Part shown: positions 1-64,000 of the stretch, in pieces | Numbering within the stretch: the stretch's first letter is position 1 | How the letters are laid out: each line of letters starts with the position of its first letter | NCBI GenBank assembly: GCA_965203805.1 | Contig: OZ241917.1 | Location: 1,888,001-1,952,000 of the forward strand | Length of the DNA stretch: 64,000 nucleotides | From: Candidatus Latescibacterota bacterium | GTDB taxonomy: Bacteria; Latescibacterota; UBA2968; GCA-2709665 | Direction of reading: 5' to 3' | The notes under the pieces: generated by a model | Told to the model about the DNA's origin: nothing | The model's database searches: none | What the model saw: the letters and a program-made list of their open reading frames with translations, nothing else | Made by a program: the position numbers and the translations under genes

Positions 1-1088
1 CTCCCGCGGTCATTGTAGAAGCCAATGCGCTCGGCCCGAGGCGTGACGGCCGCATAACGTTCGTGCTTGACGGTGCCCACGAACGAGGCTCGCTCTCCGA
101 TCGGGCCGGACAGGTTGCCTTCGACACCGAAGCCCACCCATTCCGTATAATTCGTCCGCACGTGAATCAGTTCGCCGGCGATTTCCTCGAAAATGGGATG
201 GTTGATCTTTTCCGAAAGGTCCGGATATTTCTCATTGGCCCAGACGGGATTGTCCCACTGCACCTTGTCCTGGTGCTGCGGCGAATCGTAGACGTTTTCG
301 CCCCAGTGCTTCTTACCGGCGGGCTCGTAGCGGAACTCGCCCCAGCCGTTCACCTCGCCGCCGCCTTCCTTGGTGATGATCTGGACCACGCCGCCCTGGG
401 CATTGCCGTATTCAGCGGGGGTTACGCCCGTCAGCACCGACAGTTCCTGGATGGCGCCGCGGTTCACCTGGCGGAAGCGGCCGCCTCGCCCGCGGCCGTC
501 GTTGTGGTTCATCCGGACACCGTCCACAACATAGGCCACGTCGTTGCCGTACCAGCCCCTGTCCACGTAGGCGCCGCGAATCCGGTTGGACCCGTCTACC
601 GCCACGCCCGGCTGCAGCTGCAGCAATTCGGACGTCCTGCGCGCGGCCGCCAGGTTCCGCTCGGTCTCTTCGAGCGTAACCGTGTACTTGCTGGTGGTCT
701 TATCCGGCTCCACCAGAGGACGGCCGGCCGTTACCACGAGCTCGCCCAGTTCGAGGGCGGTCTCTTTGAGGTTGTAATTGATGGTGGTGGTGTGGTCGGA
801 ACTGACCTCCACGCCCGTCTGCGACACCGTCTCGTACCCGATCAGGGACGCGGACAGGGTGTAGACGCCCGGCGAGATGTTGATGATGACGTAGTATCCG
901 TCGGCATCGGCCGTGGAACCCAGATTGAGTTCCTTGATCACAACGTTGGCGCCCGGCATGACTTCCCCTGCCTGGTCGCGCACCACGCCGTTGACCTTGC
1001 CGGTGACGCCCGCCTGCAGGTCGCCCGTGAAGAGACTCACGGCCGCGACCGCAACTGCGACTCCGAAAAACAGAAGCTTACGCTTCAT
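1..1088 (-). CDS. TonB-dependent receptor, N-terminal part (carboxypeptidase-regulatory-like domain plus plug); runs off the window start
   Basis: Not in the ORF track. Minus-strand translation from ATG at 1088: MKRKLLFFGVAVAVAAVSLFTGDLQAGVTGKVNGVVRDQAGEVMPGANVVIKELNLGSTADADGYYVIINISPGVYTLSASLIGY...ELGELVVTAGRP...LLQLQPGV. RBS GAAGGAGG upstream. Confidence 0.85.
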   Translation of the reverse strand, partial: MKRKLLFFGVAVAVAAVSLFTGDLQAGVTGKVNGVVRDQAGEVMPGANVVIKELNLGSTADADGYYVIINISPGVYTLSASLIGYETVSQTGVEVSSDHTTTINYNLKETALELGELVVTAGRPLVEPDKTTSKYTVTLEETERNLAAARRTSELLQLQPGVAVDGSNRIRGAYVDRGWYGNDVAYVVDGVRMNHNDGRGRGGRFRQVNRGAIQELSVLTGVTPAEYGNAQGGVVQIITKEGGGEVNGWGEFRYEPAGKKHWGENVYDSPQHQDKVQWDNPVWANEKYPDLSEKINHPIFEEIAGELIHVRTNYTEWVGFGVEGNLSGPIGERASFVGTVKHERYAAVTPRAERIGFYNDRG

Positions 1089-1131
1089 TGTGAACCCTCC
1101 TTCAATGAGTTGTTACCCCGGCTGCGGCGGA

Positions 1132-1851
1132 TTACCGCCAGAAGTAAAACTTCATCTGCGCGCCGATATCGACCATGTGTATCGGCCGTACTTTCTCCAG
1201 ACCATAGAAGAGCATATTGCGCAATTCGCCCACCACGAAGTTATAGCGGGCACGAAGGTCTATGGCCAGGTTCTGGGTGACGAAACCCTCGACACCCGCG
1301 CCTGCGTTGGCGCCAATGGTGTATCGCTGATCGACCTGGTCTTCCATGACGAAATCCAGATCAACGGGGTCGTTCGTCTGGCGGGAATAAACCAGGTTGC
1401 TGTTGATGGCGTAATACCTGTAGAGCCCGCCGCCAACCAGGAGATAATACCGATAATCCCTTGCCTTGAACCCGTGCGTGGCGTTCTCTTCACCGACAAA
1501 AAGCAACCCGTTCACGATCAGGTTGTTCCACGTGATTTCGGACCTTCCGTTCGGGTGCGGGTATGCCTGCTCGTCGATCGGGTACACCCAGAGATCGGAT
1601 GCCGGTTTTCCGTTTTCGAACTTCGAGTAATTGTACTCGATTTCAATGACGGTGCGCTGGCTGGCCACGTAGCTTAACGTTGCCCCGTATTTGCCGGTGG
1701 CGTCCCAGCGTTCTCCGAGCCGATGCATCGGGATGTTGTAATCGGCGATCCCGCCAACCGCCCATCTACCTTCCTGGGCCAATGCGCTGTCAGACAGACC
1801 CGCTGCCGTCAGCGCAAAAACAGCCAGAAAAGCGAAACGCACAACTTTCAT
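1132..1851 (-). CDS. Outer-membrane beta-barrel domain protein
   Basis: Signal peptide ending ALA-Q, amphipathic strands (GANAGAGVEGF, LAIDLRARYNF), aromatic C-terminus KFYFWR, GGAGG RBS. Confidence 0.75.
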   Translation of the reverse strand: MKVVRFAFLAVFALTAAGLSDSALAQEGRWAVGGIADYNIPMHRLGERWDATGKYGATLSYVASQRTVIEIEYNYSKFENGKPASDLWVYPIDEQAYPHPNGRSEITWNNLIVNGLLFVGEENATHGFKARDYRYYLLVGGGLYRYYAINSNLVYSRQTNDPVDLDFVMEDQVDQRYTIGANAGAGVEGFVTQNLAIDLRARYNFVVGELRNMLFYGLEKVRPIHMVDIGAQMKFYFWR

Positions 1852-2688
1852 CTACTCACCTCCCTCATGAGAGTGAATGATGCGAAAACTCCCTTCCTCC
1901 CGTCCCATCGTCCCACGTACGAAATTTGCGAAACTGTCTTCTCTTCATTTCGATAGACGACCTCCTTTCTTTAAGAACGGTCAGCAGTCCGCCCCCGAAC
2001 CGCCCACGACCGGAACGGAAATCCCGCGACACCGGCGAGTTGAGGGTTTCTCGCGTGATGACGCCGGTCTTCGCGTTTTTGCGTCAGGAATCGGGGAACC
2101 ATCCATAATGTTGCGGTGTCTGAAGAATATACGGACAACAAAAAGGGCATAATCCAGACCATGATAGAATCATGCGATTACGCCCCGGCGTTTACCGAAC
2201 ACTGCCCTCGCCAATGAACAAAGCATATGAGTTACCATTAAATGCTGGAGGTTGAACGCTGACACGCTACCCCGTTTCTTGCCGATTCGATAAAATTTAG
2301 TTGGGCCGACTGAATTTGTCAAGTTTTTTTTGTGTGCCCAGTGTCGAAGCACAACCTGGTAAACATCAGAAACTACAAAACACGCGAAAAAAACGAAAAA
2401 TCCTCGGCTGAAATCGATTGCAACAAGAAGCGCACTACTGCAATGAAGCACGTCAGCATGGCAATGCAACGATTTTCATCATGATTGCTGTCCCAAAGGG
2501 GCATGACAACTGTTTCAATGTTCGCGTGGAATCGGACGACGCTACGGAAGTCAGCCGGAAACCTGTGACGGCGCGACCGGTGAAACACCTCGGGACGTGA
2601 TTCACCGGCAACATGCAGAAAGGCGGATCACAATGCAACCGCAATCCGCCCCTCGATGCTTTAACATCCTGCCCTGAAACGTCAGGTC

Positions 2689-5127
2689 TTACTTCTCCAG
2701 GATCTGAAACCGCCCCTCGCGAACCGTCTGCTGACCGCTCACCAGGTCCTTCACCGTCATTTTCACCCGGTAGCGTCCGGGCTTGCCCTTTCGCAGGTCC
2801 AATTCGACGTAATCGGATTCGGCAGGCGAAGTGCCCACCTGCTGATAGCTCACCGTAACCATTTCACCCGACCCCTTACGGGCCAACGTCTTCAGTTTCT
2901 TCCGCCCCCGGCGCACCTCGTACCCCACCTCGTACCGGGTGTTTCCGAAGGAATCCCTCGCCAGGTTGTAAATCTCGAAATACACGTAGACCGGATCGCC
3001 GGACCGGAAAGCCCGGGACGGCGCCGCGGCGATCTGCCATTGCCCGCGGACCGACTTCGGGTTGGAGCCCGGGCCGGCCTCGACGACCCGGTACGCAATC
3101 TGAAGATCGCTGAGGAGCAACTCACCGGTATCGTAGTCGGGAACCTCGACCTCCTGGTGATACGCCTGAAGCCGGTTCGTATTCAGCCTTGACATCTGCA
3201 GCGCCAGCCGATAGGCGCCCGGCGGCGCGGTCAGGTCGACCCGGTCCACGGCCAGCAACCCCGTCCCTCGTGATGACGGCGATATCCGCAGGTCCAGCCG
3301 GTCGCGGGTCTTCCGCACCTCCTCGGTCCGGTTTTCGATCAACGCGATGCGCCTCTCAAGAGTCACGGTTGTGTCGCGGTCGCCGTCCACCAGGACGTTG
3401 TCCAGCGGCAGTCCCAGATTCAGCTGGAGGTCCGCTTCTCCGTTGCGGCCCCGGAACGAAAGCGCTTCATAGTAGAACTCCATGGGATCCAGATGGGACA
3501 GGTCGTACCGCTCCGGCAGATCCTTCGAGATTCTCGCCACCCGGGCGCCGGGCGCCAGGTTGGGCAACCGCATCATCAGGCGGCGCATCGGGCCCATGCG
3601 CTGCATGGAGAGTTCGTCCAGATCGTACCCGTCCGGAGTGGGCTCCGGTGCGAAATCGTAAATGCTGCTGTACAGCTCGTCAGTAAACACGACCTCCAGA
3701 CCGTTCTCGATGTCCGCGTAAACCCAGACCTCCCATCCCACCTTCGAGTAGTCCATGCTCGTGGTGACCGGCTTGTAGAACGTGAGTCCCACGTCGATTT
3801 CCTCAGGGCCGCCCAACGGTTTGCTGTTGGTCCCCCACTCAGACTGGGAGAGCCTCTTTTCAGCGGACCGGTCGGACCGTATGGGATACACCGGGCCGAT
3901 GAACGTCATGTCCATACCGCGCCTTCCGTAGAGCTGAAACGCCAGCTTTTCCTGTACGCGCTGCACCTTGATGGGAACCCGAGCGTTGATTTGCTTCCAA
4001 CTGGATTTCCAGTCGGGCTCTCCGTACCTGACGAACACGCGGCCACGGGCATCGAAGGGCCAGGCGATTTCGCCATAGAGCGTCATTGCCCGCCAGACGC
4101 GGCGGTAATGTTCCACGCGCCGCATGGAGCCGCCGCTCGTCTGGAACGGGTCGCGCTTCAGCCAGAAACGCTTCAGGAACGCTTCCCGTTCTGCAGGCGG
4201 CGTGTTCCTGTAGGCCGCAACATCCTCCGGCCCGCCGACGTTGGAGATATCGTAATACGCCGACCGTTCCTTTACGGTAAGGAGCGAGATATACCTTTCG
4301 AACGCCCCGAAGGCCTCTTCGTGATCCCCCCAGGCGGCCAATACCTGGGCCTCGAGGGGCAGCCCCCGCCGGGGACCCATCAGCGCCGCCAACTGGAGCA
4401 CTTCGTCGTACCGCTCGATCTTCAGAAGATGCATCGCGAAGTCGAACGCCGACTCCTCATCGTCGGGTTCGTGCGAAAGGAACTCCCGGAAATACCGGAT
4501 GGCTTCCGGCGTGTTCCCCCGCGAAAGATAGAAGTCGGCCAGCAGCATATACGAAGGCGCATGGTTGGGATCATGACGGAGCGCCGTCCGCGCCGAGGCA
4601 ACCACTTCCTCTTTTCTGCCCATTTTCAAGTGTGCGCGTCCCATCAGCTGATGGGCGTCCGCGTAGGTGGAGTCAATGCGAATGGCACGTTCAAGGTTCC
4701 TCAACGCCCGCCTGGGGTTATTCATCAGCTCCAGATATACGCGCCCCAGTCCGTACCTCGCCGCAACGAGCGTAGAATCCCGGACCAGGGCGTCTCTGAA
4801 ACGCGCGCGCGCGCGCTGCGTATCCTTCGTCTTCAGATAGAGCATTCCGATCCGTACCTGCAGCAGCGCCGGGTTGGGATATGCTTCCAGAGCGCCTTCC
4901 AGCTTTCCGATCGCCAGCCGGATCGAATCGGGATGGTCCGATTTCATGCTGCGGATGTAGACGCCGTCGATTTCACCGGGCGCCAGCGCGTCGGCCCGGG
5001 CCGATGTCGCCCACCATCCATTAACGGCAAGGACCAAAACAGACAAAAGACCAAGGCACACCAGACTCGCGCGGTCATTTTCAATAAATAACATACTCTT
5101 AAGACTCGTGTAATGAACTCGATTCAT
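2689..5127 (-). CDS. TPR + GWxTD-domain protein (start uncertain)
   Basis: N-terminal hydrophobic segment and TPRs, then FLKRFWLKRDP...EHYRRV...WPFDARGRVFVRYGEPD (variant of the GWxTDRG motif) and a C-terminal LLLSDL/PVYVYFEIYNL beta domain. Confidence 0.85.
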   Translation of the reverse strand: MNRVHYTSLKSMLFIENDRASLVCLGLLSVLVLAVNGWWATSARADALAPGEIDGVYIRSMKSDHPDSIRLAIGKLEGALEAYPNPALLQVRIGMLYLKTKDTQRARARFRDALVRDSTLVAARYGLGRVYLELMNNPRRALRNLERAIRIDSTYADAHQLMGRAHLKMGRKEEVVASARTALRHDPNHAPSYMLLADFYLSRGNTPEAIRYFREFLSHEPDDEESAFDFAMHLLKIERYDEVLQLAALMGPRRGLPLEAQVLAAWGDHEEAFGAFERYISLLTVKERSAYYDISNVGGPEDVAAYRNTPPAEREAFLKRFWLKRDPFQTSGGSMRRVEHYRRVWRAMTLYGEIAWPFDARGRVFVRYGEPDWKSSWKQINARVPIKVQRVQEKLAFQLYGRRGMDMTFIGPVYPIRSDRSAEKRLSQSEWGTNSKPLGGPEEIDVGLTFYKPVTTSMDYSKVGWEVWVYADIENGLEVVFTDELYSSIYDFAPEPTPDGYDLDELSMQRMGPMRRLMMRLPNLAPGARVARISKDLPERYDLSHLDPMEFYYEALSFRGRNGEADLQLNLGLPLDNVLVDGDRDTTVTLERRIALIENRTEEVRKTRDRLDLRISPSSRGTGLLAVDRVDLTAPPGAYRLALQMSRLNTNRLQAYHQEVEVPDYDTGELLLSDLQIAYRVVEAGPGSNPKSVRGQWQIAAAPSRAFRSGDPVYVYFEIYNLARDSFGNTRYEVGYEVRRGRKKLKTLARKGSGEMVTVSYQQVGTSPAESDYVELDLRKGKPGRYRVKMTVKDLVSGQQTVREGRFQILEK

Positions 5128-5469
5128 TATACCTGTGAGGCCAAGCTGACGATGGCTCCGCTCGAATGTGTCCTTCGCGGGTTTCTGCCGAAAGAACAAT
5201 CGAGTGGACGGGAGATTCTTAGACTGCGCTTAGAATCTCAAGTCGGCAACCAGCTACGTGAGATCCTCATTTGACGATCGTAGAATGCGGCTGTTACCAC
5301 TTTCTCAAAGGAATTTAACGCCCCTTGCCACGCTGACGGCCCACCGCCTATACAGATCATGTTGAATTTGCAGAAAATATATACAAGTGGAAAAATAAGG
5401 CAATAGTCAGTCTGCCTCCCCAAGCAAATGACCTTGATCCATTTTTTAAAGAATCTGGTTCTGCTACTT

Positions 5470-5851
5470 GGATCCCCCCGCGGCCTGGATAGCGCCTTGA
5501 GCGTCCCCTCACGACGCGCACGACGCCATTGGGTCAACTGCGAGGAATACAACCCTTCGTGACGCAGCAACGCACCGACTTCAACAGGAGCCCGGAAGGC
5601 GCCCGCATCTTCTCAGGACGAGAAGCTTGTACCGGGCGGTTAAAACGACTCCACTTTGCATGCGCCGTCACCTCCGGATCCGGCCTCGTGGTTGTGGAGG
5701 CCCCGCGCGGGACCTCCACAACCAGAGACCCCTTGCCGCCGTTGTCTCCAACATAGGTTCTTGAATTCACCTCGTGCTCTCATCCCCGCCCAATATACGA
5801 CGACATTGAACTCGGACAGAAAACTGTCTCACTCGATATTGGCACGTACGG
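5470..5851 (-). mobile_element. IS3-family remnant (degraded orfA plus one terminal repeat)
   Basis: Fragments PDPEVTAHAK..RF and LLRHEGLYSSQLTQWRRARREG lie in different frames. An end-like sequence CCGTACGTGCCAATATCGAGTGAGACAGTTT (minus strand) starts at 5851. Confidence 0.6.
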
Positions 5852-6434
5852 AAGAAAGCATCCGTCGTAGCGTCAATGCAAAGACGTGCATACCAGGATT
5901 GTCTGGAAGTTCGATGGCAGCGAGTGGCATGCGTGTGTCAATAGGCACTCGTTGTATCCAGATGCCATAGTCAACGCCGAGCCGATCTGTATAAACGTGA
6001 CGAGTGGGACAGTGAACTCCTGAGCACCTTACCGCGACCCTTTCTCCGTATTGAAGGCGGTTGCCCTTATGCCACGAGCTCAGCCCGACAAGAGAGCTTA
6101 CCCTACACCCATCAGCAGTGATAAACGAAACGTTGTCCTCGAAGTCTCGTTCAGCTGCCCCAAGAACGTATAATGTGTCGTACGTGTCTTCAGGAATCGC
6201 GATATGTTGACCTTCCATAGAGACGTTGTTGTTCATGCCGTCTCTCTTATCGGGAAATCGAAACACAATACCATCGCAATCGAACAGCGAATTCGAACTG
6301 GGCAGGTCCTCTTCCGGGTAAGTTTGGCCAATGCCGTTGAAGTCACCGTCCGTACGATCGGAATCTGAAGACACGGCATCACTATTGTAGTAACGGCGGA
6401 GATCTACCATATGATATACGTCAATTTTGCCCAT
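5829..6434 (-). CDS. Hypothetical beta-sandwich protein resembling accessory domains of some glycoside hydrolases; last codons probably IS-derived
   Basis: Motifs VDLRRYYNSDAV, DGDFNGIGQTYPEEDLP, LYVLGAA and IELPDNPGMHVFALTL. GAGG RBS. Confidence 0.55.
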   Translation of the reverse strand: MGKIDVYHMVDLRRYYNSDAVSSDSDRTDGDFNGIGQTYPEEDLPSSNSLFDCDGIVFRFPDKRDGMNNNVSMEGQHIAIPEDTYDTLYVLGAAERDFEDNVSFITADGCRVSSLVGLSSWHKGNRLQYGERVAVRCSGVHCPTRHVYTDRLGVDYGIWIQRVPIDTRMPLAAIELPDNPGMHVFALTLRRMLSSVRANIE

Positions 6435-6748
6435 ATTTGCCTCTGGATAGGTTCTTGTTCATGGATTGTTGGAAGTTACAGGGGTTATTCACTCGGATGG
6501 CGACAGATTCTCGACCCTTTAGTAACTTGATATTTATTGAAACTGTCCAATGTTCTCTCTACGAACTTCTCGCGCCCATCGGAAATGGAGAGAACCACGG
6601 GACGCGGTCGTCCTCGGAAGCCCATTGTGTCGTCTGACCAGGTCCGTGAGGAATTTTTCTCACTATAAAGTTCTCGTACGTTGCCGCATCGTCTCGTGTG
6701 AAGGGCTAGGATTGTCGTGCTGAGCGCCTAACCTTAATTCCGCAAAAA

Positions 6749-8128
6749 TCAGGCGGCGTTGCGTAGGAAGTTGAAGATTTTTCGGTATTGTTTTTCGGTG
6801 TGTTTGTTGGGTTGCAGGCGCAGGGTAAGCCGCCCCTGGAGTCGTAGGAGGAAGCCGGCACGATTGATGAGTTCGAAGCGCAGGGTGCGTATGGATTTGA
6901 GTGGCCATCGGTTAGTGATTTTCCAGGTGCGATTGCGTTTTGTCAACCCGGTTTCGATCTGGAAGTTGGTCAGGAGGTTGTGGGCGAGAATGACGAACTG
7001 TTGCCAGGCACTATTGGCGTTGTAATTGTTTGTGGGAATGGTATCGAAACCGAGTCCGGTCTTGAGTTCACCGAGGGCTTTTTCGTGCATGCCACGGCCT
7101 GCCATAAAGCGCCAGAGCGCGCGCACCTTGAGGGATAGATTGGTGGCCACCGCAGAATATTCGAAGGTACCGTCATCGGGGTCGAACAGGTCCAATTGGT
7201 AGTTCTTGCGGGTGGGATGCATCACGCGTTTTCGAAAAATGACGATGTTGAACGTGCGTTTCCATTTTTTGACCGTCAGCGTCGACGTGAAGCCATCGAC
7301 GCCCTTCTCGACGCGTTGCCATTGGGTGCATTCACGGATTTTCCGCTGCATGTCCAGACCTTTCCAGAAGGGCACCTTGATGGCGTAGAAAGCCTTGTTC
7401 TTGTCGAGCGTTTTAACCACATCCTGTTTGAAAAAGTCACCATCCATACGGAATCGCAGCGTGTAGGCGTTCCCCAGGCGCTGTTTGACCTGGGTAGACA
7501 CGTCCCGTAGAAACGGGAGGGAGGCGCTGCCATCGTTGACGTTGCCGGGCCGGTTGTGTACGCCCAGGAAATGACCACTGTCGGCCAGGTAGGCGGTGAT
7601 GGGATAGTAACTGGGCACTTTGCGATGATGCGGATTATACCCACGGCGGGCACCGCCAACGCGTTTTCCCGTGCACAATACAGTGCCGTCCACGTCGATC
7701 GTCAGCTTTCGGGCGCACAACAGATGGATCTTATGGGCAACAACGTCGGCGTTGAGGGCTTTCAGGGCCTTCAAACCCTTGTCGGTAAACCGTCTCAGAA
7801 ACGTGCTCATGCTGCGGGGGGTCGGTAGATCCGTCAGACCGCAAAACCGCTGCAGCAGGGGATCTCCCTTTAAGAAATCCAGATGTCGCAACCGACACCC
7901 GCCCACCCACAGCAAACCCAACAGAACACGGCACAGGCTCACCACACCGAAGTCGCCGCCAAAGCCCACACTGCCCAGGTGGCGGCGCAATTGCCTGTTC
8001 CAATCCACGTTTCGCAAATATCGCATCAACAGCTCCAAACCCGCATACGAGGTGAGGCCTTCACCCGTGAATTCCATCTTCAAATTGTCGTTGACACGCG
8101 CGTGCAAATCGGCTTTCTTTCGTCTCAC
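6749..8128 (-). mobile_element. IS1380-family transposase, ORF intact
   Basis: LTSYAGLELL, LTIDVDGTV, GYNPHHRKVPSYYP, RPGNVND, RMDGDFF, RGMHEKALGELK; typical DDE_Tnp_1_4 layout. Confidence 0.9.
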
Positions 8129-8340
8129 TGTACGTGGCCTTTCGTTTTGGGTTAATTGGGGGTTTCGTCGCTACCCAATATACCCAAATGGAAGGCCTTT
8201 TCCTATTGAAAAATATAGACTTACTCGCCTTTTTGCTTAATATTCAATACACGGAAATTCATCAATATTATTTTCGCATTGAGGCTAATCCTGCCCATCC
8301 TGTCTAACCAGGTAAGTTTGAGTATTGTGATCAAAAGAGG

Positions 8341-10857
8341 TTATCGTATGGCAAACGAAACCTCGGACGATGCATGGCTTCCCGCGATCTCATCCGAAAC
8401 CTTAACGATCAACAACTGATGCCCCGGATCGGTTTTCGACATATCCAGTTCCAGGTATCCGTACTCATCGGCTCTGTCTCCCTCGTGCGCGTACTCCACG
8501 TTCACGACCTCAGCCTTTCTGTCGATGCCGACCAACCTGCCAAGCGCCTTCAGGATCTTCACCGCTACGTTACCTTTATGGAGCGAATGCAGTTCGTACA
8601 ATACCCGGTACCTTGTCCTGCCGAACTCGTCCTTCGTCAGGTTGTAGACTTCGTAATAGACAAACACCGGCTGTCCCACGAAATAGAACAGACTCGGATT
8701 AGGCACCACCTCGACCTCACCTTTTGTGAATTTGCTGCCACGGCTTGGACGAATCAACGAGGCCATCTCAATATCACTCACCTTCAGCGAGTCATCGCCA
8801 TATGGATGCAGCACCACTTCGCGGTTGTAGACCTGAGACTTTTCCGACGACGTGTCCAGAATCTGCACGGATAGCCGATAGGTACCGGGCGCCGCGGTGA
8901 TACGGTCCATTGCCGGCACAAATGCGATCTGGGTGGTATCAATCGGTCCCGACGTGTACAGCTCCATATCCTCGCTCGACCGATACACCGGCTTGTTATC
9001 CTCGTCGTGCAGCGCCAGGCCCCGCTTCAAGTATGCCGTCAGCCTTCCGTCGAGTCCTTCTTTGTAGTCAAGTTCACGCGTGGGAATACCATAGTACACC
9101 TCCAGTTTTGCCGAACGGTCATCTGCCTTGAATCGAGCTGCGTCATAGAAGAAATCGAGGGGGGCAGTGGCAAAGTCCTGTTCGTAAATCGCCGGCGTCT
9201 TGCGCGCCGCGCGTTGCATCACCAGACCGGGGTTCATTCGCTGCCATATCAAATTTGACTTGATCGAAGTATCGATCGAAGGATGAAGGATTTCATCTGT
9301 TGGCTCGTCAGTCGACATCGAAGTATCTATCGAAGTATCGATCCAAGGATCAGGGATTTCATCCATTAGCCCGTCAGTCAACAAGGTGGTGCCGGGGTTT
9401 CGCCCTGTGATCTCGTCCACCCAGATAGCGGCGCCCGCATGCGGCACCTCTGCGTACTTGTAGGCGCCTGGGCCTGGCCCGTGTTCCTGTACAAAAGTCA
9501 CTTCCACGCCACCATCGACGTTCGGGTAAATCCAGTATTCCCAGACGCCTCGAACGGGGTATACCGGGTAACCAAGAATCGTAGATAGCGTCTGCTGGTC
9601 GTCCATACCCTTCTCTACTGATCCACTCATCGACCTGTAGAAGCTGACCATGCGCCGGTTCAGAAGGAGGTGAGGCAAGGCTTCGCCAGCCTGGTTCATC
9701 AGCCGGTCCTTAACTGCAAGAACCCTTGGGTCCGTCTCAAATCGGATGTTCTCCGACGCACTGATGTGATCGGGCCTTCCATAACGTACATACACCTCCC
9801 CACGTACGTCCCAGGGGAATTCGTACTCGCTGAAATGCTCCCGTGCATACGCCACCCGGCGGCAGTGCTCTATCCACCGTTCGTTGGCCGCCGTCACCGG
9901 CGCAGGATCCCGAGGCGCCCAGAAAATTTCGGATTGCGCCTTGCGCTCTTCATCTGGCGTCGCCTGGAAGCGGGACAGTTCATCGCTGTTAACCACCAGG
10001 CTTAGATCATAGTATAATGCCTGCTCGCCGGGTGGCAGACCCTCCAGGAAAGCATCCAGTATCGCATCAAACGGATCGTGGTCACGCGCATGCTGATACA
10101 TCTCCGCCAGATCCAGGAACGCGCGCCGCTGATAGGCATTCGGCGTATCCACGACTGTCTTGAACATCGCCAACGCTTCATCCGTGCGTCCTTCTTCCTT
10201 CAACCACTGTGCAAGATAGGTCCGAGCCCCGAAATGTGCTCGATTCACCTGGAGTTGCCGGCGGAACGCTTCCTCTGCGTTTCGCGCATTTCGAAATCGA
10301 CCCGCTCTTCCATCTTTGTAGATCCGACCAATCTGGAACCAGACATCGTGATGATCCGGGTCCACCTTAACGAGTTTCTTGTACGTGTCCAGTTCCCTCG
10401 AATTGCCAATTTCCTGGTACGATTGGGCCAGGTTGTAGTACGCTTCCACGTAACCTCGGTCAGCCCGAACGGCCCTTCGAAAATACTTGATTGCCCAATC
10501 CAGCATTTTCTCTGTATTGCGAAACACGAGACCCAGTCCGTTCAGGGCCGGTGCGAAGTTCTTCCGCTTTCGGAGGGCTTCTCGGAACGCTTTCTCGGCA
10601 TCCTTCAGATTTCCCTTTTTCAGGTGGACATGGCCCAGCCCGACGTAAGAAGGCGCATGTTTCGAGTTGATCTCCAGTGCCGCCTGAAAACACCTCTCGG
10701 CATTCTCATATTTCCCGGATTCGAGATAGGCCAGCCCGGATTTATACGTGCTATCGACCCGTGAGATGTCCTTTGCAGTCGATCCTTCGGCCGGACTTTC
10801 GCCCAAACAAACGACAATCGTGATCGATGCAATCAAATAGTGCTTGAACCAGTACAT
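8341..10857 (-). CDS. TPR + GWxTD-domain protein
   Basis: Signal peptide, several TPRs, FWAPRDP...NERWIEHCRRVAYA...PWDVRGEVYVRYGRPD, C-terminal PVFVYYEVYNL. Paralog of 2689-5127. Confidence 0.85.
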   Translation of the reverse strand: MYWFKHYLIASITIVVCLGESPAEGSTAKDISRVDSTYKSGLAYLESGKYENAERCFQAALEINSKHAPSYVGLGHVHLKKGNLKDAEKAFREALRKRKNFAPALNGLGLVFRNTEKMLDWAIKYFRRAVRADRGYVEAYYNLAQSYQEIGNSRELDTYKKLVKVDPDHHDVWFQIGRIYKDGRAGRFRNARNAEEAFRRQLQVNRAHFGARTYLAQWLKEEGRTDEALAMFKTVVDTPNAYQRRAFLDLAEMYQHARDHDPFDAILDAFLEGLPPGEQALYYDLSLVVNSDELSRFQATPDEERKAQSEIFWAPRDPAPVTAANERWIEHCRRVAYAREHFSEYEFPWDVRGEVYVRYGRPDHISASENIRFETDPRVLAVKDRLMNQAGEALPHLLLNRRMVSFYRSMSGSVEKGMDDQQTLSTILGYPVYPVRGVWEYWIYPNVDGGVEVTFVQEHGPGPGAYKYAEVPHAGAAIWVDEITGRNPGTTLLTDGLMDEIPDPWIDTSIDTSMSTDEPTDEILHPSIDTSIKSNLIWQRMNPGLVMQRAARKTPAIYEQDFATAPLDFFYDAARFKADDRSAKLEVYYGIPTRELDYKEGLDGRLTAYLKRGLALHDEDNKPVYRSSEDMELYTSGPIDTTQIAFVPAMDRITAAPGTYRLSVQILDTSSEKSQVYNREVVLHPYGDDSLKVSDIEMASLIRPSRGSKFTKGEVEVVPNPSLFYFVGQPVFVYYEVYNLTKDEFGRTRYRVLYELHSLHKGNVAVKILKALGRLVGIDRKAEVVNVEYAHEGDRADEYGYLELDMSKTDPGHQLLIVKVSDEIAGSHASSEVSFAIR

Positions 10858-10872
10858 ATGGAACCCTCCCCT

Positions 10873-12257
10873 GAGATATTGTCAAATGTTGTGGATTACG
10901 ACGAGCGCATCCTGGTGGATTAAGCGGGGGCTTTGATGTCTCCGTCCTGGAATTCGACGCCCTGGACGATGAGTTCAATGAGTTTGTGACCGTGTAGTCT
11001 TTGCCAGTGTTTTTGGGCTTGGTCTGCCAGTTTGTAGACCATCATCATCGTGGCGTTTCGGGAGCCACATCCTTTGGTCTGTCGTGTGCGGTGGCGAACG
11101 GTGCTGAAGGTGGATTCGATGGGATTGGTGGACCGTAGGTGTCGCCAGTGGGCAGCCGGGAAGTCGTAAAACGCGAACAGCACGTCCTTGTCTTTTTCCA
11201 GGCACGCACACGCTTTGGGGTATTTGGGTTCATACAGGGACAGGAAGTCCTCGTAGGCGTTCAGGGCATCCTGTCGGGTGGGTGACAGATATATCTGGTG
11301 GAGGCGCGCTTTGGCCTGCGCCTGGATCGTTTTGGGGAGGTTATCCAGCACGTTGGCACTCTTATGCACCCAGCAGCGCTGATGATGGGTTTGCGGGAAG
11401 ACTTCCTCCAGTGCCGCCCAGAACCCCAGACCCCCATCGCCAATGGCCAGAGCGCTTCCTTCAACCCTCGCCTTTTCAGATCCGTCAGCACGCCCTGCCA
11501 GGACAGCTTGCTTTCTCGATGCCCGTCTTCTATGGCCAAAAGCTCCTTTCGGCCGTCCCTGGTGGCGCCGATGAGGACTAAGACACAGGGACGGTCCGGT
11601 TCCAGCCGCACCTGGAAATAGATGCCATCAGCCCACACATACACGTAGTGTTTATCCGAAAGATCCCGATGACGCCACGCCTCATATTCCTGTTCCCAAA
11701 TCTGTTTGAGACGAACCACGTTGGCGGGTGACAATCCAGGGGCCTGCTCGCCCAGAATGGCGGCAAGGGCCTCAGGGAACGACGACGTGGAGACGCCCTT
11801 GAGATACAGCGCCGGAATCAACGCATCGATCGAAGGCGCACGACGCAGTTACCGCGGCAAGATGGCTGAACGAAACGCTTTGCCCTCACGTTTGTCGTGC
11901 ACACGCGGCTGGCGGATCGGATTCGGGCCCATGCCCTTGATGAGGTCCCGCGCCCTGTGAGTGCCATTCCTGACCACCTGCCGGTGACCCTGTTCGTCTT
12001 TCTCGTCTTGCAAGTTCTCGACGTAGGCTTCCACCTCGAACTCTAACGCGGCTTGCAACATCCGCCTGGCCCCAACACGGATCAGGCCTTCCAGGCTCAA
12101 CGTCACTTCTTCTTTGACTATCGTCTCTACTTCGGAGGCTGTATATTGTTTCATTGAGCGTATCCTTTCTCCCTCGTCCGAGGGGCCTCGCGGGTTTTTG
12201 GTGACACGTAAGGATACGCTCTTTTTTTATCTCATCCACAACTTTCGAATATAACTC
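10873..12257 (-). mobile_element. IS256-family element with a disrupted transposase
   Basis: Transposase is split over 11849-12154, 11261-11821 and 10920-11369 (in-frame TAA after ILPR, frameshift near 11455). Motifs LYLKGVST, YVWADGI and RSTNPIESTF. Imperfect terminal IRs at 10873-10898 and 12232-12257. Confidence 0.9.
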
Positions 12258-12605
12258 CAAAACGTCCCTGAAAAACTCGATGTGCATCTCATCGTCTACA
12301 ACTATAGTACCCACAGACACTCCAAGGTGAAACGATGGCTTTCGCAAAGACTCAGATAACACCTTCACGTTACCCCGACCTAGCATCCTGGCCCAACCAG
12401 GTCGAGATCTGGTTCAATATCATCACTCAGAAGGCCATCAGGCGCGGCTGCTGTCAGATCCGTCAAAGAACTCATCGATAAAAAACAAAGCTTCACCGAC
12501 AACTACAACGAGTCGGCGAAACCTTTCGTATGGAACGCCACCGCACAATCCATCATCCAAAAAGCCGAATGTTTTTGCAGAGGTATTTCTGGGACGCAAC
12601 ACTCA
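12258..12605 (+). pseudogene. IS630-family transposase C-terminal remnant
   Basis: DVHLIVYNYSTH...VTPT*ASWPNQVEIWFNIITQKAIRRG...AKPFVWNATA with stops and frameshifts. Confidence 0.75.
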
Positions 12606-12737
12606 AGTTGGAGATTAAAGGATACCCCTCACTGAAGCCCCACACCTTGCAAGGCGATCCGTAATGTGCTGCCTCCATACGACAGTGCTGAACTGCGTTC
12701 TTAGACGGCAAACTGTGTCTTGGGTATAAGGGGGATC

Positions 12738-15700
12738 TCAGGCTGAGCGGATACGCAAATAGGCTCGAGGAATCATACAAATGGGTACCACGATAACCAG
12801 CAGAGCCGATGAGACAACCAGCCCTCCGGACGTACCTATCGCGAGGGTGTACCATATTTCGGACCGATCGCCATGCAGCATTAGCGGGAGAAAACCCGCA
12901 ACGGTGGTCAGTGTTGTGATAAAGATCGGTCGCAACCGCTGGAATGCGGCCCGGACAACAGCGTCAATGGGAGACGACGGTCTCGCCTTCAATGTACGAG
13001 AAATATTATGGACCAGCAGAATGGCGTTGTTCACTGAAATGCCCATCAGAAGCAATAGGGAGGCGTAACCGCCCTTGTTAAAGGACGCACCGAACAGGTA
13101 AATCCCAGCTCCGACCCCGATGAGGGCCAGCGGCAATGCAATCAATACGAGGATCGGCCGCGTCCATGACTCGAACAGAGCAGACGTGATCATCCACACA
13201 AGTAGCACTGAAAGCAATACAATGAAAACCAGTTCCTTTTTTCCGTCTTCGGTAAGGTCCCTCCGCATATAACCCTTGTTCAGGCTGTAACCGTAAGGCA
13301 AGTCCGTTTTTGCTATCAGATCTTCAACTAACTTTTCGGAATAGTTGAAGTCTGCAAGGACGGTAAAACCAACCTCTTTGACGTAGCGCTGGTTGTCGCG
13401 TTCGATTGTCGGCCTCGCATACTGCTTTTCCAGATGGCTGATGTGGCCGATCCGCGCGGCGTATCCCTCCAGCAAAACATGCCTAAGTTGACGGAGGTCC
13501 GTGCCGCCCTCCGCTTTCGCCGAGATGGCTGCCGGTACTTCCCGTCCGTCCAATGACATGCGCTGAATGGAAGAACCCTCATCCAGGCGGGCTTGTATTT
13601 CATCCACAACCATGGCGTGATCAACACCCAAGGGGGAGGTTCTCGTATGGTCAATCCGTGCCAGAATTTCATACCTTGGCGGACCGTAAGTGCGGTCGAC
13701 CTGAATGTCGCGTACTCTCCGCGATCGGCGCTCCTTCAAGCGCTCTGCAATTCCTTCCGCAATATCTCCCACATTCCGCAGGTTGTAGCCCTGTACCTCC
13801 AGTTGTCTGTTCACGCCACTAGCGCCCAGAGGCTTACCCGCCGGATCAATGTCCTGGCCCCATACACGGAATCCCACGCCGCCGATATTGCCGCCATAAA
13901 CGACCAAGTGTTCATAAAGCAAATAGGGAATGGCCGACCGTTTATATTCATCCTTCAGCCGGATCTGAATGAGTCCGTACCTCCCCGAACTCTGTGTGAT
14001 GATGCCACTGATGACGGAGGAGAAACTGAGAAGCTGCTTCTCGATCCCCTTAAAGATCCCATCCAGCCGACTGATGTGCGCATTGAAGGGCATCTCAAGA
14101 AACACGATGAGGGAGAATCCTTCCGCAATTTCCCTCATGATATGCCTGTGCGGCGCTCCGTCAACCCGGTGGTCTACGTCTTTGAACAGATAGTAGGTTG
14201 CGCCCCCGAGAATCAGATTCAGAGTTGGTCTCAGGAATAAGGCTGTTGGATTGCCCCAGACGTTGTTGTAGAGTCGTGCGGACCCTTCCGAAAGACGTCT
14301 CCACGGCGAGCGAGGTGTTTGTTCTTGTTCGTCTGTCACGCGGCTGTAATTGTCTGATGCGGCCATTGTGTCCCTGCTGGCGAGCCAATCTGTGTATTCC
14401 TGCCGCGTCGCGACCATTCCGGTTGATGCGTACTCATTTGGCCGATTCGCTTGGCGCTGGCCGACTTGCTCCGGGAGGAGCCAAATTGGAAAGCCCACCA
14501 TCCATGCCAAGAGTGCCAGTATCAATACCCTTTGTCGGCCACACATGCCCAGGGTCCGCTGATATAGACGAAACATCGGATCAACGCTCCGAACAGCAGA
14601 TTCCTGCTGGAGCACCGACCGGTAGAAAAACGTGGGAATCAGGACCAGTGCAATTAGGAGGGAAAGCAGGAGGGTTAAACCTAATGATACAACAAGAGGT
14701 TTGAAATACTGCTGCAGGTCTTCCGATAGAAAGAGAACCGGCAAAAAAGCGCCAATGGTCGTCAGATTCGAAGCCGCGACCGGGTACATAACTCCGCGCA
14801 ACCCTTGAGCCACTGCCTGTTTCAAGTTGACGTCGGTAGCACGCTCGTCTGCGCTACGCCGGACGTAATCGTATACGACAATAGCATTGTCTACACAAAC
14901 CCCGAAACCGATGGTAAAACCAGCCAATGTCACCAGGTTCAGGTGCAAACCAAACAAAAAAAACAGGCTCAGGGCCCCAAGTACGGACAATAGGACAGAA
15001 GCAAGAATCAGGATCACAGAATGAAAGCGCCTGAATACCCCCGCCAACACCAGACATATGAGCAACATAGAGACGGCTGAACGTCGGAGCAGGAACCGCA
15101 GCTCCGCATGTATTTCGGCGCCTGCGTCATTTAGTACGATGATCTCGATACCATCCGGCATTTGCCCGGACAAATCAGAGATCTTTTCCCGAACCCGCCC
15201 GGAGGTGCGAATCATATCGCTTCCGTGCGCTCGCTCAATCCGGACGGCCACTGCGTTTCGTCCATTAATTCGGAACACGGATTCGGGATCACGGTGCCGG
15301 TACCGCACATCGGCCACGTCGCCCAGCGGGATGGCACGGGCCATTCCGGCGCCCGGCAGAGGAATCCGTCTGATCTCATCCAAGTTCTCAAAACCGCTCT
15401 TCAACTGGATGCGGCTAATGGCCCCGTGCGTCTCTGTCGCGTCTAAGGAACGAGTTTGCATTCCTCGGGCGGCCAAGGCGACCCTCAACCGATTCATATC
15501 AATACCTCTGCTCCGAGCAAGGTCCTGATCCAACTCGATCATGACGCCTCGTTCGCCTCCGCCCTGTACCGAGACGGCTCTGACCCCGGGGATAGCCAAC
15601 AGCGGCAGACGAACCCGCTCTCGAACCAGGCTCCGCAGTTCCGAGGCATCCGCTTGACCGTGTACAAAGCAGACGAAAAAATCCCTTAATTCTCTGCGAA

Positions 15701-16106
15701 GACTTGGGGCCGACCGACGAACGACAGGCCACGAGACACGCTCCGGTCTCTCGCGGAAGAAGGTATAGATCCGTTCTTTGATTTCCAGTTCCGCTCGTTC
15801 AATGTCTACCGAACGTGCAAATTCAGCGACGACACTTGCACCACCCTCGCGGGTTGATGAGCGTATTGTAGCCACATCCCTCACGCCACGTACAAGCGAC
15901 TCGACCGGGGCTGTGAGCCGGGACTCGATCGTAAGTGCAGACGCACCGGGCCACGATATGCTTATTGTGAGTTGTGACGCATCTGCTTCTTCACCTATAT
16001 CGATAGGGATTAGAGGAAAACACATCATTCCAATGGCAAAAATCGCTCCGCAGGCAACCCCCACGGCAACCGGCCGATCCAGCATCTGGTGCGCCAATCC
16101 CCGCAT
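12738..16106 (-). CDS. RND (AcrB/MdtC-like) efflux permease subunit 2
   Basis: Likely start MRGLAHQ at 16106, just after the upstream stop. Motifs WPGAS, GVCVDNAIVV, SVNNAILL, RLRPIFITTLTT. Confidence 0.9.
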   Translation of the reverse strand: MRGLAHQMLDRPVAVGVACGAIFAIGMMCFPLIPIDIGEEADASQLTISISWPGASALTIESRLTAPVESLVRGVRDVATIRSSTREGGASVVAEFARSVDIERAELEIKERIYTFFRERPERVSWPVVRRSAPSLRRELRDFFVCFVHGQADASELRSLVRERVRLPLLAIPGVRAVSVQGGGERGVMIELDQDLARSRGIDMNRLRVALAARGMQTRSLDATETHGAISRIQLKSGFENLDEIRRIPLPGAGMARAIPLGDVADVRYRHRDPESVFRINGRNAVAVRIERAHGSDMIRTSGRVREKISDLSGQMPDGIEIIVLNDAGAEIHAELRFLLRRSAVSMLLICLVLAGVFRRFHSVILILASVLLSVLGALSLFFLFGLHLNLVTLAGFTIGFGVCVDNAIVVYDYVRRSADERATDVNLKQAVAQGLRGVMYPVAASNLTTIGAFLPVLFLSEDLQQYFKPLVVSLGLTLLLSLLIALVLIPTFFYRSVLQQESAVRSVDPMFRLYQRTLGMCGRQRVLILALLAWMVGFPIWLLPEQVGQRQANRPNEYASTGMVATRQEYTDWLASRDTMAASDNYSRVTDEQEQTPRSPWRRLSEGSARLYNNVWGNPTALFLRPTLNLILGGATYYLFKDVDHRVDGAPHRHIMREIAEGFSLIVFLEMPFNAHISRLDGIFKGIEKQLLSFSSVISGIITQSSGRYGLIQIRLKDEYKRSAIPYLLYEHLVVYGGNIGGVGFRVWGQDIDPAGKPLGASGVNRQLEVQGYNLRNVGDIAEGIAERLKERRSRRVRDIQVDRTYGPPRYEILARIDHTRTSPLGVDHAMVVDEIQARLDEGSSIQRMSLDGREVPAAISAKAEGGTDLRQLRHVLLEGYAARIGHISHLEKQYARPTIERDNQRYVKEVGFTVLADFNYSEKLVEDLIAKTDLPYGYSLNKGYMRRDLTEDGKKELVFIVLLSVLLVWMITSALFESWTRPILVLIALPLALIGVGAGIYLFGASFNKGGYASLLLLMGISVNNAILLVHNISRTLKARPSSPIDAVVRAAFQRLRPIFITTLTTVAGFLPLMLHGDRSEIWYTLAIGTSGGLVVSSALLVIVVPICMIPRAYLRIRSA

Positions 16107-16108
16107 CT

Positions 16109-19100
16109 TCAGTTCTTCTTCCTGACCAATACAGCGTAGATGATGGGTACGAAAACCAAGGTTCCCAGCGTTGCCAGAGAAATACCGCCCACGATAGCCC
16201 AGGCCAGAGGACGCCGCAGTTCCGCCCCGCTGCCGCTGGACAGGGCCATAGGCAGCAAACCGCATACCGTTGTCATCGTTGTCATACAGATGGGGCGAAA
16301 ACGCTTCCGCCCTGCGTCCAGAATCGCCAGCTGAAGGTCGCCGCTTGTCTGAACACGATGGTGGATGAAGTCCACCTTGACAATAGCGTCGTTCACAACG
16401 ATTCCCACCAGCACGATGCAGCCCAATAGGGACATCACGTTTAGTGTATTTCCCGTCAGCCAGAGGGTCGTCACAACCCCCGTGGATGCCAGTGGGACCG
16501 TCGTGATAATGACAAGCGGAACCATAAGTGATTCGAACTGGGCGGCAAGGATGAAATACACCAGTATTAGCGATATCGCAAGAATCGAGAGGATGTTCCG
16601 GTATTGCTCAAACATGTGCGCGTATTGGGAGCCGCTCTCAATCCAATATCCATTTGGGAGGCCGATCTTGTCCACTATCCGGGCAACCAAATCACGTGCC
16701 TGGTCTCGATGAATCTCATGTAATCCGGCCGTAATGGTGACGGTACGTGCTTGTTCCTGGCGATGGATCTCCTCAAAGTCTTCAGCGGGTTCGAGATGAA
16801 TCAGTTCAGAAAGAGGCACGTGAATGACACGGCCACGTTTACGTACGGGGTATTTGATGGTCAAGATGCGCTTCAGGTCAAGGTTGCCGCGGCCTTCCGC
16901 GAGCACCCGAATGTCGATCTGCTCGACAAAATCGACAAACCGGGTAGGAATACTACCGTCAAGATGCCGCTCGATAAAAAGGGAAAGTTTCTCGGGACGG
17001 ACACCGTATATGATAGCGGCGTCGCGGTCCACACGTACACTATAAGCCCGCCTTCCTTGCGTCAGATCGGATTGCACATTGACAAAGCTCGGTGACTGCC
17101 GCATGAATTCGCAGATTCGTCGACTCAATGCAGCCAGCGTATCCAAGTCAGAACCCACAATCTTGACGTCGAACTGTGCCTGCTGAACTTGAAACAAGTG
17201 TTCAAAGACTGATTCCGGCCGAGAGAGCGTGAGGGTCAGCCCTCCGAATTCAGTGAATGCGCCCTCGAGTCGACGCGCTACCTCCACTCCCGCGGCGTCT
17301 TTCGTCAGTTCTATATCTAGAAGTGCCTTATTCAGACCCGGCTGATACCTACCGTCCATAGCCTCCCGTGTGATTCCCACCGATGCCAGAACTGACTCAA
17401 CGCCACGCTCCGTTAAAACGCGTTTCTCCAGGCGGGTAACTTGCGCCGAAGTCGTCGTCAAACTCGCATCCTGCGGCAATTCGACCTGAACGATCAGACG
17501 TTTCCTGTCCACATCCGGCATCAGTTCCCTGTCCATCTTCAGCGCCATCCAACCGCTTACCGGAAGCGGAAAAACCGCTACGCAGATCACCTTCCATCGG
17601 TGGCGAAGTGCTATCGACAGGGCCCTTTCGTAAATTGCGAAAACACCGGCGACAATACGTTGAAAGAGTTCAATAGACCGCACGAACGGGATCAAGCCTA
17701 TGGATGCATATCGATATACAAGACGAAACCGGCCTCTGTTGACGCGCTCTGGCTTCCACTGCCGGGAAGCAAGCATCGGTAGCAGCGTAATCGACACTAA
17801 TAGGGAGGCTGCCAGCGCTAAGGAGATTGTTACGGCCTGCTCGAAGAAGAGCACTCCCGCCATTCCTTTGATGTACACCAGCGGCAAAAAAACCGACATT
17901 GTGGTAAACGTAGAGGCGGTAATCGCTAACCCGACTTCGTTGGTGCCTCTGACGGAAGCTTCTCGAGAATCGGCCTGAAGCTCCCGATGGCGAAAGATGT
18001 TTTCCAAAACCACGATAGAGTTGTCGACCAGTATCCCAATACCCAGAGCCAGTCCACCCAGCGAAATCACATTCAAATGAATATCTAGGAAGTACATACA
18101 GATGAAAGTCGCAATGATCGACACCGGAATGGAGAGACCGATGATGATTGGGTTTCTCAAGTCCCTGAGAAACAGCACAAGCGAAACAAAAGCGAAGAGT
18201 CCGCCGAGGTAAAGGGACTGCAGCACATTGTCTACGGATTCCCGTATGAACTCTGCCTGATCGAATAGCGGCTGCACCTCAAAATCAGGATAATCCCGAG
18301 AAAACCGGTAGAGATCGCCGTAGACTTTTTCCGACGTATCCACCGTGTTGGAACCCGCCTCCTTGAAGAGATGCAGGGTGATTACCTCGCTGCCGTTCAA
18401 ACGTGTATACCCTCTCCGGTCAGTGAAACCCTTCTCAATGCGGGCGACATCCTTGAGGCGAATCTGTTTGGGCTCATGTCGGACCGGAATACGCCCCATC
18501 TCGTCAATGCGGGTGAACTCCGCCTGAATTCGGAGGGGAAACCGTGAATACCCTTCACGGACCGCTCCACCAAAGCTAACCACATTGAATTGTTTCAGGC
18601 TACTTTCCACGTCCTCAAAGCTAACTCCATATCGCCTGCATTTTTCCGTGTCGAGGTAGACTCGAATCTCTCGCTCCTGGCCTCCTACGACCTGCACATA
18701 GGCAACACCGTCGATCTGTTCAAGGCGACGCTTGACAACGGACTCCGACACCTCCTTTAATTCCATCAGGGCTTCGTTGTAGTCCTGACGCGACCGAGGA
18801 CGTTCAATTCGCGACCCAGTAACGATTAACGTCATGATTGGGGCTGAGGCGGGATCAAAGCGCAATATAGTTGGACGTCCTGCGGCCTGCGGAAGCATTC
18901 CCTGGTCCAAGCTGCTTCGAACCTGAACGAATGCCAGATCCATGTCGCTTCCCCAGCGAAACGACACATCCACAAAGGAAAGGCCCTCACGGGAAACCGA
19001 ACGGATTCTGTGCACTTTGCTCACTGCGCTCAGAACGGCTTCGAGAGGGCGAGTGACGTATTCTTCCACGTCACGAGCGTTCATCGTGGGACACTCGGTT

Positions 19101-19252
19101 CGCACGATAAGTCTTGGTACATCGATATCGGGAAGGAAGTCCACACTCAGCCGGAAGAGTGAATAAACGCCAAGCAGAATAACGCCAAGAAAGCAAACAG
19201 TGGTGGCTACCGGCCGGTTGACCACAACGCGCACAATTCGCATAAGCGCCAA
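16109..19252 (-). CDS. RND (AcrB/MdtB-like) efflux permease subunit 1
   Basis: NRPVAT, LPDIDVP, GILVDNSIVVLENI, IVVNDAIVKVD, RFRPICMTT. Confidence 0.92.
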   Translation of the reverse strand: MALMRIVRVVVNRPVATTVCFLGVILLGVYSLFRLSVDFLPDIDVPRLIVRTECPTMNARDVEEYVTRPLEAVLSAVSKVHRIRSVSREGLSFVDVSFRWGSDMDLAFVQVRSSLDQGMLPQAAGRPTILRFDPASAPIMTLIVTGSRIERPRSRQDYNEALMELKEVSESVVKRRLEQIDGVAYVQVVGGQEREIRVYLDTEKCRRYGVSFEDVESSLKQFNVVSFGGAVREGYSRFPLRIQAEFTRIDEMGRIPVRHEPKQIRLKDVARIEKGFTDRRGYTRLNGSEVITLHLFKEAGSNTVDTSEKVYGDLYRFSRDYPDFEVQPLFDQAEFIRESVDNVLQSLYLGGLFAFVSLVLFLRDLRNPIIIGLSIPVSIIATFICMYFLDIHLNVISLGGLALGIGILVDNSIVVLENIFRHRELQADSREASVRGTNEVGLAITASTFTTMSVFLPLVYIKGMAGVLFFEQAVTISLALAASLLVSITLLPMLASRQWKPERVNRGRFRLVYRYASIGLIPFVRSIELFQRIVAGVFAIYERALSIALRHRWKVICVAVFPLPVSGWMALKMDRELMPDVDRKRLIVQVELPQDASLTTTSAQVTRLEKRVLTERGVESVLASVGITREAMDGRYQPGLNKALLDIELTKDAAGVEVARRLEGAFTEFGGLTLTLSRPESVFEHLFQVQQAQFDVKIVGSDLDTLAALSRRICEFMRQSPSFVNVQSDLTQGRRAYSVRVDRDAAIIYGVRPEKLSLFIERHLDGSIPTRFVDFVEQIDIRVLAEGRGNLDLKRILTIKYPVRKRGRVIHVPLSELIHLEPAEDFEEIHRQEQARTVTITAGLHEIHRDQARDLVARIVDKIGLPNGYWIESGSQYAHMFEQYRNILSILAISLILVYFILAAQFESLMVPLVIITTVPLASTGVVTTLWLTGNTLNVMSLLGCIVLVGIVVNDAIVKVDFIHHRVQTSGDLQLAILDAGRKRFRPICMTTMTTVCGLLPMALSSGSGAELRRPLAWAIVGGISLATLGTLVFVPIIYAVLVRKKN

Positions 19253-19255
19253 GCC

Positions 19256-20413
19256 TCAGCGTTGAACCACAATGACGCTGGCGTCGTGGGCGAGATTAAA
19301 ATGTCCCGATACGATCAATTCTTCGCCTTCTATGAGACCTTCTTCAATTTCGATTAATTCGTCGTTCTCCAACCCAGTTCTTACGTAACGCCATTTTGCC
19401 AAACCACCCTCATGTACGAAAATCAGCTTCCGGTCGTCACGGACAAGCAGAGCATCCCTGGGAACGAGTAGGCGCTTCCTGAACACACGGGTTTCAACAT
19501 CGACTTTGGCGAACATACCTGGCTTGATCCTGTGTTCGGGGTTGTCGATCCAGATTTGAATGTCACACATACCGCTTTCAGAGTCAACCACCGGGTTAAT
19601 CACTCGAATCGTTCCGCCGAACTTCTCGCCCGAAAAAGCGTGGAGACGTATTGATACGGGGGCGCCAACCCTCGCCAACGGCAACTCTCTCTCAAGGATA
19701 CCGACTTCAAGTGTCAGGGAATCGAGCCCTACCAGCCGCATTAAATCCTGGCCTTGCGCGACCGTACCGCCATTACCGATTTCCAGGTCGGTCACATACG
19801 CGTTGAAACGGGCTCTGATGACTGTATTGTCTACCTTTAGTTTCGCCTCTGCGACATCCAGTCTTGCCCGCGTAAGGCCCGTACTGCTGGCAAGCCACGC
19901 CTTGCGCGAGTTCTCCGACGCCAGCGCCAAGGCATCCATATCGTCAACATTGGCACTGTCGACCGTCTCTTCCATTTCCTTCTTTAAACGTCCGCCCCTG
20001 TCCAAGTGGTTTCCCACAAGGGCTAGGGCGGCATATTCACGCAATGCACGGGTCATCTGATCCTTCGCCTTCATATAAGCGATACGATAGGGTTCGCCGT
20101 CGATCTCAATTACAATGTCGCCCTCGCGGACAAAACTACCCTCCCCGACATGCAAACGATGTACCTGTCCGGAGACCCGGGCGACGACACGCGTCTCGAT
20201 ACGAGGCCTGAAAACTCCTTCCGAAGAGATTCTTCTCACGAGATCCCGTTTACGGACCGTCTCCACCACGACTGGCGTATTCGGAGACTCGAATTCGGGA
20301 AACGCGTCCAGTGCTTTGTCTCGCGAAGTCGCGGATGGATTGAGGGCATTCCAAACCACAAACCCCACGGTTCCAAGCCCAAACCCCAGCACAATATAAA
20401 ATAGACGTTTCAC
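19256..20413 (-). CDS. RND periplasmic adaptor (MFP); start may extend to 20488
   Basis: N-terminal TM, lipoyl halves (ARVSGQV..LHVGEGSFVREGD; IRARFNAYV), KPGMFAKV, VRTGLENDELIEIEEGL. Confidence 0.88.
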   Translation of the reverse strand: MKRLFYIVLGFGLGTVGFVVWNALNPSATSRDKALDAFPEFESPNTPVVVETVRKRDLVRRISSEGVFRPRIETRVVARVSGQVHRLHVGEGSFVREGDIVIEIDGEPYRIAYMKAKDQMTRALREYAALALVGNHLDRGGRLKKEMEETVDSANVDDMDALALASENSRKAWLASSTGLTRARLDVAEAKLKVDNTVIRARFNAYVTDLEIGNGGTVAQGQDLMRLVGLDSLTLEVGILERELPLARVGAPVSIRLHAFSGEKFGGTIRVINPVVDSESGMCDIQIWIDNPEHRIKPGMFAKVDVETRVFRKRLLVPRDALLVRDDRKLIFVHEGGLAKWRYVRTGLENDELIEIEEGLIEGEELIVSGHFNLAHDASVIVVQR

Positions 20414-20866
20414 TGTTTCGACACCCGTACGCGTCGCATAGCGGTTAACCTTTGCAGACAAAGAAGGACACGGTTTTCGTAGGTTCAATGTCAGTCAAAA
20501 ACCATTGATAGAGAGCCGCGAATGTGTCAAGTGGAGAGTTTCGCGACGACAATGTAACGGCGCATCGAACCTTTATTCGTCACTCTTCAGCAAACCAGAA
20601 TCGGACTCTTTCAGAAGTTTAAGTGCGAAATGAGAACCAAGAAGCCCGCAATCCCAAGTACACCTGCGATATCTAGTCCGAATTGAGAAATAACACTTCC
20701 GACGTATCGAAGAGTTGATGGCAATCCCCATCAGCCGTCTCTTTGACCAGATTCGCAGTATCAGAAAAAAGTCCCCGAATACTCCAATAGTCGAGCATTC
20801 GAAGACAACGGGATATTCAACAGGCGGATTTATGTGGTACTAATTCATTCTCCGGTCAGTCTTATA

Positions 20867-21874
20867 TCATTCCGACGGTTCCCAATGATTGCATATTAAC
20901 TCCAGGTCGTGCAATGCAGCCTCTTCGAGGTTTGCGATTTCCAAAAGACGTTTGTTAAGTTTTTCTAATGTCGGTATCAAGGCTCTTTTTTGGGCAATAT
21001 AACAGAGGTTTCGGAATACAAGCCATTTTTGGGAAATCGTCTTGAATTGCCTCGCCAACTGACACAAACGACGATCTCGCAACGAGACCGCCCCGAATTC
21101 CAGAAATTTCGCGTGACCCTCACGCTCGGGGATTACCATCTGAGTTTGTCGGAAAACCTGATCTAGTAGCTTACGTGCATTCTCCTGCTTGAGCCATTTC
21201 CAGTGTTCCAAGTCGTTAGCGAGTGATCGCAGACCCGTCAACCCGAAACAGGTACCAGGTACGTGGAAACTGTCGCCATGCATAAATTGGATATTCTTAT
21301 TAATCGATCGTATAGTCTCGTCGGACGTCAGGTTCCAACGGGGTTCCGAACATTTGATTTCCAGCCACGTAAATCTTGGGATTTCATTTGATCCCCAGGC
21401 TTCCGTCAATCCGGAGATCGGCAGACTTCCTCGGAACAACTTAGTTGGCGATGGATCTACAATATGTACCATGTCCATTTCGTCGTCGTACCCAGCAAGA
21501 ATAACGGCGTGAGATGAATGATGGCCTAGTCCCGGATAGTAGTAACGTTCTAGATAATACGTGTCGGCTACCGCCGGTACCGGAACGCCCTCATCTATTC
21601 GCGACTTAGCGCATTTCCAGGCAGTTTCACCATCTCGTTCGTGATGCACTGTTACATGAATACCACATTGTCTTAATCTCGTCTGAAAATGAGTGATACG
21701 TGGACTAATTTTCACTTCTGAACTGCCTTCCAGTTGGTATGAGAAATACCACTCGTCGTGCAATACGGTGGCAGTCGTGTACCCAAAAAACTGCAACATT
21801 ACATCTAATGCCACATAATCACAGGGATACGAATCGCAATCGCAGAAAGGAATTCCGGATATAAGTCGTCCCAT
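20867..21874 (-). CDS. BtrH-like protein (papain/C39-like fold; BtrH_N + DUF4872 type), putative acyltransferase or peptidase
   Basis: N-terminal Cys, GVPVPAVADTYYLERYY, HHSSHAVILAGYDD (His), VHIVDP (Asp); helical C-terminal FGLTGLRSLA...ISQKW...IANLE. Confidence 0.7.
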   Translation of the reverse strand: MGRLISGIPFCDCDSYPCDYVALDVMLQFFGYTTATVLHDEWYFSYQLEGSSEVKISPRITHFQTRLRQCGIHVTVHHERDGETAWKCAKSRIDEGVPVPAVADTYYLERYYYPGLGHHSSHAVILAGYDDEMDMVHIVDPSPTKLFRGSLPISGLTEAWGSNEIPRFTWLEIKCSEPRWNLTSDETIRSINKNIQFMHGDSFHVPGTCFGLTGLRSLANDLEHWKWLKQENARKLLDQVFRQTQMVIPEREGHAKFLEFGAVSLRDRRLCQLARQFKTISQKWLVFRNLCYIAQKRALIPTLEKLNKRLLEIANLEEAALHDLELICNHWEPSE

Positions 21875-22578
21875 GGCAATTCCTTAAGCTTGAAAAAAGT
21901 CGACATACGGCAGAGTCGGCGTATGCATTTATCGTCTTTTCAGTTTTACTATTGCGTAAACGACATTCTGCAATTCAGACGGCATGGCCGTTTCGTTAAG
22001 ATCGTCTATTGACGATACCGAATCACACAATCCGTAGAAACACTAAGACCATTCATCGGTGACCCACCCGAGTCTTGAATTAGGTAAAATCACCAGCCAT
22101 GGCGCTGACCACGCTGCAATTTCAAAAAAAAATCCTCAAGTTGATCATCCATTGAACTTTCGATTTATGGCGAACATTCGTGAGGCGATTTGTCACCTCC
22201 TGCTTTTTTCTTAAGCGAGATGTTCTCATTCTGCCGCCTCCACCGGCCGAGAAGACGAACCGCAGACACGATTAGTGAGTAATCACTCATTCTACATTTA
22301 TGACTCCAGCAAATCTGAAATCAAGGGGATGGTACGAACGCACACCGTCGCGATGGCAGAAATACGTCGTGGAAATCGCTCGGCGCTTCGGATATTTCGC
22401 GGCGAACAAAGTAGCCGTTTCGACCGAAACGGCGGGCGTCAGATAGGGCCTAAGCAGACGACACTATCTGTTTCGGTTGTCCCCGACCCGCGAAGCCCAT
22501 ATCTACCTATCCCGTTTTTTTCTTCGTTTTAAGAGTCTGGCAGTGCGACATCTACGCGACAGGGCTGGCGAGGCGGCC

Positions 22579-22625
22579 AGACAGGAATGTCCGCCCCACC
22601 TTCAGACCGGCATCCTCAGCATAAC
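22579..22625. repeat. REP-like 47 bp direct repeat, copy 1
   Basis: AGACAGGAATGTCCGCCCCACCTTCAGACCGGCATCCTCAGCATAAC; 42/47 identical to 23821-23867. Confidence 0.85.
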
Positions 22626-22646
22626 AGATCAGGTGCGCGGTTACTC

Positions 22647-23780
22647 TCAGGGTGTGAAAATGAAAATCTGATCCGTAGTCGACTCCCAATCTTGACTGTC
22701 ATCCCTCCACTTGATTCCGCCGGCGACCATCACGCGGCCGTCTTCAAGGAGCGTGGCCGTAGCGAAAGACCTGCGCGGGCTGATGCTGTATCCGGTATTG
22801 GAAAATGCGTGCGTTACGGGATCATACAGTACGATATCGCCGTTGTACGAGCGGATAAGAAGCACGTTGCCGGACGGCAGCAGCAGGGCGGCACTGGGAT
22901 CGATCGTTGAGACGCCGGCCGGTGAAAAGGTATTGGCTTCCGGGTCGTAGATCTCCGCCGTCTGCACGGATGGCCCTCTGCCGGCGCCGCCGCCTATGAT
23001 AAGGACCCTCCCGTCCTCCAGTAGCACCGCCTTATGATTCCTGCGGTCGAACTGCAAGTTGCCTGCTTCCGAAAGGGCTTCGGCCGAGGGATCATAGATA
23101 AGATTCCGTCCCAGCAATCCTGGGTCCCGTCCAACATTCTGTCCTCCAACGATCAACACCCTGCCGTCCTTCAACAGAGTGGCCGTATGGCCGATTCGGG
23201 AACGATCCATCCTGAGCAAGGGGGAGAATGGGCCTGTAGTCGGGTCGAAGACACCCGCGTATAACGTGCTGGTCAAGAAGACCTTTCCGTCGAGAAGCAG
23301 AGTGGCAGTAAGAATCCCAATTCTCCCAGGCAAAACTGCCACAGGGTTGAATCTGCCGGAATGAGCATCGTACCTCTCAATGGGGAGATTGGGATTTCCG
23401 GGGATGATCAGGACCCGGCCGTCGGGAAGCAATATGCCGTGGTCCTCGCTGCGACTGGCGGTCAGGTCTCCCGTTGGCGTTGAGGTCCCGGTTTCAGGGT
23501 CGAATATTTCCGCACTGATGAGACGCTTCGGCTGAGGAATGGGGGTATCCGGGGGAGGCGGCCCCGTGAGTACGACCGGCAGTTCTTCGAGGCCGCCAGC
23601 GATCAGGACCTTGCCATCGTTCAGTAACGTCGCGGCATGCCAATACCGGGGTCGGGTCAGGTTTCCAACCTCGTGAAGACCCCTTTCAAGGGCCGGCGGC
23701 TCTGATGTGGTTACCGAATCGCTTCCGCAAGCCCACAAGCTCGTGACGACAAACAGCGCAAACAGGATTCTGGTGGTCAT
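22647..23780 (-). CDS. Kelch/galactose-oxidase-like repeat lipoprotein
   Basis: Start MTTRILF with AAAGGAG RBS, lipobox LWAC, repeated HxATLLxDGRVLIxGG...AEIYDP blades. Confidence 0.85.
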   Translation of the reverse strand: MTTRILFALFVVTSLWACGSDSVTTSEPPALERGLHEVGNLTRPRYWHAATLLNDGKVLIAGGLEELPVVLTGPPPPDTPIPQPKRLISAEIFDPETGTSTPTGDLTASRSEDHGILLPDGRVLIIPGNPNLPIERYDAHSGRFNPVAVLPGRIGILTATLLLDGKVFLTSTLYAGVFDPTTGPFSPLLRMDRSRIGHTATLLKDGRVLIVGGQNVGRDPGLLGRNLIYDPSAEALSEAGNLQFDRRNHKAVLLEDGRVLIIGGGAGRGPSVQTAEIYDPEANTFSPAGVSTIDPSAALLLPSGNVLLIRSYNGDIVLYDPVTHAFSNTGYSISPRRSFATATLLEDGRVMVAGGIKWRDDSQDWESTTDQIFIFTP

Positions 23781-23820
23781 TTTCTGTCTCCTTTCCGACC
23801 GAAGGATACACGATGTGGAC

Positions 23821-23867
23821 AGACAGGAATGTCCGCCCCACCTGCAGACCGGATTCCTCTGCATGAC
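23821..23867. repeat. REP-like 47 bp direct repeat, copy 2
   Basis: AGACAGGAATGTCCGCCCCACCTGCAGACCGGATTCCTCTGCATGAC; more REP-like fragments (CTTCGACAGG, CTTCGGCAAGCTCAG) at about 23970-24015. Confidence 0.85.
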
Positions 23868-24393
23868 GGTTCCGCGCAGGCGGCGGACATCCTGCTTCTC
23901 AGGTGTCGCCGCGTGTAAATAGCGCAGAGATGATCCCATGCTGCAGTAGATCCTTCGTCGGCCTGGGGACCCTTCGACGGGCTCGCTTCGACAGGCCACT
24001 TCGGCAAGCTCAGTGCAAGCAGCACAAGCAGGGCAAGTCCTCTGGATGACAGCCGGAAGCTTCGTGCTCGTGTAACCAGGTTGATCAAACCTTCCTAAAC
24101 ACCATCTCTTAAACGGATTTCGCCAATGTTGTTAAAAATGAGGTGCCGGTTTGTAATCCGGTGTCTTCGGACAAATGGGAAACGGTCGCCTGAGATGGTT
24201 TAATTAAACTGGGAGAAACTGTCACATGCCGCTGATCTTACGTTTGATCAAATCAAAAACGAACACGATTTACAGCGATTGGAAAAACAACTGATGACGA
24301 GACATCCTCCCAATATCATCTTCATGGTATGTGAAGATCAATAGGGTGCGATTGTCTAAAATCCAACATTTCCGCTAGATGACAAAGCCCAAT

Positions 24394-24657
24394 TTAGCTG
24401 CTCGCCAATTTACCGGACACATAACGAACCATAGAATTCACAGAATCGAAGAGGTCGACGCGTAATTCTTCGTCATCCACCTCAATTCCAAACTCCTGTT
24501 CAAGAGCAAAGATGATTTCTAGTGCGGCAATCGAGTCAACTCCCACGCCCTCGAAAAGCAACTCATCATCGGCAATGTCGTTAGGGTCAATACTCAGGCG
24601 GAGTGACTGGACGATCGCAGATTTTACACGCTGTCCAATGAGCGTCAATTCTTCCAT
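24394..24657 (-). CDS. Acyl carrier protein with intact phosphopantetheine Ser
   Basis: 87 aa, acidic, LFEGVGVDSIAALEIIFALEQEFGIEV. Overlaps the end of the S8 fusion gene. Confidence 0.9.
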   Translation of the reverse strand: MEELTLIGQRVKSAIVQSLRLSIDPNDIADDELLFEGVGVDSIAALEIIFALEQEFGIEVDDEELRVDLFDSVNSMVRYVSGKLASS

Positions 24658-26561
24658 CCGTTTTTCTTGTCCTCGGTAAAGTGATTGATTGCCACATCAA
24701 CCGCCTTTTGAATACCCTCTGCCGACGAAATACATATGGCGGGTAATCCAAAAGACCGTTCCAATTGTCCCAACTTACAGGCTACTTCGGCTTGAGTCAG
24801 CGGTCGCGGTCTTATCGACGTTCGACCATACCTAGCCTGCACTCCCTTTTCAAAGTCTGACGTGGCTAGCAACAATGTGGGCGCGTGACAAAATGCGCGA
24901 ATGCCGTTGACCGTGTCCTGAATATAGTCTTCGGGATCGACACTGTTTACCACCAATATGCAAGCATCAGGCTTCACACCCATTAAAAAAGCAATGGTGG
25001 GCAGCGTCAAAGTATGCTTGTCGCATACGTCATAGGGAACCGTTCCGGATTGGGTACCGACCAAAATGAGATGAGGTCGCGTTTGGTAGCAAATCTCGCG
25101 CATCTTCGCATCGAGAAACGGAATATAGTATTCAGTCGGAATTCGAACAGAGGGTGCGTAGCCCATTGGAAACCCATAATCCATGCCGAATAGCTCGGAA
25201 TGATGTTCAGTCCCAATCTGTGCAATCCGAAACCCTAGTTCTAGCAATCTTCGCCGGAACGCTAATTGAAGAGAAAATTTACCCTGTTGCGAACTCGTAC
25301 CTACTATAGCCAAAACCGGTACATCCACTTCGGGGATCGATGAGCATCCATCGATTGTACGGCTCGCCTCTTCAAACGACAGCTCAGGATAATACAGTCT
25401 CAATCCTTTAGAAGCAGCGACTTCATGCAAGTCACCGTACTCCGCGTGAGGTAGTGCAAGTAGGCTGAACACGTTTACTTCATTATCGAGTGCGACCTGA
25501 ACGCACTTTCTAAGGAAATCGCTCTTACGGATTCGACTCAATTCATCAACGTAACCAAGAATCAGAGTGTCTGCATGCTCCAGACACGCCGACAGCCGGG
25601 ATGTGATCCGGAGACCCTTATTACACAGGCCGATTGCTTCCCCTGCATCGCTGCCGACCAATCCCTTTCCGACAGGATCGGATATGCCCACGACCTGAAA
25701 GCCCAATAGGTCATTCGCACGAACTACGGCGTGCATTTCCTTATTATACGGGTAGAGGCAGGCCTTGCGTATCCACGAGAAGCGATCCTCTGCAGCAGAC
25801 GGGACCTTGATGGATGACGCAGGGTTTGTTACGAGAGGAGGCGCCGTTTCGGATACTGCGTGGTTACTCAGAATCTCACGGATCTGTTGCAAGCAGGCAC
25901 CAGGGTAAGCCTGCCGGATTAGCGCGATCAGACCGGTTATATGTGGCGCAGCGAAACTGGTACCGCCCATCATTATTTCCTTCGGCTCCAACCAACACAC
26001 CCGTTGGGGGTCGCCGCGCGCAATGCACTCAATCGGTCGACCGGCGCGATAATAGTAGTCGTACGGGCCAAGCAACGCACCCGAACCGACACCAATGACG
26101 TCGGCTAACAACGCAGGATACGAGTCACGTCCCTCGTTATTTGCGGATGCTACCAAAAGAGTACCAACGCTGACTGCATTGCGACAGACGTTTGCCAACT
26201 CGTCACGATAAGCGATATCCGTTGTTCCCAAGCTTAGATTTACAATGTCGATTCCGTGCGCAACTGTCCATTCGATGGCCGCTATGAGCAGTCGTGGTTC
26301 CGTCGACAAGGATTCGTCAAAAACTCGGATACTATAAATTGAGGCGTCCATCGCTTTCCGCCGGATAATACCTGCACAGGCCGTTCCGTGACCCACGCAG
26401 TCTTCAAAATCAGAACCATAGATTAAATCCCCTGCTTTACCGACTGATATAGAAACCCCGCCTGTCAACGGACCAACCTTCGGGTGGTCCGGCACGATGC
26501 CACTATCTATAACTGCGACGGCAACGCCGCGTCCGGTCAAGTTTGAAAACGGAAAACTCAT
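24645..26561 (-). CDS. Subtilisin (S8) peptidase fused to a TIGR04066/DUF1611-like P-loop peptide-maturation domain
   Basis: Triad motifs VAVIDSG, GHGTACAG and GTSFAAP; no signal peptide. C-half has LYPYNKE..., GKGLVGSDAG, VPVLAIVGTSSQQGKFSLQL, IAQIGTEHHSELFG and KPDACILVVN. Confidence 0.8.
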   Translation of the reverse strand: MSFPFSNLTGRGVAVAVIDSGIVPDHPKVGPLTGGVSISVGKAGDLIYGSDFEDCVGHGTACAGIIRRKAMDASIYSIRVFDESLSTEPRLLIAAIEWTVAHGIDIVNLSLGTTDIAYRDELANVCRNAVSVGTLLVASANNEGRDSYPALLADVIGVGSGALLGPYDYYYRAGRPIECIARGDPQRVCWLEPKEIMMGGTSFAAPHITGLIALIRQAYPGACLQQIREILSNHAVSETAPPLVTNPASSIKVPSAAEDRFSWIRKACLYPYNKEMHAVVRANDLLGFQVVGISDPVGKGLVGSDAGEAIGLCNKGLRITSRLSACLEHADTLILGYVDELSRIRKSDFLRKCVQVALDNEVNVFSLLALPHAEYGDLHEVAASKGLRLYYPELSFEEASRTIDGCSSIPEVDVPVLAIVGTSSQQGKFSLQLAFRRRLLELGFRIAQIGTEHHSELFGMDYGFPMGYAPSVRIPTEYYIPFLDAKMREICYQTRPHLILVGTQSGTVPYDVCDKHTLTLPTIAFLMGVKPDACILVVNSVDPEDYIQDTVNGIRAFCHAPTLLLATSDFEKGVQARYGRTSIRPRPLTQAEVACKLGQLERSFGLPAICISSAEGIQKAVDVAINHFTEDKKNGWKN

Positions 26562-26672
26562 CGCACCTGTTCACGAAAAAGCTAAAGGAGGACGGCGATA
26601 TTCTCACGAATATCGCATTGCCAGGAAATCGGTTAGAGTTGTTTCCCCCAACTTCTCCTAAAAGCAGAAATA

Positions 26673-27164
26673 CTAACCTCCGTCATCGGTCTCGGTTGCC
26701 ACCGGAAATCCCGCCTCGGCCCACAACGGCCATCCACCGGAAAGCACCCTGACGTTTGCATATGTGAATTCTCGTGCGAGGCGCCGCGCTACATCATAGC
26801 TACTCATACATGTAGCATTTGCACAGTAGACGATAATATCGGTATCCGCCGGATAAGGCTCAAGCACACGATGCAATTCGGAAGTCGAATAGTGATATGA
26901 CAGACGGACAGCACCCGGAATATGCCCACCATTAAATGCCTCAGCCGAGCGAGCATCTACAAATAACGCTGCTCCCCTGTCATATTGGTGCTTAGCTTCA
27001 ACTAAATCCAATGTCCCAATAGCCTGTTCTTCTAAAGTGCCGACATTTGCAAGAGGAAGTCCAGCCACCGTCCGCCGGGCATAAAACCACTCGGTCAATT
27101 GAAGGACGGCACAATACATCACAATTAATATGAATACCAGTGAAACTATAACCCATCGCCACAC
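26673..27164 (-). CDS. Membrane-anchored rhodanese-domain protein
   Basis: N-terminal TM; LFVDARS..F..GHIPGA, IIVYCANATC, VLSGGWPLW. Confidence 0.85.
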   Translation of the reverse strand: MWRWVIVSLVFILIVMYCAVLQLTEWFYARRTVAGLPLANVGTLEEQAIGTLDLVEAKHQYDRGAALFVDARSAEAFNGGHIPGAVRLSYHYSTSELHRVLEPYPADTDIIVYCANATCMSSYDVARRLAREFTYANVRVLSGGWPLWAEAGFPVATETDDGG

Positions 27165-27193
27165 GAATTCGTATCCAATTCGGGACTCTTATT

Positions 27194-27390
27194 AACCTTG
27201 ATTCGAAAGTCCCCGGGGACGTTAATTCGAATATGTGCTTTAAATAAAGGCGATTAGACGGCGGAAACCGAGGATACACCAGGTCACTGGACGTGAAGGG
27301 AAAAAACATCTTTCTTTATGTCGACAACGCCCCGTTTCGGAGGGTTTTATCGCGTCGCCGCGTTGCTGTTTTTTTCGGATTGAGGTTAAT
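27194..27390. repeat. ~200 bp duplicated intergenic module, copy A
   Basis: Collinear with 31203-31402. Shared blocks AACCTTGATTC, AAAGGCGATTAGAC, AGGATACAxCAGGxCACTGxACGTGAA, TCGCGTCGCCGCGTTGC, TCGGATxGAGGxTAAT. Confidence 0.85.
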
Positions 27391-29068
27391 TGCGTGCCGT
27401 TGAAAAAAAACTGTTTAAGAAACTTTGTTTCTGGAGCAACGCCTGAGGTTGACCCTGTTCAACTACGGTGCCGTTATCAATGCAGATCACTTCATCCACA
27501 TTTCGGACGACGTTTAGTCTATGACTGATAACTAGGATTGTCTTTCCAGCAAATATCCGTCGGACATTTCGAAGAATCGTGTGTTCATTTTGGGGATCCA
27601 AAGCTGCGGTCGCTTCGTCCATGATTAGCAACTCCGCAGGATTCAACAGGGCTCTAGCAATTGCAAGCCGTTGTCGTTGCCCACCCGACATCTGTACTCC
27701 TTGCTCTCCTATAGTTTCATGTTGATTCAGATCGTTCAGACCAACCATCTCCATGACGCGGTCGATTTCTGATGAGTTATACCGAGCCGATCCGTACCGG
27801 ATATTCTCGCCGACGCTATCGTGAAATAGGTGGACTCGTTGGCTAACCAAACTGATATTTCGCCTCAAGTCCGACAGTTCGAATTCTCGCATTTGAACAT
27901 TGTCAATGTTGATGCAACCTCGATCGGGAAGATGAAGCCCACAAAGCAAATTGGCAATCGTCGACTTTCCACTTCCACTCGCACCTACCAAAGCATACGA
28001 TTTCCCTTTTGCCATACTAAATTTCACTCCTCGAAGTACTGTCTGACTCTCAAAACTAAAATAAACATCTTGAAGGTCAATCTGCCTCCCGAAGGTAAAC
28101 TGTTTTCGTCCAGCAAAAAAACCAACCTCCGAGGGAATCTGCATAAACTCCAACACGCGACGCATGGAAACCAACCCTCGAACGAGCCCAATGTACATAT
28201 CGTGCAGGTTCCGGACTGGCTGGAAAAGACGTACCGAGTACTGTAGGAAGGCAACTAGAGCGCCAAGCGACATGACGTCTTGCATAACCTGATACGCTCC
28301 GAATCCCATAATGAAGAGGGGGGTTAACGCGGCCAACCCTCCTGACACACTATTCATTGAGGCATAGTACAGGACATTGCGCATGATTAATTCAATTAGA
28401 TCATCCGACATAAAACGAAATCTATCGGTTTCTCGCCTCGAACTATTCGTAAGTTTAATTAATGAGACGTTTTTAAATCGTTCAATTACGTAGCTGGAAA
28501 TGTCGGACCCCTTTTTCTGAATCTTTTCGATATTCCGTCTAATCCTAGGCTGAAAATAGGTCAGATTTAATACAAACAACGGGACGCCGATTACAGTCAG
28601 CAAAAAAAGGGAGGCATTTAGCCACATCAGCAATACGATCAGCCCAATCAAAGTCAGGACACTGTGGATCGAGTGCAACGCGCTGGAAGTCAGCATCGAC
28701 TCAATCACTGCCACATCACTATTGAGCCGGTAGACCAAATCTCCTGTCTTTCGATTGTCAAGTGAGCTTATCGGTAAATCCAACAACTTACGAAACATCC
28801 GCACTCGCATATCCCGAACAATGCGATTACTGCACCACGCGTAGAGGTAGTTTGATGCGAAAGACAAGATCATATTAGTTAACATCAAACCGCAGAGAAG
28901 TCCGATCGCGACTAGAAGAGTGGTATATTGTTTGGCTGGAATTATGTCATCGATAATCGTCTTCGTAATGTACGGTGGAGCTAAGGAAACCGCAGTGGTA
29001 AGGACAAGACAGATCACAACGATTAATCCCTTAAAGCGGTAGGGATTCAGGAATTTGGCAAATCGCAC
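27386..29068 (-). CDS. ABC exporter (fused TMD-NBD, no C39 domain)
   Basis: 6-TM region, Walker A GASGSGKS, signature MSGGQRQR, Walker B LLIMDEATAALD. Confidence 0.92.
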   Translation of the reverse strand: MRFAKFLNPYRFKGLIVVICLVLTTAVSLAPPYITKTIIDDIIPAKQYTTLLVAIGLLCGLMLTNMILSFASNYLYAWCSNRIVRDMRVRMFRKLLDLPISSLDNRKTGDLVYRLNSDVAVIESMLTSSALHSIHSVLTLIGLIVLLMWLNASLFLLTVIGVPLFVLNLTYFQPRIRRNIEKIQKKGSDISSYVIERFKNVSLIKLTNSSRRETDRFRFMSDDLIELIMRNVLYYASMNSVSGGLAALTPLFIMGFGAYQVMQDVMSLGALVAFLQYSVRLFQPVRNLHDMYIGLVRGLVSMRRVLEFMQIPSEVGFFAGRKQFTFGRQIDLQDVYFSFESQTVLRGVKFSMAKGKSYALVGASGSGKSTIANLLCGLHLPDRGCINIDNVQMREFELSDLRRNISLVSQRVHLFHDSVGENIRYGSARYNSSEIDRVMEMVGLNDLNQHETIGEQGVQMSGGQRQRLAIARALLNPAELLIMDEATAALDPQNEHTILRNVRRIFAGKTILVISHRLNVVRNVDEVICIDNGTVVEQGQPQALLQKQSFLNSFFSTARN

Positions 29069-29107
29069 AATTGCGTTTATTGATGAGATGTGTGGCTCCG
29101 CGGAAAA

Positions 29108-29800
29108 CTAAAAGGGATCACTGAGGACACCGCGCCCCTTGATAAACTCCAATAGAGACATACCGTGCATTTCTTTCAAGGGTGAATCAGCGAAACCCTC
29201 AACATTAATCTCAAAAGCAGGCATATGATTGTAAACAAGATCAACGAAGAACAAGGATGTGAATTGCTCCGCTTGGATTAGAGGAAGGTGGCATCGAATT
29301 ATCCTGTTTTCTGGACTGACAAGAAAAACCACAGGAGTTCGCACGAACAACCCATCGGAATCCTCTGGTTCTAGCGGAACACCTAACTGAAACGTCAACC
29401 TGAAGGCTCGCTTAAATTTAGTCAATTCTGATTGATCCCCATTTGAAATGGCGTAAATCGGCATCTCTAAGGAGTCCTTTAGGTTGTCGTGGATGTGTTG
29501 CAGCGCCCGTAATATTAGATTGATGCAAGGTTGGCACGAATTCGGCGAAAACAAAAACACCAAGCCGGTCTTTGATCCTGAAAAGTCAGTACTTACCGTA
29601 TCATTGCCAGTCGTGCGAATTGACAATTTTGGAAATCCGCGACCGACTATCAGATCCTGCCGGTAGGTATTGACCACAAACGTGCGGTAAAACCGTAGAT
29701 CGGTGAGATGTAATCTGAATAACCAGGCGAGGGAGACGACTAGACCAATTAGGAAAAGCAGATTCGATACTACCAATAATCTCGTTATCCGCATAGTCAT
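29108..29800 (-). CDS. Membrane-anchored thioredoxin-like (TlpA/redoxin) protein
   Basis: N-terminal TM, LVFLFSPNSCQPC (CxxC), VRTPVVFLV cis-Pro loop. Confidence 0.7.
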   Translation of the reverse strand: MTMRITRLLVVSNLLFLIGLVVSLAWLFRLHLTDLRFYRTFVVNTYRQDLIVGRGFPKLSIRTTGNDTVSTDFSGSKTGLVFLFSPNSCQPCINLILRALQHIHDNLKDSLEMPIYAISNGDQSELTKFKRAFRLTFQLGVPLEPEDSDGLFVRTPVVFLVSPENRIIRCHLPLIQAEQFTSLFFVDLVYNHMPAFEINVEGFADSPLKEMHGMSLLEFIKGRGVLSDPF

Positions 29801-30299
29801 ACCGAAACTTTACAACAACCGTCGTTGCAGTCCATAGAGGTTATTGTAGTTTCTCGAATGAATTCTGTACGGTTCAAAACCACCGAATCCCCCGGGTAGG
29901 GTATTTGTCGCACTCCATATTTTACATCCTTATAATCTTATAAATTCGGCAATATCCAGCTTCTCGGAATCCAATCAAATGGACTGCCACAACGCGCGGA
30001 CTGTCTATTGAATTCCAAAAAAAATAGAAGCACTTTCCATTCCAGTAAGGCCTCCATTGAACTCCTGATTCTGGTCTTCGCACCTTCGGAAGATGTGGAG
30101 CTAAACCCACTATCAGCAGGGAATCTGCACTGAATTGCTCCCCAATCAAATACGACGAACGCGTCTAATACCACTGAATGCATCAGCCCCATTTGCAAAG
30201 AATCCTTGGAACCCGCGCCAGAATACGGATCCGATCCGCCAACTGAACGCACTGCGACAGGTCCGCTTTCAAGCCAACCGACGTCTACTGGACGTCCAA

Positions 30300-30800
30300 A
30301 GCATCAGCCACGACTGGACCGTCGGCGAAGATGCCTTCCAAAAGCTCTAACAGCCGCAACAAATCGACGGCCAACGGGTATGTGCCCTACGCTTCGGCGG
30401 CCGTCGCACACAGATGCTCTTGCGGGCACTGGTCATCTTCCGAACGCAGGCGCGCATCCTAAGATCCGGACTCACCCTCGACAAGACCACGCCAAACCAC
30501 CTACGCAGCGCATTCGACAGACTCGAAACTTTGATCGACCAACATTGCGATCATGCCAAACTCGCTGCTTGAAGCTTGACTCAAACACCACAAAAACCGC
30601 CGACTAAGCAGGCTAGGGCTGCAGAAAGAATGCGCCAACCCAAGCTATTGCCACTGGCTCTCTGTGCTCTTTGCGCTGGATGAAGCCTTCCCCAAACACG
30701 ACATCAACCCCGCTGGCCGCGTAAGATCGAAGCGATTTCCCAGCCGCACACTGGCGACAACCAATCCCATAGAATCCACGTTCACCACCGCAGCAGAGGG
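30300..30800 (+). pseudogene. Degraded IS debris including an IS256-like fragment
   Basis: RTLATTNPIESTF at about 30746-30785 matches the IS256 C-terminal motif also seen at 10920-11369. No intact ORF. Confidence 0.5.
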
Positions 30801-30866
30801 ATTCTTCGATCCAATAAACAGCACCAATATCATACGTTTAACGTAATTACCGAAGTTAACGAAAGA

Positions 30867-31188
30867 CCGAAATACGGATCCGATCCACCATTTCAGTCAA
30901 CGAGAGTAATACCTAAATGTTATACCATTCCGACCAATAGGTATCTCCCGAATTACAAAGGGCAACTTCGATCTCATTCGAGGCATTGCAAGAATAGTGG
31001 TCTCTCCGCTGCAACTGACCATTGTGGCACCTTTTTTCGAACCCGTCATTGAACCATTGATATCCATCGTACCATTCGTACGCGTATATCAATGTATCCT
31101 GTCGACGGTTCCGTGGTTTTCGTAGCAAGTTCATGTTGCCTCCCTTCTGAGAGTTTGAGAATTGGTGGATCGGAATCCGTAGTTTCGG
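30867..31188. repeat. Imperfect inverted repeats flanking precursor 2
   Basis: 30867-30890 CCGAAATACGGATCCGATCCACCA versus the reverse complement of 31163-31188, CCGAAACTACGGATTCCGATCCACCA. A third partial direct copy lies at 30222-30241. Confidence 0.8.
30913..31134 (-). CDS. Putative RiPP precursor 2 (73 aa; CLI_3235-like leader, Trp/Tyr/Cys-rich core)
   Basis: RBS AAGGGAGG-CAAC-ATG. Sequence MNLLRKPRNRRQDTLIYAY-EWYDGYQWFNDGFEKRCHNGQLQRRDHYSCNASNEIEVALCNSGDTYWSEWYNI. Confidence 0.7.
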   Translation of the reverse strand: MNLLRKPRNRRQDTLIYAYEWYDGYQWFNDGFEKRCHNGQLQRRDHYSCNASNEIEVALCNSGDTYWSEWYNI

Positions 31189-31202
31189 CAAATCGCAAAG
31201 CA

Positions 31203-31402
31203 AACCTTGATTCCTCATTTTTCGAGGACGTTTATTTGAATTTGTGTCAGTCAGTTAAAAAGGCGATTAGACTGCTGATTACCAGGATACAACAGGACAC
31301 TGTACGTGAACGGAAGAAATGTCCTTCCTTAAGACCATTTCGGCACCATTCGGAGAGTTCCGTCGCGTCGCCGCGTTGCGATTTTATCGGATCGAGGCTA
31401 AT
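31203..31402. repeat. ~200 bp duplicated intergenic module, copy B
   Basis: Collinear with 27194-27390; lies directly upstream of precursor 2. Confidence 0.85.
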
Positions 31403-31447
31403 GAATGAGATAGATGCATCGATCGGATAAATCGACACGATTTACAG

Positions 31448-32671
31448 CTAGTTATTTGCACCAAAGTCAAGCGCATAGACCGCCACATTGCCATTGGAAT
31501 TTTCCGACTCTGCTGCCGACGGCTCACTCCATACATACAACTGATCCCGCGAAGATGCTATACTATTCCACGGGAGCGATATAACTTCGGATTCGAGGTG
31601 CTCCTTTGCTGACCTACTAAAGTCATAGACTCTGACGGCCTCTTCTGTGTCGAGGTCGTAAATCGACCAGTTGGTAATACTTGCGACGGTCGTGTCCTCG
31701 GTCGTGCCAGGGTTTATGTGCGAAACTATCAAAAAACGACCATGGACGATTGTCATGCTACGTACAGTTGTCATTTTCAATCCTCTCATATCTTCACGAC
31801 TCCCTTGTTCAATTCCATGATACCTTGTCGGCAACGGTACATATCCTTTCGGACGACGACCAAATCGCCTGATGGTTTTCCCAGTCTCGGCGTCGATTTC
31901 TCTAACCATGTAGTCGTTTGGTCCCAGGAAATACAGCCTATTCCGTACCACGCTGTAGCATAGATGCGCAAAGGCTTTCATGCGATATGAGATAAACCTC
32001 TGGGAATTGGTAGAAAGAGCCACGCGATACACAACATCCCATCTGGACGGTTCAAGGCGTCGCAATTCCATTATCTTCATCGGGTTTACCATAAGTACGA
32101 AGACCTCGCCCAATCTACCCGTTAACACCCTGGTGGCATGTAGTAACCGTGTCGTGTCCACATGCTTCCCGGCTCTGTCATATCGGACAATCTGGCCATA
32201 AGTTGAATCCAACAGGTACACCATACCCTGCGGGTCTATTGACATATAACGAGCACTGCCATATTCGCCTGGTCCGCGACCCTGACGACCGAAAGACTGG
32301 ATATAGCGTCCGTCCGAAAGGTCAAACTCATGTGCTCTTTCACCAATCCGGTCGGTAAGCAGTAGAGTGTTATCCCGTGTCACACCTATCCAGTTTGCCT
32401 CACCAATCCCAGGTGTTTTTTCGTTAAAGTCCAGACTAAATTGGCGCTTCAAATCAAGACCGATTTCGCCGATATATTCCAACTTCGTTTCGTGAATGGA
32501 CTCTTCGTTGGCCTCGTGAGGCGAAGACTTCGAATACGTCTCCTTCGACTGGTCCGGCACTTGTGCAACCGCCCGGGCGTTTCCGGAAACAAGAACGACC
32601 GTAAGTAAAAAAACAAAAAGACTGAACATTCTTTCCGTCCAATGACGTCCACCTAACGTGCTCTTCTTCAT
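31448..32671 (-). CDS. Secreted 6-bladed (NHL-like) beta-propeller protein
   Basis: Signal peptide; GRYIQSFGRQGRGPGEY, MSIDPQGMVYLLD, IVRYDRAGKHV. AAAGGAG RBS. Confidence 0.8.
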   Translation of the reverse strand: MKKSTLGGRHWTERMFSLFVFLLTVVLVSGNARAVAQVPDQSKETYSKSSPHEANEESIHETKLEYIGEIGLDLKRQFSLDFNEKTPGIGEANWIGVTRDNTLLLTDRIGERAHEFDLSDGRYIQSFGRQGRGPGEYGSARYMSIDPQGMVYLLDSTYGQIVRYDRAGKHVDTTRLLHATRVLTGRLGEVFVLMVNPMKIMELRRLEPSRWDVVYRVALSTNSQRFISYRMKAFAHLCYSVVRNRLYFLGPNDYMVREIDAETGKTIRRFGRRPKGYVPLPTRYHGIEQGSREDMRGLKMTTVRSMTIVHGRFLIVSHINPGTTEDTTVASITNWSIYDLDTEEAVRVYDFSRSAKEHLESEVISLPWNSIASSRDQLYVWSEPSAAESENSNGNVAVYALDFGANN

Positions 32672-32759
32672 CGTGAACTCCTTTCGAATTTGTGCTGTGT
32701 CATTGTGTAATGGTTATTTGCGTAACCATATTATAATACAATGACTTGTGTATGGAACC

Positions 32760-33087
32760 TACCTTTTCTACGAATTATTCAGGCTTAGTATGCATGACGT
32801 CGCCGATACCCCAGCGACACAATTGGATTCTCACGTTCACCTTTTCTCCAACGGCGGCGGCCTTCCACTTTCAAAACACCGTTCGCCTCACGCATTACCT
32901 CTCTCGAGGCCTGCTAAACCTTCACTCGCGTTACGGACTGTATACTTGCAAGTTGCCATGCGACCTATACACCGGGGGTTTAAGACAACTCGATGCTTTC
33001 CTGCCCGCTTTACTTGCTACCGACGGCGGCAACATTTGGCTGGTGCGACTCTCACCCACAAGAGTTCCGCGCCTTTTCACGGCGCAT
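32760..33087 (-). mobile_element. Group II intron 5' (domain I) remnant, no RT ORF
   Basis: Minus strand reads (A)TGCGCCGTGAAAAGGCG...GGTAGCAA...CCGTAACGCGAGTGAA..AGCAGGCCTCGA...GGAAGGCCG...GGGGTA..GGCGAC, as recalled for bacterial group II intron 5' ends. The first G is mutated. Confidence 0.7.
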
Positions 33088-33158
33088 TGTTGTCGAATTA
33101 GGACTAATCAAACAATAATGTACGAGGAGACTCGGTTGATCGAGTTCTATAAGTAGCC

Positions 33159-34631
33159 TCACTCGGCATCACCTTGATTAACCAATCTTAGATTGTACCT
33201 CTCCTGCAACAGTTTCTTGTCCGTGTTTTGAATTTCTATACACATTTCCATGGCGAGTTCATAGCTATAACGGATCTGGTCGCACGAGACAGGGTTCGGA
33301 TTTATCGGGTCCCCAGTTGCAGTCCGGGCATCATATATACACCCCCCCCCACACAGGTTTCTTGCCCAGCAACGCCGGCAGTCGGAACGGGAATCGACAT
33401 GGAACGAATCTTTGAATCCATCCTGGACATTTTCGTCAAGACCAGAGAATACGTCGCCCATCTTAAACTCCGGCCGGTCGGCAAGACTTGAGCAAAAATA
33501 GATGTCGCCATCTACATCCACGGCCAGAAATGTCCTGCCGCCTTGACAGCCATAACAAGATTTCGCGCGAGTCATCAATCGTTCGATATAACGGTCGAAA
33601 AATCCTCTCTCGTGCGATCCTTCCAGAATTCTCTCCGTCTCCTGGCTGCTTAAACCGCGAAGTCTACGCTTTATTTCAGGCAGATGCTCCTCGCGAAGTG
33701 CATAAGGTTCTTCAGGTGCAGCAACGACAGGAGCCACTCTAACACGACATGCGCCAAGTTGCCTCAAATCATCAGCAATGGACTCCCTGTCCAGATTGTA
33801 CGAAGTCATTGTTGCGCGTACCGATACCTTATCCGGTGACTCTTTCGTCAATTTCAACAGGTTCTCGGCCACCACATTGTACGTTTCACTGCCATCTCGA
33901 AACTTCCGCAGTCGGTTTTGGTCTCTCGGGTTGCCATCGACACTAACCTGAATGTGAATTTCCTCATCAATCAGAAACTGTAAGATTTCATCCGAAATTA
34001 GAGTGCCATTTGTTGCGATTCCAAAAGAGACCTGAACCCCAACCCGATGGGCATACTCACGGGCAAAGGGAATGATATCTCGAATTAACTCGAAGTTCAG
34101 GAGCGGTTCCCCACCGAAAAAGTCTATCTGACACCTGCCGAACGAGCGAGCTTCACTCAGTGCCCATCGTACAGCCTGCCTTGCAACATGCGGCGTCATA
34201 AATCCCGGTACCCTTCCGTAGTCGCCGCCATGTGCGAAGCAATAGGTACATTTGACGTTACAGGCGTGCGAAACGTGTAACGTGATATAAAAATGACTCG
34301 CACCGGGCCCGGACTCTGGCAATCCGCAGATCCCTTGATCCGGCCCCTGTGAATCTGAATAAAGTTTCAGCGAGGCATCGTATATGAGCTGGGCTTCGGC
34401 AAGGACCTCAACTGCCTTTAACACGTCCTCGCCAGGAAATTCATCGGCCAATTTAAGAACGACTTCCTGGTCCGTTAGTCCGTCGCAAATCTTGAGGATC
34501 GACTCATAGAGCGGATCCAGTTCAAAGAACAGTCCCGTGTAAACCTGAAACGAAAAAGCACGTTTCGACTGGTATGTTCTGAAGAGATGCATATCAGATT
34601 TTGCGATTCGTACCACTTCCTCTGCCCCCAT
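33159..34631 (-). CDS. Radical SAM/SPASM peptide maturase with N-terminal RRE (CteB/PapB/QhpD-like)
   Basis: CNVKCTYC, FFGGEPLL, ATNGT, VSVDG; SPASM CQGG...DGDIYFC...CRRCWARNLCGGGC...C. N-terminal HLF...FQVYTGLFFELD + helices resembles an RRE. Start is probably 34631 or slightly downstream, not 34766. Confidence 0.92.
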   Translation of the reverse strand: MGAEEVVRIAKSDMHLFRTYQSKRAFSFQVYTGLFFELDPLYESILKICDGLTDQEVVLKLADEFPGEDVLKAVEVLAEAQLIYDASLKLYSDSQGPDQGICGLPESGPGASHFYITLHVSHACNVKCTYCFAHGGDYGRVPGFMTPHVARQAVRWALSEARSFGRCQIDFFGGEPLLNFELIRDIIPFAREYAHRVGVQVSFGIATNGTLISDEILQFLIDEEIHIQVSVDGNPRDQNRLRKFRDGSETYNVVAENLLKLTKESPDKVSVRATMTSYNLDRESIADDLRQLGACRVRVAPVVAAPEEPYALREEHLPEIKRRLRGLSSQETERILEGSHERGFFDRYIERLMTRAKSCYGCQGGRTFLAVDVDGDIYFCSSLADRPEFKMGDVFSGLDENVQDGFKDSFHVDSRSDCRRCWARNLCGGGCIYDARTATGDPINPNPVSCDQIRYSYELAMEMCIEIQNTDKKLLQERYNLRLVNQGDAE

Positions 34632-34657
34632 TACCCAACAAACAACCAACCGACATA

Positions 34658-34876
34658 CTATTGGGCTGACTGCTTTTCCTGTGGAGTGAGTCCATTCTGT
34701 GATTTTTCGATTGACGCCACGATTGTCATTGGAGGGGGCAGAATAGGGAACCACGGCCATACGCATACCAACGCTTCAATAGGAGTCGTCGATCCAAAGC
34801 ATCCGTGAATTCTTCCCCTATTGTCGGAAACACCGTTGATCAAGTACAGGGAAGGTTCGGGATTACTATGTGCCAT
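34658..34876 (-). CDS. Putative RiPP precursor 1 (72 aa; PapA/SCIFF-like leader)
   Basis: RBS AAGGAGGA then ATG at 34876. Sequence MAHSNPEPSLYLINGVSDNRGRIHG-CFGSTTPIEALVCVWPWFPILPPPMTIVASIEKSQNGLTPQEKQSAQ. Directly upstream of the rSAM gene. Confidence 0.7.
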   Translation of the reverse strand: MAHSNPEPSLYLINGVSDNRGRIHGCFGSTTPIEALVCVWPWFPILPPPMTIVASIEKSQNGLTPQEKQSAQ

Positions 34877-34971
34877 TATCGTCCTCCTTGCCCGTTCAGC
34901 TTTGCGCGTCTCTATACTACAATGGAGATCAAACACGTGGCGCCAATTCCATCATGCAATTAGTAGGATAT

Positions 34972-34987
34972 TGCAAACCACGTACCC
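34972..34987 (-). promoter_or_regulatory. Candidate sigma54 (-24/-12) promoter
   Basis: Minus strand GGGTACGTGGTTTGCA versus consensus TGGCACG-N4-TTGCW (GG-N10-GC spacing exact). About 95 bp upstream of precursor 1, with an AT-rich tract further upstream and a sigma54 activator gene next door. Confidence 0.65.
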
Positions 34988-35252
34988 GAAAAACAAAAAA
35001 CGCTTGTGTGAGACCACAAGCGAAATAATTACAATGATTTATTTATTTGTTTTTCTTTTTTATTCCCGACGAGAGTCCGTTCTTAAATTGTATTCATTGT
35101 ATACAGAACTCTTCCTATGTGAAAGGTACGCGTAAATTCAAACGAACAAAACCTTAAAATACAATACTTTAAATTCTGTCCAACGCCGTCTACACTACTT
35201 TAGGATCGATGCGCAAGCTATCTACGCTGATGGCGAGGCTTCATCGTGCGAC

Positions 35253-38200
35253 TCAACGCAGACCATAACGCGTCATCATCTTCTGAAGTCCATTTCGGCT
35301 GAGACCCAAATGAGCGGCAGTATGAGAAATGTTGCCCTTGCATTTGTCAAGTGCCGCGGCTATCATCCTTTTTTCAAGGGCAGCCACCTCCGATTTTAGA
35401 TGTCCTCGCGAACCTTGTTCGGCGTCTTGACGATGTTCAATCCTCTTCGAGAATAGATCGACGGAAACCTTCTTTCCTTCTTCAACCAACGCAACCGCGC
35501 GTCTTATCTCATTCTGCAATTCACGGACATTGCCCGGCCACGCGTGATCCATTAATCCCCGCATTGCCCCCACTGTAAGGCCCAGTACTTCCTTTCCCTG
35601 CTCCGAAGAAACACGCTTCAGTATATGCTCTGACAACGAAGGGATGTCCTCAATACGGTCACGCAGTGGAGGCATTTCAATCTGTAAAACGCGCAGCCGG
35701 TAATACAAGTCCTCCCGAAAAAGACCGGCACGCACGTCCGCTTCCAGGTCGCGATTCGTCGCTGCAATCACCCGAACGTCTACGTGGCGAACATTAGTCT
35801 CTCCTACTCGCTGTGTCTCCCCATCCTGCAGTACGCGCAACAGGCTTATCTGCAATTGCGAAGAGGCATCCCCGATTTCATCCAGAAACACGGAACCGCC
35901 CTCCGCGGAGGCGAATAGTCCCTTGCGGTCGGATGAAGCCCCGGTGAATGAGCCTCTTTTGTGACCGAACAGCTCGCTCTGAAGCAGTTCGTGGGTAAGC
36001 GCCCCGCAATTTGCGGAGAGAAAGGGTTTCGCCTTGCGGTTGCTCCGGGTATGGATAGCCCGGGCGGCCAGTTCCTTCCCCGTTCCCGTCTCACCCTGTA
36101 TAAGCACAGTCATGTCGCTTTCAGCCGCCACGTCGACCAGTTTGAACACTTCCTGCATCACCTGACTCTGTCCGATAAGTTCTCCCATTCGGTAGGTGCC
36201 CTCGTATTTTTCCTGGAAAAAAAGTGCCTGCTCCTGGATCCGGGAGAACATCCGGGCGTTGACAACCGCAATGGAGGCCAAATTCGCAAATGCCGCAAAC
36301 AAGGCTGTGTCTTCTTCGCGAAACAAATCTTCTAGCTTTCTATGGTCCAAATACAGCGCGCCGATGACACCCGATTCCGCATGCCGCAGTGGAACGCAAA
36401 GCACCGATCGGATGCCGTAGGCCGAAACGCTGGCCCTTTTTCTGAATCGATCGTCAACGCGGGCATCCAGACTCAATACGGGCTCGCACTGCTGCATCGA
36501 CCACCTGATTATTCCCTCGCTGATCTCCCTTGCTGCTAAATCATCCAGATTATACTTACGCGCAACCTTGACGCGACCGGCTGCCCCATCCTCGATAGCA
36601 ATCAAAACACGTTCGGCATGGCTCACCTTCTTCAGTCGGTCCAGAATTCGATCAAGTAGCACATTCAGGTCCAAGACCGACGTCAAGTCTTCGGATACTT
36701 CATAAAGGGTCTGCAGATGCTCTTGGGAAAGCGCCGTAACCTTCGCCTCTGGTGTTATAGTCATCGCAGTTTCCTCAATAACCAGGTTTAGGAGATCCGC
36801 TGCCTTTCGGGCCAGATAACGCAGATTCAAGCGTTCGGCAGCCTGAAGGGCGTTTTCCAGGTGCCGCCGGGCATCGGCATGACGCCGTCGCTCAACATAA
36901 TAACTGCCCGCTACAACCAACAGATTTACCTGTTCAAAACCGTCAGGCGAACCCTGTGTGTCCGATGCATGATCAATCAGGGAATCGACTTCTTCATGAC
37001 GGTCGGCCGCAACAAGCGATTTTGCCTTTGCAGTCCATGCAAGGGCGCGGACATTCCCGCCGTACTCTACACCCGGCCAAGCCCGTTCGGCCCAGGCCAG
37101 CGCCTCTTCGACACGGCCGGTTTGCGCCAATGTCTCGGCAAGCAACGCATGAGCCCGGCACATTTCATCGGGACTTTCGGCACCCGACAGAAGCCCCACC
37201 GCGGCACTCGCGTGGGCCTCTGCAGCCTCGGTATCTCCACGTTCCAGGACAATCCTGCCCAAATACACGAGTGATCCTGCTTCCGCAAGTCTCGAACCGC
37301 GTTTGGCCCAAAAATCCTTAAGTTCTAAGAAAATCTCCTCGGCCCGATCGAAATTTCCCAGCCGATTCTCTGCACGTCCCAAAAGGAAAAGACAGTTATG
37401 GCGATAAGTGCGATCGCCGTTATTCTCCAGTAGATTCAATGAAGAATCCAGGAGCTTTTTCGATCTGTCATTAAGATAGGTAAACTGCGCCGCAAACCCG
37501 AGATGCATCAAAGCGCGTGCTTCGTTGATAGACCCTCCCATTTCGCGACATTTCGCGGCGGCTAATTGACTATATCTCGCAGCAACCTCTTTTTTATTCA
37601 GCGCTACGTAGAGATTAGACAACAAACCCAAAACCCTAAGTTCATTCTCGGCCTCGCCCTGATTCCGCAAGAGTTCCAGCGCTTCTAACAACATCGACTC
37701 AGCTCTTTGGTAGTCCCCGCCATTCACGCAGGTAATTCCCAAAATCCTCAACACATTCGCCCTTTGCGCGGGCATTTCGACGGACGCCCACTGCAGGGCC
37801 CCTTCCATCTCCCGGCGGGCGTCCTCGTACCTGTCGCATCCGCATAGCGCTTCGGAGTAAGCGCAGAGAAAGTCGAGATGCATCACGGACCCCCTTGCAA
37901 ATCCGACGGGCGCATCGGGCGAGAGCGCGCCTTTTTTGAGAACAGTTCGGAACTGTTTGAGTGCGTACGAGAAATATTGCATCCCCAATGCCTTGCGGCC
38001 GGATTCTGTCACGTACAGCGCCATTTTTTCAAGGTCGTTCGACCTCGAAAAGTGATAGGCCAATTCATCCAGTGACTCAGCGGCGCCGCAATCCAACCGT
38101 TTCTCTAAGGCCCTGCCTGCCTCCTGGTGAAGAAACGTACGTTGGCTTTCGGAAATGCCTTCATAAACGGCCCGCCGAATCAGTCCATGTGAGAACCGAT

Positions 38201-40139
38201 AACGTCCACTCGGTTCTTGCAAATCTTCCAAATGGCCCAGGTTGACGTTCGTATCCAGCTTCTCTAGTAAATCCAGTTCATCCTTGCACCAGACCTCTGA
38301 AATCAGCTCGAACGAAAACGCACCGCGAAAGATCGAGGCATATTCCAGCACCTGCCGTTGGGACGACTGCAGCCGTCCCAGACGCAACTCGATTGCCTGC
38401 ATAATGCCCGTGGGCATCGGCCATTCGGTTGACTTCGGCCAATTCCAATTGCCTGCCGAATCCTTCCAGATTGAGCCGTCCGCAATAGCTCCTCGAACCA
38501 TTTCTACGATAAACAGTGGATTTCCCCCAGTTTCCAGGAAGACCCTCCGAGCTTCTTCCTCGGAGACCACCTGCTCTCCAAGCAGGGACGCAGCCAGACA
38601 CCCAGTTTCGTCCATACGGAGAGGCTGGAGATGAAAATGTACAATTCGAGTTCCATCTGACCCATTTGTCAGGTCGTCGATTCCCGGGGGTAGCGGATCT
38701 TCGTCCACAGTGCGGCAGGCGAGCCCGAAGATGAGAGGTGCGGGATCAGGATTTCTCCTCGTAAAGTCAAGGAACCGCAGGGTCAAGTCATCGGCCCACT
38801 GCAGGTCTTCAATGCATACAAGGGTGGGCGCTTCCCGGCTCAGATCGACGAGCAGTTCCGACAAAGTCTCCATCGCCGGGTACGGATCCGGCTGATCGGC
38901 GGGCACCGGACGTTCGATTTGCGTTAGAACCCGCCTGACGGATGCTTCGAGGTCCGAACCTCTAATGTCGGGCAGTTCCGCCATATCCCTCAGCATTTCA
39001 AGAAATGGACCAAAGGCTTGGCCGCCGCTCTCATAACAACGTCCTGTTTGTACGCGCATCCCGTTAACGCGGGCGTCGGCCTTAAATTCTTCGAGAACTT
39101 GCGTCTTCCCGATGCCAGCACTCCCGCTAACGAGAATCATGTGCCCAATACACTCGCGAGTATCCTGCAGGATCTTCCACAGAGCCTTCATCTCTTGTTG
39201 CCGACCCTGGAACTGGGGTTGCAAAAATGGAACGTCCGTGGTACCCAAGACAGGCAGCATTGTGACGGTAGCTTCGTCGCAGTATTCATGGAATCCGCTT
39301 GCCTCGTTAATCGTCAAATCATAGAGCAAGCTCCCAACCGAACTGTACCGGTCAATCGGCTCCTTCTTGAGAAGCTTCATTACTGACTCTTCGATTCCCG
39401 AGGAATTTTCGCCGGCAACAAGGTGCGGAGGACAAGGTAATTCTTGCAAATGCTTAGTCAATATTGTCGCCGGATCTGTTCCCGTGAACGGTGGATTCCC
39501 GGAGAGAATCTCGTAAAGAATGACTCCCAATGAATAAAGGTCGGATCGCTGGTCAACTCCCCGGCCCCGAATCTGTTCGGGAGACATGTACTCCAAGGTC
39601 CCCGTAGCTGCTTCCGGAGGCTGCAGGCGTTCATCCGCAGCATCTTTAAATCGCGCCAGACCCAAGTCCAGAATCGTAACCTCGGGTTGGCCGTCATTTT
39701 CTGAAATAATGATATTGGAGGGTTTAAGATCTTTGTGTATTACACCAAGTTCATGGATGTATGCAAGCCCCTCACCAGTCTGCCGGACAAACGGAACGAG
39801 CCACGCGGATTTTAGTTTCCCGCGGTATTCTGCGCTTGAAATCAGGTCAGACAGTGGATGACCCTGGACATAATCCATCGAAAAATACGGTCTCCCGTCG
39901 TGAAGGCCCCACCTGCGTGAAACTACAATTCGAGGATGTCGGATCCGAGACAGGATATCAAACTCCCTCAGAAATCGCCTTTGCGCCACTTCCCCAGAGA
40001 TATTCAACACCTTAAGCGCTACAATGGAGTCTTCCCGGACGTCCCGCGCGCGATATACGATTCCTATACCTCCGTTTCCGACCGTATCCAGGATCTTGTA
40101 TCGTCCGTCGACAACCATTCCAGTCTCTATTTCGGCCAT
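35253..40139 (-). CDS. Hybrid Ser/Thr kinase - AAA ATPase - TPR - GAF - sigma54 activator - Fis HTH
   Basis: Kinase [32 protein letters not shown]; second P-loop GSAGIGKT with CIEDLQWAD; TPRs; GAF ([16 protein letters not shown]); [44 protein letters not shown]; C-terminal HTH. Confidence 0.93.
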
Positions 40140-40647
40140 AGTAGTTAACCTGAGGAAAAATGACTCGCGTCTAGCGAACCTGGTTCGTTCACGTTCCGTC
40201 TAAAAACAAACCGGAGTTTGATCGCGGATACCTTCGTCCCTATCGTCGAGTATAGCGATCTGTGTGGCTCGACGAGCCATTAAAGAAGCAACGTTCAAGC
40301 CCTCCGACCCCGCTACCGAATTGGTTGGGGGATGGTTGGTCTCACCGCTGACAGCCGAGGGCTGAAGGCATTCCTACAGGAAACTCCATTGAAACTCGCC
40401 GAGGGCGGTTACCCCGCAGTCTGATTTGCAAGCCTGGATCATTACGGGTTCCATCGGTCCGCCGGATCCTCCCACAATTCCCGAAAGTCATTCATTCCGA
40501 GGGGTACCAGTTCACACGACGAAACCGATGGCTGTAAGCAGTTACACCCCGTCCTACCAACCGTTACGTTTTGGACTGTTCCTCGTGCAGGATTTCCTGC
40601 AGCCTGCGGTAGAGTGAAATTCTCCGTTCAGCGTCAAGGGTACGGCG

Positions 40648-41541
40648 TTATCGATCAAGAATCCGGTCCGCATCTTCATTCTCGAAACACGGATAATTCC
40701 TGCTGTCTTTGACCTGCGACGAATGCCAGCTTGCCCTCAGATCGAGGGGAACGGCGGAAAGGCTTCCTCCACCTGTAAATAACGCCTCGAACTCCTGCGT
40801 TCGCAGCCGATGCAGGTAAACGGAATATTCGATTTCTCGTACCTTGCAATCAACTCCCACATCCGCCAGTTCGTCCTGCAACACTACGCCGATGTACTTG
40901 CTGACTTGAGAACCGACCGGTACCAGGAATTCGAACCTGAATACGGTTTTGACGCCGTCCACAGCCCGATCCAGAACGCCGTCGCCGTAGGTATCGAACG
41001 AGCCAGCCGCCTGGAGCAATTCTGCGGCCCGATCGCGGTCGTATTCGAGAGATTCCAAGCCGGCGTGAAATTCCGGACAGGACAAATGAATGGGCCCGTC
41101 GATGTTAGCGCCAAGTCAATGGATCAGATCTCGAATAATGCTCTTGCGCGGCGTCAGATGAGCCATCGATCGGCGGACCCGTTTATCGCGAAATATCGGT
41201 TGGGCAATGTTCCATGCGATGTAATTGATACCGCTTGCGTATCGGATGACCTTGAAGCTGAACAAGATGTCCGCCGGGGTCACCGACCTGCCATCCGAAA
41301 AACGGGCGTCTTCGCGAATGTCGAACGTATTCGAAAGCTTGTCAGCGGACGCCACGGAATAAACGGCCGCCAGTTTTCCCTTGAATTGGTATGGCGGCAT
41401 GTTCTCCATTAATATCAAATTCTCGAACATGTGCTCTAGGATTCTGTGTGAACCATAGTCCATATTTCCATACGGATTGAGCGTTGCCGGCTCCGAACAA
41501 CGCGTGGAGAACCAGCTAGTCTCCATAAACAGGGCTTTCAT
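40648..41541 (-). pseudogene. Peptide ABC substrate-binding protein (family 5), fragmented
   Basis: EPATLNP, FSDGRSVTPADILFSF, FRDKRVRRSMA and AAELLQAAG fall in different frames with an internal deletion. Confidence 0.75.
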
Positions 41542-41768
41542 TCCCTTCGTGCCTCGCCAGCACCTTCTCGGTCCCGTCGAGCACCATCAACCCATGATTC
41601 TTCGCCAGAATCTTCTCTACTCTCTTCTATATTCACCGGCACCAGCCTCTACACCGAAGAAGCTGGGAAATGCGTCAGAGCGAACAAGACCGTACTTGTA
41701 ATTGGTGTATTCAATGGATCCACCGATGATTGACAAGTTCAATCACTTTTGATCGCATGCTGCCAATT

Positions 41769-42776
41769 TCATCTAAACTGTAGTATTAACTCGCTCAAAT
41801 CCGCGATTTCGGTCTGTCGTAACCTCGTAGCATAGTCACGTAGAGCTGCAAGGAACCGGCGTTGGCGATCATCCAAGTGCAATTCCCGATATCGCATAAT
41901 GTGATCCCGAACGAATCCCAGGTCTCGGATAGTCTCTTCCACCAGCATTCGATTGGCTACGATCCAGGTGCGTTTCAATAGTGCCCGTAACACTTTGGTC
42001 GGGTCGTGTGGCGCTTCGGCCATTTCCGGCGATATTACATCCAAAGGGACTTCCCAATAGATTTTCTGCATTATGATTCGATGATATTCAAGGTGCTTGT
42101 CGTTCAAATGCGTTGTTTCGAACCGATCCTTTTCGCAACCCCGTAAGCCATCGTGTTTACGTACTCTTACCAACGGCTGGCGTAAAACGCCTGCCTTATA
42201 TCCAGCACGCGCGAGCCGGATCCACATATCGTAGTCCTGAGCGCGAATCAGCCTTTCATCGTAGATTCCCACCCGATCATAACACGCTTTGCGAACGACA
42301 ACTGAAACACCGCTGATGAAATTTCCGCTCAGGAGTTGACCCAGCATTTCTGCTTCCGGATGTGCGGTAGCCTCTACCGTCTCGATCACGTTGTCCGCGT
42401 CGTTTCCTTCAAAAAACGCGTATCCGCTATAGACGAACCCGACCTCGGGCTGCAATTCGAAAACCGATATGTGCGACTCTACCAGTTCAGGCAGCGCGAC
42501 GTCATCATCGTCAAAGACCCAGACATAGTTACCGGAGACGTGTTTGAGTCCTAGATTCAAGGCAGACGATTTGCCCCCGTTCGACTTTTCAGAGTACGAT
42601 ATTCGACCGAGAAATGGCTCCAACTTCGTCTTCGTTTCATCCGTCGACCCGTCATTGACTACGATTACCTCGAGATTTCGATACGTCTGTGCCAAAACGC
42701 TTTCGAGCGACTCAACCAGATAGTTCGCCCTGTTGTAAGTTGGAATGATGACGGAAACCAAGTCTTGATGGCTCAT
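41769..42776 (-). CDS. Glycosyltransferase family 2
   Basis: VSVIIPTYN, VVNDGSTD, FDDDD, QDYDMWIRL. Confidence 0.9.
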   Translation of the reverse strand: MSHQDLVSVIIPTYNRANYLVESLESVLAQTYRNLEVIVVNDGSTDETKTKLEPFLGRISYSEKSNGGKSSALNLGLKHVSGNYVWVFDDDDVALPELVESHISVFELQPEVGFVYSGYAFFEGNDADNVIETVEATAHPEAEMLGQLLSGNFISGVSVVVRKACYDRVGIYDERLIRAQDYDMWIRLARAGYKAGVLRQPLVRVRKHDGLRGCEKDRFETTHLNDKHLEYHRIIMQKIYWEVPLDVISPEMAEAPHDPTKVLRALLKRTWIVANRMLVEETIRDLGFVRDHIMRYRELHLDDRQRRFLAALRDYATRLRQTEIADLSELILQFR

Positions 42777-43473
42777 GGTCAACACGAAAAACGCCCCCGG
42801 CGATACCGGAGGCGCGTTTGGAAAATGGACCTTGTGCGAAGTGCAGGCAAACGGTCGGTTCGGCTTACAAACTCCTCGGGAGATGACAATGCAAAGTCAG
42901 CATGGAAAGAATACCGCGAGCCGTCCAGCCTTTTCTCTGCAGCCCAGAACTCCTGTGTTTTCGATCTCTCGTTACAAGCATCGGGAATCGCACCCGTGCC
43001 AAAACCCTGATTAAACATAACGTCTACGTATGCTACTTACCCTTTATTTTGTAACCGCTGGCGTCCCTCAGGGAGCGTCTCCTTCACACCAACTCGATAC
43101 GTATCCGCCAGTCTGTGATTGAAAGCCTGCGGCTCAGTTTGCTCAATTTGATGGCACCGTGGGAACCAAGTCCGGCAGAATATAGGCCGTAAGGTTCGAA
43201 CTGTCAAGTACAGGTTAGGGAATATATGGCAGCGCCGGTTATTCAACAGAACCCGAGCGTTCCTGGGATTCTGACGGAAGACGACAACGGTCCGCTTTCG
43301 CAAGAAAACGGGCCGGGCGGAGCAGTTCATTTATCTAAGGCGAGGAATAACTAGACTGGATGCCGAATGGATGTGAGGTGCAGAATTGCACTGCATTGTA
43401 TGGGAAAGGCGTCCCACCCTTGGATCTCGCGGCCGGTATGCAATCAACCACGGTCGTCCGTCCTGACCCAGGT

Positions 43474-44000
43474 CTAGGGCACCCGGAGTATCCATCTTGT
43501 GATCATGCGCGGCGACTCGAGCGCCGGATCAAGTATGACATGACCCTTGGTGAGACTCTCCCGGCAGGATTCGACCTGCAGCGCGCCATCGCGGTGACGT
43601 TCGGCAAGAAAACCGATCCACTTGAACACTGAGGGGTTTCCGAGACGTGCGGCATAGCTGAGAAGCGCGTCTTCGTCGCGGTTATTGCAGGAAAGGTACG
43701 CCGACAATCAGTCGACAACGTGCTGGATTTCTCCGCCCAGGACCGGATCATCCAGAATGTCGGCCATCTTGCGTTGGATGTTGGAGACGACGAACCCGCC
43801 TTTGCCGCACCAGATTGCCCTGGTCTCGAAAATCCTGCCTTCGTCGATATGTTTCAGACTGAACCGTTTGCCGTGGAGTCACGGGGATTTCTTGCGACAC
43901 CAGGGAAACAATGTCGTTGAAAGTCTGCTCGGTAAGGTCCCAGTGCTCCACGGCACAGCGCTCTCAGACATAGGCCGGATCGAAAAAGCAGAGTGCAAGA
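43474..44000 (-). pseudogene. AbiEi-like (type IV TA) antitoxin remnant
   Basis: Fragments ..AVEHWDLTEQTFNDI, VSNIQRKMADILDDP, LLSYAARLGN..VFK.IGFLAE...LDP...RW.LRVP with frameshifts. Confidence 0.6.
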
Positions 44001-44274
44001 ATCCAAGGATAACAAAGTCCTAATATTCACCCCTTGGTCACCAGCAAATATACCCAGTCTTCTCTCCTGAACACGTTAGTCCCTTTCTGTAAAGATATCG
44101 TCCCGCCAACCTGAGTTCTCGGATTTGTATGCACCACGGATTCTCAATGTTTAACAGCAGCCGAATCTGAAAGACTCAATAATGCGCAGACGACTTACCG
44201 AAGAAACGCATCCGCCGCCCGCGCACCATAGATTATGCATCCTGTCTCCATGGTGTACGATTGATTTCAGATAA

Positions 44275-45495
44275 TCAATAAATGCCCAGGTTCTGCCAGA
44301 AAGTACCCCATGCGAACCAGAACCCGTTGTGCGACGGTAACTGCGTCAACGTCCTGCCCTCGTGCGTTCCGGCGACGCCCTCTCCCTTCAGGTTCCAGGT
44401 GGTTCCGGTCTCCTCGTCTTTCAGCAGGAACGGATACGCGGGCAGCGTCGAATTCACCCTTTCAAACGTCAGCGTGGATGTCTGACCGTTCGCGCTGATT
44501 TGCCGCGAAAAAGGAATGGCCAACTGCGCATTCCTGTAGTAGACCACCAGAACGGGATGCTGCCTCGGGCCTTCCACGATGACGTCGTTGATGACGTCTT
44601 CGGCGCGCATGGCCTCAAAGAGATAGGCCTTGACCATCTCGCCGAAGCGAATGCCCATGGCCAGATCCTTTGCGCTCAACAGGTCTGACGTGGCTGTGTT
44701 CATATTCGGAAATATGATATACGAGTGCGATGTCCGATAATCCTGGGCGCCTGATATATACGGGTACTGCGTGTATTGGCTGATGGGGTAGCGTGTGCCG
44801 TTTCCGTCGATCACCCTTGTATCGGGGTGGATCCGCTTCCAGTATTCCCAGGTGCATTCGGTCACCGGCAGCAACGCCAGCTCCTCGCCCTGACGCGAAC
44901 CCAGTATCCCTTTATATATCATCTGTGGGTAAAGGGTCCGCTCATTTCCCTGGTCCCGCCTGTCGTACATAATCAGGTTGTTATTAAACAGAAGGCCGGA
45001 CACGCCGACTTGGATCCGCTCGCCATTTGCGGCGACGCCGTTGAAGACCATCCCGGTACCGGTCAGGGGACAGAGCGTTACGATCACGCTCTCGTCGCCC
45101 GCCGTATCGTTGATGATCTCGTGCCACCAGCCGATGTTGTGGGGGTAGGCCCTCGGCTCTCCGTCAATTACAATCCCCATCACGATATCGTCGTCCCGAA
45201 GATACCCTGCGCCAGCGTGGCCGGGTCCGACGAAATCCGGATCGGTTAGTGCGGGAATACAATCGGCGCCGGAGCAGCCGATGGCGATCTCGTCTATCGG
45301 AAACGACGCCACGTCCAGGAAATTGCCGCCGGCTCGAGGGGCGCGCGCATGCTCGCTGCGGCCATCCGGTGAAGGCGACCCGCCCGGTGTCGTACCCGGC
45401 CCGCCGCCGGTGGGACCGGTCGGGTCTCCGCCGCCGTTTCCGCACGCGGCGAATGCAAGAGCGACGATCACGGGCAGCGAAAAGAGTCGATTCAT
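44275..45495 (-). CDS. DUF3179-domain lipoprotein
   Basis: Lipobox FAAC; DCIPALTDP, RAYPH..WHEIIND, TLCPLTGTG, GVSGLLFNNNLIMYDR, FWFAW. Confidence 0.85.
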   Translation of the reverse strand: MNRLFSLPVIVALAFAACGNGGGDPTGPTGGGPGTTPGGSPSPDGRSEHARAPRAGGNFLDVASFPIDEIAIGCSGADCIPALTDPDFVGPGHAGAGYLRDDDIVMGIVIDGEPRAYPHNIGWWHEIINDTAGDESVIVTLCPLTGTGMVFNGVAANGERIQVGVSGLLFNNNLIMYDRRDQGNERTLYPQMIYKGILGSRQGEELALLPVTECTWEYWKRIHPDTRVIDGNGTRYPISQYTQYPYISGAQDYRTSHSYIIFPNMNTATSDLLSAKDLAMGIRFGEMVKAYLFEAMRAEDVINDVIVEGPRQHPVLVVYYRNAQLAIPFSRQISANGQTSTLTFERVNSTLPAYPFLLKDEETGTTWNLKGEGVAGTHEGRTLTQLPSHNGFWFAWGTFWQNLGIY

Positions 45496-45714
45496 TCCGG
45501 GCCTCCGTCGGGTCGCGTAAAGGACTCAAGTGTCGAGGGCGAACTGAGAAGATTCAGATTGCAGAAAATAATATACCGGGTACAGGATGAAATGCAAACA
45601 GTACAAAATTGGCGCGTTCCTTGACTAAAATCCAACTTCCATATATTTTATGCACGCCGCGGACAAACCCGTTAACCGCTGACCACTCCCTGAATCTAAC
45701 TACATTCCCGCCAG

Positions 45715-47706
45715 ATGGCACTGCCAAAACCGCAAGCGACCTCGCCTGAATCGGAAACCGGACTCCAGGACCGGGGAATCACGCTCCGTTCCGTGGGAAT
45801 GGGCGTGCTCGTTTCAGCCATGACCAGCGGCTGGATCGCGTACTCCCGCACGGCTGCGGATACATCGTCGGTCAATATCACCCACCTGCCCGTTTCCTTT
45901 CTCGGCGTCTTCCTCGTTGTCCTTACGATCAACCTGATTCTCCGCACGCGGCCCGGGTCGACCTGCCTGGTTCCTTCCGAGATGCTGGTGATCATCGCCA
46001 TGGGCCTCGTCGCCGCGATGATTCCCGCGCGCGGGCTTACCGGCATCTGGCTGGGACTGATGGCCGTCCCGTACTACCGCAGCACCCCTGAAAACGGCTG
46101 GATCGACTATATCCAGCCCCATCTCCCGGACTATCTGTTCCCGACCAACGACGGCCGGCAGACATCTCTACTCTACGAGGGCCTGCCGCCGGGCGCCGAC
46201 ATTCCCTGGAACGTCTGGTACCTCCCGCTGTTCTGGTGGCTCACGCTCATTCTGGCGGGATTCACCGTTTGCGCATGCATCGCGGCGATCCTTCGAAAAC
46301 AGTGGGTTGAATACGAACGCCTGGACTATCCCCTCCTGTCACCGATTCTGGAAACCATCGACGACGTCCGCGACCCTTCGGGAAGGAACAAGTGGCCGGA
46401 CTATTTCAAGGGCCGCCTCTTCTGGATCGGATTCGGGATCGCCTTCGGCATCATCGGCTGGAACATGATCTCGTATTTCCAGCCCACGTGGCCGCGCATC
46501 AGCATGAGCCCGAACAAGGGCCTGTTCTACTTCGCACGGGTCTTTCCGCCCCTGCTCACCCACATCAATACGTACACGATCGGCTTCGGGTATTTCGTGA
46601 AGCTGGAAATCCTCTTCTCCATCTGGTTCTTCCACTTCCTGCTGATGTCCGAGATCGCCCTGATCAGAAAAACCGGCTTTCAGTTCGGCCGGATGCACAA
46701 GTCCGGCGGCGGATGGGGCGATCCGCTCGTGCAGTGGCAGTGCCTGGGCGCGCTCTTCGTCTTTGTCGCGTGGGGGTTCTGGGCCGCGCGGCACCATCTC
46801 AGAGACGTGATCCGCAAGGCATTCTTCAACGAACCAGGCGTGGATGATTCCAACGAAATCCTCTCGTACCGCACGGCGGTCATCGGGTTTATCGCGGGCA
46901 ACCTCTACATTGTCGCATGGCTGCACCAGGCCGGTATCGAACTCGCCTTGATGGCCATCACCGTTCCGGCGTCGATCATCATCTACATCGCGCTGGCGAG
47001 ATTCGTGTGCGAGTCCGGCACCCTGTACCTGGGCCTGCCCACCAGCCCCCTGGACATGGGCTATCAGATCCTGGGCACCGAGACCATTTCCGCAAGGGTC
47101 CTGACCGCATCGGCCACGTCGCATGCGCTCCGGTGGATGTATTTCATGCCGGCGCTTTCCCAGGGAGTCAAGGCCATCGACCGAGCGCGAGGCAACCGGC
47201 GCATGTTGTTCTGGGCCGTGCTGGGCGGACTCCTTACCGCGTTGGCCGTGAACATCTGGATGGTGCTCTATCTCGGATACAAATACGGGGCATTCAACTT
47301 CACGGAGTATCCTTTCACGAGATACGCGCCCCGCCTTTACGATGCCGTCGTGTCGAACATAAAATCGCCGGAACCGGCCTCGTGGGAACGACTCGTGCTG
47401 TTCGGATTCGGCGGACTCATCATGGCCGCGCTCACGCTTTTGCGATACCGTCTGCCCTGGTGGCCGCTGCACCCCGTGGGATTCATCGTCACAACGACCA
47501 GCCTGCTGCACGAAATCACCGCCATCCTCATCGTCTGGCTCTTCAAGGCCATCGTCATGCGCGTTGGAGGCGTGGGGCTGTATCGCTATTTCCTTCCCCT
47601 CTTCTTCGGAATCATCGTCGGAAGGGCCACGGGCGTCCTGGTCTCCTTTCTGGTGGACCTGATCTGGTTTCCCGGAGGGGGCCACCACGTCCATGGATGG
47701 GCGTAG
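45715..47706 (+). CDS. DUF6785/DUF6784 multi-pass membrane protein (OPT-like transporter)
   Basis: Many TMs; ILRKQWVEYERLDYPL, LFSIWFF, WWPLHPVG. Confidence 0.8.
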   Translation: MALPKPQATSPESETGLQDRGITLRSVGMGVLVSAMTSGWIAYSRTAADTSSVNITHLPVSFLGVFLVVLTINLILRTRPGSTCLVPSEMLVIIAMGLVAAMIPARGLTGIWLGLMAVPYYRSTPENGWIDYIQPHLPDYLFPTNDGRQTSLLYEGLPPGADIPWNVWYLPLFWWLTLILAGFTVCACIAAILRKQWVEYERLDYPLLSPILETIDDVRDPSGRNKWPDYFKGRLFWIGFGIAFGIIGWNMISYFQPTWPRISMSPNKGLFYFARVFPPLLTHINTYTIGFGYFVKLEILFSIWFFHFLLMSEIALIRKTGFQFGRMHKSGGGWGDPLVQWQCLGALFVFVAWGFWAARHHLRDVIRKAFFNEPGVDDSNEILSYRTAVIGFIAGNLYIVAWLHQAGIELALMAITVPASIIIYIALARFVCESGTLYLGLPTSPLDMGYQILGTETISARVLTASATSHALRWMYFMPALSQGVKAIDRARGNRRMLFWAVLGGLLTALAVNIWMVLYLGYKYGAFNFTEYPFTRYAPRLYDAVVSNIKSPEPASWERLVLFGFGGLIMAALTLLRYRLPWWPLHPVGFIVTTTSLLHEITAILIVWLFKAIVMRVGGVGLYRYFLPLFFGIIVGRATGVLVSFLVDLIWFPGGGHHVHGWA

Positions 47707-47807
47707 GGCGACTTGCCGTTTTGCAAGCCCTTCCTTGACAGGCCTCCTCGTTTCCGCGTTATTTTTCTTTTAATCCATGCCGGGTATTCTCCCTGGAGGA
47801 TCTGCCT

Positions 47808-49580
47808 ATGAATAAGCGCGTCTTGTTTTTTCTCATGGCTTCCGTCGTGTTGGCTTCTTCCGCCGCCGCGCAAGAAGACCCGGTCCTTACGAGTTTCCCT
47901 CACGAAGTCACCCCTCTTGACGAAATGGGCGGGCTGCCCGGCGCCGCGATGTTCGACTACGACAACGACGGCGACCTGGACATCTACGTTGCAAACGGTC
48001 ATGGCTATCGTAATTACCTGCTGAAAAACGACGGGTCCGGCAATTTCACCGACGTCTCCAGGGAGGCGGGTGTGGACATCACTGTAGAAACCCACGGCGT
48101 TGGCAGTGCCGATATCGACAATGACGGCGACGCGGATCTCTTCGCGGCCACCGACGGACGGAATTATCTCTTTCTCAACAACGGCGACGGGACGTTTGCC
48201 GACATCACGGAATCGGCGGGCATCGTCTCGCGGTACTTCTCATCCACAGTCGCCTTCGCCGATATCGACAATGACGGGTACGTGGACATCTACGTAGGCG
48301 GCGCGGGCGGCGAGGATGGTGTAGAAATAAACAGAAGAGTAGGCACGGGCGAACTCTATCTCAATAACGGCGATCGCACGTTCAGGGACATTACGGACGA
48401 GACCGGCACGGAATCGACCTACACGTGGTCGGTCCGCTTCTGCGACTATGACGACGACGGCGATCCGGACCTGTTCACCGCGAACGATCAGGGCATTGCG
48501 CTGGCGGGGGAATGGTCGCCCATCCGATTATATCGGAACGAGGGCAATCTGACGTTTACCGACGTCACCAGAGAAGCGGGCCTGGGCATCACGGGTAGCT
48601 GGATGGGGCTCGCGTTCGGAGACTACGACCTGGACGGCGACTTCGACTTTTTCGCCACGAACGTGGGCGGCTCCTTCGTGGACAAGAAGGGTCACCAGGA
48701 ATACGATCTGCATGGGTTCTTCCGCAACGACGGGGGTGTATTCAGAAATATCGCCGAGGAACTGGAAGTTGCGCCGGATGTCACACTGGCGATGCTGGAA
48801 TTCGGATGGGGCACGGTCTTTACGGATTTCGACAACGACGGCGACCTGGATCTGTACTACGTGGGCAATTACGACATGCTCCAGGCATATAACAACCCGG
48901 GGCACCTTTTGATCAACGACGGGGCCGGTGCGTTCAGGGATTCCACGGCTCGCTACGGTCTGAGGACGATTGACGGAACCGGCACGCCCTCCATCGCGGT
49001 GGGCGTGGCGACCGGCGACGTGAACGACGACGGCCACGTGGACATTTTCGTCGCCAATGCCGGCACGGATTTCCGAACGGGCTATCCGATGCTGTTTACG
49101 GAAAAATTCGACGACAACAACTGGATTCGCCTCAAACTCGAAGGCACCGAAAGCAACCGGTCTGCCATCGGCGCCAGGATCCGGCTTACGGCCGGCGGGA
49201 AGACCCAGATCCGCGACGTGGCGAGCGGAGGCAGCAGTTTCTCTCAGAACAGCCTGTGGCCCACGTTCGGCATCGGCGAGAGCAAGGTGATCGACGCCAT
49301 CGAAATCCGCTGGCCCAGCGGGATCGTCCAGATATTCGAGGACATCGAGCCCAACCAGACGCTGGAGATCCGGGAACAGCGTCCGCCTCCCGTCGTAGTC
49401 TACGCCAACCCTCGGGCCGACTTCAACGGCGACGGCAACGTCGACTTCAGCGATTTCATCGCCATCGCCAGTGCATTCAATACGGATGATTCAACCTACG
49501 ATCTGAACGGCAACGGCGTGGTTGACTTCAGCGATTTCATCGAATTCGCGAAGTCTTTCGGGCGTCCTCTGCCTCCTTAA
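47808..49580 (+). CDS. CRTAC1/ASPIC-UnbV FG-GAP repeat protein with C-terminal dockerin/EF-hand-like repeats
   Basis: Repeated DYDNDGDLDIYV, SNRSAIGARI...WPSG, C-terminal DFNGDGNVDFSDF twice. Confidence 0.88.
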   Translation: MNKRVLFFLMASVVLASSAAAQEDPVLTSFPHEVTPLDEMGGLPGAAMFDYDNDGDLDIYVANGHGYRNYLLKNDGSGNFTDVSREAGVDITVETHGVGSADIDNDGDADLFAATDGRNYLFLNNGDGTFADITESAGIVSRYFSSTVAFADIDNDGYVDIYVGGAGGEDGVEINRRVGTGELYLNNGDRTFRDITDETGTESTYTWSVRFCDYDDDGDPDLFTANDQGIALAGEWSPIRLYRNEGNLTFTDVTREAGLGITGSWMGLAFGDYDLDGDFDFFATNVGGSFVDKKGHQEYDLHGFFRNDGGVFRNIAEELEVAPDVTLAMLEFGWGTVFTDFDNDGDLDLYYVGNYDMLQAYNNPGHLLINDGAGAFRDSTARYGLRTIDGTGTPSIAVGVATGDVNDDGHVDIFVANAGTDFRTGYPMLFTEKFDDNNWIRLKLEGTESNRSAIGARIRLTAGGKTQIRDVASGGSSFSQNSLWPTFGIGESKVIDAIEIRWPSGIVQIFEDIEPNQTLEIREQRPPPVVVYANPRADFNGDGNVDFSDFIAIASAFNTDDSTYDLNGNGVVDFSDFIEFAKSFGRPLPP

Positions 49581-49670
49581 CAGCCCGTTGATAAAGTCCA
49601 TCCGGGCTGGTAAAAGAACCCGGCAGGTGTTCCGCCGGGCCTCACCTGTCGTCTCCGCGCCGTCCGCGTT

Positions 49671-50600
49671 TCACGGTTCCTCAACCACGATGAAGCCCAG
49701 TGAATCCACGGACGCGGATCCGAAGAGTCCGATCCCTCCCTCCACGTGGAAGAGCGGACGCCTGAAATTCTCGCCCGCCAGTCCGCCGAACCAGCTCTCC
49801 TGCGCGCCGGGTCCCGAGCGCGCGTAGTCGTACCAGTTCCGGTCCACCGCGTAGATCCGCATCAGGTGACGCCCGGTGAAGTAGATCGCGAACCACGGCA
49901 GCCTGACGCTTCCTTCGGTCGATTCGATCGCCGGCGAACTTCCCGTGCGGTCCGGGGTTTCTTCAGATAATTCCCTGTCAACCTCTTCGGCGTCCCCGTC
50001 CAGACTCACGATACCGACCTGATAGCCCGGTACGTCGATCGGGTCGAACCTGGCCTCGAGAAACCCTGTCTTGTAAACCACCCTGTTTTCAGGTGCACGA
50101 TAGACGCCGTCCGCCGCTTCGGCAAACGTCTTCAGTCTCTGCAGCACCTGCTCGGTCTCCTGATTCAGAACGACGCCCTCACGCAAACGAAAGCGCCTGG
50201 GAGTGATCGTCGTGGCCCGCGCCGTCGTGTCTCTTGCGGTAACCACCATGACGTACCGCGTCTCGGGGGCGACGACAGGGGGATCGGGCGGCGGCGAATA
50301 CTGAAACGGACTTGCATCCGGGTCCCGGACATACCGGAAGACGCGGTCGCCCTGCCGTATTTCCACGACGGCGTCCGGCGCCATGGCGTGCCTCGGGCTG
50401 TCGCGGTCGCCTGTCGTAACCGTCTGCGTCACGAAGACCGGGGGAAGCGGCCGCCCCACGATCAGCAGTCCGTCCAGCACGAGTTCACCCCCGGCATCCG
50501 GGCCGAACAACGATTCGGGCGTCCGTTCGGCCTGACACGCCGCCATCTGCAGGATGAAAACAACAGCCAGGAGTCTTCGGGCTGTAATCCGTGAACTCAT
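49671..50600 (-). CDS. DUF4249-like lipoprotein
   Basis: Lipobox MAAC; C-terminal FHVEGGIGLFGSAS; downstream of a TonB receptor. Confidence 0.7.
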   Translation of the reverse strand: MSSRITARRLLAVVFILQMAACQAERTPESLFGPDAGGELVLDGLLIVGRPLPPVFVTQTVTTGDRDSPRHAMAPDAVVEIRQGDRVFRYVRDPDASPFQYSPPPDPPVVAPETRYVMVVTARDTTARATTITPRRFRLREGVVLNQETEQVLQRLKTFAEAADGVYRAPENRVVYKTGFLEARFDPIDVPGYQVGIVSLDGDAEEVDRELSEETPDRTGSSPAIESTEGSVRLPWFAIYFTGRHLMRIYAVDRNWYDYARSGPGAQESWFGGLAGENFRRPLFHVEGGIGLFGSASVDSLGFIVVEEP

Positions 50601-50696
50601 CGCAAGGATGTCCCGTTCCGGCAGTTCGCGCCGCAATGAGGAAGCGGCGATTTGCGCGCCGATAGTGAGTCCGGCGACCCCGATTCCATTCGGCCG

Positions 50697-52934
50697 TCAA
50701 AAAGCATAGTTGATGCCAAGCGTGGGTACGATCGGCAGCATCTTCACGACCTCGGGATCGACATTGACGGCATCCGGATCGAACTGGACGAACCATTCGT
50801 TGCGCCGGCTGTAGACGTTGAACACCTGAATATAGGCCTCCGCATCGGTTCGGAAAATCCGGAATCCACGTTTGATGCTCAGGTCCAGCCTGTGATAGGG
50901 CAGCAGCCGCGCGCTGTTCCGGTCGGCCGGCAGCGCATAGCTCTCGATTCCCGCTTCCGGCTCGGCCGGCGTCCTCAGCCTGTATACCGCCGACGCCGGC
51001 GTGAACGCCTGCCCCGTCGCGTATAGCAGATTGGCCCCGAAGGTCCACCTGCCAACCCGCCAGTTGCTCACGAATGAGAGATCATGCCGCCTGTCGTACT
51101 TGGGTGAAAACCTCTTTCCTCGGTTCAACTCAGCGAACCGCCGCCGCGTCCATCCCAGCGTATATCCGATCCACCCGGTGACCGATCCCGTACGCCGCTG
51201 CAGGAAGAACTCAACGCCGGCGGCGACGCCGGTCCCGCCGCTCACGAACGTGTCTTCGGAGGTACCCGCATCGGAGCCGACGGCGACGTTGTTGTCGAAT
51301 AAAACCAGGTTCGCAAAATCCGTACAGTACGCTTCCATCGTCAGTTCATACCGCTTCGACGGTTCCCATTCCAACCCCGCGACGCCCTGCCAGGAACGGC
51401 CCGGCTCCACGGTCCGGTCGAGAGGGACCCAAACGTCGCCGCCGCTGAAAACCTCCGTGGTCACGAGCTGGATGTACTGCCTGTATGATCCGGCGCCCAC
51501 CTTCAGCTTCAACGTCGGCGCGAACCCGTGGCTGAGGGCGAACCGGGGTTCGGCGTGAAACCGGCTTCCCTCGCTGAAATAGCTGGCGCGCGCGCCCAGC
51601 CTGACGCTGGTCTCCGCGCGCGGCTGCCACAGGTCCTGCGCATATGCCGACAACAGAATCGGCTTTTCGCGGATATCCAGCTGATCGACCCGATTGAAAC
51701 TCTGCCGGTACGCGAAGTCATACCACGTGGCAAGGAATCCGGAATTCAGGGAATGCCGGCTGCTCGCAAAAAAGTCCAGATCGCCTTTGATGGTTATATC
51801 CCGGATCCCGTTGGAAAACAGGATTGGAGTCTCGATCGCACGCACTTCAGTGTAACTGTCGTATTTGCTTCCCGATACCACGAGATTTCCGAAAACCGCA
51901 GGAGAGAACACGTGGGTCCATCGGCCCGTAAAGGCCGTATTTCCCCATCGTACGTTGAAAAAGCTCCCATCCTCAAATTCGAAATTCAAGTCGTCGCGTC
52001 CGAAGTATCCACTGAACATCAGCCTGTCGCTGTCCGCGAAATCCTGATTGAACTTTGCGTTCGTATCGTAGAAATAGTAGGTAGGCACTTCGGTGTCTTC
52101 GTCCCTTATCAAGGAGAGTACCGGTTCCAGATACGTCCGCCGTCCGGAGACCATCCAGGACCCGTTCCCGGCCGGTCCCTCCAGGGTCATTCGCGCGGAG
52201 ATCAGGCTGATCCCCCCCGTTCCCTCGAATCCCTTCCGGTTGCCGTCTCGGTTGCGCACGTCCAGAACGGACCCCAGCCTCCCGCCGTATTGGGCAGGAT
52301 AGGCGCCTTTGTGCAGGCTCATATCCTTGATGGCGTCGGGATTGAACGTGGAAAAGAAGCCGAATGCGTGCGTCGGGTTGTACAGCGGGATCTGATCGAG
52401 CAGGATCAGCGTCTGGTCCGGTCCGCCGCCCCGGATATACAACCCGCTGCTGAAATCCGAAGCCGCCTGTATTCCGGGCAGCAGCTGAAGGCTGCGCAGG
52501 AGGTCGGTCTCACCGACGGCGGGCAACTCCTGCAACTGCGCGGTTTCCAGCGTCACAAAACCCGTCTGCACGTTCCGCTCCGCCTCGTGGGGGTCCGCTT
52601 CAACCACGATTTCCCGGGTCAGAATCGGTTCGGGGACCAACTGCACATTCAACTCCCGAAGCTCTGTCCCGGAAAATCGAAGCGTGTCAACATAACTCCG
52701 GTAACCGATGTAGGTGACGACGAGTGTGTATTCGCCGGGGGGGATATGCTGGACCGCGTAGTAACCGTCCACGTTGCTCAGCGCGCCCAACGGCGAGTCG
52801 CCCCCTTCCAGGACCACGTTCGAGTAGGGGAGCGACTCCCCGTTCGTGCCGTCCGTGACGAATCCGCTCAGCGTCGCGGCCCACAGGCTGCCGGGAAAGA
52901 GAAATGCCAGTATCATAATGCGCATTGCGTACAC
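50697..52934 (-). CDS. TonB-dependent receptor
   Basis: LSGFVTD..GESLP, LQLLPGI, IRGGGPDQ, YGGRLGSVL, LPYHRLDLS, terminal F. Confidence 0.92.
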   Translation of the reverse strand: MYAMRIMILAFLFPGSLWAATLSGFVTDGTNGESLPYSNVVLEGGDSPLGALSNVDGYYAVQHIPPGEYTLVVTYIGYRSYVDTLRFSGTELRELNVQLVPEPILTREIVVEADPHEAERNVQTGFVTLETAQLQELPAVGETDLLRSLQLLPGIQAASDFSSGLYIRGGGPDQTLILLDQIPLYNPTHAFGFFSTFNPDAIKDMSLHKGAYPAQYGGRLGSVLDVRNRDGNRKGFEGTGGISLISARMTLEGPAGNGSWMVSGRRTYLEPVLSLIRDEDTEVPTYYFYDTNAKFNQDFADSDRLMFSGYFGRDDLNFEFEDGSFFNVRWGNTAFTGRWTHVFSPAVFGNLVVSGSKYDSYTEVRAIETPILFSNGIRDITIKGDLDFFASSRHSLNSGFLATWYDFAYRQSFNRVDQLDIREKPILLSAYAQDLWQPRAETSVRLGARASYFSEGSRFHAEPRFALSHGFAPTLKLKVGAGSYRQYIQLVTTEVFSGGDVWVPLDRTVEPGRSWQGVAGLEWEPSKRYELTMEAYCTDFANLVLFDNNVAVGSDAGTSEDTFVSGGTGVAAGVEFFLQRRTGSVTGWIGYTLGWTRRRFAELNRGKRFSPKYDRRHDLSFVSNWRVGRWTFGANLLYATGQAFTPASAVYRLRTPAEPEAGIESYALPADRNSARLLPYHRLDLSIKRGFRIFRTDAEAYIQVFNVYSRRNEWFVQFDPDAVNVDPEVVKMLPIVPTLGINYAF

Positions 52935-53110
52935 CAGGAGGCCTCCATGCGCTCTGTACCGCCGAGCACTTGCATGACCGACGCCACTCAGACCGAGTTT
53001 CGGCTTCGTGCGTGTCCATTCAGCACTTCACGGGCTGAGTTGGTTTCTTTTGTGTTTTTGTGCCTTTTGCGGCAATTGCCTTTGCGCGTCAAACGGGTTC
53101 AGACGCAGAA

Positions 53111-53134
53111 AAACCCGGCGTTTTCGCCGGGTTT
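53111..53134 (-). terminator. Rho-independent terminator after the epimerase operon
   Basis: Perfect hairpin AAACCCGGCG-TTTT-CGCCGGGTTT with a T-run on the minus strand. Confidence 0.65.
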
Positions 53135-53260
53135 AATGGTTTTGGAACCCGTGCGCAGTCCGTTAGATCCGCCTCTGGAACGACCGGATCCCGACTGGAG
53201 TTCCAGGATTCCGTAACCAAGCTGCGTCTTCGGAATCCTAATTAGCCGACATATGCATGT

Positions 53261-54292
53261 TCAGGACACCCACTTCAGCAGGCGAAGCACGCCCTGTTTC
53301 ACGGGGTCCCGATGGATGGACCTCGCGCGCGCCCGGCCTGCCTCAGATCCATGCTCGACAAACCAGTCGTAAGCCTGGATCATCGTCTCCACGTTGCCGT
53401 ACCGGGGTCGCCAGCTAAGGTGTTTCATGGGCTCTGAGAGGTCGAAATAGAATGGCTTGTGGTAGGTCAGGTAGTGCCAGGGAGCGAGCGGGCAGATTTT
53501 CAGAACATCGAGGACCTTCAAGGCAGACACGGTCACGCCGACCGGCAGCCCCACGATTCCTGTCCTGCTGCCGGCATGCCTGACGGTTGCGGCCAGGTCT
53601 TCGCGCAGTGTCGAGTACCTCTCTGCGCCGATATTGAATACGCCCTGCGTCTCCCTCTCCGCGCCCAGCAACGCGGCCGTCACCAGGTCGTCGACATGAA
53701 TGAACTGGAACGGATTGTCGCCCTTGCCGACGACGTAGATGTTCCGGTTGTCGCGAATCCATTCGAACAGGATCTGAAAAATGCCCAGCCTGCCAGGTCC
53801 GAGGATGGTCCGCGGGCGAAGAACCAGGCTGGGCAACCCCTTGCGTCCGGCAGCCTGAACCTCCTGCTCCGCCGCAAGCTTCGCACGGCCGTAGGCCTCG
53901 ACCGGCGCGGGCGGCGTCTCACCGGTAATCGGACACGCGTCGGGGATGCCGAATACCGCCGAGGACGACATATGAATGAACAGCCGGACACCGGCGTCGA
54001 GCGCGGCATTTGCGGCAATCCTCGTACCCTCGACGTTGACGTCCCGGAACTCCGGGCCGGCCTTCGCCAGAGGCACCAGGGCGGCGTTGTGGTGCACAAA
54101 GCGCACTCCCTTCATCGCTCCCTGCACGTGCCGTCGATCGCGAATGTCGCACGCCACAAACTCAGTGCCGGGCGGACGGTCCGGAGAATCGACGACATCC
54201 AGAACCCTTACGCTCTCACCCTCGGCGCGAAGCCGGCGGACGATGTGGCTTCCCAGAAAGCCCGAGCCACCCGTTACCAGATGCATTGCCAT
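53261..54292 (-). CDS. NAD-dependent epimerase/dehydratase (3-beta-HSD-like extended SDR)
   Basis: TGGSGFLG, HNAA, SSSAVFG, YGRAK. Confidence 0.9.
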   Translation of the reverse strand: MAMHLVTGGSGFLGSHIVRRLRAEGESVRVLDVVDSPDRPPGTEFVACDIRDRRHVQGAMKGVRFVHHNAALVPLAKAGPEFRDVNVEGTRIAANAALDAGVRLFIHMSSSAVFGIPDACPITGETPPAPVEAYGRAKLAAEQEVQAAGRKGLPSLVLRPRTILGPGRLGIFQILFEWIRDNRNIYVVGKGDNPFQFIHVDDLVTAALLGAERETQGVFNIGAERYSTLREDLAATVRHAGSRTGIVGLPVGVTVSALKVLDVLKICPLAPWHYLTYHKPFYFDLSEPMKHLSWRPRYGNVETMIQAYDWFVEHGSEAGRARARSIHRDPVKQGVLRLLKWVS

Positions 54293-54879
54293 ACGGAAGA
54301 CCTGCCCTCACCGACGCCGCGAACGACCTCCCGCGCCAGTGCGAGAATCTCATAGACCATGTGCAAGGGCCTGACCCGATAGTACCAGAGGCGGTCGACA
54401 ATGCGTTCGTTGGAGAAGGCTCTGCAGGGAACCCGGTGGACCCGAGCGATTCTGAAGCCCGACCTGGCGAAACAGTAACGCGCCCTGTACGAATGGATAT
54501 CGGCGCATATCAGGTCGACAGGGCCCGGAGGCCATCGCCTGCGATCGAGAAGGTACCTGCGAAGCAGCAGCGCATTGCCGAACGTATCGACATAGCCGGA
54601 CGACGCATAGACGGGACAGTGAATCTGCAGGCAATCCGACCTGGCGTTCAGATAGTCCCGTGCGGCCTCCTGCTCGTGGACGGCGCCGCCGAACCGGTTC
54701 GCCGGCGCCAGATAAACGACGGAGTCCGTCGCTGCAATCGTCGCGACGTAGTCCAGCACCTGGCGAAAGACAAAACTTGGCTCGGAAAGGGTCCTTCCCA
54801 GGGCGTCTTTGGCCAGTCCTTCCGGCACGACAACCAGAGGCCTTCCCGTCAAGGCAGGAATCCCCGGTCGATACACCAT
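54274..54879 (-). CDS. Hypothetical YdcF/DUF218-like protein
   Basis: DTFGNA, HSYRARYCF, YEILAL; overlaps both neighbours as in an operon. Confidence 0.5.
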   Translation of the reverse strand: MVYRPGIPALTGRPLVVVPEGLAKDALGRTLSEPSFVFRQVLDYVATIAATDSVVYLAPANRFGGAVHEQEAARDYLNARSDCLQIHCPVYASSGYVDTFGNALLLRRYLLDRRRWPPGPVDLICADIHSYRARYCFARSGFRIARVHRVPCRAFSNERIVDRLWYYRVRPLHMVYEILALAREVVRGVGEGRSSVWQCIW

Positions 54880-55892
54880 TTGATGGACCGTCGCATGCCC
54901 TCCTCCAGGCCGATCCGCGGACAATAACCGAGTTCCCGTTCGGCTTTTTCGATCGAACATGCAATCGTCTTGTTCATCTCCGACAGGACGTGCACCTCCT
55001 GCCAGTAAAATCCGGCGCGTTGTATGATCCAGTCGCAGGCAACGGCAAACTCACTGGCGATGGCGGGCAACCTCATCCGCCTGTGCGCCACGGGCAGGTT
55101 GAATTCATGCGCCAGGAGGTTTTCAATCGTGTCAACCGTCTGGTTCATCGTGTAGGGCGTCCGGTCGGCAATCCAGTAGGTCTGACCGTTTGCTTCATCG
55201 ATCCGGCCGGCGAGCAGAATGGCCTGGCAGAGATTATCTATATAGGTCATCGAACGCCGGTTCTCTCCCCCGCCGACGACGGGTACGCGCCCGTCCTGGA
55301 TCATCTTGAAGAACCGCGTCTGCCGCGGCGGCTGGCCCGGGCCGTAAAACCAGCAGGGTCGGAGAATCGTGGTTTCGATCCCGCCCGACTCATGCGCCGC
55401 ATTGACGAAATCCTCCGCCAGCTTCTTCGACTTGCCATAGTTCATGTATGGTCGATTCGGCGAATTCTCGTCGAACAGGCGATCGTTGTCGGTGTGATGA
55501 CCCGCCGGACTGTTGGATGAGATCATCACCAACCGCTTCACGCCATGCGCCAAGGCACAGTTGACGACGTTGCGTGCGCCGCCCGTGTTCACGTCGTAAA
55601 ATTCCCTGGCCCGCCTGGGATGAATGACACCGATGAGGTGAAAAAGTGTGGCGTCTTCGCATTCGGAAAAAAACGGCTCGAGGGAGGACGGGTCGCGCAC
55701 GTCACCTTCAACCACGCCGACCCTCGGGGAAAACCCGCGAAGTTCGTCCGAGTTCACGCCGTTCAATACCAGGCAGCGGATGCGGCGATCGGTATACGGT
55801 TCCGTGAGCGACGGCATGCACGGCAGTCCATTGACGATCGCATCGACCAGACGCGTGCCCAGCCATCCGGGCGCACCGGTAATCAGGATCAT
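54849..55892 (-). CDS. NAD-dependent epimerase/dehydratase
   Basis: TGAPGWLG, YGKSKKLAE, LRPCWFYGPG. Confidence 0.9.
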   Translation of the reverse strand: MILITGAPGWLGTRLVDAIVNGLPCMPSLTEPYTDRRIRCLVLNGVNSDELRGFSPRVGVVEGDVRDPSSLEPFFSECEDATLFHLIGVIHPRRAREFYDVNTGGARNVVNCALAHGVKRLVMISSNSPAGHHTDNDRLFDENSPNRPYMNYGKSKKLAEDFVNAAHESGGIETTILRPCWFYGPGQPPRQTRFFKMIQDGRVPVVGGGENRRSMTYIDNLCQAILLAGRIDEANGQTYWIADRTPYTMNQTVDTIENLLAHEFNLPVAHRRMRLPAIASEFAVACDWIIQRAGFYWQEVHVLSEMNKTIACSIEKAERELGYCPRIGLEEGMRRSIKWCIDRGFLP

Positions 55893-55958
55893 GCGCGAGA
55901 CTTCCTTCCGTCCTTCACGTCCGGACTGCCCGGTTTCCCGGTCGGGCAGCAGGAGGCG

Positions 55959-56375
55959 TCAATCCACACGGGCACCCACCCACTCGCTCCTGTTGCAGGT
56001 GATGTCCACGACGTTTCCATCGGGATCCAGCACCTTGAACGAGACCGGCGGACGCACGTCAGGATCGACCTGGTTGCGCTCCTTCACGTTTTCTCTCACG
56101 ACTTCCGCACCCCACGCCAGAATGCGTTCCCAGGTCGCGTCCAGGTCTTCCACGACCACGCCGAAATGGATATATTCGTCTCCTTCCCGGAGCATCGGTC
56201 GATTCGAGCCCTCCGGCTGCTGGATCAACGTGATGTTATTCGTTCCGTCGCTCATATCCAGCGCATCGCCGTGGGCGCGGCGCGCGACAAAATGCCAGCC
56301 GATCACTTCCTCGTAAAACCGCCTGGACTGTTCCATATCGGCGCAACGGAGCGCCAGGTGTCTCAACAGACCCAT
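55959..56375 (-). CDS. VOC/glyoxalase family protein
   Basis: LRHLAL..S.RFYE, HFGVVVEDL, DPDGNVVDI. Confidence 0.88.
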   Translation of the reverse strand: MGLLRHLALRCADMEQSRRFYEEVIGWHFVARRAHGDALDMSDGTNNITLIQQPEGSNRPMLREGDEYIHFGVVVEDLDATWERILAWGAEVVRENVKERNQVDPDVRPPVSFKVLDPDGNVVDITCNRSEWVGARVD

Positions 56376-56453
56376 GGGTTCCCCCTATTGGCACTTCCTC
56401 GGACAGAAAATCCAACGTCTCCACGGATGAAAGACTCTAAATTGCCTGGCACC

Positions 56454-57434
56454 CTAAAGAACACCCGCTGCCCTGAGAACGGTTTCCTGCACGATCAACT
56501 CATGGTCCAGTGACCGGACCGGCGGTTTCCGGCCCCTGATCTCGGCAACCATCGAGCGCAAGCTTCTCACGTATCTCGGTTCGTTCGCCACGGGTACCGT
56601 CTGCCATCCCTCGCTGAAGCCGTCGCGGGCACCGTCCAGACAGAGGCGGACCTCGGGGTCGGGCTCGAGCGGCTCCATGACGATGCTCCCGCGTGTGCCG
56701 TATACCTCGAATCGGCGCGACGGAAACGCGGACACTTCCAATGAGGTCGACTCGACGATCGCCATCGCGTTTTCATATTCGAAGACCGCCGCGGTATTGT
56801 CCCTGAAAGCGGGCACGATCCCTCGCTCGTTCCTGAGAAACGACGTGACCCTGTCGGGCCGCCCCAGCACCGCCACGACGATATCCATGAGATGGCACAG
56901 CAACTCGAACAGAATGCCCCCTTTATGTACGGCCAGCGCCTCACGTCGATCGTCGGCAACCAGCGTCGACATCCGCCCCCTTACAGAGAACACGTCCCCG
57001 AGCCGGCCTGATTTCACGCAGTCCAGGACGAACTGAAACCCGGCGTTGTACCGGAACATATACCCCAGCTGCAGCAGCAGTCCCTTTTTTCGGGCCAGGG
57101 CGACCAGCGCCCGGAACGCCTCCCAGTCGTCTCCCGCGGGCTTATCCAGCCAGACATGCTTGCCGTGCTCCAGCGCCTCCCGGGCGAATCCCAGATTTTG
57201 TGCGATCGCCCCTTCAACCGCAATCGCCGCAATCGAGTCGTCTTCGAGCATCTCCTCGCGAGCGGCGTACCAGTTGACACCGCTGTACGCCTCCTGCACG
57301 CCTCTCGAGGCCTTCACGGACGGGTCCGGCTCATAGACGCCGCAGAAATGTACGTCCGGATCCGCCTTCAGTACCGCTGCTTTGCCCGCGGCGTGCGAAT
57401 GCTGAATTCCGTATTGCGCAAACCTGATTTTCAT
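56454..57434 (-). CDS. Gfo/Idh/MocA oxidoreductase
   Basis: GKHVWLDKP, LGYMFRY, GRLGDV, FEVYGTRG. Confidence 0.88.
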   Translation of the reverse strand: MKIRFAQYGIQHSHAAGKAAVLKADPDVHFCGVYEPDPSVKASRGVQEAYSGVNWYAAREEMLEDDSIAAIAVEGAIAQNLGFAREALEHGKHVWLDKPAGDDWEAFRALVALARKKGLLLQLGYMFRYNAGFQFVLDCVKSGRLGDVFSVRGRMSTLVADDRREALAVHKGGILFELLCHLMDIVVAVLGRPDRVTSFLRNERGIVPAFRDNTAAVFEYENAMAIVESTSLEVSAFPSRRFEVYGTRGSIVMEPLEPDPEVRLCLDGARDGFSEGWQTVPVANEPRYVRSLRSMVAEIRGRKPPVRSLDHELIVQETVLRAAGVL

Positions 57435-57509
57435 GGTTCCCCCTGCCCAGTCATATCGACCCGATTTCCGAACTGCTCCGCACAGCTTGCTCCGGGAGCA
57501 CCGGGACAT

Positions 57510-58550
57510 TCAGCGTGTTTGATCCCGGCGGCGCGCCTCGCCGCCCTCACCGAATCCCGGCGGAACGGCAGCCTCCCCGAACGGCGTCTCTACGCCCAGT
57601 TCCATCGCAACCCTCGCCAGATCCCGCTGGTGATCCGGACCGATTGGAATCCCCTCCACGGCCCAGCTGTGCTCCCGTTCCCATTCCAGCGCCCCCGGAA
57701 GCAACGCGCGGTCCTCGCCGGGAAACGGCAGGAGTGCTCGCACGGCAGCCACAAAGTCATCCATCTGCCGTTGAAACGTCTCCCTCGGCGCAAAGCCGGA
57801 AATATCCACTGCCAGGATGAACGACCCCTGGTTCACGGCCGGCCATTCCGCGCCCTGCTCGTCAAACGTCTGAATTCCCGCAAGCAGGCCTCCCAGTGCG
57901 TGACAGACCGCACCCAGACCGAGACTCTTGAAGAACGACGAAGGCATGCGTTGAAATACCGTTTCGAAGTCCGCGTTTCCGCCCAGCGCGACACCGGTTG
58001 ACATATCCAGCACGATCGGATGCTCCCCGCCCGATGGAATCGCAAAACTCATCGGCGAGGCGCCATTGGCCGACATGATTCCCTGTCCGGACGAGAAGCG
58101 CCGGACGTGCGACGACACGACAAACCCGGCCATTCCGGCGCCTGAAATGACCCGGGAATACTTGCCCGCGGCGCCAAAGTGGAAATGGTTGCGCGTGACG
58201 ACTGCCGCCAGTCCGGCGGCTCGAGCCTTTTCCACCGCGAGGTGGGCCGCCCGCCAGGAAGCAAAATGCCCCAGCCCGCCGTCGCCGTCGATCGTGCCCG
58301 TCGCCGGGGCCTGGCACACGACGGACACATCCGGGTTCGGATTCAGATCTCCGTCGCGCAGGAGAGGCAGGTAGCGCGCCGACTGCCGCGTCCCGTGGCT
58401 GAACACGCCGCGAATATCCGTACCCACAAGAAGCTCCGCGATCAGCCGCGCCCGGTCCACGGACATATCCACCCGTCGATACATCTCGAAAACAAACTCG
58501 CGCATGCGCTCCGGCATCACCCTCACGAATTCCACGGGAACGACGTTCAC
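57510..58550 (-). CDS. Ldh_2-family (malate/L-lactate/L-sulfolactate type) oxidoreductase
   Basis: DIRGVFSHG, IDGDGGLG, NHFHFGAAG, VLDMST, LPGALE. Confidence 0.85.
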   Translation of the reverse strand: MNVVPVEFVRVMPERMREFVFEMYRRVDMSVDRARLIAELLVGTDIRGVFSHGTRQSARYLPLLRDGDLNPNPDVSVVCQAPATGTIDGDGGLGHFASWRAAHLAVEKARAAGLAAVVTRNHFHFGAAGKYSRVISGAGMAGFVVSSHVRRFSSGQGIMSANGASPMSFAIPSGGEHPIVLDMSTGVALGGNADFETVFQRMPSSFFKSLGLGAVCHALGGLLAGIQTFDEQGAEWPAVNQGSFILAVDISGFAPRETFQRQMDDFVAAVRALLPFPGEDRALLPGALEWEREHSWAVEGIPIGPDHQRDLARVAMELGVETPFGEAAVPPGFGEGGEARRRDQTR

Positions 58551-58575
58551 GCCATATCCCTCCTGGGGCCCGAGT

Positions 58576-59262
58576 CTACATGATCCCGAACCGGTCCCAC
58601 GCTTCTCTTGCGGACATTCCGCCTTCAATCGCCTCCCTGACCCGGTTCTCTCCCCTCACCTTGTCCAGCGCCCGGTGGATGGCGTCGGGTGCGGAATCGG
58701 ACGGGACGATCACCACGCCGTCCAGGTCGCCGAACACGATATCGCCCGGCGAGACCGCGGCGCCGTTTGAAAACGTGAGCGTACAGCGGAAGTCGACCAC
58801 GCGCCCCCGCACCCGCTGGTCCTGCGCGTACCGACCGGCGCAGAACGTCGGAAATTCCAATTCAAGTATGCCACGGGTATCGCGGCTGAATCCGTCCAGA
58901 ACGGCGCCCGCCGCGCCCAGCTTCAACGCCCTGGTACTCAACAGTTCGCCCCAGAGCGCGTAGGTGGGCGATGCCCCGGTACAGATATAGACGTCGTTCT
59001 CGGCCAGATCGTCGACCGCTTCGAACATCAGGCCGAACGCCCGGTTTCCGTCCGCGGAACGGTCGTCCGGTTCCGCATAATCGGCCTCAAGGACCGGCAT
59101 CGCCCTGCCCGCAACGACCATATCGTCGCGCAGCGGCTGAATCTCCGGCGGCAAGAACTGCCTGACCAGGCCCACCTTGTCCATCACGTCACCGACCACG
59201 GCGGTGAACAGTTCCCGCTTCATCAACTCGAAAAGACCCGCATCGTCGCGCCATTCAGCCAT
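58576..59262 (-). CDS. RraA/HMG-aldolase family protein
   Basis: AVVGDVMD, ALWGELL, VLDGFSRD, PGDIVFGDLDGVV. Confidence 0.88.
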   Translation of the reverse strand: MAEWRDDAGLFELMKRELFTAVVGDVMDKVGLVRQFLPPEIQPLRDDMVVAGRAMPVLEADYAEPDDRSADGNRAFGLMFEAVDDLAENDVYICTGASPTYALWGELLSTRALKLGAAGAVLDGFSRDTRGILELEFPTFCAGRYAQDQRVRGRVVDFRCTLTFSNGAAVSPGDIVFGDLDGVVIVPSDSAPDAIHRALDKVRGENRVREAIEGGMSAREAWDRFGIM

Positions 59263-59354
59263 AACGTCGTTCTCCGGGACTCCCCGGCTGCCCAGTCAGG
59301 ACCGCGCGTGGAAACCACATCCGGAATCGCACCGGGAATTCCGGAGTCAACTGC

Positions 59355-62324
59355 TTACCATTGGGCTTCGATTGTCCGCACGACCCGAAATCGGGCACCC
59401 GCCTCGAAATCGGTAACGAACCCCTTCGAATAGTCCAGTTCGTCCACCATTCCCCGCACGAAATCCACGTCTCCCACGTCGATCAGCGTTCGACCGCCCA
59501 CCCCGCGGACGTCGTGAATTCGATAGGTCGCATCGCGTTCATTCTCGTTCTCAACGGAAATGAACCCGCCCCGGAGGCCATCCGCGGGCGGCTCCGAGGA
59601 AGTCCAGATCCCGCCCGGTTCGTACGCTTCCACCGTGCCCCGCCATACGCCCTGCGACGCATGGATGGACCGGTCCCGGGTTCCGAGAACACTGCCCCCC
59701 ACCAGCGTACCCCACCGGGCAGTACCGTTCACCTCCGAATATACGCCCAGACTCCCGTCGAAGGTGATGCGGCCGTCCACCTCGATACAGGAAACGCCGT
59801 CGCCGAAAACCAGCGTATCCACCCGACCGCCCGGCAGTCGAACCTTCAGCGACCTCGCCGGACCGGATACCGCAATCTCCTCCACGGAACGGACGACGCG
59901 ATCGCCTTCGTAGGCTTCGACCAGGCTGAGAAACGAGGACTCAAGCCCGTCGCCCCCTTCGTGCGAGGCAACCCCGTACGTCAGTAGCCGCGGGTTTCCG
60001 GGTTTGTTCTGCGGCGGGTCCCCGTGGCACAGCGCTATTTCTCCCGGCGGATCGAACAGACTCCACCGCAGATGCACGTCGGTCATCAGCGGCTTCCCGG
60101 CGGCACGGGAACGAGGTCTCACCATCCAGGTATCCTTCACGCGCCAGTCTACCGAAACGACCCGCTCCGGCGCGGTGCAGCGCCGCACGTCGTACAGATA
60201 TTGAAAGCCGCTTCCTCTGTACCCGTTCAGGTCCACGACGGACCCGTCGTAAAACTCTCCGAATCCGACGTCCTCTCCGGCGTACGTCCCGCGAGTCTGC
60301 GCATCCAGGCGCATCCCCGACGTCTGTACGCCGCCTTCCGCCGCGTGAAACATGAAATGATGGGAACGCCCGCCGGACACACGGAAGAGATCCACGACAT
60401 AGAAGTCCCTGTCCGATATCCGTACCAGAACGCTGCACCTGCCGTAGGCCGGGCACTGCGGATAAACGTCGGTAGAGGATACCGAAATCGCCTTGACGTG
60501 CTCCGCAAATCCCGCGAAGTCGACCTTTCCCGAATAGGTACCTTTCTGCGGACTTCGATCCACCAGTACCGTATTGTGCGAGACCGTATGGTTCGTCCAG
60601 CCCGACCGTTTGGGCCAGACACGCGCGTGCTCGGGATATCCAAGGTCCGGCAGCAGATCCAGCCCGAAGCCATAGAGACCCAGATTGAGGCGGTCCGCGT
60701 GTCCGTGGCCCTTGTTGCGTCCGTAATACAACCACAGCGTCCGTTCGAACGCTCCCTGACCGTCGCGCAGCAAGGCCAGACCGTACCCGGTCAACACGTC
60801 GGAGGTCAGCCGGAGCGGACCGTGTCTGTCCACCGCCTCGGCGACCCGGGTCCGTATCGCCTCCGGATCCGGGTCCGTAATCGCGCCGTGCACCTTCGAC
60901 AGATCACCACCGGCCAGGTGATCGACCGCCTGTGCCAGCTCGGGGTCTCCGAAGATTTCAAATCCGCACAGGCATTGCTCCAGGTCCACGCCACCCAGTC
61001 CCGGGCTTCCCGTACTGCCGCTGTCCCCAATGGACGGGACGTAGCGATTCAACGCCGTTACCCGCATAAATGCCAGGTACATCTGGCGGTAGCGGGCAAA
61101 GTCGCGGATTGCGTGGCGTGTATATGACGGTCGTGACCGGAGGATCGTCTCCAGGGACCGCATTCCCAGTGGCCACCTCAGCCAGCCCAGGCTGTATCCC
61201 GGCGCGCCCTCCGATCCAACGCCATCCCGGTCGATCTCCCGTGCGAAGAGCAGGGGTATGTGACCCCCCGTGGGCTGACGGCCGATCAGAAATCCCTCTT
61301 GAAAGATCCAATCCAACAGGTCATCCGTGCGGTCGTCGTCCAGGGTGACGGCCAGAAGCGCCATGGTCGCCTGATCGCCGGGCTCGTTGTGGTGGATATC
61401 GCCTTTGAGAATGGCGTCGACACCTTCGCGCAGGATGTGGCTTTCGATATGCGCGCACAACGCATCAGCGGTATCCTGTTCGACGAGACCGTGCCGCGAC
61501 TGCTTTGTCCGAAGAAATCGAAACAGCTCGTCTTCGTCTTTCCAGGCCGTACGAGCCAGATCGAAACATTCGGCAAACGCCTTCAGCAGGCCGGGCTCCC
61601 AGATCCTCCCGTAGATGCGACCCCTGCCGCTGAGTCCGTCGGAATTGAAAAACCCCTGCCGCGCCCAGAACGACCAGTCCATTTCGGGGTAAACGTCTGC
61701 GATGCGTGCAAGAAGAACCCCCGACTTGTGGGCGTAAATACCGTCTCCCGTCAGGAGAAACGCTTCGCGTAACGCGCTGCAGGCGGAGCTGACCTCAGTC
61801 CAGATTCCATAGTGAGCGTAGACCCCGATCAGTTTGAACGACTCTCCGGTCTCGTCGGTCCACCCCGTCCCGTCGTCCACCGCGAACATGTGCTTCGCAT
61901 CCCGCGGGTCCGGATGGTCGACATTGAAGAGCAACGTCCTGTCCGCACGTCCGGGGTCGAATACCCCGTTTACCGCGATTCCGCTTCGGTAGAATGCCTC
62001 GAAATCGTTCGCCGGAAAGCGGCCGCTGCAGGAGGGACATCTGATCTTCCATGGATCGGCCAGCACATCGACCTCGAATCGTCCGCCATGCCGATAGATT
62101 CCCTGACCGCATTCCGGACACCCCTTTTCGACGCTCGCATTCGTGCTCCGACCGATCGTCTGGCCCGTCACCATCCCCCAGAGCCGGTCGTCGTTGAGTC
62201 GGACCCATCTCTTCGCCTTCTCAACCGCGGCATCCCGCCGGACGGCCGCCCATTCGTACCGCGTCACGTTTCGCCGGGCGTTTTCAACCTGCTCCGGCGT
62301 CACCAGTTTCCCGCCGCTCCCCAA
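59355..62324 (-). CDS. Heparinase II/III-like polysaccharide lyase (start uncertain)
   Basis: EGAPGY, GHGHADRLNL, LPDLGYP, HTVSHNTVLVD. AAGGAGG precedes TTG at 62324. Confidence 0.8.
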   Translation of the reverse strand: MGSGGKLVTPEQVENARRNVTRYEWAAVRRDAAVEKAKRWVRLNDDRLWGMVTGQTIGRSTNASVEKGCPECGQGIYRHGGRFEVDVLADPWKIRCPSCSGRFPANDFEAFYRSGIAVNGVFDPGRADRTLLFNVDHPDPRDAKHMFAVDDGTGWTDETGESFKLIGVYAHYGIWTEVSSACSALREAFLLTGDGIYAHKSGVLLARIADVYPEMDWSFWARQGFFNSDGLSGRGRIYGRIWEPGLLKAFAECFDLARTAWKDEDELFRFLRTKQSRHGLVEQDTADALCAHIESHILREGVDAILKGDIHHNEPGDQATMALLAVTLDDDRTDDLLDWIFQEGFLIGRQPTGGHIPLLFAREIDRDGVGSEGAPGYSLGWLRWPLGMRSLETILRSRPSYTRHAIRDFARYRQMYLAFMRVTALNRYVPSIGDSGSTGSPGLGGVDLEQCLCGFEIFGDPELAQAVDHLAGGDLSKVHGAITDPDPEAIRTRVAEAVDRHGPLRLTSDVLTGYGLALLRDGQGAFERTLWLYYGRNKGHGHADRLNLGLYGFGLDLLPDLGYPEHARVWPKRSGWTNHTVSHNTVLVDRSPQKGTYSGKVDFAGFAEHVKAISVSSTDVYPQCPAYGRCSVLVRISDRDFYVVDLFRVSGGRSHHFMFHAAEGGVQTSGMRLDAQTRGTYAGEDVGFGEFYDGSVVDLNGYRGSGFQYLYDVRRCTAPERVVSVDWRVKDTWMVRPRSRAAGKPLMTDVHLRWSLFDPPGEIALCHGDPPQNKPGNPRLLTYGVASHEGGDGLESSFLSLVEAYEGDRVVRSVEEIAVSGPARSLKVRLPGGRVDTLVFGDGVSCIEVDGRITFDGSLGVYSEVNGTARWGTLVGGSVLGTRDRSIHASQGVWRGTVEAYEPGGIWTSSEPPADGLRGGFISVENENERDATYRIHDVRGVGGRTLIDVGDVDFVRGMVDELDYSKGFVTDFEAGARFRVVRTIEAQW

Positions 62325-62683
62325 GCAAACCTCCTTGCTGTGCATCGGACCGCACCGCTGTGGAGAATGGGTCAAGATACGCGCCACCGGCCCGATGATC
62401 AACGGTTTTGTGACCGCATGTATCCTGACAGCCCATGTCCCTCCTGATAGGGGTTGACTTGCGGTTCCGGCCCAGCTATCATACCGCCCGGCGGCCCCCA
62501 CCAGTCCGTTGGAAAAGTCGCTCTGCAGGCGAGGCCGAGTCATTGTGGCCGAAGACAAGGCGCGCGACCGACGCGAATCCCTGGATTCGGGGAGGGAGCG
62601 CAACGCTGTATTTCGGTCACAAGGGCCGGACGCAGCCCGGATGGACTTTATCAACGGGCTGCTACGCCACGGAGGAGCATTCC

Positions 62684-64000
62684 ATGCCCCGCAACAGCCT
62701 CTTCACGTTCCGCACCCACGGCGGTGTCTGCGCCGGCGAGACCTGGATTTACGATCACGACGAGCCCATCGCGCGTCTCGAAGACAAAGTGATCGAACAG
62801 CCGGAACAGAACCTGCGTTATTTCAACGGTAACGCCAAACCCGTCAATTTGCGGGACCTGAAGCTGGCCCCCGGCGGACGTCCGCTCGTGGGCGGCGTGC
62901 AGATGTTCTGGGTATTCCAGCACCGTGTGCTTGCCACCACGAATCTCATCGATATCCGGGTGGCGGGACAGGAGTCCGACCGCCTCGTCCTCACGGTGAT
63001 CACCGGGGACCCTGGCGGCGTGGCCACCTCGCGCCGTGTGCTCACGTTAACCTACGACGCCGAATTGGCAACGTATATCTACGACTTCCGGGCGCACCTG
63101 GATATCCACAGTCCGGAAGCATTGGACGGTGACGATGACGTCAATTTTGAGTATTGCGACCCCTGGTACAACGACATCCCCGGACCGACCGTCGAATTCC
63201 CGGGGATGTGGCGGAAACGATACTCGCATCTCCTGGCGGAGACCGGAGACGGCTCCATCTGGCAGATGCCGCTCAACCACATGGCGACCGGCATTCCCGG
63301 CCCCCGATCGCTCAAGCCGGACGGCATTCTCGTTCTGGCCGACGATCCGGGAAACAATCCGGCGTTCGAGTTTTCGGGCGACACCGCCGAACGCACGACG
63401 GTGGGTGTGTGCAACTGGGGTTACGACATCCATTTCGCGGGTCACTACACACGCGACGAACTCTACGCGCCTTTGTGTGAGCGCTTTCGCATCCGACTCT
63501 GTCCGGACAGGAACGTGGCGAAGATGATGGCTCGGGCGGAACCCGTTCCCAAAGTCGCGTACAACGGCTTCGAGGAACTTCCCCTTTACGAACGTAAAAC
63601 CAGTTTTTCCAACGGACTGCAACTCAACAGACCCACCACGGGCGACACCGATCCCTGGCCCTGGCTTCCGGAGGGAGAGGGCGCGGAATGGTGCAGGGAT
63701 CACGGGCGCACCGACCTTTTTTCGCTTAAGATCAGCAAACTGACGGACGGACCCAGCGAGTGGGTTATGGACCGTGAAAGCGACGGCGCATGGACCGAAA
63801 GATGGACCCTCTCAACCGGGTTTCGCGTGACGGCGTACATCAAGACCGAACACGTCCGGGGGCGCGGCGCCTTTCTTGCCGTGCGCTGGGGCGTCTTCAA
63901 CGAACCCGAAAAGTATCCCTACATCTGCTCCAGAAAACTCACCGGCACAAATGACTGGACACAGGTCAGCGTAGAGATCCGCGGACCGTCGCCGCCGGAC
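62684..64000 (+). CDS. Hypothetical protein, possible CBM-like domain; runs off the window end
   Basis: GGAGGAG RBS then MPRNSLFTFRTHGG...; ends ...YIKTEHVRG...LTGTNDWTQVSVEI. Not in the ORF track because it is truncated. Confidence 0.65.
   Translation, partial: MPRNSLFTFRTHGGVCAGETWIYDHDEPIARLEDKVIEQPEQNLRYFNGNAKPVNLRDLKLAPGGRPLVGGVQMFWVFQHRVLATTNLIDIRVAGQESDRLVLTVITGDPGGVATSRRVLTLTYDAELATYIYDFRAHLDIHSPEALDGDDDVNFEYCDPWYNDIPGPTVEFPGMWRKRYSHLLAETGDGSIWQMPLNHMATGIPGPRSLKPDGILVLADDPGNNPAFEFSGDTAERTTVGVCNWGYDIHFAGHYTRDELYAPLCERFRIRLCPDRNVAKMMARAEPVPKVAYNGFEELPLYERKTSFSNGLQLNRPTTGDTDPWPWLPEGEGAEWCRDHGRTDLFSLKISKLTDGPSEWVMDRESDGAWTERWTLSTGFRVTAYIKTEHVRGRGAFLAVRWGVFNEPEKYPYICSRKLTGTNDWTQVSVEIRGPSPPD

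Follow-up and report, generated by a model that had tools for sequence, protein, structure and literature searches.

P2 gene and its surroundings

The window, that is, the whole 64,000-nucleotide stretch of Candidatus Latescibacterota DNA analyzed here, contains a small precursor gene (P2) next to genes for a propeller protein, a thioredoxin-fold protein (Trx-like), an ABC exporter, a rhodanese-domain protein, an S8 subtilase fused to a TIGR04066-like domain (S8 fusion), and an acyl carrier protein (ACP), with an rSAM/SPASM maturase gene on the far side of the propeller gene (Table 1). The P2 product consists of the N-terminal leader MNLLRKPRNRRQDTLIYAYE and, behind it, a core of 53–54 amino acids. 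A second ATG lies in frame upstream (start 31218) and would yield a 101-aa version, but it has no ribosome-binding site like that of the shorter frame. Since a strong Shine-Dalgarno sequence is placed 4 nt from the shorter ATG, the longer start is unlikely, and the 23-sequence family alignment described below (A4) starts at the same shorter Met.

Table 1. Features of the P2 locus, with positions counted within the window
Feature	Position	Strand	Remarks
BtrH-like acyltransferase or C39-like protein	20867..21874	minus	in part of the family loci
Acyl carrier protein, D-S site	24394..24657	minus	beside S8 fusion in most of 40 loci
S8 subtilase fused to TIGR04066-like (DUF1611-like, P-loop) domain	24645..26561	minus	domain matches
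Rhodanese-domain protein, N-terminal hydrophobic segment	26673..27164	minus	domain match, synteny
ABC exporter, fused permease and ATPase, without peptidase domain	27386..29068	minus	domain match, synteny
Membrane-anchored thioredoxin-fold protein, C-Q-P-C	29108..29800	minus	AhpC/TSA match below Pfam gathering score
P2 precursor gene	30913..31134	minus	73 codons and TAG stop; ATG 31132-31134, TAG 30913-30915
P2 core, residues 21-73	30916..31074	minus	predicted beta-hairpin 24-37/40-52 and strand 65-67
P2 leader, residues 1-20	31075..31134	minus	M1 and Y19 invariant; predicted cut after Y19
Shine-Dalgarno AAGGGAGG	31139..31146	minus	4 nt upstream of P2 ATG
NHL-type six-bladed beta-propeller, secreted	31448..32671	minus	Pfam DUF5128/TolB_like; PDB NHL domains E 1e-12
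rSAM/SPASM maturase	33159..34766	minus	start probably Met47 at 34628; ~2 kb from P2, same strand
Gap peptide	34658-34876	minus	core ...V-C-V-W-P-W-F-P-I-L-P-P-P; no Pfam/NCBIfam match
Promoter-like site of gap peptide	34972-34987	minus	
1628-aa Ser/Thr-kinase/AAA/TPR/GAF/sigma-54 activator	35253-40139		precedes rSAM gene

The sequence features that an earlier note on this DNA had described in P2 are all present: a leader reading MNLLRK...DTLIYAY, four Trp residues in the contexts WYD, WFN, WSE, and WYN, three Cys residues (C36, C49, and C60), a single CNSGD, and EWY near both ends of the core. D/N/E at +2 of all four Trp occurred at a frequency of 0.0039 in 100,000 shuffles of the P2 core, a pattern that had been chosen after inspection. 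P2 is a genuine gene.

Several further elements were seen between and beside the genes. A dispersed repeat of ~195 nt, whose copies are 73–83% identical, occurs at least 40 times in the genome, including at 31190–31400 (between the propeller gene and P2) and at 27194–27372 (upstream of the rhodanese gene); the copy upstream of P2 was considered as a cluster-specific regulatory site and rejected because of this genome-wide dispersal. The sister genome G002 lacks ~473 bp (29884–30356) of the stretch that separates P2 from the Trx-like gene, and the small ORFs located there (e.g., 29922–30149) are therefore not conserved. Divergence from G002 is highest (6.4%) in the 487-bp spacer that separates the rSAM gene from the propeller gene; this spacer includes a match to the Rfam group II intron model D1-D4-4 (32926–33061, minus strand; 41.9 bits, with a gathering score of 49; E 1e-6). 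A Kelch-repeat protein that weakly matches the radical copper oxidase GlxA (61 bits; cut-off 800) is encoded between the ACP and BtrH-like genes (22647–23999, minus strand); of the loci compared, only those of the window genome (G000) and G002 contained homologs. Beyond the downstream end of the module, genes for two RND-type (AcrB-like) transporters and one HlyD-like adaptor follow on the same, minus strand (12738–20488).

Direct searches with P2

No family in Pfam (E≤0.1) or NCBIfam (E≤1) matched P2. One true relative (P0001; 96% identity, from another genome of the genus) emerged when 5.8 billion proteins were searched by word index and 1.84 billion representatives by full phmmer. The remaining four phmmer matches (P0002–P0005) proved to be fish Ig-domain proteins and translations of eukaryotic satellite-like repeats, and we rejected them as chance or compositional. 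The earlier note had considered that the ORF might be a piece of a larger repeat protein; because the long proteins matched by phmmer are eukaryotic and nonhomologous, this concern does not apply to P2. An ESM Atlas search gave no usable match, and a six-frame search of 53 genomes of the order found P2 only in G000 and G002, the weak further matches (E 0.009–0.07) being discarded as lacking a related context. Between G000 and G002, four codons of the P2 ORF differ, three of them nonsynonymously, and the divergence amounts to 2.7% in the ORF and 0.7% in its downstream flank. Since the ORF is not better kept than the flank, this pair of genomes gives no signal of purifying selection.

A family of P2-like peptides

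Relatives of P2 were found by synteny, as small ORFs with a P2-like leader in the flanks of S8-fusion homologs: initially at two loci of genus g6, then at many more. The resulting alignment (A4) contains 23 peptides from Candidatus Latescibacterota, in which M1, Y19, and C60 are invariant and C49 (22/23) and L4 and W27 (21/23 each) nearly so, while K6 is found in 20 of 23. All 23 peptides have a hydrophobic residue (I, V, L) at position 16 and a small one (A, G, T) at position 18. The family signature, which P2 fits, can be written as a leader M-x-x-L-x-K...[IVL]-x-[AGT]-Y followed by a core with W27, C49, and C60. Mean pairwise identity is 37.8% in the leader versus 21.7% in the core when the near-identical P0001 is excluded. 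Members whose upstream sequence was printed mostly possess a GGAG/AGGA-type Shine-Dalgarno site.

To avoid circularity, the A4 profile was searched in six frames against all 168 genomes of the phylum, giving 27 matches in 19 genomes. By comparison of coordinates, 25 of these matches lay 0.9–8.2 kb from a gene for an S8::TIGR04066-like fusion, a proportion to be read with a possible recognition bias in mind, since the peptides used to build the profile had initially been located next to S8 genes. The two exceptions are a match on a 4.3-kb contig and a peptide in G144, a genome 94% complete and without any S8 fusion, where the peptide is kept in a remnant module with a propeller, Trx fragments, and a BtrH-like gene. 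The family profile matched 18 database proteins, none of which carries a name. Homologs near S8–TIGR04066 fusions, which the earlier note had suggested gathering, are thus found within 10 kb in 25 of 27 cases, and its idea of a leader-plus-core precursor tied to such a fusion is borne out by homologs in similar clusters. By these comparisons of sequence and gene order, P2 is a precursor peptide of an unnamed Latescibacterota family that travels with protease-fusion, carrier-protein, and exporter genes.

The upstream regions of the relatives showed features of their own. In g6 members (L021, L030, and L090–L093), an inverted repeat, ACTTGA...TCAAGT, is located ~60–85 nt upstream of the peptide start and the ribosome-binding region is nearly identical, while g27 members carry another hairpin at about the same place. 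A sigma-54 promoter upstream of P2 was also considered and rejected: the window contains none there, and one fair match (9/11, L077) was found among 22 family upstream regions.

Organization of the module

The gene order propeller, peptide, Trx-like protein, ABC exporter, rhodanese, S8 fusion, and ACP recurs in L070–L078 and in the window, where P2 is 313 bp from the propeller gene and 4.4 kb from the S8 fusion. A BtrH-like gene is often present too in the loci closest to the window, and duplicated propeller and peptide genes alternate in L071 and L076. Propeller homologs flank the family peptides, and the propeller of the window has a signal peptide and NHL-type repeats. In the Trx-like protein, which has an N-terminal membrane segment, C89, P91, and C92 of the C-Q-P-C motif are invariant in 10 of 10 homologs. 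The S8 triad (D19/H58/S202) of the fusion is invariant in 28 homologs, and a Walker-A-like G-T-x4-G-K-F motif is invariant in its TIGR04066-like domain. Such fusions occur in 89 of the 168 phylum genomes, often in multiple copies, and a few matches come from outside Latescibacterota (Gemmatimonadota, Bacteroidetes, Kryptoniota, and Firmicutes MAGs). Apparent in-frame stops in g6 homologs of the S8 and Trx proteins, considered as possible selenocysteine codons, proved to be alignment overrun past the gene ends.

Leader, putative cleavage site, and cargo

Subtilisins prefer hydrophobic residues at substrate positions P4 and P1 and a small residue at position P2. Since the hydrophobic residue 16, the small residue 18, and Tyr-19 of the leader correspond to this P4–P1 preference and the S8 triad is invariant, the fusion protein would be expected to cut after Y19, in agreement with the cleavage after A-Y that the earlier note had envisaged for the S8 domain. 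The association of P2 with the S8 fusion, including a putative A-Y cut site, is well supported by comparison among the relatives. A complex prediction for the S8 fusion and P2 scored 0.42 (0.01 for the best of three controls), in a range, 0.60 or under, where the calibration mark was reached by 7 of 80 solved complexes and by both of the mismatched pairs that reached it at all (58/80 solved complexes and 2/110 mismatched pairs overall). The prediction runs agreed in at least 80% of contacts, with a partner pLDDT of at least 63. This model hints that the S8 fusion may bind P2.

Across 40 S8-centered loci, a search for a loose form of the leader motif together with a Shine-Dalgarno site yielded 37 occurrences, spread over 29 of the loci, versus six in shuffled controls. 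The cargo behind the motif comprised P2-like cores, Gly/Ala-rich hydrophobic peptides, and proteins of 107–140 aa. Since the motif occurs with such diverse cargo in 29 of 40 loci, the S8 fusion together with the ACP looks like a general leader-reading hub. P2 belongs to one of the cargo classes, namely that accompanied by a propeller and a Trx-like protein. In L082–L085 and L094–L108, leaders of the form ...K-L-x-K...[IVL]-x-A-Y-x-x-E with unrelated cargo flank the S8 fusion genes.

Predicted fold, export, and possible acylation of the core

AlphaFold2 modeling of P2 with the 23-row A4 alignment gave a mean pLDDT of 78, with residues 31–50 at 95–97 and a disordered leader near 50. A Foldseek search of the model against the PDB returned no match at E≤0.001. 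The number of core Cys residues is even in 17 of 23 family members; P2, which does not have the C-terminal Cys common in its relatives, has three. The model folds residues 24–52 into a long β-hairpin, with a short third strand, and the P2 core is most likely a disulfide-stabilized β-hairpin. An ABC exporter free of a peptidase domain, a membrane-bound Trx-like protein with C-Q-P-C, a signal peptide on the propeller, and mostly even Cys numbers together suggest a pathway of cleavage, export, and oxidative folding.

A reading compatible with this pathway makes acylation the defining modification: the P-loop domain would load the ACP, and the BtrH-like enzyme would transfer an acyl or aminoacyl group to the peptide, e.g., onto its new N-terminus, giving a lipo- or acyl-peptide. 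At the majority of the 40 loci the ACP gene adjoins the S8 fusion gene, and the ACP keeps its D-S site; the TIGR04066-like domain has the invariant Walker-A-like motif, and the BtrH-like protein, encoded in the window as well as in L071, L073–L078, L087, and L173, combines BtrH_N, DUF4872, and C39_2 domains with a weak match to the acyltransferase DarH. However, this match amounts to 32 bits with a cut-off of 300, an acyl-activating enzyme could not be identified, no BtrH-like gene appeared within the fetched range of the g6 loci, L070, and L072, and TIGR04066 and DUF1611 are families without established function. That acylation is the defining modification seems to us rather doubtful.

The neighboring rSAM enzyme

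The earlier note had raised the possibility that P2 is crosslinked by the adjacent rSAM enzyme. The best NCBIfam matches of this enzyme are to thioether-forming enzymes (SCIFF, 247 bits; PapB, 239 bits; QhpD, 228 bits), Nif11-type ones also appearing, and all its scores are below the curated cut-offs (PapB NF047865, 239/340 bits; TIGR04068, 151/500 bits). Cyclophane-type models scored lower still (YhhB, 75/445 bits; FxsB, 61/370 bits). In every locus fetched around rSAM homologs, an activator homolog was found together with the rSAM homolog, and in all 17 loci examined a short conserved peptide is encoded in the gap between the two genes (0.5–0.9 kb). In genus g6, this peptide has the form C...W...P-P-x-P-F-P with an acidic tail. 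A GG-N10-GC sigma-54-type promoter-like site, agreeing at 9–11 of 11 positions, is present at a similar offset in 16 of 17 gaps. Because a conserved peptide occupies all 17 gaps, the gap peptide, and not P2, is the conserved companion of the rSAM enzyme. The window genome has a second activator/peptide/rSAM triad (L019).

A tblastn search (E≤0.01) with the rSAM protein of the window found no match in the 40 S8-centered loci (L070–L109), and only one of them contained any CxxxCxxC ORF of at least 250 aa. Twelve of the 17 rSAM loci (L016–L020 and L022–L028) had no S8 fusion gene within the 12–20 kb fetched. Seven of the 27 family matches (one each in G000, G002, and G043, two each in G027 and G035) have an rSAM homolog no farther away than ~21 kb, and the P2-type module adjoins an rSAM gene in G000, G002, and several g6 genomes, so that cross-talk with the rSAM enzyme is possible there. 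This distribution indicates that the rSAM enzyme next to P2 is a neighbor that the P2 family does not need, and is not a conserved partner.

PapB-type enzymes crosslink CX3D motifs, and triceptide enzymes act on aromatic-x-N/D triplets. The W-x-D/N/E pattern holds for 4 of 4 Trp residues in P2, and for 7 of 32 in its relatives versus 7.1 expected; when Tyr and Phe are counted along with Trp, D/N/E stands at +2 in 18 of 84 cases versus 18.7 expected. D or E occurs four residues after C60 in 10 of 23 family members, including members at loci without an rSAM gene. Since W-x-D/N/E is at chance level, CX3[D/E] is unconserved, and the rSAM gene is missing from the loci, neither a thioether nor cyclophanes are supported as features of the family. 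The Trp cyclophanes and the PapB-type thioether at CX3D proposed in the earlier note thus find no backing in the relatives, with which the rSAM gene is not co-inherited. One could still suppose that P2 itself is a second substrate of the enzyme encoded ~2 kb away on the same strand, receiving a Cys-to-Asp thioether at CNSGD and/or Trp-x-D/N/E cyclophanes before cleavage. The kinship of that enzyme to thioether formers, its homologs near seven family matches, and the one CX3D and four W-x-D/N/E motifs of P2 speak for such a role; the subthreshold scores, the weak cyclophane models, the enzyme's own peptide in 17 of 17 loci, the mutual absence of rSAM and S8 fusion genes from most of each other's loci, and the behavior of the motifs in the relatives speak against it, and on balance we consider it improbable. 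The reading that we prefer remains one in which P2 would mature through the S8 fusion and the exporter.

Comparison with known peptide systems

The CLI_3235-type set of Firmicutes consists of a TIGR04065 precursor, the TIGR04068 rSAM enzyme CcpM, TIGR04066, the ACP-related TIGR04069, a subtilase, and an ABC transporter. Like it, the P2 module combines a precursor whose leader is short and whose core contains Cys with an S8 subtilase, a TIGR04066-like domain, a small ACP-type protein, and an ABC exporter, and the leader form of the CLI_3235 type, roughly K-L-x-K-K...I-x-A-Y, resembles that of the P2 family. However, the parts of the P2 module score below cut-off (TIGR04066, 105/200; TIGR04069, 14/70), its S8 Pfam match being clear, and the neighboring rSAM protein reaches 151 of 500 bits with CcpM TIGR04068. 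The P2 module also differs in fusing the S8 and TIGR04066-like domains, in the absence of the rSAM enzyme from 40 of 40 S8-centered loci, in its additional NHL propeller, CxxC Trx-like protein, and rhodanese, and in its Latescibacterota host. In the published SacP23 cluster of Paenibacillus polymyxa (PMC10731318), the precursor has a leader of 19 aa and is listed along with an rSAM enzyme of the TIGR04068 family, TIGR04066, TIGR04069, a subtilase, and an ABC transporter.

Scored against TIGR04065, a 34-position model with a cut-off of 26 bits for which the HMMER filters may drop very weak matches, P2 gave no match at E≤10, nor did any of 19 family peptides (0/19); none of these 19 matched any NCBIfam peptide model at E≤10 either. 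A six-frame TIGR04065 scan of the window genome found no match at the P2 locus and one chance match elsewhere, and in Firmicutes and Bacteroidetes records with S8 fusions nothing exceeded the cut-off. Of the CLI_3235-like character given to P2 in the earlier note, the link to an S8::TIGR04066-like fusion and the homologs in similar clusters are supported, while formal membership in TIGR04065 is not. We regard the P2 system as a variant of CLI_3235/TIGR04066-type peptide maturation. In the open-access literature searched, only papers citing TIGR0406x families were relevant, and Latescibacteria were not mentioned.

Ranthipeptides (PapB/SCIFF-type) are similar in that the neighboring rSAM enzyme is closest to their enzymes and P2 has one CX3D, but that enzyme is unlinked to the P2 family and the motif is unconserved. 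The maturation set of quinohemoprotein amine dehydrogenase (Qhp) consists of the peptide QhpC, the rSAM enzyme QhpD, the subtilase QhpE, and the exporter QhpF. QhpE is the best NCBIfam match of the S8 domain (143 bits; cut-off 165), QhpD matches the rSAM protein with 228 bits, and both systems process and export (by prediction, in the case of P2) a small peptide rich in Cys, Trp, and Asp; however, P2 matches no Pfam or NCBIfam family, its neighbors are not dehydrogenase subunits, and the scores stay below cut-off. Bacteriocins with double-glycine leaders are exported by C39-peptidase ABC transporters. They offer a parallel to the AY-leader ORFs of 29 of 40 S8 loci, in that one short conserved leader serves many unrelated cargoes and is coupled to a dedicated exporter. 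The P2-type leader, however, has [AGT]-Y where those leaders have their final G-G, its protease, an S8/P-loop fusion, is cytoplasmic, and the ABC exporter has no peptidase domain.

Discussion

We favor the following explanation as a whole, which we hold to be somewhat more probable than its negation. The ~19-residue leader of P2 would serve as a handle for the S8::TIGR04066-like fusion protein, whose subtilase domain would cut in the cytoplasm after Tyr-19 and release a 54-residue core beginning with EWYDG. The dedicated ABC exporter would move the core out of the cytoplasm, where the membrane-tethered CxxC Trx-like protein may aid its folding into a small β-hairpin domain with a C49–C60 disulfide. 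Folded P2 would act with the periplasmic NHL propeller encoded alongside, and a further acyl-type modification may come from the P-loop domain of TIGR04066-like type, the ACP, and the BtrH-like acyltransferase. Points that tell against this explanation are the odd Cys number of P2 and its missing C-terminal Cys, the absence of a selection signal between G000 and G002, the weak complex score, the G144 peptide kept in a genome that has no S8 fusion, and the rSAM gene adjoining the module in G000, G002, and several g6 genomes. That P2 is instead a chance open frame in a repeat-rich intergenic stretch, as its one near-identical database copy, the repeat just upstream, and the missing selection signal between G000 and G002 might suggest, is hardly credible, given 23 syntenic homologs with intact frames, conserved leader and Cys positions, and, where printed, mostly ribosome-binding sites, as well as a confident AlphaFold2 model.

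A wider proposal goes beyond the favored explanation and, with all its parts taken jointly, is tentative and rather unlikely to hold in full. The S8::TIGR04066-like protein and the ACP might form an rSAM-independent maturation and export hub for many cargo classes in Latescibacterota, with the S8::TIGR04066-like protein reading a subtilisin-type A-Y leader. The P2 class might then be a folded, disulfide-stapled, possibly ACP-acylated β-hairpin mini-protein that pairs with the periplasmic NHL propeller in a toxin/immunity or ligand/receptor relationship, and in the window genome the giant Ser/Thr-kinase sigma-54 regulator encoded next to it may receive input from this pair.

For the biology of these bacteria, the locus cautions that the nearest rSAM enzyme is not automatically the partner of a precursor peptide. 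TIGR04066-type machinery, so far annotated as an accessory of rSAM bacteriocin clusters, appears to work here without an rSAM enzyme, which separates its role from radical chemistry. The P-loop TIGR04066-like domain, the ACP, the BtrH-like enzyme, and the rhodanese make up a helper set to explore, and with a predicted subtilase site, a confidently predicted fold, and conserved helper genes, the P2 family provides a defined and testable peptide system for an uncultured phylum.

What the first reader, a model, noticed from the sequence alone, without database searches (positions are those of the whole stretch)
34658..34876. Hidden precursor 1 with a ranthipeptide-like leader but a non-standard core
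Seen: a strong RBS and a 72-aa ORF masked by the over-extended rSAM ORF call. The leader SLYLINGVSDNRGRIHGC resembles, from memory, freyrasin PapA (INVIAGVKEPIRAYGC). The core has only two Cys, no CX3D/E motif, a WPW (W-x-W as in darobactin), a Pro run and a polar tail. Inference: the crosslink may be Cys-Thr/Ser or Trp-based, with the tail acting as a follower.
Basis: partly seen in the sequence, partly recalled or inferred. Interest (0 to 1): 0.82.

Follow-up and report, generated by a model that had tools for sequence, protein, structure and literature searches.

The report
Hidden one-cysteine peptide precursor gene
A small unannotated gene in front of a radical-SAM enzyme in a Latescibacterota genome is real and founds an undescribed family of one-cysteine, proline-rich peptides, each cassette switched on by its own sigma-54 regulator.

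Summary
34658-34876 (-) is a 72-codon ORF with AAGGAGG 6 nt before its ATG, partly hidden by an over-extended radical-SAM ORF. It is a real gene. A homologous small ORF sits at the same place in 34 of 36 assessable related loci. Pooled dN/dS is 0.34 in the larger clade. The rSAM homology starts downstream of the peptide's stop.

The enzyme is a CteB/SCIFF-type rSAM/SPASM maturase, below every curated family cut-off. The peptide matches no known precursor family. The leader motif LxLINGxxDxxGxI is conserved and modelled on the enzyme's N-terminal domain (ipSAE 0.79, best control 0.00).

Only Cys38 is invariant (46 of 46). Cys26 and the second Trp of "WPW" are not conserved.

The cassette is kinase-STAND-TPR-GAF-sigma54 activator, terminator, sigma54-type promoter, precursor, rSAM. 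It was found in 2 of 49 Latescibacterota genera searched.

Most likely it is a single-thioether, ranthipeptide-like product. The acceptor residue and the function are unknown. It is a new variant of a known kind, of moderate interest.

The parts
34658..34876 (-). Precursor peptide gene, 72 aa (stop TAG 34660-34658). Leader motif L10-x-L-I-N14-G15-x-x-D18-x-x-G21-x-I23; invariant Cys38; clade-A core C38-x-W-P-x-F-P-x-L-P-P-P49; variable tail 50-72.
34883..34889 (-). Ribosome-binding site AAGGAGG, 6 nt before the ATG; also present in the related loci
34972..34987 (-). Sigma54-type promoter element GGGTACGTGGTTTGCA (GG-N10-GC), 111 nt before the ATG
   Evidence: The window match alone is not above chance (2 found, 5.5 expected). 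It is conserved in position in 6 of 6 clade-A and 20 of 20 tested clade-B loci.
34991..35022 (-). Intrinsic terminator (stem CGCTTGTG..CACAAGCG plus T-run) that ends the regulator gene's transcript just before the promoter
35089..35105 (-). Palindrome TGTATACAATGAATACA, candidate binding site (UAS) of the activator; a like palindrome is at the same place in the other clade-A loci
   Evidence: inference as to function
35253..40139 (-). 1628-aa regulator: Ser/Thr kinase (14-265), STAND AAA_16 (309-470), TPR (793-1107), GAF (1157-1292), sigma54-interaction AAA+ (1321-1488), Fis-type HTH (1586-1625)
33159..34631 (-). Radical SAM/SPASM maturase with N-terminal RRE-like domain. True start at ATG 34631, GTG 34616 or ATG 34592, all downstream of the precursor's stop; the ATG at 34766 is an over-extension.

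Best explanation
34658-34876 (-) encodes the precursor peptide of a ribosomally made, radical-SAM-modified peptide. It is the first gene of a two-gene operon with a CteB/SCIFF-type rSAM/SPASM maturase. The operon is read from a sigma54-type promoter, which is controlled by the regulator gene directly upstream (Ser/Thr kinase-STAND-TPR-GAF-sigma54 activator). Proposed mechanism (inferred by homology to CteB/CteA and PapB/PapA): residues about 8-25 (LxLINGxxDxxGxI) form a beta-strand or hairpin that docks on beta3/alpha3 of the enzyme's N-terminal RRE-like domain. The invariant Cys38 reaches the SPASM auxiliary cluster. A 5'-deoxyadenosyl radical abstracts an H atom from a nearby residue, and one thioether ring forms. 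The acceptor is not identified. Candidates are Glu34 (an acidic residue lies 3-4 residues before the Cys in 35 of 46 sequences), Thr51 (it aligns with the first position of clade B's Asp run), or a residue of the conserved Pro-rich segment. Shown here: the gene, its family, the enzyme type, the cassette and the regulatory layout. Inferred: binding, thioether chemistry, sigma54 control.
For: Gene reality: the homologous small ORF with AAGGAGG-type RBS is present in 34 of 36 assessable loci. Alignment of 46 sequences has M1, N14, C38 and P49 invariant, and L10, G15, D18, G21, I23, P44 and P47 at 90% or more. Pooled dN/dS is 0.34 over 496 clade-B pairs. There is no indel against the orthologue or in three spanning contigs. 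A profile search of 1.84 billion representatives finds 20 hits, 19 of them proteins of 47-121 aa. Enzyme: best NCBIfam hits are SCIFF maturase 247.5 bits, nif11 rSAM 243.9, PapB 238.7 and QhpD 228.2. CteB (5wgg) scores E 5.5e-58 over residues 20-440. CX3CX2C and the SPASM cysteines are invariant in 36 sequences. The family is a clade next to SCIFF maturases. rSAM start: homology starts at about residue 59-67 of the long ORF. All 27 clade-B loci scanned have a start codon 8 codons before MHLF, and the long extension occurs only in the window and L001. Binding model: ipSAE 0.79 (three runs 0.79, 0.81, 0.78), best of 3 controls 0.00. That mark was reached by 58 of 80 solved complexes and 2 of 110 mismatched pairs. 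The runs agree in at least 58% of contacts and partner pLDDT is at least 53. Peptide residues 10-15 lie on enzyme residues 20-25, and residues 35-43 lie near 348-351, 367, 414 and 417-418, where the invariant SPASM cysteines lie. A conserved leader Asn was proposed as needed for PapA-RRE binding (PMC9413430, passages); here N14 is invariant. Regulation: the regulator gene is found upstream in 37 of 40 loci, and the 3 misses have 668 nt or less of upstream DNA. A terminator followed by TGGCACG-N4-TTGCA-like element lies 58-82 nt before the ATG in 20 of 20 clade-B loci tested (of 32) and 70-123 nt in 6 of 6 clade-A loci. rpoN is present in the genome at 422.7 bits, above its cut-off.
Against: There is no expression data: no RNA run was listed. 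The sigma54 match in the window alone is not above chance (2 matches, 5.5 expected). The enzyme stays below every curated family cut-off, so the chemistry is not settled by homology. No residue type known as a ranthipeptide acceptor (Asp, Glu, Thr, Asn) is invariant near Cys38 across the family. Between the window and its orthologue the peptide gene shows no third-position bias (differences 9/13/10 by codon position) and dN/dS 0.76. Taken alone, that pair looks weakly constrained. The complex model may pass from memory of the solved CteB-CteA leader complex. It used my own alignments and small molecules, unlike the calibration. No protease or exporter is conserved with the cassette.
Confidence: 0.72

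Rival explanations
1. The gene is a real substrate of the rSAM, but the chemistry is not a Cys thioether. It could be a carbon-carbon or ether crosslink on the aromatic/Pro-rich segment (W40, F43), or another change at the Cys itself.
For: The enzyme is below all curated cut-offs. W40, P41 and the LPPP run are invariant and F43 is 13 of 14 in clade A. No canonical acceptor is invariant. SPASM enzymes are known for C-C and ether links (PMC8326336, passages).
Against: Scores to cyclophane, darobactin and dynobactin enzymes are far lower than to thioether enzymes: YhhB 75 bits, DarW 59, DynA 97 against 228-248. The only invariant core side chain shared by both clades is Cys (46 of 46); Trp at the W40 column is 11 of 32 in clade B. 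The model puts residues 35-43 beside the SPASM cysteines.
Confidence: 0.15
2. The small protein is not modified. It would be a partner, chaperone or regulatory upstream ORF of the rSAM, whose true substrate lies elsewhere.
For: No protease or exporter is conserved with the cassette. The tail and N-terminus are poorly conserved.
Against: The architecture is that of precursor plus maturase, as in SCIFF loci. The invariant Cys lies behind a conserved leader-like motif. Peptides diversify (mean pairwise identity 62%) while enzymes stay at 90%, as is typical of RiPP precursors. In the model the leader lies on the RRE-like domain.
Confidence: 0.06
3. The ORF is spurious: the rSAM starts at 34766 and the frame is open by chance.
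For: The long ORF exists and is also open in the orthologue.
Against: The extension is open in only 2 of 32 frames scanned at that length; 27 of the 30 others stop within 20 codons. Profile alignments start at residue 59-67. The peptide frame is conserved across two clades with dN/dS 0.34.
Confidence: 0.02

Closest known systems
SCIFF / thermocellin system (CteA precursor, CteB maturase; ranthipeptides of Clostridia)
   Same: Two-gene precursor-plus-rSAM/SPASM layout with no dedicated protease or exporter. The enzyme aligns to CteB over RRE, rSAM core and SPASM (E 5.5e-58). The nearest named public homologues are SCIFF maturases. The leader is modelled as a strand on the RRE-like domain, as in the CteB-CteA structure (PMC8326336 passages). 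Many clade-B peptides carry G-G-C before the core, as SCIFF peptides do.
   Different: 28-36% identity only; 247.5 bits against a cut-off of 425; a separate clade. The peptide has one invariant Cys, not six, a longer LxLING leader and a Pro-rich core. No hit to the SCIFF precursor model. Phylum Latescibacterota, sigma54 control.
Freyrasin system (PapA/PapB)
   Same: Thioether-type rSAM/SPASM with RRE; a conserved Asn in the leader (PMC9413430 passages).
   Different: PapB model 238.7 bits against a cut-off of 340. There are no CX3D repeats.
NxxcA/NxxcB (streptococcal single-thioether ranthipeptide)
   Same: A single Cys and a single ring. The acceptor lies 3 residues before the Cys (PMC8326336 passages). 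Here an acidic residue lies 3-4 residues before Cys38 in 35 of 46 sequences.
   Different: No Asn at that place. I did not compare the enzymes, because no NxxcB sequence came from a tool.
QhpD/QhpC (quinohemoprotein amine dehydrogenase maturation)
   Same: Cys-Asp/Glu thioether enzyme of the same branch (228.2 bits, aligned from profile position 9).
   Different: Below the cut-off of 453. The substrate there is an enzyme subunit, and no qhp genes are nearby.

Membership tests
Ranthipeptide-type RiPP system (radical non-alpha thioether peptides) | rSAM/SPASM maturase of the CteB/PapB/QhpD branch with CX3CX2C and SPASM cysteines | tested here: met
   Best hits are all thioether enzymes, and the cysteines are invariant in 36 sequences.
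Ranthipeptide-type RiPP system (radical non-alpha thioether peptides) | N-terminal RiPP recognition element that binds the leader | tested here: inconclusive
   The alignment to CteB starts at residue 20. Precomputed PF05402 (PqqD) hits are recorded on a minority of the listed homologues. The AF2 model has poor overall confidence (pLDDT 56), but residues 1-66 show a beta3-alpha3 topology at pLDDT 62-85. The complex model passes at 0.79 against 0.00 but may be memory of 5wgg.
Ranthipeptide-type RiPP system (radical non-alpha thioether peptides) | Adjacent precursor with donor Cys | tested here: met
   Cys38 is invariant in 46 of 46 sequences.
Ranthipeptide-type RiPP system (radical non-alpha thioether peptides) | Acceptor Asp/Glu/Thr/Asn at a short fixed distance (CX3D, C-x-T, NxxC) | tested here: not met
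   No such residue is invariant. E or D lies at -3/-4 in 35 of 46. The first acid after the Cys is at +19 in the window, and T51 is at +13.
Ranthipeptide-type RiPP system (radical non-alpha thioether peptides) | S-C(beta/gamma) thioether shown chemically | not testable with these tools
   Needs MS/MS and NMR.
SCIFF (TIGR03973 precursor / TIGR03974 maturase) | Six Cys in about 45 residues; maturase above the curated cut-off | tested here: not met
   29 of 46 peptides have exactly one Cys. No precursor model hit in 0 of 40. Maturase 247.5 bits, below 425.
Freyrasin PapA/PapB (NF047865) | PapB equivalog score; CX3D repeats | tested here: not met
   238.7 bits, below 340. No CX3D.
Darobactin/dynobactin-type (W-x-W core, DarE/DynA-like rSAM) | Conserved aromatic crosslink motif and cognate enzyme | tested here: not met
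   W42 is Trp in 3 of 14 clade-A sequences; the W40 column is Trp in 11 of 32 in clade B. DynA 97 bits and DarW 59 bits, far below cut-offs of 450 and 650.
Sigma54-dependent operon with cognate enhancer-binding protein | GG-N10-GC promoter element, adjacent activator with sigma54-interaction domain, rpoN in the genome | tested here: met
   The window's match alone is not above chance. Transcription itself is not tested.

The most novel reading that the evidence does not exclude
Each cassette may be a private peptide circuit. The one-cysteine, proline-rich modified peptide would be the ligand of the STAND/TPR sensor of its own sigma54 activator, giving an autoinducing loop that diversifies like pherotypes. 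In addition, or instead, the thioether acceptor may lie in the invariant Pro-rich segment, which would be a crosslink type not yet described. Hints: every cassette carries its own regulator with its own palindromes. There are 2-3 cassettes per genome. Peptides diversify while enzymes stay alike. The peptide gene is an isolated island of divergence: 85.4% nt identity between a 96.8% rSAM and a 95.5% promoter region.
Probability: 0.15. Interest if true: 0.8.

Novelty: new variant of a known kind. Interest (0 to 1): 0.55.

Why it matters
Genome-mining papers already list 'ranthipeptide' clusters in sponge-associated Latescibacterota, but only as a cluster type (PMC12993501 and PMC11832590, passages). 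My six literature searches found no description of the peptides. This work gives the substrate family, its invariant residues, the correct gene starts and a complete regulatory layout. That makes a co-expression and mass-spectrometry experiment directly possible. A single invariant Cys with no invariant canonical acceptor is a simple system for asking what this enzyme branch can link. The fixed pairing with a giant kinase-STAND-sigma54 regulator suggests a signalling role, as has been proposed for SCIFF peptides (review table in PMC8326336).

Tried and rejected
1. Expression: no RNA holder was listed for 33100-35300, so there is no evidence on expression either way. The contigs of four runs only showed that relatives carry the stretch without indels in the ORF. 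The table of differences was cut (162 rows not shown), so I could not map hot spots from it.

2. Protein language-model atlas: no usable hit.

3. Earlier notes of this scan: nothing by place or by sequence.

4. AF2 model of the rSAM: mean pLDDT 56, too poor for a fold search, so I ran none.

5. Pherotype idea tested on the orthologue. The regulator's sensor half is diverged (82-89% nt) while its output half is 98-99%. But the diverged block runs on into the DNA beyond the regulator (76%). It is therefore a recombination tract, not sensor-specific divergence, and I dropped it as support.

6. SRCR likeness: one 642-aa SRCR-repeat protein hit the peptide profile. hhalign gives 34% probability over 30 columns, and Pfam SRCR hits 0 of 40 peptides. 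I treat it as a chance or convergent beta-hairpin motif.

7. PapA leader likeness: I could not test it. The paper I read gives the sequence only in figures, and sequence from memory is not usable.

8. Downstream genes as cluster members (propeller 31448-32671, AhpC-like, ABC exporter, rhodanese, S8 peptidase): apart from a weak 27%-identity hit of the ABC exporter in L006, they recur only in the near-identical orthologue. They are also separated from the rSAM by a repeat-filled 487-nt gap. I did not count them as part of the system.

9. Supplements of the rSAM compendium paper (PMC10288494, seen in a search listing only) could list this family. They were not available.

Full report
**What is there.** On the minus strand an ATG at 34876 opens a 72-codon frame that ends with TAG at 34660-34658. 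AAGGAGG lies 6 nt before the ATG. It has two Cys (26, 38), WPW (40-42), PPP (47-49) and a polar tail. The longest mechanical ORF of the next gene (33159-34766) overlaps it by 109 nt in another frame. An ORF of this size is common by chance here: 136 ORFs of at least 30 aa overlap 12 kb. So I tested the claim by conservation.

**The neighbour and its true start.** The next gene is a radical SAM/SPASM enzyme.
- Its best NCBIfam hits are SCIFF maturase (247.5 bits, cut-off 425), nif11-peptide rSAM (243.9, cut-off 518.7), PapB (238.7, cut-off 340) and QhpD (228.2, cut-off 453). None reaches its cut-off.
- The nearest solved structure is CteB (5wgg), E 5.5e-58 over residues 20-440, counted from the MHLF start.
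- Profile alignments begin at residues 59-67 of the long ORF.
- In all 27 clade-B loci scanned a start codon lies 8 codons before the conserved (M/I/L)HLF. The window has GTG there (34616), ATG at -13 (34631) and ATG at 0 (34592).
- The 61-codon upstream extension is open only in the window and its near-identical orthologue. Of the 30 other loci, 27 stop within 20 codons.
- All three candidate starts lie after the peptide's stop, so the two genes do not overlap.

**Relatives.**
- A scan of species-representative genomes gave 57 loci. Of these, 37 (44-96% identity) are in Latescibacterota MAG records, one of them labelled Poribacteria. The other 20 (25-35% identity) are mostly Firmicutes.
- Of the 37 loci, 36 have upstream DNA. 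34 carry a homologous small ORF just before the rSAM, nearly always behind AAGGAGG. L002 uses TTG. L012 has a truncated copy. L032 has an unrelated one-Cys ORF.
- The window's own genome has a second cassette, with the rSAM 61% identical.
- Public gene callers have called 72-aa homologues (85, 72 and 60% identity) without names.
- A profile of 40 sequences searched against 1.84 billion representatives finds 20 proteins at E of 0.001 or better. 19 of them are 47-121 aa.
- Among 168 Latescibacterota species genomes the profile matches in 20. These fall in only 2 of 49 genera: the window's genus (4 of 15 including the window) and a genus of another family (16 of 21). The counts are 1-3 matches per genome, and matches are not copy numbers.

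**The peptide family.**
- In 46 aligned sequences M1, N14, C38 and P49 are invariant. L10, G15, D18, G21, I23, P44 and P47 reach 90% or more.
- Clade A holds 14 sequences, the window included. N14, G21, P32, C38, W40, P41, L46, P47, P48 and P49 are invariant and F43 is present in 13 of 14. The core is C-x-W-P-x-F-P-x-L-P-P-P, followed by a variable, non-acidic tail.
- Clade B holds 32 sequences and reads M(A/T)TRRKLTLINGTIDxEGxI..Y...SFE..GC......VPPLPFP, followed by an Asp run and WDDFD.
- Cys26 is Cys in 7 of 14 clade-A sequences and Tyr or Leu in clade B. W42 is Trp in 3 of 14. 29 of 46 peptides have exactly one Cys.
- The frame is under purifying selection in clade B: pooled dN/dS is 0.34 over 496 non-independent pairs.
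- Peptides diverge faster than enzymes. In clade B the mean pairwise identity is 62% for peptides and 90% for enzymes.
- Against the orthologue, the peptide gene is an isolated island of divergence: 85.4% nt identity, no gaps, dN/dS 0.76. The core (residues 31-50) gives 0.26 and the tail about 3 on 10 changes. It sits between an rSAM at 96.8% and a promoter region at 95.5%.
- No member hits any precursor family of NCBIfam or Pfam (0 of 40).
- The nearest Firmicutes rSAM homologues sit behind classic six-Cys SCIFF peptides (15 of 19 loci scanned). Their leaders look different.

**The cassette and its control.**
- The gene upstream, on the same strand, is a 1628-aa regulator. Its domains are Ser/Thr kinase, STAND ATPase, TPR, GAF, sigma54-interaction AAA+ and a Fis-type HTH.
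- A homologue lies upstream in 37 of 40 loci. The three misses have 668 nt or less of upstream DNA.
- Between regulator and peptide, clade-B loci share three palindromes whose sequence differs from cassette to cassette. After them come an intrinsic terminator, TTGGCACGGATCTTGCA, and then AAGGAGG and ATG. The promoter element is found in 20 of 20 loci tested (of 32), 58-82 nt before the ATG.
- All 6 clade-A loci show the same order: palindrome, terminator, TGGTACG-N4-TTGC(A/G), 70-123 nt before the start.
- In the window these elements are at 35089-35105, 35022-34991 and 34987-34972.
- The window's promoter match alone is not above chance: 2 matches, 5.5 expected. Its weight comes from the conserved position.
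- rpoN is present in the genome.
- Genes after the rSAM are not shared among cassettes. The exception is a 302-aa ORF in about half of the clade-B loci.

**How it most likely works.** By homology, the leader docks on the enzyme's N-terminal RRE-like domain and the Cys is joined to a nearby carbon.
- A complex model passed. The ipSAE was 0.79 in the median run (0.79, 0.81, 0.78), and the best of 3 controls was 0.00.
- That mark was reached by 58 of 80 solved complexes and 2 of 110 mismatched pairs. The runs agree in at least 58% of contacts, and partner pLDDT is at least 53.
- Peptide residues 10-15 lie on enzyme residues 20-25 with the lowest errors. N14 also touches residues 339-340 and 451. 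Residues 35-43 lie near 348-351, 367, 414 and 417-418, where the invariant SPASM cysteines lie.
- Caveats: a like complex (CteB with the CteA leader) is solved, so the pass may show likeness only. The job also used my own alignments and riding ligands.
- In CteB the open iron of one auxiliary cluster binds a substrate Cys. Known acceptors are Thr, Asp, Glu and Asn (PMC8326336, passages).
- Here no such residue is invariant. An acidic residue lies 3-4 residues before the Cys in 35 of 46 sequences; in the window it is E34. T51 aligns with the first position of clade B's Asp run, where Asp is 26 of 32; the next column, aligned with I52, is Asp in 32 of 32.
- The acceptor therefore stays open, and an alpha-carbon or Pro-segment link is not excluded.

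**Comparison and novelty.** The system works like SCIFF/thermocellin and belongs to the same enzyme branch. It fails the membership tests of SCIFF, freyrasin and darobactin-type families.
- Public names for the enzyme's relatives are only 'radical SAM protein' or 'SPASM domain-containing protein'.
- Papers on sponge Latescibacterota list 'ranthipeptide' clusters as a type only (PMC12993501 and PMC11832590, passages).
- My six searches found no description of this peptide family or of its sigma54 cassette. Supplements were closed.
- I rate it a new variant of a known kind.

**Verdict.** The gene is real (about 0.9). A single thioether on Cys38 is likely (about 0.6). The acceptor and the function are unknown.

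Noticed in passing
window 32672-33158: The 487-nt gap after the rSAM is built of repeats. There is a group II intron 5' piece (RF02003, 32926-33061 minus strand, 41.9 bits, below the gathering score of 49) with about 6-7 further copies of 73-76% identity in the genome. There is also an 85-95-nt repeat with about 10 copies of 82-88% identity.
   Followed up: partly
window 35253-41255 against L067: Mosaic divergence from the orthologous genome. The regulator's HTH, AAA+, GAF and linker parts are 98.3-98.7% identical in nt. From about 36800 onward the TPR (88.9%), STAND (86.1%), kinase (82.5%) and the DNA beyond (76%) are diverged. A recombination breakpoint seems to lie inside the gene.
   Followed up: partly
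L003-L048, about 190-320 nt before the peptide ATG: There are three palindromes per cassette (types GTGCAT-N8-ATGCAC, GTGTAAAC..GTTTACAC, GTGTAT..ATACAC). They differ between paralogous cassettes, as if each activator had its own binding site.
   Followed up: no
P0017 (642 aa, from the profile search): A protein that looks, by recalled knowledge of the motif (no tool named the domain), like an SRCR-repeat protein matched the peptide profile through LRLVNGATQYEGRIEIY...CDDSWDDSDA. This resembles the leader and the acidic tail of clade B. hhalign probability is 34%, and no Pfam SRCR hit occurs in 0 of 40 peptides. Probably chance or a shared hairpin pattern.
   Followed up: partly
L005 5423-6328 and 14 other clade-B loci: A conserved 302-aa ORF (79-85% identity) directly follows the rSAM in about half of the clade-B cassettes. 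It has no Pfam hit. It shows weak class-I methyltransferase-like motifs (recognised by eye, and one NCBIfam hit at E 0.02). It is absent from clade-A loci.
   Followed up: partly
L032 1055-1222: A more distant rSAM relative (44% identity) is preceded by a different 55-aa ORF, also with one Cys. About 30 further unnamed homologues of 39-47% identity exist. One-Cys substrates may be general for a wider enzyme group.
   Followed up: no
L008 2656-2814 and L026 3684-3842: In two clade-B loci an extra conserved 52-aa ORF lies between the precursor and the rSAM.
   Followed up: no
window 40648-41541: Two adjacent minus-strand ORFs (145 and 141 aa) each match parts of the SBP_bac_5 solute-binding family. 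This looks like a split or decayed gene.
   Followed up: no
window 24645-29800: Downstream on the same strand lie an AhpC/TSA-like protein, an ABC exporter (ABC_membrane plus ABC_tran), a rhodanese protein, and a subtilase S8 fused to a DUF1611 P-loop domain. They are not linked to other cassettes, so membership in the peptide system is open.
   Followed up: partly
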